In this document: piece after piece, positions 1 through 64,000 of the stretch
How positions within the stretch are numbered: position 1 is the first letter of the stretch
How the letters are laid out: each line of letters begins with the position of its first letter
Assembly: GCF_028641065.1 (NCBI RefSeq)
Contig: NW_026576614.1
Coordinates: 1 to 64,000, forward strand
Source: Leucoraja erinacea
Taxonomy: Eukaryota
DNA: 64,000 bases
Direction: 5' to 3'
Notes under the pieces: generated by a model
The model's database searches: none
What the model was told of the DNA's origin: nothing
What the model saw: only the letters and a program-made list of their open reading frames with translations
Translations under genes and position numbers: made by a program

Positions 1-965
1 AGTGTGTCTAATTAATGAAACGATCAATAAATGCTCATGTATTAATGAAATAAAGCCCTGTCTTTAATAGGACCATTCACAACCTGGTGGTAGACAAAAA
101 TGCTGGATAAACTCAGTGGGTGAGGCAGCATCTATGGAGGAAGGATATAGGCAACGTTTCGGGTCGAGTCCCTTCTTCAGACTGATGTGAGGGTGGGGGA
201 GCGGGAAGACGAAATGAAGAGGCGGAGACAGTGGGCTGAGGGAGAGCTGAGAAGGGGAGGATAAAGCAGGGACTATCTGAAATTGGAGAAGTCAATGGTC
301 ATAGCGCTGGGGTGTAAACTGCCCAAGCGAAATATGAGGTGCTGCTCCACCAATTTACGGTGGCCCTCACTCTGGCCATGGAGGAGGCCCAGGACTGAAA
401 GGTCAGATACTGAATGGGAGGGGGAGTTGAAGTGCTGAGCCACCGGGAGATCAGGTTGGTTATTGCGAACCAAGCGGAGGTGTTGGACCAAACGATCGCC
501 AAGCCTACGCTTGGTCTCACCGATGTCGAGCAGCTGACACCTAAAGCAGCGGATGCAATAGATGAGGTTGGAGGAGATGCTGGTGAACCTCTGCCGCTCC
601 AAGAAAGACTGTCTGTGTCATTGAATGGAGTCGAGGGGGGAGGTAAAGCGACAAGTGTAGCATTTCCTGCAGTTGCAAGGGAGAGTGCCAGGAGAGGGGG
701 TGGTTTGGGTGGGAAGGGACAAATTAACCAGGGAGTTATGGAGGGTGCGGTCTCTGCGGAAAGCAGACAGGGGAGGAGATGGGAAGATGTGGCCAGTGGT
801 GGGATCCCGTTGGAGGTGGTGAAAAAGTTGGAGAATTATTTGTTGTATGTGATGAGGACAAGGGGTACTCTGCCCTTGTTACGAGTTGGGGGTTGGGGAA
901 TGAGAGCAGAGTTGCGGGGTATAGAGGAGACCCTGGTGAGAGCCTCAGCTATAGTAGAAGAGGGG

Positions 966-2366
966 TGCAGGCCCAATTGCGTCCCCCTCGCTCAAGATAT
1001 GGAGTCAACTCAGGAAAAACTTCGGTTTACAAGGCCCTTCCATCTTGACCCCACTGCTTAAAAACCACATCTTTAAACCTTCAAGTACAGACCACGCATT
1101 CAAAACCTGGCATAGCAACGGTATCAGTTGTATCAAAAACCTATACAAGGATGGCATCTTTTCGTCTTTTGCGGAGCTTTCGTCCAACTATAGCCTCCCA
1201 AACTCCCACCTTTTTCGTTTTTTCCAGATTAGGAATTTTCTGAAGAAGACATTCCCCCATTTCCCAAATCGCCCCCCTGAGACCCTGACCAATACCATCT
1301 TAGCTCTAGATCCCAAACGGAAGAAATGCATCTCTGTTTTGTATAACTTGTTAGGGTCGGTTATATTGAAACCTCATACCTCATTAAAAGCTGCGTGGGA
1401 GGGTGAGCTGAATATGAAATAACAGACCAGCAATGGGACTCTGCCTTGGATTTGATCCATTCTTCCTCCACATGTGCCCGTCGTGGCCTAATCCAATGCA
1501 AAGTCCTTCACAAAGTCCACTACACAAATGCAAGATTATCTAGAATTTACCCCGCAGTTAGGGACACCTGCAACAGATGTAATCAATCTCCTGCAACCAT
1601 AGCCATATGTTTTGGTCTTGCCCTAAGCTAGCAGCCTTTTGGAGGAGTGCTTTCGACTTGATAAGCAGAACCTACGGCCAGACTATTCCTCCAAACCCAC
1701 TGTCAGCCATTTTCGGTACCCCTCCCAACACCAACCTCTATGTTGCGGTGAAACGGGTCCTAGCTTTTACAACCTTGTTAGCCCGGAGACTGATCTTGCT
1801 TAACTGGAGGCTTACCTGTCCCCCGACACACGCCCGCTGGATTAAGGAGGTGCTTTACAATTTAAAGCTTGAAAAACTTAGGTTCCCTCTCAAAGGCTCT
1901 ACCAAGATATTCCTAGATACATGGAACCCTTTCTTGGAACTTGTTAACACTCTCAACTTGTCCCTGGACTCGGAAGAGGACTGAGTGCTCTCCACCATAG
2001 TTCTGCTCTACTGCAGCTGCTTTCCCCTTAACCCCCCCCCCCCTCCCCACACGTATTTATTTAATTATTTACTTATTTACTGTTATTAGTGACCCCTTTT
2101 TTAAAATTTTTATTTTTATTTTTTTAAATTTTTTTTTCAGTACTTTTTGTTTCGTTTATCTTACCATATTTGTGTGGATGTGTATGTATGTGAGTGTTGT
2201 TTGTCCCCGTTTGGTTCCGACCTGATTCGGGTGGGTTGAAGGTGGGTAAGTGTAAGGGCTTTGAGGCTCACTTACATACTGTTGCACAATTATGCCTTGA
2301 CTGTCACTGTCTGTTATCATTGTATGTATGCAAATTGCTGTGAAATTCAAATAAAAAGATTTAAAT
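966..2366 (+). mobile_element. L1-clade LINE, 5'-truncated (ORF2 C-terminus and 3'UTR)
   Basis: Frameshifted ORFs 1045-1984 with HLFRFFQIR and Cys-rich CNRC...HMFWSCPKL; AATAAA near 2350; absent from the paralogous site near 19395. Confidence 0.85.
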
Positions 2367-2740
2367 CGAAGAAGGGAACCCTGATGAATGAAGACATCTC
2401 TGATGCCCTGGAATGGAACACCTCATCCTGCGTGCAGATCCGGCGTAGACGGAGGAATTGGGAGTAGGGGATGGAGTCCTTACAGGAAGCAGGGTGGGAA
2501 GAAGTGTAGTCCAGATAGCCATGGGAGTCAGTGGGTTTATAGCAGATGTCGGCCAGTAAGTAGATGTACTGACCGACACCCACTGACTCCCATGGCTATC
2601 TCGACTATACTCCAATTTCAGGTAGTCCCTGCTTTCTCCTCCCCTTCTCATCTCTCCCTCAGCATGTCTTCGCCTCTTCCTTTCCGCTTCCCGCCCACCC
2701 CCCACCCTCACACCGGTCTGAAGAAGGGTCTCGACCCAAA

Positions 2741-3489
2741 ACCATATAACCATATCACAATTACAGCACGGAAACAGGCCATCTCGGCCCTACAAGTCCG
2801 TGCCGAACAACTTTTTTCCCCTTAGTCCCACCTGCCTGCACTCATACCATAACCCTCCATTCTGTTCTCATCCATATGCCTATCCAATTTATTTTTAAAT
2901 GATACCAATGAACCTGCCTCCACCACTTCCACTGGAAGCTCATTCCACACCGCTACCACTCTCTGAGTAAAGAAGTTCCCCCTCATATTACCCCTAAACT
3001 TCTGTCCCTTAATTCTGAAGTCATGTCCTCTGAAGTGTTTGAATCTTCCCTATTCTCAAAGGGAAAAGCTTGTCCACATCAACTCTGTCTATCCCTCTCA
3101 TCATTTTAAAGACCTCTATCAAGTCCCCCCTTACCCTTCTGCGCTCCAGAGAATAAAGACCTAACTTATTCAACCTATCTCTGTAACTTAGTTGTTGAAA
3201 CCCAGGCAACATTCTAGTAAATCTCCTCTGTGCTCTCTCTATTTTGTTGACATCCTTCCTATAATTGGGCGACCAAAATTGTACACCATACTCCAGATTT
3301 GGTCTCACCAATGCCTTGTACAATTTTAACATTACATCCCTGCTTCTATACTCAATGCTCTGATTTATAAAGGCTAGCATACCAAAAGCTTTCTTTACCA
3401 CCCTATCTATATGAGATTCCACCTTCAAGGAACTATGCACGGTTATACCCAGATCCCTCTGTTCAACTGTATTCTTCAATTCCCTACCA
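2741..3489 (-). mobile_element. CR1 LINE 3' fragment, (ATATGGTT)n tail family
   Basis: ORF 3021-3527 RDLG..LYKALVRPNLEYGVQFWSP; empty site GACCCGAAACGTTG at ~22420 in unit 2. Confidence 0.9.
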
Positions 3490-4582
3490 CGTTGCCTATT
3501 TCCTTCACTCCATAGATGTTGCTTCACCCGCTGAGTTTCTCCAGCATTTTTGTCTACCTTCGATGTTTCAGCATTTGCTGTTCATTCTTAAACATTGACA
3601 ACCCGGTGGTCAGCTTTTATGTACTTTAGTGTTCGCCCACTCTGTCCTCAGTAGCGAATGCTTCCCGAGAGATAGCGTCACATTATTACTGATATCTGAG
3701 AACTTCGTGCATTTATAGCGGCAACTGCAAACAATCAACTGCAGATGCTAGTTGACCAAGGATAGACATTGGTAATGGGTCGGATAGCATCCATGGAGAA
3801 CATGGATAGGTGACGTTTAGGTTCGGAGCTAAATCTGAAGAAGGGTCTCTAACCGAGTTTTCACCTACCCACGTGCTCCAGGGATGCTGCCTGAGCAGCG
3901 ATGTTACTCCGGCATTGCACGTCTTTCCTTACAATTATAGATCACGGCTGGGAGTTAATTGGCGAAATCAGTACGAGGTTGAGAGGTGAACCATGATCAC
4001 GTTGAATGGTCCAAGGATCGACTTCGGCTTATTTTTTGTCACGTAATTATGTTTCCCTCCCTCCGACATGTTGAATATTGCAGCGTCGGCAGCTTCAGAA
4101 TCCAACAACGTGCCCGGAATGCATCGGATTACAAACGGAACGGACAAAATTTGACGGATGGATCAGAGCGGATGAGTCCAGCTCCGTGTTTCAAGTGTGT
4201 GTGTGTGTGTGTGTTCGCGTGTGTGTCCCAGCCCCTCCCACAAATTTGACCAAAGAGCGGCGAGATTGTGCAACTAGCATCCAGAGGGGCTATAGGTGGG
4301 AAATGGGGAGTAGGATAAACACGTGAGGTTGCGATGGAGGTAGGAGAGACGGGACGCAGAATAGAGGGAGCGGCAGACGGCGGCAGGTGGGAGAGGGGGG
4401 AAGAGGTCGGTGCAGACACAGAGTGGGATTGATCAAGAGGAGCGGAATCAGCCGTTTGAGCGGAACTGGCTGTAGTTGTGTAAGGCGGCTCCTGATCGCC
4501 ACGTCTTTGCCCCAAACCCCTCAATGTACTGCGAGGATCCGAGTGAAAACAGACCAATGGAATCACACTGCAGTTTTTCCTC

Positions 4583-4588
4583 TTTATT
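4583..4588 (-). terminator. Probable polyadenylation signal AATAAA of IgL copy 1
   Basis: AATAAA ~275 nt after the C-exon stop; conserved in copy 2 at 25800-25805. Confidence 0.65.
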
Positions 4589-4862
4589 GAGAGCTGAGTT
4601 ACACCAGATCCAATCACAACACGGTTACTGTCTACAGGGGAATCTGCCCCCATTCTACAGACAGAGGCAGTAAGACACATAGAACTGGAGACAAATCTAC
4701 AACGAAATTCGCACAGATCTCTGAGATAATTACATATTCGTGTTGTTCCCAGAAGCGGACATTGCTATAGGTTACATTGCACAATGTGGCGGCAGACCAC
4801 AGTGAAGCTCTCTCTGTGTTAAACATAGCAGAGAATTGGCAGCCGATGCCAATGGCACGAAC

Positions 4863-5191
4863 TCAGTTCGCGCAAGCGGATGAGGAGACGGTGTGGCGGA
4901 GAGGCGAGCCCAGAGAGCTGTGGGCTACGCTGCAGGAATAGCTCGTGCCCTTGCCCCATGCGGCGGCGGGGACCCGCAGGTAACTGCTCAGCCTGTACGT
5001 CTGCTCGGCGTCCGGGGACACGGCGCCCGTCGTCACCCCGCTCTCCGTCTCCACGCCGTCCACGGCCCAGCGCAGCGCCACGAGGCCCGGCTTAAAGCCG
5101 CTCACCAGACAGCTGAGTGTGGCCGAGCCCGTGCCAGTTTCCTCCGGAGACGGAGGGAGCAGGAGAAGCGAGGGCTTCCGAGACTCGCTAC
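4863..5191 (-). CDS. IGL: Ig light chain copy 1, exon 3: constant domain (SSESRKPSLLLLPPS...TVSSSACAN*)
   Basis: Acceptor CCCACACAG|GT keeps phase 1; C1-set motifs ATLSCLV, LRW, YRLSSYL, YSCSVAH; C-terminal Cys present; the three exons total 741 nt = 246 aa + stop. Confidence 0.95.
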
Positions 5192-5317
5192 CTGTGTGGG
5201 GGAGAGAGGCGGAAGAGAAGAGAGGCATTGTTAGTTGATGGAGACCGCCGGCAGCGCCACACACTGACCCCAGCTCTGGAATTCGCTTGAATGTGAATTT
5301 GCGAATGTAGCTATTTT

Positions 5318-5592
5318 AGGAGATACAGCATGGAAACTGGCCCTTCGGCCCACCGAGTCCACACTGGCCATTTATCACCCGTTCACACTAGTTCTATGAT
5401 ATCCCGCTTCTCAACCACTCCCCGTACACTAGGGGCTATTCACCGCCGGGCAATTAACCTACAAACCCGCACGTCTTTGGGATGTGGGGGAAAACCGGAG
5501 CAGCCGGAGGAATCCCAGGGAGAACTTGCAACCTCCACACAGACAGCACCCGAGGTCAGGCTCGAATCGGGGAATCTGGCGCAGTGAGGCAA
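5318..5592 (-). mobile_element. tRNA-derived SINE (HE1 / V-SINE type) in the J-C intron
   Basis: Reverse complement of the SINE body at 17010; paralog at ~27180-27445. Confidence 0.75.
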
Positions 5593-6172
5593 CGTATCTA
5601 CCGTTGAGCCAATGTGCAGCAACCACTTTAAGGAGTTATGGCGGGAAGTACCGGTACCGGAGAGGCCTCCGGATATCCAACACTCCCTGTCAGGTGATGC
5701 AAGGGGAGCGGGGGGACGCAGCGCGGCTCCGCAAGCCATTGAGAGGTGGAGAGACGATGAAACGACCGGTTCATCCCGGATTCACCCCGAGCCCGCACCA
5801 ACACGTCCTTTCCCGCTACACTCTCTAGCCGACTCGCCCAACCCGCTGCCCGGTATTTTCCTCAATGTCTTTCATCAGAATGCCTGCAAATTGTCTTCCT
5901 TGTTTCCCCAACATTAACGCGTTTGATTGTCGCAAACTGCGGCTTGTGTAACGATGCAGGAATCCCCGCTGGCGGGAATACTCTCCCGACCGCTGACGTA
6001 CGGAGCGGACCCGATTGGGCAGAATGGCCTCCCGCGCCCAGTAGAGACAGAGCAAGTTTTTACGGCGCGCAGATACAAGTCCAGCGTTCCCGGACTGGGG
6101 ATGCACCGAGCGCCGGGGAATGAGAACGACTGCAAAGGGGATTCATGGGAACAGAACGAGGGAGTCACTTAC

Positions 6173-6532
6173 TATTTATTTCCAGGATAGTCCCAGGGCT
6201 GAAGATGAATCCCACATTATTTTCCCACACTGCACAGTAGTAGACGGCGGCGTCTCCGGGCTCCACGGTGCCGATGGTCAGGATGTAGCTGTTGGCGGAA
6301 GTATCTCTGGACGGTTGGAACCGGTCTGTGATCCCACTGCCACGGTATATATCATTATCCGTTTCATACGTTACCAACCACTTTGGACTCTCCCCGGGAC
6401 GCTGTCGATACCAATATACATGGTAACTTGCAACATTTCCATTCTGCATCCGACACTCTAAGCGGGCGGTCTGTGCCGCGGAGACGGGTCCGGAAGTTGG
6501 GGTTTGATTCAGGACTGGAATCGCCAGGAGAC
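6173..6532 (-). CDS. IGL: Ig light chain copy 1, exon 2: germline-joined VJ domain, type I / NS5 / sigma-cart class
   Basis: Acceptor TTGTTGAAG|GT, donor A|GTAAGT; 360 nt; V-set hallmarks LEC, WYRQRPG, DAAVYYC run directly into J motif FSPGTILEI with no RSS or spacer; resembles cartilaginous-fish type I L chains as recalled. Confidence 0.95.
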
Positions 6533-6927
6533 CTTCAACAAAACACAATAAAAACATTCATCAAAGCCTCAGAAATAAAAGATATTTATTTAGGAATGAG
6601 ATGGTGAAGAGTTTATTTCGTCCGAGGGAGGCGAATTAATTGCCACAGACGGCGGTTTAGGCCAAGTTAATGGATGTATCTCAGGCAGAGATAGATAGAT
6701 CCGTGTTTCGTTCGGGTGACAGGGGTTATGCGGAGAAAGCAGGAGAATGGGGTTAGGGGAAAGAGATAGATCAGCCGTGATTGAATGGCCGATCACTTAT
6801 GAACGGATGAAACGACTGGGTGATCTGGAGCCCACAGAAGGCTAAAGACGCGTAGAGCACCGATGATGGTGGAGATTTTAACGAGCCTCGTTGCACATAA
6901 TCAGTCGTGAACCAACCCGAGTCTCAC

Positions 6928-6979
6928 CTGTAGGGAGCAGCAGCAGCAGAGGCCACAGTAGGTGCAGCGCTGGGGCCAT
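6928..6979 (-). CDS. IGL: Ig light chain copy 1, exon 1 (leader peptide MAPALHLLWPLLLLLPT-G)
   Basis: ATG at 6979, hydrophobic signal peptide, 52 nt ending in phase-1 donor G|GTGAGA at 6927; identical in copy 2. Confidence 0.93.
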
Positions 6980-7085
6980 TCTTCCGGACAGGCGAGCAGC
7001 CAAGGTTCAGACCCACTCGAGTTGGTCTGCAAAGTCCGGTAGCCGCTCGGGTTCCAGTATCTGGAAACCAGAGCCTCTGGTTGTC

Positions 7086-7180
7086 TTTATTAACCGGAAT
7101 ATAATGAGTGGGAGGGGCTATGTAACCTGTGTGGGTGGAGACTGATTTCCGGCGCTTATAATCTGCTGATGGCAAATTAA
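7086..7180 (-). promoter_or_regulatory. Candidate IgL promoter: TATA-like TTAATAAA, ETS-type CCGGAAAT, octamer-like ATTTGCCAT
   Basis: Motifs at 7086-7093, 7145-7152 and 7169-7177, 110-200 nt upstream of the ATG; conserved in copy 2 (~28870-28965). Confidence 0.45.
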
Positions 7181-7469
7181 ATATCGTCGAATCCTTATTG
7201 AAATTAATTTATTAGCCAAGTATGTAAACATACACGGAATTTGATTTGCCAACAGTCATTCAAAAAAAACACCAAGATACATAACCACATACAAATTACA
7301 CGTAGACTTAAACAGCCACCACAGCGGTGTGTGAGAATCCACAGGGCCACAGCATAAGCGGAGACCCAAAGCCATCAGTTCAATGTCCTTCACCGTGATG
7401 TGACCAGAGTTGTACCGACCGCTGTCACTCTCTCTGCAGTCCCTGTCCGCCCGAACAGTCAGAAAGCCG

Positions 7470-7576
7470 TAGGTACACAAAAACGCTGGCGAAACTCAGC
7501 GGGTGTAGCAGCCTCTTTGGCAGCATCTATGGAGCGAATGAAATGGGCAAAGTTTCGGGCCGAAACCCTTCTTCAG
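7470..7576 (-). mobile_element. Solo Penelope-type terminal repeat with hammerhead core, upstream of the IgL promoter
   Basis: Matches the element end at 90-182; minus strand CTGAAGA-AGGG-TTTCGG-CCC-GAAAC; paralog ~29253-29360. Confidence 0.7.
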
Positions 7577-7870
7577 AAAGCCGTCCCGTCCACACTCGCA
7601 CACTACGGGATGTCCTCAGGGAGGCATGTCCCCGCAAAACACCGAGATCACCGCACTCTCGGCTCTCCCTCCGAGTCCTCACCAGTGCGGGCAGCACGTC
7701 CATCTTGTTTTTTCGGCGACCTCACATTCCCCACTGTGATGGAAGTCAAATAACTTATCCCTAATGTCCTCCTTTTCTCCCAGCTCCACGATGTTAAAGC
7801 CGCTGTGCAGAAGAGATACGTTGAAAAAGTCGCATCTCCGTCGGGGAAAGCCGTATATGACGGGTACAAT

Positions 7871-8694
7871 ACAGTATAATATAGATAAATGTGAGGTTAT
7901 CCACTTAGGCGGCAAAAACAAGGGGGCAGATTATTATCTCAATGGGGTTAGGTTAGGTAAGGGGGAAATACAGAGAGACCTGGGTGTCCATGTACACCGG
8001 TCACTGAAAGTTGGGTTACAGGTACAGCAGGCAGTGAAGAAAGCTAATGGGATGTTGGCCATCATAACAAGAGGATTTCAGTATAGGAGTAAAGAGGTTC
8101 TTCTGCAGTTGTATAGGGCTCTTGTGAGACCACATCTGGAGTATTGTGTACAGTTTTGGTCTCCTAATTTGAGGAAGGCCATCCTTGTGATTGAGGCAAT
8201 GCAGCGTAGGTTCACGAGATTGGTCCCTGGGATGGCGGGACTGTCATATGAGGAAAGATTGAAAATACTAGGCATGTATTCACTGGAGTTTAGAAGGATG
8301 AGGGAGGATCTTATAGAAACATATAAAATTATAAAAGGACCTGACAAGCCAGATGCAGGAACAATGTTCGCAATGTAGGGCGAGTCCAGAACCAGGGGCC
8401 AAAGTCTTAGAACAAAGGGGAGGTCATTTAAGACTGAGGTGAGAAAAAACGTTTTCACCCAGAGTTGTGAATTTATGGAATTCCCTGCCACAGAAGGCAG
8501 TGGAGGGCAATTCACTGGATGGATTTAAGAGAGAGTTAGATAGAGCTCTAGGGGCTAGTGGAATCAAGGGATATGGGGAGACGGCAGGCACGGGTTATTG
8601 ATTGGGGTTGATCAGGCATGATCACAATGAATGGCGGTGCTGGCTCGAAGGGCTGAATGGCCTCCTCCTGCACCTATTTTCTATGTTTCTATGT
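7871..8694 (+). mobile_element. CR1 LINE 3' fragment, (TTTCTATG)n tail
   Basis: ORF 7764-8378 carries the CR1 RT C-terminus; paralog ~29660-30481. Confidence 0.9.
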
Positions 8695-9904
8695 TATAGG
8701 TTCTGATTGTTAATCCTATGTGTGCCCCTTAACTTTATATACGTCTATTAGGAGTCCACGCAACCTCCAGCGTTCCAGAGAATGCAACCACGTAGCTCAA
8801 ATGTCCTACTGTAGTTGACAATCCAGGCATCGTCCTGCTGAATGGTTTATTGGAAGCTAATCCACACAGCCCCAGTACATCACTGCAGGAGTTCCTCGAA
8901 ATAGCGAGCAGAGCCCAACATTTACAGCAGTTTCACCATTCCCATCCACCCACCAGCCCATTCTGGGATCACATGGCAGTTGTATTCATTGTACTTTCCA
9001 TATCGAGTCGTAGAGCAGTGAACCCCTAGCCCTTCGGCCCACCTTGTCAACGCACGTTGGCGAGTCCCAGTGCATGCATTTAGCCCTCATCTTTCTAAAT
9101 CCTTTCAATCCACATAGCTGTTCAAATATATTTCGAAAGTCATTATTGTATCCGATTCTTGCCTTATAATGGAGTGTGGGGCAGGATCGGTGAACAACCA
9201 TTCGCATGTGCCATTAATCGCCTCTTTCCACAAAGAGTCTGTCCACCAAGCTGTGATATCCAATGGTACAGCACTGCAGAATCCTCCGCCATTAACACCC
9301 AGAGGCCATAAATTAAACCCGATCAATTAAATCAAGATGTGTAAATAATATTTCACACTGAGCGGGGTGGGTTTATGGAACGTGCTGCCAGATTAGATAG
9401 TTGAGGCAGAACGAGAGTCGAATTTCAAATTTTGTGACATCCTCCTATAATATTCGTACATGCACATGGATATGAAAGTTTCGGATAGATTTGGGCCCAA
9501 CGCAGGCAGGTGGGACGAGTGGAGAAGGGGCATCATGGTCGGCACAGCTCAGCCGAAGCGCCTGTGCTGTGTGACTCTGCGGCTCCATGACTAATGTTAC
9601 CCGATCCCAGGGACAAAGGCCTAAGGTGATATGGCGAGAGATTTGTTTCGGGTTAGGCCAAAGACGCTCCAGGAATCAGTAGTGTGTTGGGATGCAACCA
9701 CGTGGGTGAGTTGTCAACTCCCCTGTACTCCTGGACAACTTGAGCCCATCCCGACACACGGGTTGGATCTGCGCCACCAACATGAGAATCCATTCCTTAC
9801 GCCACTCGCGCATGGGCATTCAGCGTGAGGTGTTACATCAGAAATAAAGACATGGATATGACAATGCATTACTTTTCCCAGCAATCATCATACTCGTGGG
9901 CACC

Positions 9905-10150
9905 CAGCCGCAGTGGAGCAGCGGGTAGAGCTGCTGCCTCACAGCGCCAGACACCCGGGTTTCTGAACCGGGTGCTGTCTGTGTGGAGCTGTTTCTCCCT
10001 GTGTCCGCGCAAGTTTCCTCCCGGTGTTCCCGTTTCCTCCCACATCCCCCCCAAAATGCTGGTCTTTAGATAATGGAAGGGTAAGATAACATGGAACATG
10101 TGTGTACGAGTGATCTTTGGGCAGCCTGTTTCCGTATTGTTCCTTTAAAA
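9905..10150 (+). mobile_element. tRNA-derived SINE, degenerate
   Basis: tRNA-like head GCAGCGGGTAGAGCTGCTGCCTCACAGCGCCAGA plus shared central core; paralog ~31675-31920. Confidence 0.7.
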
Positions 10151-10529
10151 TAAAAAGCGCACAACGCAAACCATTCCCGCAGCAACCGTTCTCTGATTTT
10201 AGTTACACTACGGGCTTCGGTTTCACACTATTGTGGGCACCTTGTATAACTAATTACTAATTGATTGTATTATTGATTACTGTATATTTTCCCCGCGTTA
10301 ATACGTTAATAGGTGGATCAAGGTGCTAAAAGTGAGAATATCAACGTTCCTTTCCCTCTGCATTTGACCATTAAATACTATTAGGGCACGGGGTTCCTCG
10401 CGCCTCTGCTCGCCCTTGTTCAACGTGAAGGTGGCTGATCATTTACCCGAGTGCTGCCCTCCCGCACGAAACCCATCGCATCAATTCCCTTCACATCCAA
10501 CAATCTATCTAAAATCTCATTCAATCCAG

Positions 10530-10811
10530 AGCTGGCGTAGCAGTTGAGCTGCTGCAGGAAACCCGGGTTCGATACTGACTACGGGTGCTTGTCTGTACGG
10601 AATTAGTCCGTTCTCCCCATGTTCGTATGTTTTCCTCGCGATCTTTTGTTTCTCCCCACACTCCAAAAGCATAGAGATGTGTAGGTTAATTAGCTTGGTA
10701 TAAATGTAAATTGTCCCCAGTGTGTGTAGGATCGTGTAAGTGTGCGGGGATCGCTGGTCGGTGCGGACTCGGTGGGCCGAAGGGATGTGTCTCTAAAGAA
10801 AACTAACTAAA
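10530..10811 (+). mobile_element. tRNA-derived SINE (HE1 type)
   Basis: B-box GGTTCGATAC, central core, ACTAA-type tail; paralog ~32300-32580. Confidence 0.8.
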
Positions 10812-10985
10812 ATATGTATTGTATAAACCGAGCAACTGATTCTCCGGAGTCTAAAACGTCACCCCCCTCTGCGGGTGAGTTTATATTCCAGTCAGCCAGG
10901 GCAGACCACCCGGTCTGAGAGTGTGGTCTCTGGATCTGGAGATAGTTGACAGTGGGATTACACTCTCGCAGCACTAGAGATTATC

Positions 10986-12384
10986 ATAGAAACATTTAAA
11001 CATGGAAAATCGGTGCAGGAGTTGGCCATTAGGCAATTCGAGCCAGTATCGCCATTCAATGTGATCATGGCTGATCATCCATGCTCAGTGCCCCGTTCCT
11101 GCCTTCTCCCCATATCCCTTGATTCCGCTAAACCAAAGAGACGTTTCTTTTCAATGTATCCAGTGAATCGGCCTCCACTGCCTTTTGAGGCAGAGAATTC
11201 CACAAATTCACAACACTCTGGTGAAAACGTTTTTCCTCATCTCCGTTCTAAATGCGCTACCCTATATTCTTACACTCTGCCCCCTGGTTCTGGACTCCCC
11301 CAACATCGGGAACATGTTCTATGCGTCTAGCTCGTCCAATCCCTTTATAATTGTATATGGTTTTATAAGATCCTCTCTCATCCTTCTAAATTCCAGTAAA
11401 TGCAAGCCCAGTCCTCCCATTCTTTCATCATATGACAGTCCCGCCATCCCGGGAATTAACCTCGTGAAACTACGCTGCACTCAATAAGAAGAATGTCATT
11501 CCTCAGGAGACCAAAACTGCACGCAATACTCCAGGCGTGGTCTCACAAGGGCCCTGTACAACTACAGAAGGACCTCGTTGCTCCTATACTCAAATCCTCT
11601 CGTTATGAAGGCCTTTCTTCACTGCCTGCTGTACCTGCGTGCTTACTTTCAGTGACTGGTGTACAAGGACACCCAGGTCTCGTTGCACTTCCCCTTATCC
11701 TGCAATATTCTGACTACATTCAGATCGTAATCTGCCTTCTCGTTCTTGCCACCAAAGTGGACAAACTCACATTTATCCACATTATACTGCATCTGCCATG
11801 CATCTGCCCACTCACCCAACCTATCAAAGTCACCCTGCATCCTCATAGCATCCTCTTCACAGTTCACACTGCCACCAGCTTTGCGGCGTCTGCAAATTTG
11901 CTAATGTTACTTTTAATTCCTTCATCTAAATCATGTATATATATTGTTAATAGCTGCAATCCCAGCACCGAGCTTTGTGGCACCCCACTAGTTACTGCGT
12001 CTCATTCTGAAAGGGACACGTTAATTCCTACACTTTGTTTCCGGTCTGCCAACCAATGTTCTTTCCATGTCAATACCCTACCCCCAATACCATATGTTCC
12101 AATTGTGCCCACTAATCTCCTGTGTAGGACATTGTCAAATGCTTTCCGAAAGTCCAGATACACTACATCCACTGGCTCTCCCTTATCCATATTTGTTGAT
12201 ACATCCTTAACAAATTGCAGAAAATTGCTCAAACAAGATTTCCCCTTCATAAATCCATGGTGACTCGGTCAAATTCTGTTACTCCTATCCAAATGCGCCG
12301 CTATTACATTGCCTCCACCATCTTCCCCACCGCTGCTCTATAATTTCCTGTTTCCTCTCTCCCTCCTTTCTTAAAAAGTTGGAT
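10986..12384 (-). mobile_element. CR1 LINE, degraded RT region
   Basis: ORFs 11649-11867 and 12002-12250 (VDVVYLDFRKAFD); paralog ~32755-34141. Confidence 0.85.
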
Positions 12385-12407
12385 AACAGTAGCCCTCCTC
12401 CAATCCA

Positions 12408-13094
12408 AGGGGAGTTGCAACGAGACTTGGGTGTCATGGTACACCAGTCATTGAAAGTAGGCATGCAGGTGTAGCAGGCAGTGAAGAAAGCGAATGGTAT
12501 GTTAGCATTCATAGCAAAAGGAATTGAGTATAAGAGCATGGAGGTTCTACTGCAGTTGTACAGGGTCTTGGTGAGACCACACCTGGAATATTGCGTACAG
12601 TTTTGGTCTCCTAAGCTGAGGAAATACAATCTTGCATAGAGGGAGTACAGAGAAGGTTCACCAGACTGAGTCCTGAAATGGCAGGACTTTCATATGAAGA
12701 AAGACTAGATAGACTCGGCTTGTACTCGCTAAAATTTAGAAGATTGAGGGGGGCATCTTATAGAAACTTACAGAATTCTTAAGGGGTTGGACAGGCTAGA
12801 TGCAGGAAGATTATTCCCGATGTTGGGGAAGTCCAGAACAAGGGATCACAGTTTAAGGATAAGGGGGAAGTCTTTTAGGACCGAGATGAGAAAAACATTT
12901 TTTAACACAGACAGTGGTGAATCTGTGAGGCAGGTACATGATACTCAGTTTGATGATCAGCCATGATCATATGGAGAGAAGGCAGGTACAGGATACTCAG
13001 TTTGATGATCAGCCATGATCATATTGAATGGCGGCGCAGGCTCGAAGGGCCGAATGGCCTACTCCTGCACCTATTTTCTATGTTTCTATGTTTC
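12408..13094 (+). mobile_element. CR1 LINE 3' fragment
   Basis: RDLGVMVHQSLKVG homology and TTTCTATG tail; paralog ~34165-34900 retains ~110 nt deleted here. Confidence 0.85.
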
Positions 13095-14014
13095 TGAAAA
13101 TCTAGGTGCACAATTTCTACAGCTTCCCTTCTGTGGGTCAAGATCGGCCCTTCACAAAACCATACTGATTTCGGCCTATTTTATCATGAACTTCTAAGTA
13201 CTATATGACCTCATCCTTTATAATTGTCTGTAAAATCTTACCAACCACCGAAGTCAGGATAACCGGCCTCTCGATTCTGCTCTTCTAGTTTGCTCCCTTC
13301 TTGTATAGCGGGGTGATATTCGTGATATTCCAATCTTCAGAAACCACTCCCAACTCTACTGATTCTTTTAATATCACAACTAATGTTTCGACAATCTCTG
13401 AAGGCACCTCCTTCAGAACCCCGGTGCAATCCATCCAGTCCAGGAGACTTATCCACCCGGACTTTTCAATTGCGTTCCCACCAGTATCCCGTATAAACGC
13501 TGTATAACATTTGTACGTGTTACTCGATTGCCCCATGCTTTATTACCTGTTTGTGGTATTTGTTAACCGCCTATTATCTACGTGTAAGTCACCTGGACTT
13601 TTCACCAACACATTTCAAACTCTCACGTTAAATAGTACTCGGAATTTATATATTTAATACCGGGCTGAGAGATGCCCTCACGATTTAGCATCATTTTATT
13701 CCACCCGACCTATCCTTGCCTGTTTGGCTTTAACATCAACTCGGCCGCTTTGTATCTTTCTCGCAAGCCATCGGGGAGTCGGGAAACCTAGAGATATTGA
13801 ATGTATTCCTTGATCCAAACATGCTCATGTTGATTGTGAACAGCGGGAGCTCCGTCATCTCTGGCGTTGCTCCTGACACACGGCGCAAGAAAGTCAAAAT
13901 GCATCGCGTCTCTGGTTTCCAACTTTTATATTTAGTGCAGTACGGCACCAAACATGATTGCTGTAATTTTTGACAATGTATCTGTGGGTCTAAACCGAGC
14001 GTTTTGTTTGCATT

Positions 14015-14506
14015 TCTTCGATTATGGCAGCATGGGACCCATACACAAATAAAAACATTTCTTCCATCGAACGTGTCCAAAGACAGGCAGCTCGAATTGT
14101 TACTAACACCTATGAGAGAGAAGCGAGTGTCACCAAACTTCTGAATTCTCTGTGGTGGAACCCTCTCCATGACAGACGTGAAGCTCACCGTTTGACCTGT
14201 TTTTACATAATGTTAAATGGTCAGCTCGACATAGACTACAAGACCTACACCAAACCCAAACCAATTAGGAGCAGACGAGGGCATTCGATCCAATTTGTGT
14301 ACAGCAATTCGTTCTTCCCCCGCACAATTAAAGCATGGAATAATCTCCACCCATCTATAGTTACCCAACCAGATGCAACTAAATTTAAAGTAGCTCTTTC
14401 TTCCCAATAATCCTTTCTGGCTTAAGCCCTCCCTTCACCACCTCCAGTTTAAATTCCATTTGGAATATTTTGGAGGACCAAGAAACCAAGAACCAAGAAC
14501 CAAGAT
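14015..14506 (+). mobile_element. Divergent CR1/L2-group LINE 3' fragment with (CAAGAAC)n tail
   Basis: AWDPY..IERVQRQAAR..NSFFPRTIKAWNNL; tail CCAAGAAACCAAGAACCAAGAACCAAGA; paralog ~35555-36068. Confidence 0.75.
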
Positions 14507-14757
14507 TAGAAATCGCAGCATTTCTCCCAACAGAAGTAAAACTAAATAGCCTGCAACACTCTTTCTCTCTCGCCATGTCTAAACTGTTGCTCTCTCTCTC
14601 GCTCTCTGCCTTGCTCCTTATGTCTCCGTATTTCTTTGACCTCCCCCCCCACCCTTCTCTCTTTCTCGCTCTCTCTCTCCCACATACATTTCTCGTCCCG
14701 ACCTTTTCTTTCTCCCTCTCCCCTCTCTCTCTCCCCTCCCTCTCTCTCGCACCCCCC

Positions 14758-14789
<32 letters not shown>

Positions 14790-14854
14790 AGATTTATTAA
14801 ATCGTCTGCCATTTTATTGAGCCCGTTCGTGTGTTACCAAGAAGTATAACCAAG

Positions 14855-15293
14855 GACCGTATTTCTCGGGGGCCTAAAACTAAGCGGAAGCTCAGAGGGG
14901 ACCGTGCCTTTGCTGTGTCGGCACCCAAATTATGGAACGATCTGCCTGTCCACATTAAACAGGCCTCTTCTCTGTCTGTTTTTAATTCACTTCTTAAAAC
15001 CCATCTCTTCTCCGTGGCCTTTGATACCCAGTAAGATGTCGACTTTATTTACTTGATTTAATTTCTTTTTTGATTGCTTTATTGCGTGGTTATTATTTTT
15101 ACTCATGTTTTATGTGTTTTAATTTAATGTTGTATTTCATATGTAATTTTTGTGCTTTATGTGAGCTGTTATGTTATGTTCTGTTATGTTGTCTGTTTAT
15201 GATGTCTTGTTTATTCTTCTGTACAGCACTTTGGTCAACATTGGTTGTCTTAAAGTGCTTAACAAATAAAGTTGGATTGGATTGGATTGGATT
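14855..15293 (+). mobile_element. L2-clade LINE 3' end with (GGATT)n tail
   Basis: GDRAFAVSAPKLWNDLP..LKTHLFSVAF*, T-rich 3'UTR, AATAAA then GGATT repeats; paralog ~36430-36866. Confidence 0.8.
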
Positions 15294-15859
15294 TCTACAT
15301 TCTTTGACACAAAACCACCCATATGTCCCCTTTATTCCTGTTGTTAAACCCATAGAAGCCACGTGAATCCACAAAGCTCGCTCGCCACGGCAGACCTCGA
15401 AGATAGACACAAAACGCTGGAGTAACTCAGCGGGCCAGACAGCATCTCTGGAGAGAAGGAACGTATTCTAACCTCTCCCCCCTGACCGTACAGCACTCCG
15501 CTCTTATTTATATATATATTTAAAAACTCTTTGAACCTGTTTATTTCCAACTCCCGCGTGGCATCTACCGTCTCAACGTTTCCACTCCTCTTACCTACTC
15601 TAACCGCCCCCCGCCCCCTCTGAACATACAGCCCCCCGCTCTTATTTATATGTATTTGTTCTTTCGGACACAGACTGCACCCCGTCTCTCTGTATCACTC
15701 CAGCAATTCAAAGATGGTTTAACATAGACTGTGTTGTGTCCAGTGACGTTTAGGCCCAATATGGAGACGTTTGGCTCCGAGTGCCACTTCTCACGGGTTC
15801 CCCGGATGAAAATATTTCTAGTGTGGAACCTAATCATACAATGAACGTTACTAATGACA

Positions 15860-16165
15860 TATAACCATATAACCATATAACAATTACAGCACGGAAACAG
15901 GCCATCTCGACCCTTCTAGTCCGTGCCGAACACATATTCTCCCCTAGTCCCATATACCTGCGCTCAGACCATAACCTTCCATTCCCTTCCCGTCCATATA
16001 ACTATCCAATTTATTTTTAAATGATAAAAGCGAACCTGCCTCCACCACCTTCACTGGAAGCTCATTCCACACAGCCACCACTCTCTGAGTAAAGAAGTTC
16101 CCTCTCATGTTACCCCTAAACTTCAGTCCCTTAATTCTCGTCATGTCCCCTTGTTTGAATCTTCC
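15860..16165 (-). mobile_element. CR1 short 3' fragment (ATATGGTT tail)
   Basis: ORF 15944-16144 NFFTQRVVAVWNELP; paralog ~37431-37745. Confidence 0.85.
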
Positions 16166-17009
16166 CTTCTTCCCTATACTTCCCTAGCATGCGTTATGTG
16201 GATACGTTTGTCCCTTTTTAGATGATAGAGTCAAACAGCACGGAAACACACCCCTCGGCCCAGCTTGTCCATACTGATCGATGTGCACCCACTACACTAA
16301 TCCTACCTGCTTGAATTTGGCCCATGTCGATCCAAACATTCCCTATCCATGTACCTGTCAAAATTTAGTAATACTTGTTATAGTTTCTGCCTCAACTAAC
16401 GCCAACGGTAGCTCTTTTCATATACCCACCACACGCTGTGTGAAAAGGTTTCAGCGCGGAGTTCTATTAAGACGTTTCCCTGCCACCTTGAACCCGTCTT
16501 CTTAAATCTGCTCTAGGTATAATACTCTAGGTAAAATAAACTCTCCCCATAGATCAAGACTCAAGTCAGGGCAAAATCCTCGTAACCTTGCTGCACTCTT
16601 TCCATCTTAACATCGTCTTAGTATAGTGGGGCTACCAAAACTGCCAACAATACTTCAACTATGGTCTAACCAGTGCTGTGTACCGCTGCAAGGTAACATC
16701 CCAACTTCTATATCTAATAAAGAATGAATGATGAGGCCAATGTGTCCAAAACATACTTGACCATCTCATTTAGATGTGTCGCCACTTTCATGGAACTGTG
16801 TACCTTCACTCCTAAATGTCTGTGTTCTACAACAAAGCAGTACCATTTAATGCGCCGGTCCTGCTAAAACAGCAGCACCTCACATTTATATGCATTAAAC
16901 TACATTAACCATTTCGCAACCTACTTAAACAACAGTTAAATCGTTTCTGCCTCAACTAACTCTTCCAGTTAAGTATCGGGAGCACCGCATCCGTTGTCCT
17001 CAGCCCACG

Positions 17010-17315
17010 GACGCACAGTGTCGCAGTGGTGGAGTTGCTGCCGGAGTCCCGGGTTCGATCCCGACTACGGGTGCTGTCTGTACGGAGTTTGTACGTTCTC
17101 CCCGTGACCTGCATTGGTTTTCTCCGAGAACTTCGGTATCCTCCCACACTCCAAAGACGTACACGTGTGTAGGTTAATTGGCTTGGCACATGTAAACATT
17201 GCCCCTAGTGGGTGTAGGATAGTGTTAATATGCAGTGATCGCTGGTCGGCGCGGACCCGATGGGCCGAAGGGCTTGTTTCTGCGCTATATCTCTAAACTG
17301 AACGAATCTAAACTG
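17010..17315 (+). mobile_element. tRNA-derived SINE (HE1 type)
   Basis: A-box-like GTCGCAGTGGTGG, B-box GGTTCGATCC, central core; paralog ~38585-38889. Confidence 0.85.
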
Positions 17316-17609
17316 ATCAAGATATATAATAAAAAGGGGTATATGGCGACAGGTCGAGTACGGGTTGTTCTGAGAGCCAGTCGTCTATTCTGAGAAAAAC
17401 CGTTACACTTGGACAACTGTGTTTCGGTTTTCACCGTGACTCACCAACACCCTTCACCCCTTCACCATCTCTATACCGATGGATGGACAGTGCGATCATC
17501 ATGAGTGAAGTTTCATCCAGTTAATTATCGGGAGCACAGCACCCATTGTCCTCAGTCCAACACAGTACCCCACCCCGACCCAGACCCAGGAATTGAGGCA
17601 GAAATGAGG

Positions 17610-17889
17610 CAGAATTAAGGGACCGAAGTTTAGGGGTAACATGAGGGGGAACTTCGTTACTCAGAGAGTGGTAGCGGTGGGGAATGAGCTTCCAGTGGGA
17701 GTGGTGGAGGCAGGTTCGTTGGTATCATTTAAAAATAAATTGGATAGGCATATGGATGAGAAGGGAATGGAGGGTTATGGTATGAGTTCAGGCAGGTGGG
17801 ACTAAGGGAAAAAAAGTTGTTCGGCACGGTCTTGTAGGCCGAGATGGCCTGTTTCCGTGCTGTAATTGTTATATGGTTATATGGTTATA
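17610..17889 (+). mobile_element. CR1 short 3' fragment (ATATGGTT tail)
   Basis: Reverse complement of the family at 2741; paralog ~39185-39461. Confidence 0.85.
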
Positions 17890-18734
17890 ACCTCCCTCCT
17901 GCAGCCCCACAAGCACCAACACCTCCGCTTCGCCTCATTCACAAATAATGGTTCACAAATGTAACCGCGGCCGCCATGAACGTTCCTTCCTTCGCTGAGA
18001 TAGTCGTGAGCTCTAGAGGTTTCTTAACCTCTGCACCTCCCTGTGTTCCAGTGATATACTCTTTGAGACCACATTTAAAATGCAACTTTTGGCTCTGACG
18101 AGGTATAACTTCCCACTCAATTATATCTAAATATGTGCAAAGTTTCAAGTAGTTCACAGACATGGGTGACGAAAGTTAAATTCTAGACACATTTTCGAAG
18201 CTCGGCCCATAGCTTACAATCAAATGTGACTTGCCTGGTATGCCAACTTGGTCGCAGGGGTAAGGTGACCTGAAAGGCCTGTTCATGTGCAGTACTGCTC
18301 TATAATTGAATAACTGGTCTCAATGAAAAACGCTGTTTATCCGGTTGGAATTTCTTACTTCACTACATAAGTCTTTGCACCCCGACCATCTCCATATATA
18401 TATATTTACACTTCTCTAGCCATTCAGCGAGACTTACGGCACATACAATATCGGTATGCAGCATTAAACTCGGCGTCCTGTCTTTCCTTATTCTTGACAC
18501 CCAAACTGCAGCTCCCACCTTCTCTTCAATCATCAACCCCAATGAAATGGCTTCACCCAATCCCTCAGACACCCATTTCACATCAAGATCTTTTGTGTGG
18601 GCATTCATAGAATTATTTGTGAGAATCCTTTGTTATAACTCACATCAAGTGTGGCTGATTAATGAAACGATCAATAAATGCTCACGTTTTAACGAAATAA
18701 AGCCCTGGCTTTAATAGGACTATTCACAAACCGG

Positions 18735-21700
18735 TGATAGACACAAATGTTGGAGAAACTTAGCGGGTGAGGCAGCATCTATGGAGGAAGGATATAGGCA
18801 ACGTTTCTTCAGACTGATGTGAGGGTGGGGTGGGGGGAGGGGGGGAGCGGGAAGAAAAAATGAAAAGGCGAGACAGTGATCTATGAAATGACAGTGAAAT
18901 GAAAAGCTATCGCCAAGCCTACGCTTGGTCTAACCGATGTAGAGCTGCTGACACCCAGAGCAGCGGGTGTAATAGATGAGGTTGGAGGAGGTGCAGGTGA
19001 ACCTCTGCCGCTCCTGGAAAGACTGCTTGGGACCTTTAATGGAGTCAAAATGGAGGTAAAGCGACAAGTGTGCCATTTCCTGCAGTTGCAAGGGAAAGTA
19101 CCGGGAGATGGGGCGGTTTGGGTGGGAAGGGACGAATTTAACAGGGAGTTACGGAGGGAGTGGTCTCCGCGGAAAGCAGACAGGGGAGGAGATGGGTAGA
19201 TGTGGCCAGTGGTGGGATCCCGTTGTAAGTGGCGAAAATGTCGGAGAATTATTTGTTGTACGTGACGGCTGGTAGGTGGAAGGTGAGGGCAAGGGGGACT
19301 CTGCCCTTGTTACGAGTAGGGGTATGAGGAATGAGAGCAGAGTTACGGGGTATAGAAGATACCCTAGTGAGAGCGTCGTCTATAGTAGAAGAGGGGAACC
19401 CTCGTTCCCTGATCAATTAGGACATCTCCGATGCCCTGGTGTGGAACACCTCATAGAAACATAGAAATTAGGTGCAGGAGTAGGCCATTCGGCCCTTCGA
19501 GCCGGTACCGCCATTCAATATGATCATGGCTGATCATCCAACTCAGTATCCCGTACCTGCCTTCTCTCCATACCCTCTGATCCCCTTGGCCAAAAGGGCC
19601 ACATCTAACTCCCTCTTAAATATAGCCAATGAACTGGCCTCAACAACCCTCTGTGGCAGAGAGTTCCAGAGATTCACCACACTCTGTGTGAAAATAGTTC
19701 TCCTCATCTCGGTTTTAAAGGATTTCCCCCTTATCCTTAAGCTGTGACCCCTTGTCCTGGACTTCCCCAACATCGGGAACAATATTTCTGCATCTAGCCT
19801 GTCCAACCCCTTAAGAAATTTGTAAGTTTCTATAAGATCCCCTCTCAATCGCCTAAATTCTAGAGAGTATAAACCAAGTCTATCCAGTCTTTCTTCATAA
19901 GACAGTCCTGACATCCCAGGAATCAGTCTGGTGAACCGTCTCTGCACTCCCTCTATGGCAATGATGTCCTTCCTCAGATTTGGAGACCAAAACGGTACGC
20001 AATACTCCAGGTGTGGTCTCACCAAGACCCTGTACAACTGCAGTAGAACCTCCCTGCTCCTATACTCAAATCATTTTGCTATGAAAGCCAACATACCATT
20101 CGCTTTCTTTACTGCCTGCTGCACCTGCATGCCTACCTTCAATGACTGGTGTACCATGACACCCAGGTCTCGCTGCATCTCCCCCTTTCCCAATCGGCCA
20201 CCATTTAGATAATAGTCTGCTTTCCTGTTTTTGCCACCAAAATGGATAACCTCACATTTATCCACATTATACTGCATCTGCCAAACATTTTCCCACTCAC
20301 CCAGCCTATCCAAGTCACCTAGCTGTCTCCTAGCATCCTCCTCCTCACAGCTAACACTGCCCCCCAGCTTAGTGTCATCCGCAAACCTGGAGATATTGCC
20401 TTCAATTCCCTCATCCAGATCATTAATATATATTGTAAATAGCTGGGGTCCCAGCACTGAGCCTTGCGGTACCCCACTAATCACTGCCTGCCATTGTGAA
20501 AAGGACCCGTTTACTCCTACTCTTTGCTTCCTGTTTGCCAGCCAGTTCTCTATCCACATCAATACTGAACCCCCAATGCCGTGTGCTTTAAGTTTGTATA
20601 CTAATCTCTCATGTGGGACCTTGTCGAAAGCCTTCTGGAAGTCCAGATACACCACATCCACTGGTTCTCCCCTATCCACGCTACTAGTTACATCCTCGAA
20701 AAATTCTATAAGGTTCGTCAGACATGATTTACCTTTCGTAAATCCATGCTGACTTTGTCCAATGATTTCACCACTTTCCAAATGTGATGCTATCCCATCT
20801 TTAATAACTGACTCTAGCAGTTTCCCCACTACCGATGTTTGACTAACTGGTCTGTAATTCCCCATTTTCTCTCTCCCTCCCTTCTTAAAAAGTGGGGTTA
20901 CGTTTGCTACCCGCCAATCTTCAGGAACTACTCCAGAATCTAAAGAGTTTTGAAATATTATTACTAATGCATCCACTATTTCTGGAGCTACTTCCTTAAG
21001 TACTCTGGGATGCAGCCTATCTGGCCCTGGGGATTTATCGGCCTTTAATCCATTCAATTTACCCAACACCACTTCCCGACTAACCTGGATTTCACTCAAT
21101 TCCTCCAACTCCTTTGACCCGCGGGCCCCTGCTATTTCCGGCAGATTATTTATGTCTTCCTTTGTGAAGACGGAACCAAAGTAGTTATTCAATTGGTCCG
21201 CCATATCCTTGTTCCCCATGCTCAACTCACCTGTTTCTGACTGCAAGGGACCTACATTTGTTTTAACTAATCTCTTTCTTTTCACATATCTATAAAAACT
21301 TTTGCAGTCAGTTTTTATGTTCCCTGCCAGTTTTCTTTCCTAATCCATATTTCCTTTCCTAATTAAGCCCTTCGTCCTCCTCTGCTGGTCTCTGAATTTC
21401 TCCCAGTCCTCCGGTATGCTGCTTTTTCTGGCTAATTTGTACGCATTATCCTTCGCTTTGATACTATCCCTGATTTCCCTTGTTATCCACGGATGCACTA
21501 CCTTCCCTGATTTATTCTTTTGCCAAACTGGGATGAACAATTTTTGTAGTTCATCCATGCAGTCTTTAAATGTCTTCCGTTGCATATCCACCGTCAACCC
21601 TTTTAGAATTAATTGCCAGTCAATCTTGGCCAATTCACGTCTCACACCCTCAAAGTTACCTTTCTTTAAGTTCAAAACCATTGTTTCTGAATTAACAATG

Positions 21701-22505
21701 TCACTCTCCATCCTAATGAAGAACTCAACCATATTATGGTCACTCTTGCCAAAGGGGGCACGCACAACAAGACTACTAACTAACCCTTCCTCATTACTCA
21801 ATACCCAGTCTAAAATAGCCAGCTCTCTCGTTGGTTCCTCTACATGTTGATTTAGATAACTATCCCGCATACATTCCAAGAAATCCTCTTCCTCAGCACC
21901 CCTGCCAGTTTGATTCACCCAATCTATATGTAGATTGAAGTCACCCATTATAACTGCTTTGCCTTTGTCGCATGCATTTCTAATTTCTTGTTTGATACCA
22001 TCTCCAACTTCACTACTACTGTGAGGTGGCCTGTATACAACACCCACCAGCGTTTTCTGCCCGTTAGTGTTTCGCAGCTCTACCCATACCGATTCCACAT
22101 CCTCCAAACTGCGTGCAGATGCGGCGTTGACGGAGGAATTGGGAGTAGGTGATGGAGTCCGTACAGGAAGCAGGGTGGGAAGAAGTGTAATCCAGATAGC
22201 CAAGGCAATCAGTGGATTTATAGTAGGTCGGTCAGTAAGTAGATGTATTGACCGACACCCACTGACTCCCATGGCTATCTTGACTACATTTCTCCAATTT
22301 CAGGTAGTCCCTGCTTTCTCCTCTCCTTCTCAACTCTCCCTCAGCATGTCTTCGCCTCTTCCTTTCTTCTCCTCCCCCCCCCACACCTCCCTCTCACATC
22401 TGTGTGAAGAAGGATCTCGACCCGAAACGTTGCCTATTGCCTTCGCTCCATGGATGCTGCCTCACCCGCTGAGTTTCACCAGCATTTTTGTTTACCTTGG
22501 ATTTT
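18735..22505 (-). mobile_element. Penelope-like element, unit-2 paralog, split by a CR1
   Basis: 18735-19452 and 22089-22505 align with 88-965 and 2385-2740/3490-3560; internal deletion in the endonuclease region. Confidence 0.8.
19453..22088 (-). mobile_element. CR1 LINE, most of ORF2 (APE and RT), relatively young
   Basis: ORFs 21340-22272 (VYRPP, GDFN, SDH), 20071-21285 (YLDFQKAFD, PQGSVLGP, FADD) and 19543-20037; absent from unit 1 (empty site CCTCATCCTGCG at ~2421). Confidence 0.95.
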
Positions 22506-22586
22506 CCAAGTGATCGGCTCTTGTGTACTTTAGTGTTCACCCACTCTGTCCACAGAAGCGAATGCTTCCCTGGAGATAGCGTCACA

Positions 22587-25260
22587 TCCTATAGAAAGGA
22601 CAGGCAGGTGGGTAGAGGAGGGGGGGGGGGGGGGGGGTAGCTCTGCTGGTGAGGGAGGGAATTCAATCCCTTGCGAGGAAAGACATAGGGACTGATGAGG
22701 TAGAGTCACTGTGGAATTAGTTGAGGAATTGCAAAGGTAAGAAGGCACTAATTGGTGTTATTTACAGATCCCCAGATAGTAGCCCGGATGTAGGGTGTAA
22801 GTTGCAGCAGGAGTTAAAACTGGCATGAAACAAAGGAAATGCCATTGTGGTGATGGGGGATTTCTATATGCACGTAGACTGGGAAAATCAGGTTGGTTCA
22901 GGACCCCAAGAAAGAGAGTTTTTTTAGAATGCCTCCGAGATGGATTCTTATAGCAGCTTGTAATAGAGCCGACCAGATAAAAGGCAATTCTGGATTTACT
23001 GTTGTCCAATGAACCAGATATGATAAGAGAACTCGAGGTAAAGGAACCGCTTGGAGATGGTGATCATAATATGATTAGTTTTGGTCTGCAATTTGAGAAG
23101 GAGAACGTTAAATCGGAAGTGGCAGTGATGCAGTTGAACACAGGGGACTATGAAGGCATGAGAGGGGAGCTGGCCAATGGAGACTGGAAAGGGATCCTAG
23201 CAGGAATGACGGTGGAAGAGCAATGGCAGGAATTTCTGGGCGTAATCCGGAAGACGTTGGATAATTTCATTCCGAAAAGGAAGGAAGACTCTAAGGGGAG
23301 TAGGAGGCAACCGTGGCTGACAAGAAGTTAGGGATAGAATAAAATTAAAATAAAACATGTATAACACAGCAAAGAGTAGCCGGAAGCCAGAGGATTGGGG
23401 AAACTTTCATAGGACAACAGAAGGAAACAAAACGGGCAATACGGGCTGAAAAGATGAAGTACGAAGGGAAGCTGGCCAGGAATATAAAGAAGAACAGTAA
23501 AAGCTTCTTTAGGTATGTTAAGGGAAAAAGAGTAGTAAAGTCAAATGTGGGTCCCTTGAAGGCTGACACGGGTGAAATTATTATGGGCAACAAGGAAATG
23601 GCAGAATAGTTGAATAGGTACTTCGGATCTGTCTTCAATAAGGAAGCCACAAACAATCGCCCATGTGTACTGGAGTACAGATGATCTAAGGGGATAGAGG
23701 AACTGAAATAATTTGTCATTGGGCGAACAATAGTAATGGGCAGGCTAATGGGACTGAAGGATGATAAATCCCCTGGGCCTGATAATCTGCATCCTAGGGT
23801 CCTCAGGGAGGTGGGTCTAGAAATAGTAGACGCATTGGTGATCATTTTCCAATGTTCAATAGATTCAGGATCAGTTCCTGTGGATTGGAGGATAGCTAAT
23901 GTTATCCCACTTTTCAAGAAAGAAGCGAGAGAGAAAACGGGGAATTACAGACGAGTTAGACTGACTTCGTTGGTGGGAAAGATGCTGGAGTCAATTATTA
24001 AAGAGGTAATAATGGGGCATTTGGATAGCAGTAAAGGGATTAGTCCAAGTCAACATTGAGGTTGTGACAAGTAAAATGGATGAAGGGGTGCCAGTGGATG
24101 TAGTGTATCTAGACTTTCAGAAAGCTTTTGATAAGGTCCCGCACGGGAGACTGGTGACCAAAATTAGAGCACATGGTATTGGGGGTAGGGTGTTGACATG
24201 CATAGAAAATTGGTTGGCAGACCGGAAGCAACGAGTAGGAGTGAACGGGTTATTTTCAGAATGGCAGGCAGTGGTGAGTGGAGTGCTGCAAGGCTCGGTG
24301 TCGGGGCCGCAACTGTTTACCATACATATTAATGATTTGGAAGAGGGAATTAGGAGCAACACTAGCAAGTTTGCGGATGACACAAAGCTGGGTGGCAGTG
24401 TGAACTGTAAAGAGGATGTTAGGAGGTTGCAGGGCGACCTGGACTGGTTGAGTGAGTGGGCAGATGCGTGGCAGATGCAGTATAATATAAATAAATGTGA
24501 GGTTATCCACTTTGGCGGCAAAAACAAGGGGCAGATTATTATCGCAATTGGATTAGGTTAGGTACGGGGGAGGTACAGCGAGACCTGGGTGTCCTTGTAC
24601 ATCGGTGACTGAAAGTTGGCGTGCAGGTACAGCAGGTAGTGAAGAAAGCTAATGGAATGTTGGCGTTCATAATAAGAGGATTTCAGTACAGGAGTAAAGA
24701 GGTTATTCTGCAGTTGCAATGGATTGTGTACAGTTTTGGTCTCCTAATTTGAGGAAGAACATCATTGTGATTGAGGCAGTGCAGCGTAGGTTCACGAGAT
24801 TGATCCCTGGGATGGTGGGACTGTCATATGAGGAAAGATTGAAAAGACTAGGCTTGTATTCACTGGAGTTTAGAAGGATGAGGGGGATCTCATAGAAACA
24901 TATTAAAATTATAACAGGACTGGACAAGCTAGATGCAGGAAACATGTTCCCAATGTTGGGCGAGTCCAGAACCAGGGGCCACAGTCTTAGAATAAAGGGG
25001 AGGTCATTTAAGACTGAGGTGAGGAAAAAACCTTTTCACTCAGAGAGTTGTGAATTTATGGAGGGCAGTGGAGGCCAAATCACTGGATGGATTTAAGAGG
25101 TAGTTAGATAGAGCTCTCGTGGCTGATGGAGTCAAGGGATATGGGGAGAAGGCAGGCACGGGTTATTGATAGGGGAAGATCAGCCATGATCACAATGAAT
25201 GGCGGTGCTGGCTCGAAGGGCCGAATGGCCTCCTCCTGCACCTATTTTCTATGTTTCTAT
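22587..25260 (+). mobile_element. CR1 LINE, degraded ORF2, with 6-bp target-site duplication GTCACA
   Basis: GTCACA at 22581-22586 and 25261-25266; single GTCACA at the empty site ~3677; RT motifs in ORFs 23736-24561. Confidence 0.92.
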
Positions 25261-26088
25261 GTCACACTTACTGAGTTCTGAGAACTTCGTGCATTTATAG
25301 CGGCAACTGCAAACAAGCAACTGCAGATGCTGCTTTACCAAGGAAAGACATTGGTAATGGGTCAGATAGCAACCATGGAGAACATTGATAGATGTCGGAG
25401 CTAAGTCTGAGAATGGTCTCTAACCGAGTTTTCACCTACCCACGTGCTCCAGAGATGCTGCCTGAGCAGCGATGTTACTCCGACATTGCGTGCCTTTCCT
25501 TACAATTATAGATCACGGCTGGGAATTCATTGGCGAAATCAATACGAGGTTGAGCGGTGAACCATGGTCATGTTGAATGGTCCAATGAGCGCACGGATCA
25601 TAAAGATCGACTTCGGCTTATTTTTGTCACGTAATTATGTTTCCCGCCCTCCGATATGTTGAATATTGCAGCGTCGGTAGCTTCAGAATCCAACAACGTG
25701 CCCGGCTGCTAATCGCCACGTCTTTGCCACAAACCCCTCAATGTACTGCGAGGAACCGAGTGAAAATAGACCAATGGAATTACACTGCAGTTTTTCCTCT
25801 TTATTGAGAGCTGAGTTACACCAGATCCAATCACAACACGGTTACTGTCTACAGGGGAACCTCCCCCTCTGCGACAGACAGAGGCAGTGTGACACGGGGA
25901 ACTGGGGACAAATCTACAACGAAATTTGCACTGATCTCTGAGATAATTACATATTCGTGTTGTTCCCAGAAGCGGACATTGTTATAGGTTACATTGCACA
26001 ATGTGGCGGCAGACCACAGTGAACATCTCTCTGTGTTAAACATAGCAGAGAATTGGCAGCCGATGCCAATGGCATGAACTCAGTTCGC

Positions 26089-26407
26089 TCAAGCGGATGA
26101 AGAGACGGTGTGGCGGAGAGGCGAGTCCAGAGAGCTGTGGGCTACGCTGCAGGAATAGCTCGTGCCCTTGCCCCATGCGGCGGCGGGGACCCGCAGGTAA
26201 CTGCTCAGCCTGTACGTCTGCTCGGCGTCCAGGGACACGGCGCCCGTCGTCACCCCGCTCTCCGTCTCCACGCCGTCCACGGCCCAGCGCAGCGCCACGA
26301 AGCCCGGCTTAAAGCCGCTCACCAGACAGCTGAGTGTGGCCGAGCCCGTGCCAGTTTCCTCCGGAGACGGAGGGAGCAGGAGAAGCGAGGGCTTCCGAGA
26401 CTCGCTA
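26089..26407 (-). pseudogene. IGL: IgL copy 2 constant exon (damaged)
   Basis: 5 substitutions plus a 1-nt deletion versus copy 1 (hand count); ends TVSSSA*. Confidence 0.85.
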
Positions 26408-26619
26408 CTGTGTGTGTGTGGGGTGGGGGGGGGGGGGGGGGGGGGGGGGGGGAGGCGGAGGAGGAAGAGAGGCATTGTTAGTTGATGGAGACCGCCGGCA
26501 GCGCCACACACTGACCCCAACGCCAGAGAAACGAACTCGGCCACGGAAAGTGGCACTGACTGGGCGGTGCAGCGGTAGAGCAACTGTCTTACAACGCCAG
26601 AGAGCCGGTCGGATCCTAA

Positions 26620-26872
26620 ATATAGGTGCTTGTTTGTTCGGTTTGGACGTTTATCACCGTGGCCGCGTGGATTTTCTAGGAGATATTAGGTTTCCTCCCA
26701 CACTCCCAAGACGTACGGTTGTGTAGGTTCATTGACTTGGTATCAATTTAAACTTATCCCTAGTGTTTGTAGGGTAGTAAGTGTTCGTTTGCGGGGATCT
26801 TTGTTCGGTGTGGACTCGGTGGCCGAAGAGCCTGTGTTCGCGCTGTATCTTATAAGCTAGAACTCAAACTAA
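26620..26872 (+). mobile_element. tRNA-derived SINE in the J-C intron of copy 2 only
   Basis: Central core and tail similar to 17010; lies in block 26520-27130, which is missing from copy 1. Confidence 0.65.
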
Positions 26873-27984
26873 AAGACCATCGATGACGCGAACAATTCGT
26901 GAAACCTGCGGCAAAGGACGCGGCTATTCAACCCAGCAGGTCTAAGCCGGCTAATGAAGACTGGCGCAGGTAAATCGCAGCTGCCGCCTTGCAGCCAACA
27001 TCAGGTCGAGAGCTCCAGGCCCACATGAGTAACATGGCACCGGCACCGGCCCCGGCCCCGTCCCTCCACCCGGCGCCGCTCGCCTTTACGTCGCTCTGTC
27101 GGGACGACTTAATTACGGGGTTCAATAATTCCCCAGCTCTGGAATTCGCTTGAATGTGAATTTGCGAATGTTGCTATTTTAGGAGATACAGCATGGAAAC
27201 TGGCCCTTCGGCCCACCGAGTCCACACTGACCATTTTTTCACCCGCTCACACTAGTTCTATGATATCCCGCTTCTCAACCACTCCCCGTACACTGGAGGC
27301 AATTCACCGCCGGGCAATTAACCTACAAACCCGCACGTCTTTGGGATGTGGGGGAAACCGGAGCAGCCGGAGGAATCCCAGGGAGAACTTGCAATCTCCA
27401 CACAGACAGCACCCGAGGTCAGGTTCCAATCTGGCGCAATGAAGCTACGTATCTACCGTTGAGCCAATGTGCAGCTGACATTTTAAGGGGTTATGGCGGG
27501 AGGTACCGGTACCACCATCCAACACTCCCTGTCAAGTGATGCAAGGGGAGCGGGGGGACGCAGCGCGGCTCCGCAAGCCATTGACAGGTGGAGAGACGAG
27601 GAAGCGACCGGTTCATCCCGGGTTCACCCCGAGCCCGCACCAACACGTCCTTTCCCGCTACACTCTCTAGCCGACTCGCCCAACCCGCTGCCCGGTATTT
27701 TACTCAATGTCTTTCATCAGAATGCCTGCAAATTGTCTTCCTTGTTTCCCCAACATTAACGCGTTTGATTGTCGCAAACTGCGACTTGTGTTAACCATGT
27801 AGGAATCCCCGCGGGCGGGAATACTCTCCTGATCGCTGACGTACGGCGCGGACCCGATGGGCAGAATGGCCTCCCGCGCCCAGTAGAGACAGAGCAAGTT
27901 TTTTTCCGCAGCGCCGATACAAGTCCGGGGAATGAGAACGACTGCAAGGCGGATTCGTGGGAACAGAACGAGGGAGTCACTTAC

Positions 27985-28344
27985 TCTTTATATCCAGGAT
28001 AGTCCCAGGACTGAAGATGTATCCCATGCCGCTTTCCCACACTACACAGTAGTAGACGGCGGCGTCTCCGGGCTCCACGGTGCCGATGGTCAGGGTGTAG
28101 CTGTTGGCGGAAGTATCTCTGGACGGTTGGAACCGGTCTGTGATCCCACTGCCACGGTATATATCATTATCCTTTTCATACGTTAACAACCACTTTGGAC
28201 TCTCCCCGGGACGCTGTCGATACCAACGTGCATGGTAACTTGCAACCTTTGTGTTCTGCATCCGACACTCTAAGCGGGCGGTCTGTGCCGCGGAGACAGG
28301 TCCGGAAGTTGCGGTTTGATTCAGGACTGGAATCGCCAGGAGAC
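27985..28344 (-). CDS. IGL: IgL copy 2 germline-joined VJ exon
   Basis: 360 nt, open frame, both splice sites intact; CDR3-J reads CVVWESGMGYIFSPGTILDIK. Confidence 0.92.
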
Positions 28345-28712
28345 CTTCAACAAAACACAATAAAAACATTCATCAAAACCTCAGAAATAAAAGATATTCA
28401 TTTAGGAATGAGGTGGTGAAGAGTTTCTTTCGTCCGAGGGAGGCGAATCAGTTAATGCATGTATCTCAGGCAGAGATAGATAGATCCGTGTTTCGTTCGG
28501 GTGACAGGGGTTATGCGGAGAAAGCAGGAGAATGGGGTTAGGAGAAAGAGATAGATCAGCCGTGATTGAATGGCCGATCACTTATGAACGGATGAAACGA
28601 CTGGGTGATCTGGAGCCCACAGAAGGCTAAAGACGCGTACAGCTCCGATGATGGTCGAGATTTTAACGAGCCTCGTTGCACATAATCAGTCGTGAACCAA
28701 CCCGAGTCTCAC

Positions 28713-28764
28713 CTGTAGGGAGCAGCAGCAGCAGAGGCCACAGTAGGTGCAGCGCTGGGGCCAT
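28713..28764 (-). CDS. IGL: IgL copy 2 leader exon
   Basis: 52 nt identical to copy 1 leader, GT donor at 28712. Confidence 0.9.
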
Positions 28765-31700
28765 TATTCCGGACAGGGGAGCAGCCAATGTTCAGACCCA
28801 CTCGAGTTGGTCTGCAAAGTCCGGTAGCCGCTCGGGTTCCAGTATCTGGAAACCAGAGCCTCTGGTTGTCTTTATTAACCGGCATATAATGAGTGGGAGG
28901 GGCTATGTAACCTGTGTGGTGGAGACCGATTTCCGGCGCTTATAATCTGCTGATGGCAAATTAAATATCGTCGAATCCTTATTGAAATTAATTTATTAGC
29001 CAAGTATGTAAACATACACGGAATTTAATTTGCCAACAGTCATTCAAAAAAACACCAAGATACATAACCACATACAAATTACACGTAGACTTAAACAGTC
29101 ACCACAGCGGTGTGTGAGAATCCACAGGGCCACAGCATAAGCGGAGACCCAAAGCCATCAGTTCAATGTCCTTCACCGTGATGTGACCAGAGTTGTACCG
29201 ACCGCTGTCACTCTCTCTGCAGTCCCCGTCCGCCCCAACAGTCAGAAAGCCGTAGGTACACAAAAAAGCTGGCGAAACTCAGCGGGGTGTAGCAGCCTCT
29301 TTGGCAGCATCTATGGAGCGAAGGAAATGGGCAACGTTTCGGGCCGAAACCCTTCTTCAGAAAGCCGTCCCGTCCACACTCGCACACTACGGGATGTCCT
29401 CAGGGAGGCATGTCCCCGCAAAACACCGAGATCACCGCACTCTCGGCTCTCCCTCCGAGTCCTCACCAGTGCGGGCAGCACGTCCATCTTGTTTTTTCGG
29501 CGACCTCACATTCCCCACTGTGATGGAAGTCAAATAACTTATCCCTGATGTCCTCCTTTTGTCCCAGCTCCACGATGTTAAAGCCGCTGTGCAGAAGAGA
29601 TACGTTGAAAAAGTCGCAACTCCGTCGGGGAAAGCCGTATATGACTTGGGTACAATACAGGATAATATAGATAGATGTGAGGTTATCCACTTAGGCGGCA
29701 AAAACAAGGGGGCAGATTATTATCTCAATGGGGTTAGGTTAGGTAAGGGGGAAATACAGAGAGACCTGGGTGTCCATGTACACCGGTCACTGAAAGTTGG
29801 GTTACAGGTACAGCAGGCAGTGAAGAAAGCTAATGGGATGTTGGCCGTCATAACAAGAGGATTTCAGTATAGGAGTAAAGAGGTTCTTCTGCAGTTGTAT
29901 AGGGCTCTGGTGAGACCAGATCTGGAGTATTGTGTACAGTTTTGGTCTCCTAATTTGAGGAAGGACATCCTTGTGATTGAGGCAGTGCAGCGTAGGTTCA
30001 CGAGATTGGTCCCTGGGATGGCGGGACTGTCATATGAGGAAAGATTGAAAATACTAGGCATGTATTCACTGGAGTTTAGAAGGATGAGGGAGGATCTTAT
30101 AGAAACATATAAAATTATAAAAGGACCTGACAAGCCAGATGCAGGAACAATGTTCCCAATGTAGGACGAGTCCAGAACCAGGGGTCACAGTCTTAGAACA
30201 AAGGGGAGGTCATTTAAGACTGAGGTGAGAAAAAACGGTTTCACCCAGAGTTTTAAATTTATGGAATTCCCTGCCACAGAAGTCAGTGGAGGGCAATTCA
30301 CCGGATGGATTTAAGAGAGAGTTAGATAGAGCTCTAGGGGCCAGTGGAATCAAGGGGTATGGGGAGACGGCAGGCACGGGTTATTGATTGGGGTTGATCA
30401 GGCATGATCACAATGAATGGCGGTGCTGGCTCGAAGGGCTGAATGGCCTCCTCCTGCACCTATTGTCTATGTTTCTATGTTATAGGTTCTGATTGTTAAT
30501 CCTATGTGTGCCCCTTAACTTTATATACGTCTATTAGGAGTCCACGCAACCTCCAGCGTTCCAGAGAATGCAACCACGTAGCTCAAATGTCCTACTGTAG
30601 TTGACAATCCAGGCATCGTCCTGCTGAATGGTTTATTGGAAGCTAATCCACACAGCCCCAGTACATCACTGCAGGAGTTCCACGAAATAGCGAGCAGAGC
30701 CCAACATTAACAGCAGTTTCACCATTCCCATCCCACCCCACCAGCCCATTCGGGGATCACATGGCAGTTGTATTCATTGTACTTTCCATATCGAGTCGTA
30801 GAGCAGTGAAACCCTAGCCCTTCGGCCCACCTTGTCAACGCACGTTGGCGAGTCCCAGTGCATGCATTTAGCCCTCATCTTTCTAAATCCTTTCAATCCA
30901 CATAGCTGTTCAAATATTTTTCGAAAGTCATTATTGTATCCGATTCTTGCCTTATAATGGAGTGTGGGGCAGGATCGGTGAACAACCATTCGCATGTGCC
31001 ATTAATCGCCTCTTTCCACAAAGAGTCTGTCCACCAAGCTGTGATATCCAATGGTACAGCACTGCAGAATCCTCCGCCATTAACACCCAGAGGCCATAAA
31101 TTAAACCCGATCAATTAAATCAAGATGTGTAAATAATATTTCACACTGAGCGGGGTGGGTTTATGGAACGTGTTGCCAGATGAGATAGTTGAGGCAGAAC
31201 GAGAGTCGAATTTCAAATATATTCGTACAGGCACATGGATATGAATGTTTCGGATAGATTTGGGCCCAACGCAGGCAGGTGGGACGAGTGGAGAAGGGGC
31301 GTCATGGTCGGCACAGCTCAGCCGAAGCGCCTGTGCTGTGTGACTCTGCTGCTCCATGACTAATGTTACCCGATCCCAGGGACAAAGGCCTAAGGTGATA
31401 TGGCGAGAGATTTGTTTCGGGTTAGGCCAAAGACTCTTCAGGAATCAGTAGTGTGTTGGGATGCAACCACGTGGGTGAGTTGTCAACTCGCCTGTACTCC
31501 TGGACAACTTGAGCCCATCCCGACACACGGGTTGGATCTGCGCCACCAACATGAGAATCCATTCCTTACGCCACTCGCCCATGGGCATTCAGCGTGAGGC
31601 GTTACATCAGAAATAAAGACATGGGTATGACAGTGCATTACTTTTCCCAGCAATCATCATACTCGTGGGCACCCAGCCGCAGTGGAGCAGCGGGTAGAGC

Positions 31701-34700
31701 TGCTGCCTCACAGCGCCAGACACCCGGGTTTCTGAACCGGGTGCTGTCTGTGTGGAGCTGTTTCTCCCTGTGTCCGCGCTAGTTTCCTCCTGGTGTTCCC
31801 GTTTCCTCCCACATCCCCCCCCAAATGCTGGTCTTTAGATAATGGAAGGGTAAGATAACATGGAACATGTGTGTACGAGTGATCTTTGGTCAGCCTGTTT
31901 CCGTATTGTTCCTTTAAAATAAAAAGCGCACAACGCAAACCATTCCCGCAGCAACCGTTCTCTGATTTTAGTTACACTACGGGCTTCGGTTTTACACTAT
32001 TGTGGGCACTTTGTATAACTAATTACTAATTGATTGTATTATTGATTACTGTATATTTTCCCCGCGTTAATACGTTAATAGGTGGATCAAGATGCTAAAA
32101 GTGAGAATATCAACGTTCCTTTCCCTCTGCATTTGACCATTAAATACTATTAGGGCACGGGGTTCCTCGCGCCTCTGCTCGCCCTTGTTCAACGTGAAGG
32201 TGGCTGATCATTTACCCGAGTGCTGCCCTCCCGCACGAAACCCATCGCATCAATTCCCTTCACGTCCAACAATCTATCTAAAATCTCATTCAATCCAGGG
32301 GTGGCGTAGCAGTTGAGCTACTGCAGGAAACCCGGGTTCGATACTGACTACGGGTGCTTGTCTGTACGGAATTAGTCCGTTCTCCCCATGTTCGTATGTT
32401 TTCCTCGCGATCTTTTGTTTTCCCCCACACTCCAAAAGCATAGAGATGTGTAGGTTAATTAGCTTGGTATAAATGTAAATTGTCCCCAGTGTGTGTAGGA
32501 TCGTGTAAGTGTGCGGGGATCGCTGGTCGGTGCGGACTCGGTGGGCCGAAGGGATGTGTCTCTAAAGAAAACTAACTAAAATATGTATTGTATAAACCGA
32601 GCAACTGATTCTCCGGAGTCTAAAACGTCACCCCCCTCTGCGGGTGAGTTTATATTCCAGTCAGCCAGGGCAGACCACTTAGTCTGAGAGTGTGGTCTCT
32701 GGATCTGGAGATAGTTGACAGTGGGATTACACCCTGGCAGCACTTGAGATTATAATAGAAACATTTAAACATGGAAAATAGGTGCAGGAGTTGGCCATTA
32801 GGCAATTCGAGCCAGCATCGCCATTCAATGTAATCTTGGCTGATCATCCATGCTCAGTGCCCCGTTCCTGCCTTCTCCCCATATCCCTTGATTCCGCTAA
32901 ACCAAAGAGACGTTTCTTTTCAATATATCCAGTGAATCGGCCTCCACTGCCTTTTGAGGCAGAGAATTCCACAAATTCACAACACTCTGGTGAAAACGTT
33001 TTTCCTCATCTCCGTTCTAAATGCGCTACCCCATATTCTTACACTCTGCCCCCTGGTTCTGGACTCCACCAACATCGGGAACATGTTCTATGCATCTAGC
33101 TTGTCCAATCCCTTTATAATTGTATATGGTTTTATAAGATCCTCTCTCATCCTTCTAAATTCCAGTAAATGCAAGCCCAGTCGTCCCATTCTTTCATCAT
33201 ATGACAGTCCCGCCATCCCGGGAATTAACCTCGTGAAACTACGGTGCGCTCAATAAGAAGAATGTCCTTCCTCAGGAGACCAGAACTGCACGCAATACTC
33301 CAGGGGTGGTCTCACAAGGGCCCTGTACAACTACAGAAGGACCTCGTTGCTCCTATACTCAAATCCTCTCGTTATGAAGGCCTTCCTTCACTGCCTGCTG
33401 TACCTGCGTGCTTACTTTCAGTGACTGGTGTACAAGGACACCCAGGTCTCGTTGCACTTCCCCTTATCCTGCAATATTCTGACTACATTCAGATCGTAAT
33501 CTGCCTTCTCGTTCTTGCCACCAAAGTGGACAAACTCACATTTATCCACATTATACTGCATCTGCCATGCATCTGCCCACTCACCCAACCTATCAAAGTC
33601 ACCCTGCATCCTCATAGCATCCTCTTCACAGTTCACACTGCCACCCAGCTTTGCGGCATCTGCAAATTTGCTAATGTTACTTTTAATTCCTTCATCTAAA
33701 TCATTTATATATATTGTTAATAGCTGCAATCCCAACACCGAGCCTTGTGGCACCCCACTAGTCACTGCGTCTCATTCTGAAAGGGACACGTTAATTCCTA
33801 CTCTTTGTTTCCGGTCTGCCAACCAATTTTCTTTCCATGTCAATACCCTACCCCCAATACCATATGTTCCAATTGTGCCCACTAATCTGTGTAGGACATT
33901 GTCAATGGCTTTCCGATAGTCCAGATACACTACATCCACTGGCTCTCCCTTATCCATATTTCTTGATACGTACTTAAAAAATTGCTCAAACAAGATTTCC
34001 CCTTCATAAATCCATGGTGACTCGGTCAAATCCTGTTACTGCTATCCAAATGCGCCGCTATTACATTGACTCCACCATCTTCCCCACCGCTGGTCTATAA
34101 TTTCCTGTTTTCTCTCTCCCTCCTTTCTTAAAAAGTTGGATAACAGTAGCCCTCCTCCAATCCAAGGGAAGTTGTAACGAGACCTGGGTGTCATGGTACA
34201 CCAGTCATTGAAAGTAGGCACGCAGGTGCAGCAGGCAGTGAAGAAAGCGAATGGTATGTTAGCATTCATAGCAAAAGGAATTGAGTATAAAAGCAGGGAG
34301 GTTCTACTGCAGTTGTACAGGGTCTTGGTGAGACCACACCTGGAATATTGCGTACAGTTTTGGTCTCCTAAGCTGAGGAAATACAATCTTGCATAGAGGG
34401 AGTACAGAGAAGGTTCACCAGACTGATTCCTGAAATGGCAGGACTTTCATATGAAGAAAGACTAGATAGACTCGGCTTGTACTCGCTAAAATTTAGAAGA
34501 TTGAGGGGGCATCTTATAGAAACTTATAGAATTCTTAAGCGGTTGAACAGGCTAGATGCAGGAAGATTATTCCCGATGTTGGGGAAGTCCAGAACAAGGG
34601 ATCACAGTTTAAGGATAAGGGGGAAGTCTTTTAGGTCCGAGATGAGAAAAACATTTTTTACACAGAGAGTGGTGAATCTGTGGAATACTCTGCCACAGAA

Positions 34701-37700
34701 GGTAGTTGAGGCCAGTTCATTGGCCATATTTAAGAGGAAGTTAGATATGGCCCTTGTGGCTAAAGGGATCCGGGGTATGGAGAGAAGGCAGGTACAGGAT
34801 ACTCAGTTTGATGATCAGCCATGATCATATTGAATGGCGTGGCAGGCTCGAAGGGCCGAATGGCCTATTCCTGCACCTATTTTCTATGTTTCTATGTTTC
34901 TGAAAATCTAGGTGCACAATTTCTACAGCTTCCCTTCCGTGGGTCAAGATCGGCCCTTCACAAAACCATACTGATTTCGGCCTATTTTATCATGAACTTC
35001 TAAGTACTATATGACCTCATCCTTTATAATTGTCTGTAAAATCTTACCAACCACCGAAGTCAGGATAACCGGCCACTCGATTCTGCTCTTCTACTTTGCT
35101 CCCTTCTTGTATAGCGGGGTGATATTCGTGGTATTCCAATCTTCAGAAACCACTCCAAACTCTAGTGATTCTTTTAATATCACAACTAATGTTTCGCCAA
35201 TCTCTGAAGGCACCTCCTTCAGAACCCCGGTGCAATCCATCCAGTCCAGGAGACTTATCCACCCGGACTTTTCAATTGCGTTCCCACCAGTATCCCGTAT
35301 AAACGCTGTATAACATTTGTACGTGTTACTCGATTGCCCCATGCTTTATTACTTGTTTGTGGTATTTGTTAACCGCCTATTATCTACGTGTAAGTCACCT
35401 GGACTTTTCACCAACACATTTCAAACTCTCACGTTAAATAGTACTCGGAATTTATATATTTAATACCGGGCTGAGAGATGCACCAAACATGATTGCTGTA
35501 ATTTTTGACAAGGTATCTGTAGGTATAAACCGAGCGTTTTGTTTGCATTTCTTCGATTATGGCAGCATGGGACCCATACACAAATAAAAACATTTCTTCC
35601 ATCGAACGTGTCCAAAGACAGGCAGCTCGAATTGTTACTAACACCCATGAGAGAGAAGCGAGTGTCACCAAACTTCTGAATTCTCTGGGGTGGAACCCTC
35701 TCCATGACAGACAGACGTGAAGCTCACCGTTTGACCTGTTTTTACATAATGTTAAATGGTCAGCTCGACATAGACTACAAGACCTACACCAAACCCAAAC
35801 CAATTAGGAGCAGACGAGTGCATTCGACCCAATTTGTGATCCCAGCTACAAAGACAGATGTATACAGCAATTCGTTCTTCCCCCGCACAATTAAAGCATG
35901 GAATAATCTCCACCCATCTATAGTTACCCAACCAGATGCAACTAAATTTAAAGTAGCTCTTTCTTCCCAATAATCCTTTCTGGCTTAAGCCCTCCCTTCA
36001 TCACCTGCAGTTTAAATTCCATTTGGAATATTTTGGAGGACCAAGAAACCAAGAACCAAGAACCAAGATTAGAAATCGCAGCATTTCTCCCAACAGAAGT
36101 AAAACTAAATAGCCTGCAACACTCTTTCTCTCTCGTCATGTCTAAATTGCTCTCTCTCTCTCTCTCTCGCTCTCTGCCTTGCTCCTTATGTCTCCGTATT
36201 TCTTTGACCTCCCCCCCCCACCCTTCTCTCTTTCTCGCTCTCTCTCTCCCACATACATTTCTCGTCCCGACCTTTTCTTTCTCCCTCTCCCCTCTCTCTC
36301 CCTTCCCTCCCGCACCCCCCCCCCCCCCCTCTCTCTCTCTCTCTCCCTCTCTCTCTCTCTCTAGATTTATTAAATCGTCTGCCATTTTATTGAGCCCGTT
36401 CGTGTGTTATCAAGAAGTATAACCAAGGACCGTATTTCTAGGGGGCCTAAAACTAAGCGGAAGCTCAGAGGGGACCGTGCCTTTGCTGTGTCGGCACCCA
36501 AATTATGGAACGATCTGCCTGTCCACATTAAACAGGCCTCTTCTCTGTCTGTTTTTAAATCACTTCTTAAAACCCATCTCTTCTCCGTGGCCTTTGATAC
36601 CCAGTAAGATGTCGACTTTATTTACTTGATTTAATTTCTTTTTTGATTGCTTTATTGCGTGGTTATTATTTTTACTCATGTTTTATGTGTTTTAATTTAA
36701 TGTTGTATTTCATATGTAATTTTTGTGCTTTATGTGAGCTGTTATGTTATGTTCTGTTATGTTGTCTGTTTATGATGTCTTGTTTATTCTTCTGTACAGC
36801 ACTTTGGTCAACATTGGTTGTCTTAAAGTGCTTAACAAATAAAGTTGGATTGGATTGGATTGGATTTCTACATTCTTTGACACATAACCACCCATATGTC
36901 CCCTTTATTCCTGTTGTTAAACCCATAGAAGCCACGTGAATCCACAAAGCTCGCTCGCCACGGCAGACCTCGAAGATAGACACAAAACGCTGGAGTAACT
37001 CAGCGGGCCAGACAGCATCTCTGGAGAGAAGGAACGTATTCTAACCTCTCCCCCCTGACCGTACAGCACTCCGCTCTTATTTATATATATATTTAAAAAC
37101 TCTTTGAACCTGTTTATTTCCAACTCCCGCGTGACATCTACCGTCTCAACGTTTCCACTCCTCTTACCTACTCTAACCGCCCCCGCCCCCTCTGAACATA
37201 CAGCCCCCCGCTCTTATTTATATGTATTTGTTCTTTCGGACACAGACTGCACCCCGTCTCTCTGTATCACTCCAGCAATTCAAAGATGGTTTAACATAGA
37301 CTGTGTTGTGTCCAGTGACGTTTAGGCCCAATATGGAGACGTTTGGCTCCGAGTGCCACTTCTCACGGGTTCCCCGGATGAAAATATTTCTAGTGTGGAA
37401 CCTAATCATACAATGAACGTTACTAATGACATATAACCATATGACCATATAACAATTACAGCACGGAAACAGGCCATCTCGACCCTTCTAGTCCGTGCCG
37501 AACACATATTCTCCCCTAGTCCCATATACCTGCGCTCAGACCATAACCTTCCATTCCCTTCCCGTCCATATAACTATCCAATTTATTTTTAAATGATAAA
37601 AGCGAACCTGCCTCCACCACCCTCACTGGAAGCTCATTCCACACAGCCACCACTCTCTGAGTAAAGAAGTTCCCCCTCATGTTACCCCTAAACTTCAGTC

Positions 37701-40290
37701 CCTTAATTCTCAAGTCATGTCCCCTTGTTTGAATCTTCCTTACTTCCCTATACTTCCCTAGCATGCGTTATGTGGATACGTTTGTCCCTTTTTAGATGAT
37801 AGAGTCAAACAGCACGGAAACGCACCCCTCGGCCCAGCTTGTCCACACTGATCGATGTGCACCCACTACACTAATCCTACCTGCTTGCGTTTGGCCCATG
37901 TCGATCCAAACATTCCCTATCCATGTACCTGTCAAAATTTAGTAATACTTGTTATAGTTTCTGCCTCAACTAACGCCAACGGTAGCTCTTTTCATATACC
38001 CACCACACGCTGTGTGAAAAGGTTTCAGCGCGGAGTTCTATTAAGACGTTTCCCTGCCACCTTGAACCCGTCTTCTTAATTCTGCTCTAGGTATAATACT
38101 CTAGGTAAAATAAACTCTCCCCATAGATCAAGACTCAAGTCAGGGCAAAATCCTCGTAACCTTGCTGCACTCTTTCCATCTTAACATCGTCTTAGTATAG
38201 TGGGGCTACCAAAACTGCCAACAATACTCCAACTATGGTCTAACCAGTGCTGTGTACCGCTGCAAGGTAACATCCCAACTTCTATATCTAATAAAGAATG
38301 AATGATGAGGCCAATGTGTCCAAAACATACTTGACCATCTCATCTAGATGTGTCGCCACTTTCATGGAACTGTGTACCTTCACTCCTAAATGTCTGTGTT
38401 CTACAACAAAGCAGTACCATTTAATGCGCCGGTCCTGCTAAAACAGCAGCACCTCACATTTATATGCATTAAACTACATTAACCATTTCGCAACCTACTT
38501 AAACAACAGTTAAATGGTTTCTGCCTCAACTAACTCTTCCAGTTAAGTATCGGGAGCACCGCATCCGTTGTCCTCAGCCCACGGACGCACAGTGTCGCAG
38601 TGGTGGAGTTGCTGCCGGAGTCCCGGGTTCGATCCCGACTACGGGTGCTGTCTGTACGGAGTTTGTACGTTCTCCCCGTGACCTGCATTGGTTTTCTCCG
38701 AGAACTTCGGTATCCTCCCACACTCCAAAGACGTACATGTGTGTAGGTTAATTGGCTTGGTACATGTAAAAATTGCCCCTAGTGGGTGTAGGATAGTGTT
38801 AATATGCGGTGATCGCTGGTCGGCGCGGACCCGATGGGCCGAAGGGCTTGTTTCTGCGCTATATCTCTAAACTGAACGAATCTAAACTGATCAAGATATA
38901 TAATAAAAAGGGGTATATGGCGACAGCTCGAGTACGGGTTGTTCTGAGAGCCAGTCGTCTATTCTGAGAAAAGCCGTTACACTTGGACAACTGTGTTTCG
39001 GTTTTCACCGTGACTCACCAACACCCTTCACCCCTTCACCATCTCTATACCGATGGATGGACAGTGCGATCATCATGAGTGAAGTTTCCTCCAGTTAATT
39101 ATCGGGAGCACAGCACCCATTGTCCTCAGTCCAACACAGTACCCCACCCCGACCCAGACCCAGGAATTGAGGCAGAAATGAGGCAGAATTAAGGGACAGA
39201 AGTTTAGGGGTAACATGAGGGGGAACCTCTTTACTCAGAGAATGGTAGCGGTGTGGAATGAGCTTCCATTGGAAGTGGTGGAGGCAGGTTCGTTGGTATC
39301 ATTTAAAAATAAATTGGATAGGCATATGGATGAGAAGGGAATGGAGGGTTATGGTATGAGTGCAGGCAGGTGGGACTAAGGAAAAAAAAGTTGTTCGGCA
39401 CGGACTTGTAGGCCGAGATGGCCTGTTTCCGTGCTGTAATTGTTATATGGTTATATGGTTATAACCTCCCTCCTGCAGCCCCACAAGCACCAACACCTCC
39501 GCTTCGCCTCATTCACAAATATTGGTTCACAAATGTAACCGCGGCCGCCATGAACGTTCCTTCCTTCGCTGAGATAGTCGTGAGCTCTAGAGGTTTCTTA
39601 ACCTCTGCACCTCCCTGTGTTCCAGTGATATACTCTTTGAGACCACATTTCGACCGGAGCGTTTGGTAATGTGTTCGGGTGCCTTCCTGTGTGTCCGGGC
39701 ACCAGCATTTCCCGATAACAACAAAGCAGCTTGGGTCGTCTTGATTGATTAAATAATCTCTCTTAACCTATGGTACACAAAAATACTGGAGAAACTCAGC
39801 GGGTGCAGCAGCATCTATGGAGCGAAGGAAATAGGCGACGTTTCGGGCCGAAACCCTTCTTCATAGGGTTAACCTATTGCAGTTTAGGGTATGTTAGCTT
39901 GTTCTACAGACTCTATGTTCTCTAGTGCCTCGGTGTCGGAGTTGGCAAATATGCATAGGAATGTACAAGTCAGATTGCAGATGCCACAAAATAGCTGGTA
40001 ATGCAGACATTGAGGGGTTATCAGGGGTTAAAACAGGATCTTGATCAGCTTGACAAGTCCTCTGAACAACTTCAAATGGAATGCAATGCAGATAACTGCA
40101 ATGCCTTGCGATTTGGGAAGACAATCTAGGACAGGGTCATCACAATGAAGGCCCGGGGGTGGGGGGAGGGGGGGAGGAGGAGGGCGGTGCAGAGCACAGA
40201 GATCATGAGTACAGGTACACAATTCCTTAAAGGTGGCGTCACCGGTAAATAGGAAGTGTTGTAGAGCAGAGGGATTAAGTGTACAGGAAC

Positions 40291-41497
40291 ATATAACCAT
40301 GTAACCATATAACCATATAACAATTACAGCACGGAAACAGGCCATCTCGACCCTTCTAGTCCGTGCCGAACACGTATTCTCCCCTAGTCCCATATACCTG
40401 AGCTCAGACCATAACCCTCCATTCCTTTCTCGTCCATATAACTATCCAATTTATTTTTAAATGATAAAAACGAACCTGCCTCCACCACCTTCACTGGAAG
40501 CTCATTCCACACAGCCTCCACTCTCTGAGTAAAGAAGTTCCCCTCATGTTACCCCTAAACTTCGGCCCCTTAATTCTCGTCATGTCCCCTTGTTTGCATC
40601 TTCCCTCCTCTCAGTGGGAAAAGCTTATCCACGTCAACTCTGTCTATCCCTCTCATCATTTTAAAGACCTCTATCAAGTCCCCCCTTAACCTTCTGCGCT
40701 CCAAAGAATAAAGCCCTAACTTGTTCAACCTTTCTCTGTAACTTAGTTGCTGAAAACCAGGCAACATTCTAGTAAATCTCCTCTGTACTCTCTCTATTTT
40801 GTTGACATCCTTCCTATAATTAGGCGACCAAAATTGTACCCCATACTCCCAGAATTGGCCTCACCAATGCCTTATACAATTTTAACATTACATCCCAACT
40901 TCTATACTCAATGCTCTGATTTATAAAGGCCAGCACACCAAAAGCTTTCTTTACCACCCTATCTACATGAGATTCCACTTTCAGGGAACTGTGCACATTT
41001 TATTCCCAGATCCCTCTGTTCACCTGCATTCTTCAATTCCCTACCATTTACCATGTACGTCCTATTTTGATTTGTCCTGCCAAGATGTAGCACCTCACAC
41101 TTATCAGCATTAAACTCCATCTGCCATCTTTCAGTCCACTCTTCCAACTGGCATAAATCTCTCTGTAGACTTTGAAAATCTACTTCATTATCCACAACCC
41201 CTCCTATCTTAGTATCATCTGCATACTTACTAATCCAATTTACCACACCATCATCCAGATCATTGATGTACATGACAAACAACAGTGGACCCAACACAGA
41301 TCCCTGTGGCACCCCACTAGTCACTGGCCTCCAACCTGACAAACAACCATCCACCATTACTCTCTGGCATCTCCCATTCAGCCACTGTTGAATCCATCTT
41401 GCTACTCCACCATTAATACCCAACCATTGAACCTTCTTAACCAACCTTCCATGAGGAACCTTGTCAAAGGCCTTACTGAAGTCCATATATACAACAT
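40291..41497 (-). mobile_element. CR1 LINE (ATATGGTT tail) nested in an older plus-strand CR1 (~39960-41920)
   Basis: ORF 40959-41519 YMDFSKAFD, PQGSVLGP, YADD. Confidence 0.9.
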
Positions 41498-42528
41498 AGT
41501 TCCATAAAAGTGTCGTCACAGGTAGACTGGGTGGTCAAGAAAGCTTTCAGAACATTGTCCTGCATCAGTCAAGTATAGACGTTAGTATCTGACAGTTGCA
41601 GGGCACGTTGATGAGGCCGCAATAGGTGTGTCGTGTTCAGATTTGGTCACTCTAATGTAGGAAACATGTTAATTAGCTGAGGGGAAAGTGCATAGAGAGG
41701 CACAAGGGGGTTGCAAGAACGGGAGTGCCTGAGTTACAGGGAGAGGTTGAGCAGGTTAGGACCTAATTCCTTGGAACACAAAAGGCTGAGGGGTGACCCT
41801 ATAGAGAGTTATAAAATCATGAGGCGGATAGATACTGTGAATGCAGTCTTTATTCCGGGGTAGGAAAATGAAGTATTAGAGAGCATAGGTTTTTGTGAAG
41901 GATTACATTTAGGTGGAACCTGATTGACTTGAAATCGATAACTCGGTTCAATTATGAACTGGAACATGTTTCTCTCCATCAGTTTCATTGCGTCCAGTCA
42001 CCACCACGTTGCCGACGGTTCATGGGCCGTTTGTGCGGCGCTGATGCAGCTGCGCTCTCGTCATTTCCCCACGGGGACCCGGCCGGTGTTGGCGCGGTCT
42101 TTATTTAGCTGCCGTTATACAAATCGATGCTGCTTTTGGTTGTTTGTGAAGAGGTGCAGGTGTCGCGGTCGCTGGGACTCTACGAGGGAGGAGGGAGACG
42201 TGGGGGAGCATTTTCAAAAATGATTTAACATTAAGAAACTGCAATCTCCGGAAGACAATGAACCTTAAATGGAATCTTTCAAAAAGATTTTCATAAATTG
42301 CAGTTCATTGCTCTTTGAAGCGATGAACTTCAATATTTTAATTGTTAGTAAGTTGATTTGATAATAATTGCGAAAGAGCTCGCTGCGGGAGAGAGAAATC
42401 GCCGAGATTTCCAGCTGTGATAAATATATAATATTCGGGAGGAGCGGGGATTGGGATCAACAGCAGGGAAATATTAGGATATCATAACGACCCGGGGCGT
42501 CAGGGGCCCGTGGCCTCTACCCACGGAT

Positions 42529-44853
42529 ACATAGAAACATAGAAAATAGGTGCAGGAGTAGGCCATTCGGCCCTTCGAGCCTGCACCGCCATTCAATATG
42601 ATCATGGCTGATCATCCAACTCAGTATCCTGTACCTGCCTTCTCTCCATACCCCCTGATCCCTTTAGCCACACGGGCCACATCTAACTCCCTCTTAAATA
42701 TAGCCAATGAACTGGCCTCAACTACATTCTGTGGCAGAGAATTTCAGACTCACTGATGGACATAACGATGACCCAAGGAATTCAGTCAATGCTTCATTCC
42801 AGGACACTTCAGAGAAGGGCAACAATGGGCCTGTTCCTTTACTTGCTACAACCACGGGTGACTGTCTCCACGTCGCTGGCTTGCATAATCCCCAGGCACC
42901 TGAATTCCTCAGTGCAGAAGCATCGGTGGAATTTGTACTGCCACAGCCGCTCACCGTGCTGGTCCAGAGACTGCGGTCAATGTCAGATTGTTGTCAAACA
43001 TTACAACAGGCTCTTGATCCGCTGGACTAGTGGGCTGAGGAATGGCGAATGCAGATTGACTCCTTTATAAAGGACTAAAATGTTACCAACTATTGCAGTC
43101 AGACTAATCTTCCTATAATTCCCACTATTCTGCTTTGCTCCCTTGTTGTGCAGCGGGGTAATATTGGCAATTTCCCAATCATCTGAGACCTCTCCTGTCT
43201 CTAGAGATTCTTGAAATATCACTGTCAATGTTTCCACAATAAAGCCACGTATTTCAGGACCCTAGGGAGCAGTCCATCAGGTCCAGGTGACCTATCCACC
43301 TTCAGCCCTTTCAGCTTCCCAAGTACCTTCTTCTTAGTAATAGCCGCTCCACAAACTTCAACACCTGACTCTCTTGAATTTCAGGCACGTTGCTGGTGTC
43401 TTCCACTGTGAAGACGGCAGCAAAAAAGTTGCCATTTCTTTATTCCCCATTATCACGTCTCCTGTATAATTTTCCAGCGGCCCAACGTCCACACTTGCCT
43501 CTTTCTTACTCTTTATATAACTGAAGAAACTCTTGCTATCCTCTTTTATATTATTGGTTAGCTTACTTTCGTATTTCACCTTTTCTCCCGTATTGCCTTT
43601 TTAATTACCTTCTGTTGTTCTTTAAAAGCTTCCCAATCATTTGGTTTCCTATTTGCTATATGCCTTCTCTTTTTGTTTGATACTGTCCTTGACTTCCCTT
43701 CTCAGCCATGATCGCCTCTTTCTCCCCCTGAATCTTTCTTCCTCTCTTGAATAAAAAGATCCTGCATCTTTCGGATTATTCCCAGAAATTCCTGCCATTG
43801 CTGTTCCACCGTCACCCTTGCTAGAGTCTCTTTCCAGTCAACTTTTGCCAGCTCCTCCTCGTGCCGCTGTAGTCCCCTTTGCTCAGCTACAATACCGACA
43901 TATCCGATGTCACCTTCTCCCTCTCAAATTGCAGGTTAGAACTTGTCATGTTGTGATCACTACCTCCTAATGTTCCCTTTACATTGAGTATCAAATCGGA
44001 GGGCCCTGAGCAGTGTTGCAGAGCAGAGGCATCTTGGAGTGCAGGTCCCGGTGCGTTCGACAGAGGTGAGAAGAGAGGGGATAGAAACATAGAAACATAG
44101 AAATTAGGTGCAGGAGTAGAGGCCATTCGGCCCTTCGAGCCTGCACCGCCATTCAATATGATCATGGCTGATCATCCAATTCAGTATCCCGTACCTGCCT
44201 TCTCTCCATACCCTCTGATCCCCTTAGCCACGAGGGCCACATCTAACTCCCTCTTAAATATAGCCAATGAACTGGCATCGACTACCCTCTGCGGCAGAGA
44301 GTTCCAGAGATTCACCACTCTCTGTGTGAAAAAAGTTCTTCTCATCTCGGTTTTAAAGGATTTCCCCCTGATCCTTAAGCTGTGACCCCTTGTCCTGGAC
44401 TTCCCCAACATTGGGAGCAATCTTCCTGCATCTAGCCTGTCCAACCCTTTAAGAATTTTGTAAGTTTCTATACGATCCCCTCTCAATCTCCGAAATTCTA
44501 GAGAGTATAAACCAAGTCTATCCAGTCTTTCTTCATAAGACAGTCCTGACATCCCAGGAATCAGTCTGGTGAACCTTCTCTGTACTCCCTCTATGGCAAG
44601 AATGTCCTTCCTCAGGTAGGAGACCAAAACTGTACGCAATACTCCAGGTGTGGTCTCACCAAGACCCTGTACAACTGCAGTAGAACCTCCCTGCTCCTAT
44701 ACTCAAATCCTTTTGCTATGAAAGCTAACATACCATTCACTTTCTTCACTGCCTGCTGCACCTGCATGCCTACTTTCAATGACTGGTGTACCATGACACC
44801 CAGGTCTCGCTGCATCTCCCTTTTCCTAGTCGGCCACCATTTAGATAATAGTC
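42529..44853 (-). mobile_element. Cluster of CR1 fragments (42529-42745, 43070-43995, 44082-44853)
   Basis: CATAGAAA tails at 42529 and 44082; ORFs 43001-43579 and 44181-44815. Confidence 0.85.
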
Positions 44854-45292
44854 TGGTAGCCGGGGGTCAAACATGGGTCCGGCCGCAGCCGTCCCGGGAT
44901 GGAAGTGTGGGTCTGGTTCTCATCTCATGCCTGTGGATGCAACTGCAGCTAAAGTGACAAGTTTAGGTTTATAGTTGTCACGTGTACCAGCGTAGAGTGA
45001 AATTCTTTATTTTGCATACAATTCAGTTAAATCACACTATACATAATCACAATAATTAATAAGCATAGCAGTGCGTTGGTGCCAATGTGAGATTACTGGA
45101 CTTCAATGAGACAGTACACAGATTTGCAAAGCAGACCAGGCAGCATCTCTGGAGAACGTGGGGAGGAGACAGCGGGAGCCATCTTCGCACTGATTCAGTC
45201 TGCTGAGTCACTCCAGCGTTTTGTGTCGTTGGCCCTTAAAACTAGGCGTCAATGCAACTGGTCATCATCAGCGAGCCCTTCTTGGCGTGGCT

Positions 45293-46770
45293 GGTATCCC
45301 TTTAGCCACAAGGGCCACATCTAACTCCCTCTTAAATATAGCCAATGAACTGGCCTCAACTACCTTCTGTGGCAGAGAATTCCAGAGATTCACCACTCGC
45401 TGTGTGAAAAATGTTTTCCTCATCTCGGTCCTAAAAGATTTCCCCCTTATCCTTAAACTGTGACCCCTTGTTCTGGACTTCCCCAACATCTGGAACAATC
45501 TTCCTGCGTCTAGCCTGTCCAACCCCTTAAGAATTTTGTAAGTTTCTATAAGATCCCCCCTCATGTTGTAGTGCTGGCCGACAACGCTTTGTTCAGGCTG
45601 CTGCCAACGCCAAGACGCCTTCTGACACCGTGGGACTGACCTGTTGCCGCCTCCAAAGTGGCGTATGTTGGTGACTGTGGGGGGAAATAATGAGTATCTG
45701 GTGGGGGTGGGGGAGAGGCCAAGTGGACAGTGCCGGTCGAGACGGGGGAGCGGATATAAGAAGCAGCAGCAGGTGAGGGCCCCATAGTGGCTGTCAGCGT
45801 CGGTTGCCCAAAGAAAGAATTACAACGTGTACAACAATTCCCAACAACAGATGCGTCACTCAGACCTTGCTGTAGGTGAAGAAGTGCTCGCTAGTGCACC
45901 TTGCAAGTTAGAGGTGGGGTTGGATGCCGGGGCTCTGAACGTCTGGTGAGATGGTACGAGCCTGCATGTCGTCAGCAGGTCCGTCCGCTGTATCTGAAAT
46001 CCATTATAACGGGCTACATTAAAACGAGGGTTTGCAGTACTCGGCTGGTCGGGAAGCATCTCCTGGGGAGCAAGTAAACCTTCTCTGTACTCCCTCTATG
46101 GCAAGAATGTCTTTCCTCAGATTAGGAGACCAAAACTGTACGCAATACTACAGGTGTGGTCTCACCAAGACCCTGTACAACTGCAGTAGAACCTCCCTGC
46201 TCCTATACTCAAATCCTTTTGCTATGAATGCTAACATACCATTCGCTTTCTTCACTGCCTGCTGCACCTGCATGCCTACTTTTAATGACTGGTGTACCAT
46301 GACACCCAGGTCTCGTTGCATCTCCCCCTTTCCTAATCGGCCACCATTCAGATAATAGTCTACTTTCCTGTTTTTGCCACCAAAGTGGATAACCTAACAT
46401 TTACCCACATTATACTGCATCTGCCATGCATTTGCCCACTCACCCAGCCTATCCAAGTCACCTTGCAGCCTCCTAGCAAATTCCACACAGCTAACACCCC
46501 CCCCCCCCCCCCCCCCCCCCCCCCCAGCTTTATGTCATCCGCAAATTTGGAGATGTTGCATTCAATTCCCTCGTCCAAATCATTAATATATATCGTAAAT
46601 AGCTGGGGTCCCAGCACTGAGTCTTGCGGTACCCCACTAGTCTCTGCCTGCCATTGTGAAAATGACCCGTTTACTCCTACTCTTTGCTTCCTGTCTGCCA
46701 GCCAGTTTTCTATCCACATCAATACTGAACCCCCAATACCGTGTGCTTTAAGTTTGTATACTAATCTCTT
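45293..46770 (-). mobile_element. CR1 LINE interrupted by ~510 nt of unrelated sequence (45563-46073)
   Basis: ORFs 45268-45564 and 46360-46722. Confidence 0.85.
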
Positions 46771-47426
46771 AAGTAATCTCTTATCTAATCTTCATAGGCT
46801 TCTCGTGTGGTCAGACTGAAGGGACCCAACCCGAAACATCATGTCCTCCAGAGATGCTACATGAAACGTTGAGTTACTCCAGCACTTTGTGTTTTACCCA
46901 TGATTTCAGCACCTGCGCTTTCTTGTGTCTCTGGATCTGCAAGCTGATTAATGAAGTCTTGTGGGCCTCATTGGTCACCAACTGTGGACATTGAAGCCTT
47001 CTCTTCCTGCTCGCTGGGCAATGAACAGAGTGTGTGTTAATGCTTTGCTCTGCCAGTTCCCTCACTCAGTTTTAGCATTCTCAACCTCAGGTTCAAATCT
47101 CTCCTCGGCCCTCACTCCCTCTCTTTCTCTGGAACCTCTTCCAGTCCTGCAACCCTCTGAAACCTTTGCTCTTCTGCATCTGTGTTCCCAATATAAATCT
47201 TCATATCTCTGCACTCTCCAACCACCCACAGTGGTTTGGCTGCCTTGACTCTCAGCTCTAATCTTGCGCCACTGAACCTCCAATGCCCCTTTCGCATCAT
47301 TATGTAATTTTGCTCCTAATCTCACCCAGTTAGTCTGGTTCAGTAAAACACTAAGCTCTGGATCAACTAACTTATTTATTTCTCAAACACGAACACACAT
47401 CCTATACATACCTAACCAACACCGTG

Positions 47427-47885
47427 TGTGTGTGGAGCGAGGGGGGAGGGTGAGAGGGGGGTTGAGGGCGAGAGGGTGGGAGGGTGGGAGAGTGGGGGGA
47501 GGGAGGGAGAGGGGGGAGTGCGAGAGGGGTGGAGGGGGAGAGAGGGGGGGAAGGCTCCAGGGGGAGGGGGACAAGGGAGAGGAGGGGAGGGCTGAGAGGG
47601 GGGGGGAGAGAGGGAGGAGAGGGGAGAGGGAGAGAGGGAGGGGAGAGGAGGGGGAGGGGGGGGGAGACACTCCCTGGAGAGAGAGGGGGGAGGGAGGGAG
47701 GGGAGAGGGGGGGAGTGGGACAGAGAGAGGGGGAGAGAGGGAGGAGGGAGAGGGAGAGGGAGAGAGATGGAGGAGTAGGAGGAGGAGGGAGAGGGAGGGG
47801 AGGGGAGGGGGAGAGGGAGGGATCGACAGAGGGGGGAGTGGGGGGAGAGGAGAGGGAGAGGGGGAGGAGAGGGAGAGAGAGAGAG
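47427..47885. repeat. G/A-rich polypurine low-complexity tract
   Basis: Almost pure G and A on the + strand. Confidence 0.95.
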
Positions 47886-48062
47886 TTTTGTCACGTTACA
47901 AAACCACAAACGTAAATGTATTTTATTGGGATTTTATGCGATAGACCAACACATAGTGGTGCATAATTGTGAAGTGGAAGGGAAATGATACATGGTTTTC
48001 AAATGTTTTTACAAATAAAAAACTGAAAAGTGTGGCGTGCAAAAGTATTCAGCCCTCCTGAG

Positions 48063-49083
48063 TCAATACTTTGTAGAACCACCTTTCGCTGCAATTACAG
48101 CTGCAAGTCTTTTGGGGTATGTCTCTACCGGCTTTGCACATCTAGAGACTGAAATTTTTGCCCATTCTTCTTTGCAAAATAGCTCAAGCTCAGTCAGATT
48201 GGATGGAGAGCGTCTGTGAACAGCAATTTTCAAGTCTTGCCAGAGATTTTCAATTGGATTTAGGTCTGGACTTTGACTGGGCCATTCTAACACATGAATA
48301 TGCTTTGATCTAAACCATTCCATTGTAGCTCTGGCTGTATGTTTAGGGTCGATGTCCTGCTGGAAGGTGACCCTTCACCCCAGTCTCAAGTCTTTTGCAG
48401 ACTCTAACAGGTTTGCTTCCAAGATTGCCCTGTATTTGGCTCCATCCATCTTCCCATCAACTCTGACCAGCTTCCCTGTCCCTGCTGAAGAAAAGCATCC
48501 TCACAGCATGATGCTGCCACCACCATGTTTCACAGTGGGGATGGTGTGTTCAGGGTGATGTGCAGTGTTAGTTTTCCGCCACACATAGCGTTTTGCATTT
48601 AGGCCAAAAACTTCAATTTTGGTCTCATCTGACCTGAGCACCTTCCTCCACATGTTTGCTGTGTCCCCCACATGGCTTGTGGCAAACTGCAAACGGGACT
48701 TCTTATAGCTTTTTTTCAACAATGGCTTTCTTCTTGCCACTCTTCCATAAAGGCCCGATTTGTGGAGTGCACGACTAATAGTGGTCCTGTGGACAGATTC
48801 TCCCACCTGAGCTGTGAATCTCTGCAGCTCCTCCAGAGTTACCATGGGCCTCTTGGCTGCTTCTCTGATCAATGCTCTCCATGCCCGGCCTGTCAGTTTA
48901 GGTGGACGGCCATGTCTTGGTAGGTTTGCAGTTGTGCCATACTCTTTCCATTTTCGGATGATGGATTGAACAGTGCTCCGTGAGATGTTCAAAGCTTGGG
49001 ATATTTTTTTTATAACCTAACCCTGCTTTAAACTTCTCCACAACTTTATCCCCGACCTGTCTGGTGTGTTCCTTGGATTTCAT
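48063..49083 (-). pseudogene. Tc1 DD34E transposase pseudogene
   Basis: [46 protein letters not shown]; frameshift in the T run near 49005 and TGG>TGA at 48501. Confidence 0.92.
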
Positions 49084-49245
49084 GATGCTGTTTGTTCACT
49101 AATTTTCTCTAACAAACCTCTGAGGCCTCTTCTTCTTCTTCTATATAGTGTTTTTTTGCGGTTGGCAAACAACTTTTTTGGTGCATTACCGTCACCAAAT
49201 GGCATGGAGTGTGGATCAAACAACACCATTACATACACTAATATC

Positions 49246-52200
49246 CTATATCCTTCCGAACAAATTGGTTACCCTAAGAAAAAGCAATAGGATTTGATAG
49301 CACTTATTTGAACTCCCTTGCAAAATATCTACCAAATCAAATTGTACTCCTTCTTTTCTGAACTGCTCACTCATCCGTTCTCTCTCCTCCTCATACCTCT
49401 CACAATGTACAATGACATGCTCTATCGTTTCGTCTTGCCCACCGTATTCACATCTGCCTGTATTATGCTTGCCCATTACAAAAAGTGTACTGTTCAGACC
49501 AGTGTGTCCAAATCTAATTCTTGAAATCACTGTCTCCTCTTCTTTGTTCTTTCCTACACATCTCATCTCTCCCACTTTCCTCTGGACTCTATAGAACCAC
49601 CGTCCTTTCCGCTCTTCCTCCCATTGCTTTTGCCATCTTTCCTTCAGTCTTTGCTTAATAATGTCTTTGATTTCAGTTTTACCTATGTTAATACTTAAAT
49701 CAATCTTACTTCTTTTTGTTACCTCTTTTGCTACCTTATCTGCCATTTTGTTTCCTCTAATGCCAATGTGTGCTGGTACCCATAAAAATATGACTGTAAG
49801 CCCCATCATTTGAATTCTGAATAGTGTTTGTTGTATTTCTATCAAAATGTCTGGTCTACTGTCTGAATGACTGTGCTGTAAACTCTTTATTGCTAAACTT
49901 GAATCTGAACAAATAACTGTCCTTAAAGGCCTAGTATCCTCGACCCACTGTACTGCTAACAATATTGTAATCATTTCTCCTGTGTATACTGAGACCTCAT
50001 TATTGATCCTCTTCCCTACTTTGATGTGAAATTCTGGTACAATAAATGCTATTCCTACTTTATCTACTGAATCTTTTGATGCATCTGTATAAATTTGGAC
50101 AAAACTGTCAATGTATTCCTGTATGATGAATGAATTATACATATGCTGTTTATCCTTGTTTTTCTGTTCTAATATTGTAAAGTCTACTGTTGCATCTGGA
50201 AGTATCCAAGGTGGAATTGAAGGTAATGGAACCGTTGGAACCACATTTAATTGTGCTATGCTAATTTGTATTGCTCTCTGGGTCACTGTCCATCCAAAAC
50301 TTTTTGTTTCCCTTCTCTCCTTTTCCCAGCATGGTTTGACAGTAACTTGTGCTGGGTGTTCTTGACTGTGGCCCTGTAGGTTAATCCAGTAATTCAATGA
50401 AAGCTGTATCCTTCTCATCTCTAGAGGCATCTCCCCCATTTCAACCTGTAATGCTGCTGTTGGAGTTGTTTTTATTGCACCTGTACATATTCTTAATGCC
50501 CGATATTGAATGTTGTCTATTTTCTTAAGAGAAGTACTTGATGCGGACCCATACACCACACAACCATAATCTAACACAGATCTAATTAACCCAGTGTATA
50601 TAGCCTTCAAAGCTGTTCTATCTGCCCCCCAATCACATCCAACTAAACATCTCATTACATTAAGTATCTTCTTACATTTGTCCACTACTTTCTGAATATG
50701 AACCATCCATGTAATCCTCTCATCAAACCATAAACCTAAACATTTATAGTATTTTACTCTCTCCAATTCCTGGTTATATAATTTTAGTTTTTACCTCACT
50801 ACCAATTTTCTTCCTAGTAAAAAACATTATCTTTGTCTTTTCCACAGAAAATTTGAATCCCCATTTATATGACCACTCTTGTACCTTTATTATAGCCCTC
50901 TGTAGTTTCTGCACAATAAACTTCACATTTCTCCCCCTTTTCCAGATTGCCCCATCATCCGCAAACAGTGAAACTCCCATTTCATTTACAATTTCTTCAT
51001 ATACATCATTTATCATTACTAAAAATAGTAAAGGACTTATTATGCTCCCTTGAGGTGTTCCATTTTCAATATCTAATGTTCCTGAGTATTGATTTCCAAC
51101 TCGTACTTGTATTGACCTCCCAGATAAAAAATCCTTAATCCATTTAAATATACGACCTTTAATCCCCAATTTACCTAGTTTCACTAATAACCCTTCTCCC
51201 CACATCATATCATAGTCTTTCTCAATATCAAAAAATACAGCTGCTACACTTTCTCCGTTAATTTGTGCTCTCCTAATTTCATGTTCTAAACATATAGCTG
51301 GATCCATGGTGTTTCTCCCCTTCCTAAAACCACTCTGGTAATTGGATAAATATCCTTTATTTTCTACATAATATGTTAACCTTTAATTTACCATTTTTTC
51401 CATTACTTTACATATGTTGGATGTTAACGCAATAGGCCTATAATTCCCTGGGTTTGTCAGATCTTTACCTGGTTTTCCTATTGGGATTTCTACTGCCTCC
51501 TTCCAGCTTTGCGGTAATTTTCCACCCTCCCACACTTTATTATAAAATTCTAACAAAAAATCCTTGGATGTTTCACTGAGATGGTTTAACATGGTGTAAC
51601 AAATCTGATCTTTACCTGGTGCTGACATCTTGGTTTTTCTAAGAGCTCGGTTGAATTCTGTCTTTATGAATGGTTTGTTAAGAACATCGTTAGTGTCTTC
51701 CTCATGTCGTATTAACTGTATATTCTCTGCTATAGTATTTTCTTTTCCTTTTCTTCCTTCTTCACTAACATTGTCTGAACTGTGAATTTTAGCAAAAGAT
51801 TTTGCCAACATCTCTGCTTTCTCTTCATCTTTCACTGCTGTAATTTCACCGTCAGTTAGGATTGGATATTTGTATTCTCTTTTAATTCCTTTCATTCTCC
51901 TTATCATTCCCCAAACTTGACCTACTTTTGTCTCCCTTCCCACTGAGTTACAAAATGTCCTCCAAAATTCCCTCTTTGCATTTTTTATTACTCTTCTTAC
52001 ACTTGCTTGCAACCTTTTGTATTCAATAAGATTCTGAAAATTGTGATTTCTTTTCAAAATTTTAAAAGCTTTATTTCGACACTTAATTGCTTTGTCACGC
52101 TCCTTAGTCCACCATGGTACACTCTTCTTGTTGTGCTTACCTCCTTTCTTTTTAATGGACCGTTGCTGCCTCTAAAATGGCTTCACAAACAGAAATATTT

Positions 52201-52980
52201 AAATTATCCACATCTTCATAAATATCAATTTTCTCCATTTCTTGATCACTAATAATCTTAAACTTCTCCCAATCAGCACCACTAAAAGACCACTTCTGTA
52301 TTCTCTCTGTATTATACTCCTCTAAACTCACTCCTACTACTATTTCTATCGGGTAGTGGTCACTTCCTACCGTTGTTCTTCGAATTACTTCCCATGAACA
52401 AACACCCACCAATGAGTCTGACACTAGTGTGAGGTCTATGGCTGATTCTGACCCTGTTCTGATGTTGATTCGTGTCCCACTTCCATCATTAAGACACACA
52501 AGGTTTTTATTCTCCATTAAATCCTCAATCACCATCCCATTTTCATCATTAGAATCATCCCACAACGTGCTATGAGCATTAAAATCTCCACAACATATAA
52601 CTTTCCCCCCTAAATACCCAGCAAGTTCTTCCATCAACTCCATTGAAAGCCTTTTACACGGATTATAAACATTAACAATTTTAACCTTACCTTCTCTTGT
52701 CCAAATTTCAACCACTAAATATTCTAATTCTGTTCATTTCACCAACAATCTATAATGTATTCCTTGCCATAAATATTCCACCCCCACCCCCCCCACCACT
52801 CCCCTCCCCCCTATCTCTACGGATACTATCATAACCTTTGATGACAAAGTCTAATGAGGGCTTAAGCCAGGTTTCTTGAATACATATGGCTTCTGGTTTC
52901 TTCTTTAACTCTTTAATGAATCCTTTAAACTCTTGTCCATTTGCTATTATGCTCCTTGCGTTCCATTGGAATATAATCAA
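49246..52980 (-). pseudogene. Nimb-like ORF2 (APE endonuclease, RT, RNase H), several frameshifts
   Basis: QWNARS, IQETWL, GDFNAHS, SDHYPI; YRPIALTS, PQGSIISP, FADD; IYTDAS, WVPAHIGIRGNKMAD; C-terminal ETIEHVIVHC. Confidence 0.9.
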
Positions 52981-54282
52981 TTTGACCTATCACCAGAACC
53001 TTCCTGCCTTCCATCTGCTTCAAGCTTTTTATTGATACTCTCCCATGATACTTCTTTTAAACCCAAAAACTTCTCTGCTCCCTTAACAATGATTTTTATT
53101 TTTTCTGTTTTGTGTTTAACCTGATCAGTATAGTTGATTACATATGCAATGAAAACAATCAGCTTATCAGCTGTCAGTTCTGTGTGAGTTTTGACTGCTT
53201 GACTTTCCTCTGATCTCAAAAATGGATGATTCTCTCCCCCATTAATATCCACTCTTCCCCTTTGTCCTTGCACCTTCTTCACTGCCTCTGAGTAGCTTAT
53301 GTTACTTCCTGTTTTCACTTGCTGAATCTCCACCGCCCTCTTCCTGACTTCACATCCCCCATATACTGTTAGCCATGATCATTGAATGGCGGTGCCTGTG
53401 CTATTAATATCCACTCTTCCCCTTTGTCCTTTCACCTTCTTCACTGCCTCTGAGTCCATCCGCACTACGTTTGCACTTGCTGAATTCCTCCGCAATTGCC
53501 TGACTTTTATCCCCCATATTTTCTCTGCTGCACTCTTCAAATCTATGCTCTCCACCACACTTGACACACACGGCTGCTATATGTCCATACGTCTGGCATT
53601 TATAACATCGGAGCGGTGGAGGGATATAAGGCCTCACTGGAAAACTCATGCATCCGATTCTCACTTTTTCTGGTAGTTCAAACTGCTGAAACTCCAGAAG
53701 CACAGACAAGCTCTCTACCCTCTTACCCTCCCCTGTCCTTAACAATCTCTTAGCTACACTCACCTGGCCACCAAAAATACTCCTTTTGAGTTTCTCCAGG
53801 TCTTCATCTACAGGAATACCTGTCATTACTCCCCTTGTCACTCTACTCTCACCCAGAGTCTTTCTTTCACTCACCATCTTCTTGCAAACACTTTCAATCT
53901 TCAGAGCCTTATTTTTCTGCTCCTCCGTTTTACATATTATTAACAAGTTCCCGTCTCTCAAAATCTTAGCTGTTTCCACCTCTCCTACCTTCTTTAGCTC
54001 CCTGGATAAAGCTATCAGACTTAAATTGACATGCTCATCTTCCTTTCTGAATTTCAGTATTATTTTAACCTCTTTTCTTTCAACCTTTTTCCGAACCGTT
54101 CTCCTATCCTCCTCTGAACTGTTCCCTTCAAAACTCCTTTTGCTGCTTTGGCTGAGCTCGTTTTGCCTGACGACTCCTTCTCCTTGATTCCTCCCTGATC
54201 TCTGACTAGATACTGACGTCCAGTCACCAAAAGCCCCATCATCTTGGTCTTCGTCATCCTCTAATCCTACCTGAGTTGCCAT
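52977..54282 (-). pseudogene. Nimb-like ORF1 (gag-like), rearranged
   Basis: PVRPYIPPPLRCYKCQTYGHIAAVC, CVKCGGEH, SYSEAVKK; internal partial duplication near 53240-53455. Confidence 0.8.
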
Positions 54283-55739
54283 TTGATCCAGTCACAAACC
54301 AGTTTATGCCAACCGCCAACTCCTAGTCCCCCTCTCCCTTCAACACGGGAGCTCCACCCTCCACCAAGCCACCTCTGAGGCCTTCACAGAACAGCTGTAT
54401 TTATACTGAGATTTGACAACACACAAGTGGACTCTATTTACTAATTAGGTGACATCTGAAGTCAATTGGTTGCACTGGAATTTATTTAGGGGTATCAGAA
54501 TAAAGGGGGCTGAATACTTTTGCACGTCACACTTTTCAGTTTTTTATTTGTAAAAAAATTTGAAAACCATGTATCATTTCCCTTCCACTTCACAATTATG
54601 CGCCACTTTGTGTTGGTCTATCACATAAAATCCCAATAAAATACATTTACGTTTGTGGTTGTAACGTGACAAAATGTGGAAAAGTTCAAGGGGTATGAAT
54701 ACTTTTGCAAGCCACTGTATGCATTTTTGTTCTCTTACATGGGTATGACCGCACATAAAAAATAAAAACTAATTTCAGCAAAAGGGCACCGCGTAAAAAT
54801 ACTGATGTCCTCAGCAAAATACTGATTTTCAGGTACTAGGATACTGAAATGCTCTGACAAAACTTGGCAGCTATGAAGATATCACGATATCCACAACCTA
54901 CTAAAAAACACTTAAAATCCAGGAGCTAAGGCGGGCCCGTGGACCCCACCCATAATGGGCGAGTGCACTCAGAGTAAGATTTTTCATTTTCAAATGTTGG
55001 CAGGTATGGTAATGGCTTCACTTCAATAACTCGCACTCCTCCCTGTTGTTGCCTTTGGAGTCCCTGGGTTCACTATTCCTCCCTTTTCTTTATGCCAACC
55101 CTTTTGGATCTCATCGACAGTCCTGAGTGGAATTATCTTTAAACTGATCAACTTTGCTTACAATTGCTTCCACTTTCTGCTGAACAAACGGGGATTCATG
55201 GACTCGAAAGAGCCTTGGCTAAACCTGCCTTTTGTTGGCTTCGTGGCTTGATATGGTTTGTCCCCATTCAAGTGAGGCGCACACACACATGTGTTCTGCA
55301 CATGTTCTGCACTGAATAAATGTTAACAGTGCTGATAGATGTCGAATATTCAATGAAAAATGTCCATGCTGGAAGCAAGAGCTGTGCACAATACAAATAT
55401 ATTCTGTTGCATAAATTGTTCATTGCACTCTACAGATTCCCTGTGTACTGTAACGGTAACTTTCTACATTGCATGAAGATATGTTTAAATGGAATAAAGA
55501 TGTTCCCTGTGCATTTTGTCTCTTGGCAACACAATTATCACAATTTGTCTGTTGCATGCACCATCTGCTGGCCAATGTCGGTCAGTAAGAATAGATTGGC
55601 AAGTGATGTTCTCACCATGCTGTTCGCCTGTGTAGTCATTTGCTAGTAACTGTACTTACAGCCCCAGGTATCCCGGTTTAAATGAACTCTCCGGTGTCCA
55701 ACCTGTTTATGATTTGCATTTGTTTTTAAAATGCATTAC

Positions 55740-56270
55740 TTCCTCCTTAAGAGACAATGGCAGGACAAACTTGATCCCTTCGATGCACGGAGAATGTGGC
55801 AAGATCTGAATAACATAACTGGCTGCAAAGCAAGGTTATGCAACATCATTGGGTACGACCCTACCCGATGAGCTGAATGCTTTCTATGTGTTTCGAGCAG
55901 AAGGCCAGCAGCGGTGTGACACCTGGCTCTAAAGATGCAAGGGTGATTGTTGCAGAAGTTAGATAGGCCTTCCTGTAAATAAACGTGACATTGAGTTCTT
56001 GGCCATGCCCTAAGAAGCTGCACAGACCAGCTAATGGGAGTATTCACAGACACCTTCAGTCTCTCCTTACTCCAGTCTGAGGTACCCACACGCTGCAAGA
56101 ACACCACCATCATGCCAGTGCCGAAGAAAAACAAGACCCCATGCCTAAACGACTACCATCCAGTGACCCTGACAACCACCATCATGGAATGTTTTGTGAG
56201 GCTAGTTATGGAATGTATAAAATCAATTCTCCCAGTGGCCTTGACCCACTGCAGTTTGCATTGTCTTTCC
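55740..56270 (+). mobile_element. Rex1/Babar LINE fragment, degraded
   Basis: VFTDTFSLSLLQSEVP..PVPKK..CLNDYHPVTLT. Confidence 0.75.
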
Positions 56271-56647
56271 ACTCACCGGTTAGCATGCAATAAAATCCTT
56301 TCACTGTACCTATAGTTTGAAAACACGTGACACTGATCTCAGTTGAACCGTGATGTTTTGCAAATCATCTCGCTGCTGTGTCTCTCAGGCAAATTTCCTG
56401 GTGGAAGCTTGGTTTTAGTGGCAGGGGGATGGGAGCATGAGCAGAGAGAGAGAGGGGGGGGGGGGGGGTAAAAATGAGGATAGAAGCAATAGGTAGCAAG
56501 GTGCAAAGTAAAAGTGGCAGGCAGTCAAATCCAGGGCAAAAATCAAAAAGGGACACTTTTCAACATAATTGTATCAGGGGTAAAAGTGTTGTAAAAACAA
56601 GCCTGAAGGCTTTGTGTCTCAATGCAAGGAGCATTCGTAATAAGGTG

Positions 56648-56790
56648 TTTAAGAAGGAACTGCAGATGCTGGAAAATCGAAGGTACACAAAAATGCTGGA
56701 GAAACTCAGCGGGTGCAGCAGCATCTATGGAGCGAAGGAAATAGGCAACGTTTCGGGACAAAACCCTTCTTCAGACTGATGGGGGGTAAT
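56648..56790 (-). mobile_element. Solo Penelope-type terminal repeat with hammerhead core
   Basis: Minus strand CTGAAGA-AGGG-TTTTGT-CCC-GAAACGTT at 56747-56774; interrupts CR1 with TAAGGTG/TTAGGTG at the two flanks. Confidence 0.75.
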
Positions 56791-57230
56791 TAGGTGGATG
56801 AGTTGAATGTGCAGATAGTTATCAATGAATATGACATAGTTGGGATCACTTAGACATGGCTCCAGGGTGACCAAGGCTGGGAGCTGAACATCCAGGGATA
56901 TTCAATATTCAGGAGGGATAGACAGAAAGGAAAAAGAGGTGGGGTAGCGTTGTTGGTCAGAGAGGAGGTTAATGCAATAGAAAGAAGGACATTAGCTTGG
57001 AGGATGTGGAATCGATATGGATAGATCTGCGAAACTCTAAGGGGCAGAAAACACTAGTGGGAGTTGTGTACAGGCCACCTAACAGTAGTAGTGGACTTGG
57101 GGATGGCATCAAACAGGAAATTAGAAATGCGTGCAACAAAGGTAAAACAGTTATAATGGATGACTTCAATCTACATATAGATTGGGTGAATCAAATTGAC
57201 AGGGGTGCTGAGGAAGAGGATTTCTTGGAA

Positions 57231-58197
57231 GAAATGTGTGGAAGAAATGTGTCAGACTTGATAACAATCAGCACGGGAGCACCCCAAGGCTGCGTGTTCA
57301 GTCCCCTGCTGTACTCACTCTATACTCATGACTGCGTAGCCGGTCATAGTGCGAACTCCACCATCAAGTTCGCTGACGACACCACTGTTGTGGGACGCAT
57401 TACTGATGGGGATGAGTCCGAGTATTGAAGAGAGATCGAGCAACTGTCCATATGGTGCCAGCACAATAACCTGGCCCTCAACACCAACAAAACCAAGGAA
57501 CTAATTGTGGACTTTGGAAGGAGTAGGATGGGGACACACAGTCCCATTTATATCAATGGGTCGATGGTTGAAAGGGTCAAGAGCTTCAAATTCCTGGGCG
57601 TGCACATCTCTGAAGATCTTTCCTGGTCCGAGAACACTGATGCAATCATCAAGAAAGCACATCAGCACCTCTACTTCCTGAGAAGATTACGGAGAGTTGG
57701 TTTGTCAAGGAGGCCTCTCTCTAACTTCTACAGGTGCACAGGAGAGAGCATGCTGACCGGTTGCATCGTGGCCTGGTTCAGCAACTTGAGCGCCCTGGAG
57801 AGGAAGAGAATACAAAACGTAGTAAACACTGACCAGTCCATCATCGGCTCTGACCTTTCTTCCATCGAGGGGATTTATCGCAGCCGCTGCCTCAAAAAGG
57901 CTGGCAGTATCATCAAAGACCCACACCATCCTGGCCACACACTCATCTCCCTACTTCCTTTAGGTAGAAAGTACAGGAGCCTGAAGACTGCAATGACCAG
58001 GTTCAGGAATAGCTACTTCCCCACAGCCATCAGGCTATTAAACCTGGCTCAGAAAAATCTCCGAACATTAATAACCCATTTTCTGTTATTTGCACTTTAT
58101 CAGTTTATTTATTCATGTGTTTTGCAGTCAATGCCTACTATGTTCTGTTGTGCTGAAGCAAAGCATGACAATAAACTCACTTGAACTTGAACTTGAA
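57231..58197 (+). mobile_element. Rex1/Babar LINE 3' part with (CTTGAA)n tail
   Basis: TGAPQGCVFSPLLYSLYTHDC, KFADDTTVVG, FKFLGVHISEDLSW, RFRNSYFPTAIRLLN. Confidence 0.9.
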
Positions 58198-59009
58198 TGT
58201 ATGAGGGATAGTTTTCTAAACCGACATGTAGAGGAACCAGCAAGAGAGCAGGCTATTCTAGACTGGGTATTGAGTAATGCGGAAGGGTTAGTTAGTAATC
58301 TTGTTGTGCGTGGCCCCTTGGGCAACAGTGACCATAATATGGTTGAGTTCATCATTAGGATGGAGAGTGACATAGTTAATTCAGAAACAAGGGTTCTGAA
58401 CTTAAAGAAAGGTAACTTTGACGGTATGAGACGTGAATTGGCCAAGATAGACTGGCAATTGATTCCTAAAGGGTTGACGGTGGATATGCAATGGAAGGCT
58501 TTTAAAGACTGCATGGATTAACTACAACAATTGTTCATTCCAGTTTGGCAAAAAGAATAAATCAGGGAAGGTGGTGCATCCGTGGATAACAAGGGAAAAC
58601 AGGGATGGTATCAAAACAAAAGATGAAGCATACAAATTAGCCAGAAAAAGCAGCCTACCAGAGGACTGGGAGAAATTCAGAGGTCCAACAGAGGAGGACA
58701 AAGGGCCTAATTAGGAAAGGGAAAATAGATTATGAAAGAAAACTGGCAAGGAACATAAACACTGACTGCAAAAGCTTTTAAAGATATGTGAAGAGAAAAA
58801 GCTTAGTTAAAACAAATGTAGGTCCCTTGCAGTCAGAAACGGGTGAATTGACCATGGGGAACAAGGACATGGCAGACCAATTGAATAACTACTTTGATTC
58901 TATCTGCACTAAGGAAGACATAAATAATCTGCCGGAAATAGCAGGGGACCGGGGGTCAAATGAGATGGAGCAACTGAGTGAAATCCAGGTTAGTCGGGAA
59001 GTGGTGTTA

Positions 59010-59715
59010 AGTCTCCAAGTCTCTTCCTGGCGGGGACGCGACTATTTCTCCGAGTCGCGTCCTCGCCCCCCCACCTCACGGCCTACCGGCTGGATCGGAG
59101 CGGCCTTTCCTGCCGGGGACCGGGATCCGGACCAGGGCTGCTACAGCGGCGGCGCAGCGCTGGAGTCAACGCGGAGCGGGCGATGCCTACCTGGGTCGCC
59201 GTTTGGACCTCCGGAGCGTTGGGCTGTTGCTCCAACATCGTGGAGCTCTGGTGCGGAGAGCTTCCAACGCGGGCGGCGCTGAACGGCATCGTGGAGTCCT
59301 GGGGCCTACAGCAGCAGTCTCCACCCGGCGCGGCCTGCGGACTTTGGAAGCCGCCAACTCCGGTAGGAGGGGGCCGACTCTGGTGTCCCCGCCGCTGAGG
59401 ACGTCCCGCAGCCCCGACATCGGACTGGTATCATCCCGGCGAGCGGTCCTGGACATCGGGCCGCCCGTAGCTGCAACTGCGAAGGGCTTGGGGAGACCCT
59501 GACCACGGGGAACAGTGGAGGAAGAAGACTGACTTTGGTGCCTCCCCACACAGTGGGAAACTTTGGTTCTGCTGTGTGGGGATGTTTTGTGTTGAATTCT
59601 ATAGTGTGTTGAGTCCTGTTTATTTTTATTGTATGGCTGTATGGGAATTCATTTCACTGTGCTATCTGGCACACGTGACAATTACATTTATCTTGTTTCT
59701 TGTATCTTGTATCTT
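59010..59715 (+). mobile_element. Non-autonomous retroposon with GC-rich body and (TATCTTG)n tail
   Basis: Flanked by GTGTTA at 59004-59009 and 59716-59721; removing it restores the CR1 sequence. Confidence 0.7.
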
Positions 59716-60559
59716 GTGTTAGGTAAATTGAATGGATTAAAGTCCGATAAATCCGGAGGGCCAGATAGGCTGCATCCCAGACTACTTGAGGAAGTAGCCC
59801 CAGAAATAGTGGATGCATTAGTGATAATTTTTCAAAACTCTTTAGATTCTGGAGTAGTTCCTGAGGATTGGAGGGTAGCTAATGTAACTCCACTTTTTAA
59901 AAAGGGAGGGAGAGAGAAAACGGGGAATTAGAGACCAGTTAGCCTAACATCTGTAGTTTGGAAAATGCTAGTTATTAAAGATGGGATAGCAGCACATTTG
60001 GAAAATTGTGAAATCATTGGACAAAGTCAGCATGGATTTATGAAAGGTAAATCATGTCTGACGAATCTTATAGAATTTTTCGAGGATGTAACTAGTAGAG
60101 TGGATAAGGGAGAACCAGTGGATGTATTTAATCTAGACTTTCAGAAGGCTTTCGACAAGGTCCCACATAAGGGATTAGTATGCAAACTTAAAGCACACGG
60201 TATTGGATGTTCAGTATTGATGTGGATAGAGAACTGACTGGCAGACAGGATGCAAAGAGTCGGAGTAAATGGGTCCTTTTCAGAATGGCAGGCAGTGACT
60301 AGTGGGGAGCCGCAAGGCTCTGCTGGGACCCCAGCTATTTACAATATATACTAGACCAAGTGCAGACCCGTTGGGTCTGTTCCCCCAACGTGCAGTAGTG
60401 GGGAGGAGGTGGCATGCAGCGTCACTAACTAACCCCCCCCCCCCGCACTCACGCTAATTACCCCCCTTGATTTTATATTAATATTATTAATTTGCTCCTT
60501 TTACCCCATAACCACCCTATCTACTGACGCATAGCCCCCAACTTGCAGTCACATCTAGA

Positions 60560-62524
60560 AAGGGGGTGGGGCGGGGATAGAGAGTGAGGGCAGAGAGAGA
60601 AGGGGCAAAGACAGAGAGAGAGAGATAGAAACACAGAGAGAGAGGGGAAAGAGGGAGAGGGGTTGGAGAGGAGGAAGTAGAGGAAGGGTGGGTGAGGGGG
60701 GAAAGGTTGGGGGGGAGAGGAGAGAGAGAGGGTGGAGAGAGTGAGGGGGGGGGAGAGAGAGGGGTGCTGAGAGGGGGGGAAGGGGAGAGGTGGGAAGCAG
60801 AGAGGGGGAGGGAGGGGGGAGGTTGTTGGGGAAGAGGGTAGGGGTGTGGGGGGGGGGGGGTTTATGAGAGGGAGGGAGGGTGGTGGAGGGGGGGTGGGGA
60901 GGAGGGGAGAGAGAGCAGGGGGGGAGAGAGGGGGGGGGGGAGGACAGGGGGAGGAGAGAGGGGAGGGTGAGAGGTGGGGGAGCAGGGAGGGGGGTGGAGG
61001 AAAGAGGGTAGGGGTGTGGAGGGGAGGGGGTTTAGGGGAGGGAGGGTGGGGAGGGGATGGAGGGGATGGAGTGGAGGAGGGGGAGAGAGGAGAGAGGTGG
61101 AGAGAGGAGAGGGGGGGAGGAGAAAGGGGGGAGAGAGAGGAGGAGAGAAGGAGGGGGAGAGAGGGGGTGAGATGGGGGAGGGGGGGAGAGAGGGGGGAGG
61201 GGGAGAGAGAGGTTGTGCTGAGAGGGGGTGAGGTGAGGGGAGGGGAGGGGGGAGAGGTGGGGAGCAGAAAAGGGGAGGGAGGGTAGAGGGAGGGTGGAGG
61301 GAAGGGGGAAGGGGGGGTGGTGGGGGGAGGGGGGTTTAGGGGATGGGCAGTGGGGGAGAATATGGAGGGGAGGAGGGGGGAGAGAGGGGGGGGGGGGGGG
61401 AGGGGGAGAGGAGAGGAGGGAGAGGGGAGGGAGGGGGATAGAGGAGAGGGGGGGAGAGGAGAGGGGGGGGGAGAGGAGAGGGGGCGAGAGGAGAGGGGGG
61501 CGAGAGGAGAAGGGGGCTGGAGAGGAGAGGGGGCGGAGGGGGGGGGGAGGGGGGAGGGGAGAGGGGGGGGAGAGAGAGGGGAGGGGGTGGGGAGGGAGGG
61601 GGAGGAGGGGAGAGAGGGGGAGAGGGAGGAGGAGAGGGAGAGGGGGGAGGAGGAGGAGAGGGGAGGAGGAGAGAGGATGAGGGGGGGGGAGATGGGAGGA
61701 GAGAGGGGGGAGAGGGGAGGGGGAGGGGGGAGGAGGAGTGGGAGGGGGGGAGAGGAGAGGGGGGAGAGAGGGGGGAGGGGGGGAGGAGAGGAGGAGGGGA
61801 GAGGGGTAGGGGGGGGGGAGGGGGGGAGAGGGGGGAGAGGAGAGGGGGGAGGAGAGGGGGGAGAGAGGGTGTGTGTGCTGAGAGGGGAGTGAGGAGGAGG
61901 GGAGAGGGGAGAGGGGGGAGCAGGGAGGGTGGAAGGTAGGGGGGGGTAGTGGTGTGTGGAGGGGAGGGGGATTTAGGGGAGTAATGGTGGGGGAGGGGTT
62001 GGAGGTGAGGAGGGGGAGAGGAGAGGGGGGAGAGAGAGAGAGGGGGGGGGGGGGGGGGGGAGGGAGGAGGGAGGAGAGGAGGGGGAGAGGAGAGGGGTGG
62101 AGAGGGGGGGAAAGGAGAGGGGGCGAAGTGGAGAGGGGGGAGGGGGGGGAGAGGAGGGGGGAGAGGGAAAGGGGAGAGGAGAGGGGGGAGAGGAGAGGAG
62201 AGGAGGGGGGAGGGGGAGATGAGGGGGATAGGTAGAGGAGAGGAGATAGAGAGAGGGGAGAGGGAGAGGAGGGGGAAGGAGGGGAGGGGGGGGAGAGGAG
62301 AGGGGAGAGGAGAGGAGAGGGGAGTGGGGAGAGGAGAGGGGGGAGGAGGGGGGGAGAGGGGGAGAGGGGAGGAGAGAGGAGGAGAGGAGAGAGGAGAGGA
62401 GAAGCGGAGAGGAGAGGAGAAGAGTGGAGAGGAGAGGGTAGGAGAGGAGAGGAGAGGAGAGAGGGAGGGAGAGAGAGAAAGAGAAAGAGGAGAGAGAGGA
62501 GAGGGGGGTGAGGAGAGGGAGAGA
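60560..62524. repeat. ~2 kb G/A-rich polypurine tract
   Basis: Low-complexity G-run sequence; source of the spurious Gly/Glu/Arg and Pro/Ser/Leu ORFs. Confidence 0.95.
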
Positions 62525-62690
62525 NNNNNNNNNNNNNNNNNNNNNNNNNNNNNNNNNNNNNNNNNNNNNNNNNNNNNNNNNNNNNNNNNNNNNNNNNNNN
62601 NNNNNNNNNNNNNNNNNNNNNNNNNNNNNNNNNNNNNNNNNNNNNNNNNNNNNNNNNNNNNNNNNNNNNNNNNNNNNNNNNNNNNNNNNN
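62525..62690. other. Assembly gap (N run)
   Basis: 166 N bases. Confidence 1.
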
Positions 62691-64000
62691 AACCCAAACC
62701 ACCCAAACAACCATTTGCAGGCAGTGCTTTTTTATTTCAAACTAACCATATTTTCATTTTCAAACCACATTAAGGGTACTTACTCACAGGTGTGAAGAAA
62801 TTTGTTCAGTGTCATTCAGAGCTCAGAGTGTCCTCCATGTTGCAGAGACGAATTGAGGCACACCACTTCCTGGTTTTATAGTCCCTCCCCCTCCCTACAG
62901 CAGGGGCAGCAGAGAGAATGGGGAATGTTGTAAAAACATCAATATCTCTGTCATTTTTCATCGACGGGAAAAATCCTCGGCACACATGCGGCGGAGGGGG
63001 GCTGTGAGCAAGGTGGCCAAAAATGATGGCCGTAGGTGGCGGCGTTCTCTCGGACATCGCAGCAGAGACGGCCAAAAGCGGTCTAGAACAGAGATTTAGT
63101 AATATAGATTAATTATGATTTGGACGAGGGAATTGAATGCAACATCTCCAAGTTTGTGGATGACACGAAGCTGGAGGGCAGTGTTAGCTGTGAGGAGGGT
63201 GCTAGGAGGCTGCAAGGTGACTTGGATAGGTTGGGTGAGTGGGCAAATTCATGGCAGATGCAGTATAATGTGGATAAATGTGAGGTTATCCACGTTGGTG
63301 GCAAGAACAGGAAAGTAGACTATTATCTGAATGGTGACCGATATGAAAAGGGGAGATGCAACGAGACCTGGGTGTCATGGTACACCAGTCATTGAAAGTA
63401 GGCATGCAGGTGCAGCAGGCAGTGAAGAAAGCGAATGGTATGTTAGCATGCATATCAAAAGGATTTGAGTATAGGAGCAGGGAGGTTCTACCGCAGTTGT
63501 ACAGGGCGTTGGAGAGACCACACCTGGAGTATTGCGTACAGTTTTGGTCTCCTAATCTGAGGAAAGACATTCTTGGCATAGAGGGAGTACAGAGAAGGTT
63601 CACCAGACTGATTCCTGGGATGGCAAAACTTTCATACGAAGAAAGACTGGATAGACTCGGCTTGTACTTGCTAGAATTTAGAAGATTGAGGGGGGATCTT
63701 ATAGAAACTTACAAAATTCTTAAGGAGTTGGACAGGCTAGATGTAAGAAGATTGTTCCCGATGTTGGGGAAGTCCAGAACAAGGGGTCGCAGTGTAAGTA
63801 TAAGGGTGAAATCTTTTAGGACCGAGATGCGAAAAACATTTTTCACACAGAGAGTGGTGAATCTGTGGAATTCTCTGCCACAGAAGGTAGTTGAGGCCAG
63901 TTCATTGGCTATATTTAAGAGGGAGTTAGATGTGGCCCTTGTGGCTAAAGGGATCAGGGGGTATGGAGAGAAGGCAGGTACAGGATACTGAGTTGGATGA

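What the first reader, a model, noticed from the sequence alone, without database searches (positions are those of the whole stretch)
4863..6979. Antibody light-chain gene with V and J already joined in genomic DNA
Seen: V runs in frame into J (YYCAVWENNVGFIFSPGT) with no RSS or intervening DNA, while the leader intron and J-C intron are both retained and contain TEs. Inference: the join occurred at DNA level, not through a processed mRNA. Two paralogs share the joined state and CDR3 length, which argues for a germline rather than a B-cell-derived join. Established: cartilaginous fish carry Ig genes as multiple clusters, and skate type I (NS5 / sigma-cart) L chains are germline-joined. Striking biology, but known at family level.
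Basis: partly seen in the sequence, partly recalled or inferred. Interest (0 to 1): 0.75.

Follow-up and report, generated by a model that had tools for sequence, protein, structure and literature searches.

The report
Known pre-joined skate antibody light chain
This is an intact skate antibody light-chain gene whose V and J pieces are already fused in the genome sequence, very likely inherited that way so that B cells would express it without cutting and pasting DNA; the arrangement was published for this gene family in skates in 1995 and the protein is already in RefSeq, so it is striking but ordinary.

Summary
Observation confirmed. The minus strand holds a three-exon light-chain gene: leader 6979-6928, fused VJ 6532-6173, C 5191-4863. 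It gives a 741-nt CDS, keeps both introns and has no RSS. The 246-aa product is identical to RefSeq XP_055487192.1 (Leucoraja erinacea) and 234/246 identical to GenBank 'type I immunoglobulin light chain' AAA87170.1. The C-domain tree places it with type I (sigma-2/sigma-cart/NS5). All 3 type I clusters found in this genome are joined, while two clusters of another light-chain class on C29 are split, with a canonical 12-RSS. Contigs of a DNA-type run bridge the join; those of a related species label show both splices. Anderson 1995 (abstract) reported at least 89 skate type I clusters, none unjoined. Additions here: the tandem copy at 26.1-28.8 kb looks defective (frameshifting C acceptor, stop at the terminal Cys), the copies differ 18% in CDRs against 2.6% in frameworks, CDRs look mosaic, and only 3 clusters are assembled. 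None of the 8 earlier scan notes shown bears on it. Already known; low interest.

The parts
6928..6979 (-). Leader exon, coding part (MAPALHLLWPLLLLLPT), phase-1 donor GTGAGA
   Evidence: spliced leader-to-V contigs in runs X20 and X3; X20 contig extends the 5' UTR to at least 7020
6533..6927 (-). Leader intron, 395 nt, with dispersed repeat pieces at about 6560-6790
6173..6532 (-). Fused VJ exon, 360 nt, V-set domain; J motif FSPGT; no RSS
6204..6233 (-). CDR3 (AVWENNVGFI, 10 residues between Cys and Phe); V/J join inferred near 6204
   Evidence: position inferred from shark gene models that read V up to ...AGYI-HS, likely through the heptamer
5192..6172 (-). J-C intron, 981 nt, with a dispersed repeat at about 5320-5620
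   Evidence: spliced J-to-C contig end in X3
4863..5191 (-). C exon, coding part, C1-set domain with penultimate Cys (SACAN*)
4583..4588 (-). Polyadenylation signal AATAAA
7169..7177 (-). ATTTGCCAT, an octamer-like word with one extra base, followed by TTATAA, about 190 nt upstream of the ATG; no canonical octamer within 500 nt
   Evidence: sequence; octamer scan; any promoter role is inference
26089..28764 (-). Tandem paralog B: leader 28764-28713, joined VJ 28344-27985, C 26407-26089; C acceptor one base short and TGA in place of the penultimate Cys codon; likely pseudogene or non-covalent chain
   Evidence: protein identical in the aligned V to RefSeq model XP_055487193.1
3686..39650 (.). 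Tandem segmental duplication carrying the two clusters (3686-18076 matches 25268-39650, offset about 21.6-21.8 kb, 1.7% substitutions in non-coding flanks)

Best explanation
This is one cluster of the skate type I (sigma-2 / sigma-cart / NS5) antibody light chain, with V and J fused in frame in the genome sequence and both introns kept; the fusion is very likely inherited, likely made by RAG-type recombination in a germ cell of an ancestor, and B cells would express the gene by transcription and two splices alone. Mechanism, step by step: (1, inferred) an ancestral V-RSS...RSS-J cluster, like the split type I clusters of horn shark, was recombined in the germline and the spacer with both RSS was lost; (2, shown) the joined cluster was duplicated, here as a roughly 21.7-kb tandem unit, and repeats sit in the introns; (3, shown for one pair) copies diverge mainly in the CDRs (16/87 nt against 7/273 in framework and J), (inferred) through selection and exchange between clusters; (4, shown in a related species label, not for this exact locus) leader-VJ-C is spliced at the predicted sites; (5, from established knowledge) the chain pairs with an IgM or IgW heavy chain through its penultimate Cys, its CDR3 fixed by the genome and changed only by hypermutation.
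For: Gene anatomy. Identity 246/246 to XP_055487192.1, 234/246 and 235/246 to GenBank skate type I chains AAA87170.1 and AAA87171.1. C tree: 96/91 support with skate type I inside a 21-row type I clade (98/96) apart from C25 and C29 classes. 3 of 3 type I V, C and junction matches in G000 are joined. Split clusters with 12-RSS and a J about 390 nt away on C29. Two X1 contigs and one X3 contig bridge the join with 31 or more letters each side; no listed loose end is an RSS. Both splice joints in X3, leader joint in X20. PMC2192082 abstract: at least 89 type I clusters, none found unjoined, expressed. PMC2193156 passages: type I split in horn shark, joined in skate; RAG-like germ-cell joining argued for NS4.
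Against: Tissue of origin is unknown for the assembly and all runs; X1 may be the assembly's own sample. No listed contig of X1, X3 or X13 carries this copy's exact CDR3 bases (all differ at 6218), although the WENNVG junction occurs in Logan proteins P0056 and P0057. X13's best piece has only 26 letters on the J side and X10 does not cover the join. No read fell on the V or C exon in 3 of 3 raw RNA runs of the same species label (1-5% of each read, tissue unknown). No canonical octamer upstream. The RAG step cannot be shown for this join: no split skate type I sister was found for comparison. Only 3 clusters were found, against at least 89 published.
Confidence: 0.95

Rival explanations
1. 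The join is somatic: the assembly captured a rearranged B-cell allele.
For: Tissue unknown; this copy's exact CDR3 bases were not among the listed contigs of X1, X3 or X13.
Against: All 3 type I clusters are joined and two sit in one tandem duplication with the same CDR3 length; C29 clusters in the same assembly are unrearranged; joined models exist in a second skate genus; 11 of 12 V-bearing members of the cluster have the same 10-residue CDR3; PMC2192082 abstract.
Confidence: 0.02
2. The gene is a relic of the never-split ancestral VJ exon from before the RAG transposon entered, not a re-joined gene.
For: No RSS remnant and no split sister in this genome; PMC2193156 raises this question and calls the direction for skate type I probable but not conclusive.
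Against: Skate copies nest inside the type I clade with shark chains that are reported split in horn shark and mostly split in nurse shark; independent RSS insertion at the same place would be needed. Batoid models show at least two CDR3 lengths (8 and 10), as separate joins would give.
Confidence: 0.02
3. The locus is a processed retrocopy of a rearranged mRNA or an assembly artefact.
For: The window is an unplaced, repeat-rich contig with a recent duplication.
Against: Both introns, splice sites, upstream region and 3' region are present and shared with the paralog; public-run contigs run from V through J into the intron; copy B's junction is seen in two DNA-type studies.
Confidence: 0.01

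Closest known systems
Skate (Raja/Leucoraja erinacea) type I light-chain clusters, Anderson et al. 1995 (PMC2192082; abstract and reference list seen, body not held); GenBank AAA87170.1, AAA87171.1; RefSeq XP_055487192.1
   Same: Same isotype, all clusters germline-joined, differences concentrated in CDRs, expressed; protein identical to the RefSeq model and 95% identical to the GenBank chains.
   Different: Only 3 clusters are found in this assembly against at least 89 reported; for the one pair compared here pN/pS in CDRs is about 1.2 (13/67.8 against 3/19.2), so the published excess of replacements is not reproduced from this pair alone.
Nurse shark germline-joined NS4 (kappa) genes, Lee et al. 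2000 (PMC2193156; passages and one discussion section seen)
   Same: VJ fused in germline DNA with introns kept; some joined genes are pseudogenes, as copy B seems to be.
   Different: Different isotype; there joined genes are about 10% of the family and have split sisters and an octamer; here all found are joined and no canonical octamer was found.
Nurse shark sigma-2 (NS5) germline-joined chain, partner of IgM1gj (PMC5192425 and PMC4279169; passages seen)
   Same: Same isotype, pre-determined CDR3.
   Different: Nurse shark has two split loci beside one joined and one pseudogene; pairing partner and age of expression were not tested for this skate gene.
Cartilaginous-fish lambda (type II / NS3) clusters
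   Same: Germline-joined VJ-C clusters; 11 of 11 C25 loci examined in this genome are joined.
   Different: Separate clade in V and C trees, 38-50% identity; the lambda label for C25 is inferred from the all-joined state and recalled motifs.

Membership tests
Immunoglobulin light-chain gene | Leader, one V-set VJ domain and one C1-set domain, phase-1 introns, open spliced frame | tested here: met
   246 aa
Immunoglobulin light-chain gene | C-terminal Cys for the bond to the heavy chain, no transmembrane exon | tested here: met
   ends SACAN* with AATAAA 275 nt later; copy B lacks the Cys
Type I / sigma-2 / sigma-cart / NS5 isotype | C and V group with named type I chains, apart from other light-chain classes | tested here: met
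   92% V identity to 'type I immunoglobulin light chain'; C tree 96/91 and 98/96; V tree groups it with skate type I (86/98) but its deep forks are open
Germline-joined Ig cluster | V and J contiguous and in frame in genomic DNA, no RSS, introns kept | tested here: met
   positive control on C29
Germline-joined Ig cluster | Joined state present in non-lymphoid or germ-cell DNA | tested here: inconclusive
   DNA-type runs show joined contigs only, but tissues are not given and X1 may be the source sample; published for the family
Germline-joined Ig cluster | Join made by RAG in germ cells (coding-end processing traceable to a split ancestor) | not testable with these tools
   no split type I sister in G000; no shark genomic DNA available here
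Expressed light-chain cluster | Spliced transcript of this locus | tested here: inconclusive
   family members spliced at the same sites in organism B and full-length Logan proteins 95-98% identical; none identical to this copy; 3 raw RNA runs blank on exons
Processed retrocopy | Introns lost | tested here: not met
   395-nt and 981-nt introns present

The most novel reading that the evidence does not exclude
Skate type I light chains descend from one ancient join shared with stingrays and mantas (CDR3 WESGVG-type in skate, Hemitrygon, Hypanus and Mobula records), and their diversity now comes from block-wise exchange of CDRs between a small number of pre-joined clusters, so that germline gene conversion stands in for V(D)J recombination; the published count of 89 clusters would then partly reflect alleles and mosaics.
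Probability: 0.2. Interest if true: 0.5.

Novelty: already known. Interest (0 to 1): 0.15.

Why it matters
Germline-joined antibody genes are a real exception to the rule that antibody genes must be assembled in each B cell, and they are the main evidence that RAG can act in germ cells. That was established for this isotype in skate in 1995 and discussed in 2000, and this protein is annotated. What the window adds is a worked genomic example: a tandem pair with one intact and one decaying copy, a CDR-focused divergence that can be measured against its own flanks, and a large gap between assembled (3) and published (at least 89) cluster numbers, which a long-read study could settle.

Tried and rejected
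RSS remnants: none in gene A; two lax chance-level hits in gene B away from the join. Processed pseudogene: rejected, introns kept. Tandem-mutation signature of shark hypermutation in the germline: 11 of 23 VJ substitutions are adjacent against 11 of 173 in flanks (p 1.5e-6), but once the CDR clustering is held fixed the excess is marginal (11 against 6.3 expected, p 0.04); not claimed. Positive selection from the A/B pair: pN 0.19 against pS 0.16 in CDRs; not shown. CDR windows were drawn by eye after seeing the sequences, so the CDR p-values are optimistic. Expression in the same species label: no RNA holder listed and no exon reads in X22-X24; no evidence either way. Contig depths were not used as copy numbers. 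The PDB searches gave only generic antibody hits. Five literature searches listed no paper that describes the genomic layout of skate type I clusters in a modern assembly; subscription papers are not searched, and the body of PMC2192082, which holds the term 'gene conversion' twice, could not be read, so CDR mosaicism may already be discussed there. No supplements were consulted. The Atlas look-up for the C8 family gave no result. Earlier scan notes: 8 of 52 shown, none about Ig light chains.

Full report
What is there. The minus strand of 4863-6979 holds a three-exon gene. An exhaustive GT/AG search gave two open 741-nt splice solutions; the one with the consensus J donor (A|GTAAGT, 6173) and C acceptor (CACAG|G, 5191) gives a 246-aa chain, leader-V-J-C, ending SACAN*, with AATAAA at 4588-4583. 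Pfam calls the domains V-set and C1-set. V runs into J with no spacer. No RSS was found in 4500-7300 at lax settings, and only one weak 22-spacer match (24769) in the whole window at strict settings. Both introns hold dispersed repeats.

What it is. A search of longer proteins gave 49 hits among 208 candidates, all from cartilaginous fish; the closest was 'type I immunoglobulin light chain [Leucoraja erinacea]', 92% over the V. Its cluster of 13 includes XP_055487192.1, identical to this protein at 246 of 246 residues, and XP_055487193.1, the model of the paralog. In the C tree the gene groups with the two GenBank skate type I chains and an Amblyraja model (96/91), inside a 21-row clade with horn shark, dogfish and ray chains (98/96), apart from the C25 and C29 light-chain classes; the V tree agrees on nearest neighbours but its deep forks are open and long branches meet. 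Type I, NS5, sigma-cart and sigma-2 are one isotype (PMC5192425 and PMC4279169, passages).

Is the join germline? In G000, the V search scored 150 of 220 candidates and gave 147 matches, of which 3 have 60% identity or more (two in the window, one on C1206). The C search gave 45 matches of 148 scored, 3 at 89% or more, at the same places. A DNA search across the join gave 3 of 3, all contiguous, and the translations show all three joined with a 10-residue CDR3. These counts are lower bounds. As a control, two clusters on C29 are split, with CACAGTG-12-ACAAAAACT behind V and a CACTGTG-led J about 390 nt on, so the assembly does hold unrearranged light-chain genes and the scan sees an RSS. Of 4 runs laid on 6060-6640, two X1 contigs (6060-6262, 6113-6262) and one X3 contig (6170-6282) bridge the join; X13 has a piece with only 26 letters on the J side plus loose ends that continue as copy B's junction; X10 does not cover it. 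No listed loose end is an RSS (2 loose ends and 56 pieces were not shown). Against my reading: none of these contigs has this copy's exact CDR3 bases (X1 and X13 read the WETDVG variant or copy B), tissues are unknown, and X1 may be the source sample. The WENNVG junction does occur in Logan proteins P0056 and P0057. The abstract of PMC2192082 reports at least 89 type I clusters in skate and none unjoined (body not held).

Is it expressed? In X3 (organism B) loose ends at 6170 and 6534 are the start of the C exon and the end of the leader exon, that is, both predicted splices; X20 has a leader-V spliced contig and a C-plus-3'UTR contig. Seven full-length Logan proteins of the cluster are 245-246 aa; the six of equal length match at 233-240 of 246. 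None is identical to this copy. Three raw RNA runs of the same species label gave no V or C exon reads (1-5% of each read), which says nothing without the tissue. No canonical octamer lies within 500 nt upstream of A, B or the C1206 gene.

The paralog. A tandem duplication (3686-18076 against 25268-39650) carries copy B. Its C acceptor reads CACAG|TAGC, one base short; with the consensus donor all three nearby AGs give a stop by residue 165-167, and only the weaker donor 4 nt downstream restores the frame; TGA replaces the penultimate Cys codon. B is likely a pseudogene or gives a chain without the heavy-chain bond; the acceptor lies beside a long C run and was not checked against reads. B's VJ is real in two DNA-type studies.

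How the copies diverge. A and B differ at 173 of 10,037 flank positions (1.7%), 7 of 273 in framework and J (2.6%) and 16 of 87 in CDRs (18.4%; Fisher p 2.3e-6, windows drawn by eye). pN and pS are both raised in CDRs (0.19, 0.16), and changes come in blocks, only marginally beyond what CDR clustering gives (p 0.04). Among five non-Logan records (A, B, two GenBank, one Amblyraja model) CDR2 and CDR3 states occur in all four combinations (for example positions 54 and 104), which fits exchange between clusters but also recurrent change, somatic mutation or PCR chimeras; Logan contigs can be chimeric and were not relied on. The WESGVG-type 10-residue CDR3 is shared by Amblyraja, Hemitrygon, Hypanus and Mobula records, and an 8-residue WDSGYIF type by rays and all 10 dogfish records in length; genomic contiguity of those records was not checked, so an old shared join is a lead only.

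Mechanism and comparison. Most likely an ancestral split cluster was recombined in a germ cell by RAG (inferred; argued for nurse shark NS4 in PMC2193156, passages and one section), fixed, and multiplied; B cells then need only transcribe and splice it. It works like, and is a member of, the published skate type I germline-joined clusters. Features not shown here are germ-cell DNA, the RAG step and expression of this exact copy.

Verdict. Observation confirmed, interpretation supported, already known. Interest 0.15. The most novel reading left open, CDR exchange among few, anciently joined clusters, has probability about 0.2.

Noticed in passing
G000:C8:16.48-17.22 Mb (L004-L006, L008-L013, L015, L016, L019-L022, L027): A tandem family of at least 16 V-type exons, 38-45% identical to this V, that run into a J-like strand and a splice donor (CTVWGDIRGNGTQLNVT, CSVWSYIYGAGSQLNVT); only L005 gave a lax RSS-like hit. 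In the V tree they fall among type I light-chain V domains on long branches. In L004 the V continues into a long Asn/Gly-rich open frame (853 aa). Possibly non-rearranging receptors related to a joined VJ exon.
   Followed up: partly
G000:C1206:23611-27900 (L043): Second type I subgroup, joined and apparently intact (CAVRETNTAYHFGGGT), V 60% and C 89% identical to the window gene, with an Amblyraja counterpart (P0048); a spliced-type contig of this subgroup appears in X3.
   Followed up: partly
G000:C29:17.43 and 17.45 Mb (L046, L047): Two inverted, split V-J-C light-chain clusters with canonical 12-RSS after V but a degenerate nonamer before J; likely the sigma class (label recalled).
   Followed up: partly
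G000:C25:22.3-22.99 Mb (L007, L014, L017, L018, L023-L026, L028-L030): Array of about 19 lambda-like VJ-C clusters; 11 of 11 examined are joined, one (L026) has a stop in V.
   Followed up: partly
G000 as a whole: Only 3 type I clusters found, all on small contigs, against at least 89 in PMC2192082: assembly collapse or an over-count in the old PCR-based survey.
   Followed up: no
window 7740-8694, 19450-22300, 24000-25260, 49249-54291, 48504-49016, 57429-58181: The rest of the window is mobile-element debris: many broken reverse-transcriptase LINE pieces, one longer LINE-like element with endonuclease and RT frames at 49.2-54.3 kb, and a Tc1-like transposase piece at 48.5-49.0 kb (labels recalled from motifs). 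No other host gene was seen.
   Followed up: no
window 47434-47885 and 60773-62523: Long degenerate G/A-rich tandem tracts; the second ends at the N run 62525-62690.
   Followed up: no
window 26520-27130: Copy B carries about 610 extra bases in its J-C intron that copy A lacks, partly another repeat copy.
   Followed up: no

What the first reader, a model, noticed from the sequence alone, without database searches (positions are those of the whole stretch)
6173..6532. Paralogous VJ exons diverge by CDR-focused, tandem substitutions resembling shark hypermutation
Seen (hand count versus 27985-28344): 23 nt differences in 360, giving 15 amino-acid changes and only 3 purely synonymous codons, against 0/52 in the leader and 5 plus 1 indel in the 329-nt C exon. 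11 of the 23 fall in adjacent runs: 6215-6220 CATTAT vs TGCCGC (CDR3, six consecutive transitions), 6439-6441 CCA vs GTG and 6415-6416 TA vs CG (both CDR1). Established: tandem multi-base substitutions characterise somatic hypermutation in shark Ig genes. Inference: pre-joined genes may be diversified in the germline by an AID-type process or short-tract gene conversion plus positive selection, giving an inherited repertoire that needs no somatic rearrangement.
Basis: partly seen in the sequence, partly recalled or inferred. Interest (0 to 1): 0.8.

Follow-up and report, generated by a model that had tools for sequence, protein, structure and literature searches.

The report
Skate pre-joined light-chain paralogs differ at CDRs
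Two neighbouring little-skate antibody light-chain genes whose V and J parts are already fused in the genome differ mainly in their antigen-contact loops, as was described for this gene family in 1995; the runs of adjacent differences come from several separate old changes that other gene copies share, not from hypermutation in germ cells.

Summary
The counts are right. The two VJ exons (6532-6173 and 28344-27985, minus strand) differ at 23 of 360 bases. That gives 15 replacement and 3 silent codons, with runs of 6, 3 and 2 bases in CDR3 and CDR1.

The genes are two clusters of the little skate (Leucoraja erinacea) type I / sigma-2 light-chain family. Anderson et al. 1995 already showed that this family is wholly germline-joined, with CDR-focused differences in which replacements outnumber silent changes.

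The hypermutation reading is not supported:
- The leader lies in an 11-kb upstream stretch that differs by only 1.75%. From the VJ exon onward, noncoding DNA differs by 4-6.5%, so the exon as a whole is not elevated (P=0.2). Only the CDRs are (16/102).
- Once CDR density is allowed for, adjacent runs are about 2x expectation, the same as in flanking noncoding DNA.
- The unselected J-C intron shows no excess of runs and no hotspot enrichment.
- The 6-base CDR3 run is composite. Five of its six letters occur in a contig of another species, intermediate states occur in other copies, and B's whole CDR3 recurs in another paralog.

The best reading is long-term CDR diversification plus patchy exchange between paralogs. 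Copy B also carries likely disabling lesions. The scan followed up a similar claim on another piece of this genome, with the same outcome.

The parts
6927..6979 (-). Cluster A leader exon (MAPALHLLWPLLLLLPT, donor CAG|GTGAGA)
   Evidence: It is identical to B's leader, 0 differences in 53.
6173..6532 (-). Cluster A germline-joined VJ exon. V-set domain. CDR1 RMQNGNVASYHVY, CDR2 YETDNDIYRGS, CDR3 AVWENNVGFI, J motif FSPGTILEIN, donor A|GTAAGT.
   Evidence: (PF07686, E=9e-17). The product equals P0058 / XP_055487192 of Leucoraja erinacea.
4866..5195 (-). Cluster A C exon (C1-set domain, ends ...SSSACAN stop)
   Evidence: (PF07654, E=1.4e-21).
28712..28764 (-). Cluster B leader exon
27985..28344 (-). 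Cluster B germline-joined VJ exon. CDR1 RMQNTKVASYHAR, CDR2 YEKDNDIYRGS, CDR3 VVWESGMGYI, J FSPGTILDIK.
   Evidence: The product equals the V part of P0057 / XP_055487193.
26083..26411 (-). Cluster B C exon. One G is lost at the acceptor (CAG|GTAGC becomes CAG|TAGC). TGC becomes TGA at the C-terminal Cys codon (B 26089, aligned with A 4872).
   Evidence: NCBI's model P0057 ends ...SSSA and reads KSNESRK, which needs a shifted donor/acceptor pair.
6215..6221 (-). Hypervariable V-J junction codons 103-105 holding the 6-base run. States seen across copies: AAT AAT (A), AGC GGC (B and the organism-D contig), AGC GGT, ACT GAT, GAT GAT.
   Evidence: table 3.
6415..6441 (-). CDR1 differences: a 3-base run, a 2-base run and two single changes. 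6441 carries the B state in three other data sets. 6440, 6439, 6435, 6418, 6416 and 6415 are private to B.
3690..18076 (-). Duplicated unit A, partner 25272-39650. Upstream of about 6640 it differs from B by 1.75%. From about 6640 down to 3690, noncoding DNA differs by 4-6.5%.
25272..39650 (-). Duplicated unit B

Best explanation
A and B are two tandem L-VJ-C clusters, 21.8 kb apart, of the little skate type I (sigma-2 / sigma-cart / NS5-type) light-chain multigene family. In this family V and J were fused in the germline long ago.

Their VJ exons are not young sister copies that mutated fast. The gene bodies (VJ exon, J-C intron, C exon, 3' flank) belong to older, separately evolving sub-lineages, with neutral divergence of about 4-6.5%. 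The 11-kb upstream flank and the leader are much more alike (1.75%). Either they were homogenised recently, or one gene body was overwritten from a third cluster.

On that background the framework is mildly conserved, and the CDRs have diverged about 3x faster than neutral DNA. I attribute this to two processes. One is repeated changes at a few hypervariable codons kept by diversifying selection. The other is short-tract exchange (gene conversion or recombination) among the many paralogs, which moves CDR blocks around. The adjacent runs are the summed result of several such steps at neighbouring hypervariable codons, not single tandem mutations.

Shown here: the anatomy, the family identity, the divergence strata, the CDR concentration, the composite nature and sharing of the CDR3 run, and the equal run excess in noncoding DNA. 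Inferred: selection as the retaining force, conversion as the shuffling mechanism, and which stratum was overwritten.
For: Identity: A's product equals XP_055487192 and B's equals XP_055487193 of L. erinacea. A is 95% identical to the published type I chains AAA87170 and AAA87171.

Strata: upstream 181/10353 (1.75%), J-C intron 34/814, 3' flank 48/743, C exon 5/322. The step persists at non-CpG sites, 1.46% against 4.0-5.65%. Downstream versus upstream gives P=1e-14.

VJ against neighbouring noncoding DNA: the whole exon gives P=0.20, the CDRs P=9e-5, and the FR lies below it at P=0.04.

Runs, observed over expected: upstream 2.1x, downstream noncoding 2.1x, VJ by FR/CDR blocks 1.9x. Real multi-base differences occur in noncoding DNA, for example 4681-4679 TAT/CCC and 5623-5621.

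The CDR3 run is composite and shared:
- The organism-D contig carries the B letters at 6216-6220, 6208, 6441 and 6486, but not at 6215.
- Other contigs carry AGC GGT, ACT GAT and GAT GAT.
- The protein motif ESG occurs in Amblyraja P0056, Logan61, Logan66 and the stingrays P0027 and P0031.
- B's full CDR3 VVWESGMGYI recurs in Logan61 together with A-type CDR2, FR and J.

Reassortment: all four combinations of CDR2 type (LIRYD vs L-TYE) and CDR3 type (SG vs N-N/D) occur among genome- or clone-derived sequences.

Patch: a contig of run X1 is identical to A over about 880 nt but differs at 6083, 6084, 6218 and 6220. This gives the ETD state found in other paralogs. The clustering has P=0.008.

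Literature: at least 89 joined clusters, CDR-focused differences, replacements exceeding silent changes (PMC2192082).
Against: - By Nei-Gojobori, CDR dN (0.177) does not exceed CDR dS (0.172), so classic dN>dS selection is not shown from this pair alone. Only 3 synonymous changes are involved. The excess over intron divergence could come from conversion alone.
- No donor was found for B's private CDR1 changes (NTK, HAR) among the 12 skate sequences available.
- The Logan contigs could be assembly chimeras or carry somatic mutations.
- The read-laying table was truncated, so some polarity calls are provisional.
- The protein tree does not place B outside the other skate genes, so 'older lineage' rests on noncoding divergence and shared states, not on a resolved phylogeny.
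Confidence: 0.75

Rival explanations
1. Germline AID-type hypermutation. Because the genes are pre-joined and carry their own promoters, a cytidine-deaminase and error-prone-repair process would act on them in germ cells. It would leave heritable, CDR-focused point and tandem substitutions like those of shark somatic hypermutation.
For: - The run excess under uniform placement is real.
- 15 of the 23 changes are transitions.
- If AGCGGC is the older state, as the organism-D contig and the stingray motifs suggest, the A state AATAAT arises by five C:G>T:A transitions. Two of them sit in WRC/GYW motifs.
- 10 of 23 differences lie in a WRC/GYW context in one state or the other, against 25% upstream (P=0.08).
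- CDR synonymous divergence is nominally raised: 3 observed against 1.0 expected (P=0.085).
Against: - Somatic hypermutation also hits the J-C intron. Here that intron has 3 of 34 differences in runs (1.1x expectation), a hotspot odds ratio of 1.1, and lower divergence than the far 3' flank.
- Divergence does not decay with distance from the promoter. It is highest 2-3 kb downstream, and the leader and proximal L-V intron are low.
- FR synonymous divergence (0.032) is at or below the intron level.
- The 6-run and the 3-run split into changes on different lineages, with intermediates present in other copies.
- Shark tandem mutations span 2-4 bases (PMC5931798), not 6.
- The same 2x adjacency excess is seen in noncoding DNA 11 kb upstream.
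Confidence: 0.08
2. Relaxed constraint. B is a decaying or dead copy, and most A-B differences are neutral changes that accumulated on B's lineage.
For: - B has lost a G at the C-exon acceptor.
- B has TGA in place of the C-terminal Cys codon.
- B has an insertion of about 610 nt with a homopolymer next to the acceptor.
- 10 of the 15 amino-acid differences are private to B, including three FR changes.
- B has the longest terminal branch, 0.079 against 0 for A.
- Overall dN/dS is 1.12.
Against: - Neutral decay would spread changes evenly. Instead 16 of 23 sit in the 102 CDR bases, and the FR divergence (2.7%) is below the intron level.
- The V exon of B is an intact open frame with all canonical residues.
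- B-type C-exon variants (F, L, D) occur in an mRNA-like contig with an intact end, Logan64. The lesions may therefore be recent or specific to this allele.
- The CDR3 differences are shared with other, presumably functional genes.
Confidence: 0.12
3. Fossil junctional diversity. A and B (or their ancestors) were joined independently in germ cells by RAG, as shown for nurse shark NS4 genes. On this view the CDR3 run is a relic of different V-J junction processing.
For: - The 6-base run sits exactly at the inferred V-J junction, codons 103-105.
- Germline RAG-type joining is documented in sharks (PMC2193156).
Against: - CDR3 length is constant in all but one of the 12 skate sequences (Logan65 is one residue shorter), and the flanking V-end and J-start residues are conserved.
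- The ESGVG junction motif is shared with stingrays, so the join predates these paralogs.
- Anderson 1995 found no unjoined type I gene in skate and no junctional diversity.
- This idea does not explain the CDR1 runs.
Confidence: 0.05

Closest known systems
Raja (Leucoraja) erinacea type I light-chain clusters (Anderson, Shamblott, Litman & Litman 1995, J Exp Med 182:109; PMC2192082)
   Same: Same species and same gene family. A is 95% identical to AAA87170 and AAA87171. All genes are germline-joined. Differences between germline genes concentrate in the CDRs, with replacements exceeding silent changes. The genes are expressed and possibly somatically mutated.
   Different: This report adds positional context that was not available in 1995: two clusters 21.8 kb apart in one duplicated unit, a step in divergence at the L-V intron, and lesions in one copy. 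It adds no new principle.
Shark somatic hypermutation with contiguous substitutions (Lee et al. 2002 Immunity 16:571, cited from PMC5931798; nurse shark NS5, the homologue of this family)
   Same: Adjacent multi-base differences, a transition bias, and concentration in the CDRs.
   Different: That process is somatic, produces runs of 2-4 bases, and acts on FR and flanking intron as well. Here the runs are germline differences between old paralogs. They are composites, their states are shared across copies and species, and the footprint is absent from the J-C intron.
Diversifying selection on CDRs of germline V genes (Tanaka & Nei 1989, cited in PMC2192082) and AGY/WRC codon bias in CDRs (Wagner, Milstein & Neuberger 1995, cited in PMC5931798)
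   Same: CDR codons toggle among Asn, Ser, Gly and Asp by transitions. Germline paralogs differ mostly in the CDRs.
   Different: From this one pair, dN does not exceed dS within the CDRs. The excess is measured against intron divergence.
Concerted evolution and gene conversion in tandem Ig/V gene arrays (for example chicken pseudo-V donors, discussed in PMC2193156)
   Same: Mosaic sharing of short blocks between paralogs, and homogenised flanks beside divergent segments.
   Different: This is germline exchange between functional clusters over evolutionary time, not programmed somatic conversion. Tract ends and donors are only partly defined here.

Membership tests
Cartilaginous-fish type I / sigma-2 (sigma-cart, NS5) Ig light-chain cluster, skate germline-joined form | Cluster of a leader exon, one V-set exon and one C1-set exon within about 2 kb | tested here: met
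   PF07686 E=9e-17 and PF07654 E=1.4e-21. Exon map and splice sites.
Cartilaginous-fish type I / sigma-2 (sigma-cart, NS5) Ig light-chain cluster, skate germline-joined form | V and J contiguous in genomic DNA, with no RSS or spacer | tested here: met
   A single open frame runs from FR1 through YYC-CDR3-FSPGTILEIN to the GT donor in both copies.
Cartilaginous-fish type I / sigma-2 (sigma-cart, NS5) Ig light-chain cluster, skate germline-joined form | Close sequence identity to the published skate type I chains | tested here: met
   A is 234/246 identical to AAA87170 and 235/246 to AAA87171. B is 215-217/243. All fall in the same 90% cluster.
Cartilaginous-fish type I / sigma-2 (sigma-cart, NS5) Ig light-chain cluster, skate germline-joined form | C-terminal Cys for the disulfide to the heavy chain, and an in-frame canonical VJ-C splice | tested here: inconclusive
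   Met in A. In B the Cys codon is TGA and the canonical acceptor is out of frame by one base. Whether B is expressed was not testable.
Footprint of shark-type AID hypermutation (tandem substitutions) | Adjacent substitutions in excess of what the local density of change predicts, and more than in unselected flanks | tested here: not met
   VJ 1.9x by FR/CDR blocks, against 2.1x in upstream and 2.1x in downstream noncoding DNA.
Footprint of shark-type AID hypermutation (tandem substitutions) | The same footprint in the J-C intron downstream of the promoter, decaying with distance | tested here: not met
   The J-C intron has 3/34 differences in runs and a hotspot OR of 1.1. Divergence is highest in the far 3' flank.
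Footprint of shark-type AID hypermutation (tandem substitutions) | Targeting of WRC/GYW motifs | tested here: inconclusive
   10/23 in VJ against 45/181 upstream, P=0.08. The measure counts a site as hot in either state, which inflates it.
Footprint of shark-type AID hypermutation (tandem substitutions) | Each run is one de novo event that is not templated by other genes | tested here: not met
   The CDR3 run splits into at least 3 steps, with intermediates and shared states in other copies and species. The CDR1 3-run splits into 6441 (shared) and 6440-6439 (private to B).
Inter-paralog gene conversion / mosaic evolution | A block of linked differences shared with a third copy whose flanks match the other parent | tested here: met
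   B's CDR3 (9 nt differences, 6232-6208) recurs in Logan61 with A-type FR3, CDR2 and J. An X1 contig shows a 138-nt patch, P=0.008. Caveat: the Logan contigs are assemblies.
Inter-paralog gene conversion / mosaic evolution | A donor identified for every clustered difference | tested here: not met
   No sequence with B's CDR1 NTK or HAR was found among 12 skate members or 61 relatives. Only a small part of the 89 or more clusters was sampled.

The most novel reading that the evidence does not exclude
A cytidine-deaminase-type mutator (AID or an APOBEC relative) acts now and then on promoter-bearing, pre-joined light-chain genes in skate germ cells. If so, part of the inherited CDR diversity would be a heritable hypermutation footprint that selection and conversion later spread. 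An example would be the five C:G>T:A steps from AGCGGC to AATAAT at the V-J junction.
Probability: 0.07. Interest if true: 0.75.

Novelty: already known. Interest (0 to 1): 0.22.

Why it matters
If germ-line hypermutation had written these differences, somatic and inherited antibody diversification would be linked in a new way. The evidence points instead to the textbook picture for this family. It is a large set of pre-joined genes whose antigen-contact loops were diversified over long periods and shuffled between copies.

The practical lesson for the scan is that comparing an exon with its leader and C exon can mislead. This happens when a duplicated unit is a mosaic of strata of different ages. 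The modest additions here are the step in divergence at the L-V intron, the sharing of the ESG junction motif across species, and the lesions in copy B.

Tried and rejected
- A search with the VJ exon alone found only one protein, because the length window shuts out full-length chains.
I reached full-length relatives through database proteins by id: P0001, then NCBI's own model P0057.
No paralog or Amblyraja DNA could be fetched, so GENECONV-type tests and nucleotide donor searches were not possible. Read laying on four coded data sets served as a partial substitute.
- CpG decay does not explain the higher downstream divergence, because the step persists at non-CpG sites.
- A test that placed the 23 differences only among the 18 differing codons gave P=0.44. 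I discount it as partly circular.
- The protein tree did not resolve whether B is basal among skate genes. I therefore dropped the claim that B's J-end residues D and K prove an older origin.

Full report
**What is there**

Both regions lie on the minus strand. Each is a compact light-chain cluster.
- A leader exon (A 6979-6927).
- A single exon in which V and J are already fused. In A this is 6532-6173, with an open frame from FR1 through YYC, CDR3 and FSPGTILEIN to a GT donor.
- A C1-set exon (A 5195-4866).

Pfam gives V-set (E=9e-17) and C1-set (E=1.4e-21). The nearest solved chains are antibody light-chain V domains.

The products equal two RefSeq models of the little skate Leucoraja erinacea on one 81.6-kb contig. 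A is XP_055487192 (P0058) and B is XP_055487193 (P0057). Both sit in one 90% cluster with the published 'type I immunoglobulin light chain' sequences AAA87170 and AAA87171. A is 95% identical to them.

Type I is also called sigma-2, sigma-cart or NS5. [quoted passage not shown]

Full-length relatives were reached through database proteins by id.

**The observation**

- 23 of 360 bases differ.
- 18 codons differ: 15 replacements and 3 silent.
- The runs are 6220-6215 (six transitions), 6441-6439 and 6416-6415.
- The leader shows 0 differences in 53 bases.
- The C exon shows 5 substitutions and one 1-nt indel.

Under uniform placement the adjacency is far beyond chance. A run of six among eight differences in the 30-nt CDR3 has P=0.001. 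16 of the 23 differences lie in the 102 CDR bases.

**The baseline was wrong**

A and B lie in a 21.8-kb duplicated unit (3690-18076 and 25272-39650). Divergence along it is not uniform:

| Stretch | Differences | Divergence |
|---|---|---|
| 11 kb upstream | 181/10353 | 1.75% |
| Leader exon | 0/53 | 0% |
| L-V intron | 9/357 | 2.5% |
| VJ exon | 23/360 | 6.4% |
| J-C intron | 34/814 | 4.2% |
| C exon | 5/322 | 1.6% |
| 3' flank | 48/743 | 6.5% |

The step lies near 6640, at a 27-nt indel inside a high-copy repeat of the L-V intron. It is not a CpG effect. At non-CpG sites divergence is 1.46% upstream and 4.0-5.65% downstream. Downstream versus upstream gives P=1e-14.

Against its own noncoding neighbours (82/1557), the results are as follows.
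- The VJ exon as a whole is not elevated (P=0.20).
- The framework is slightly below them (7/255, P=0.04).
- Only the CDRs are above them (16/102, P=9e-5).

So the leader belongs to a younger or homogenised stratum, and the C exon is conserved by purifying selection. Neither is a fair comparator for the VJ exon.

**Runs against flanks**

Real multi-base differences also occur in noncoding DNA of the unit. Examples are 4681-4679 TAT/CCC, 5623-5621 GTT/TCA and 4808-4807.

The number of differences lying in runs, relative to random placement at the local density, was as follows.
- Upstream: 2.1x.
- Downstream noncoding DNA: 2.1x.
- VJ exon with each FR or CDR block given its own count: 1.9x (P=0.03).
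- VJ exon under uniform placement: 4.0x.

The tandem excess therefore follows from CDR concentration plus a background adjacency excess that is not specific to the exon.

**The runs are composites, and their states are shared**

I therefore laid contigs of four coded data sets on 5700-7000 at 85% likeness.

One 1211-nt contig of organism D covers 5700-6749 with 46 differences. It carries B's letters at 6216-6220, 6208, 6441 and 6486, but A's letter at 6215. This reads ESGVGYFF, the CDR3 of the Amblyraja radiata protein P0056.

Other contigs give other states at the same codons.
- AGC GGT (organism B).
- ACT GAT, which reads ETD (run X1).
- GAT GAT (organism C).

At the protein level:
- ESG also occurs in Logan61, Logan66 and the stingray genes P0027 and P0031.
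- ETD, END and ENN occur in other skate sequences.

The six-base run therefore splits into at least three steps at three adjacent hypervariable codons at the V-J junction. One of its two end states is older than the split between skate genera.

The three-base CDR1 run splits into 6441, where the three non-reference data sets (organisms B, C and D) carry B's letter, and 6440-6439, which are private to B.

Of the 15 amino-acid differences, the five in CDR3 are shared with other copies. The other ten are private to B.

**Signs of exchange between paralogs**

- B's entire CDR3 (VVWESGMGYI) recurs in the mRNA-like contig Logan61. That contig also has A-type FR1, CDR2, FR3 and J. No 30-nt stretch is identical between A and B from 6208 to 6180. 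A k=31 assembly chimera is therefore unlikely at the J side.
- All four combinations of CDR2 type and CDR3 type occur among genome- or clone-derived sequences.
- The Amblyraja gene nests among Leucoraja paralogs (84/76), and B pairs with Logan61 (97/91).
- In run X1, contigs match A exactly over 5700-6061 and 6233-6749. They differ at 6083, 6084, 6218 and 6220, a 138-nt patch (P=0.008) that installs the ETD state known from other paralogs.
- The step in divergence along the unit is itself a mosaic signature.

**Tests of the hypermutation idea**

The unselected J-C intron should record a transcription-coupled mutator. It does not.
- It has 3 of 34 differences in runs, which is 1.1x expectation.
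- It shows no WRC/GYW enrichment (5/34, OR 1.1).
- It is less divergent than the distal 3' flank.

FR synonymous divergence is 0.032, at or below the intron level. In the exon, 10 of 23 differences lie in a WRC/GYW context in one state or the other. By the same inflated measure upstream DNA gives 25% (P=0.08).

Shark tandem mutations span two to four bases (PMC5931798).

- CDR dS (0.172) is as high as CDR dN (0.177), but this rests on three changes.
- If AGCGGC is the older state, AATAAT arises by five C:G>T:A transitions.

Both are equally expected from imported tracts and from the ordinary transition bias. I keep germline deamination as an unexcluded minority reading.

**Copy B is damaged**

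- B lacks one G at the C-exon acceptor (CAG|GTAGC in A, CAG|TAGC in B).
- Its C-terminal Cys codon reads TGA.
- It carries an insertion of about 610 nt and a homopolymer next to the acceptor.
- NCBI's model keeps the frame only with a shifted donor and acceptor, and it ends at ...SSSA.
- B also has the longest terminal branch in the tree.

Relaxed constraint may therefore add to B's private changes. It cannot explain their concentration in the CDRs.

**Comparison with what is known**

Anderson et al. 1995 (PMC2192082) characterised at least 89 type I clusters in this species.
- All were germline-joined.
- Replacement substitutions exceeded neutral ones.
- The genes were expressed and possibly somatically mutated.

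Germline joining by RAG-like activity is discussed for nurse shark (PMC2193156). The scan itself followed up a similar claim on another piece of this genome and reached the same conclusion (s1-877462). I reached mine independently on this window.

**Verdict**

The phenomenon is already known. Interest is low to modest.

Noticed in passing
window 26083-26435 (cluster B C exon and acceptor); 26089: Copy B has lost one G at the C-exon acceptor. It also has TGA in place of the C-terminal Cys codon that normally bonds the light chain to the heavy chain. NCBI's model rescues the frame with a shifted donor/acceptor pair. B may be a pseudogene or a null allele.
   Followed up: partly
window 3690-18076 vs 25272-39650, step near 6640: The 21.8-kb duplicated unit is a mosaic. 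It differs by 1.75% over 11 kb upstream of the genes and by 4-6.5% in noncoding DNA from the VJ exon to the 3' end. The break lies at a 27-nt indel inside a high-copy repeat of the L-V intron.
   Followed up: yes
window 6620-6800 (L-V intron of A; 28450-28585 in B): A short interspersed repeat has enormous summed contig depth (1e5-1e6) in all four data sets laid, so it is very abundant in several related species.
   Followed up: no
window 26415-27130: B's J-C intron holds an insertion of about 610-700 nt that A lacks. It begins with a long G/C homopolymer and contains a repeat with 75-78% copies at 10648-10782, 17070-17312, 32419-32551 and 38644-38886.
   Followed up: partly
window 6083-6220, run X1: Another data set of the same species label carries A-identical flanks but four differences within 138 nt, giving CDR3 ETD instead of ENN. 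Two of the four are an adjacent pair in the intron. This looks like a short conversion tract or an allele.
   Followed up: partly
window 4118-4488: A's 3' flank holds a 371-nt segment that B lacks and that has no other copy in the window.
   Followed up: no
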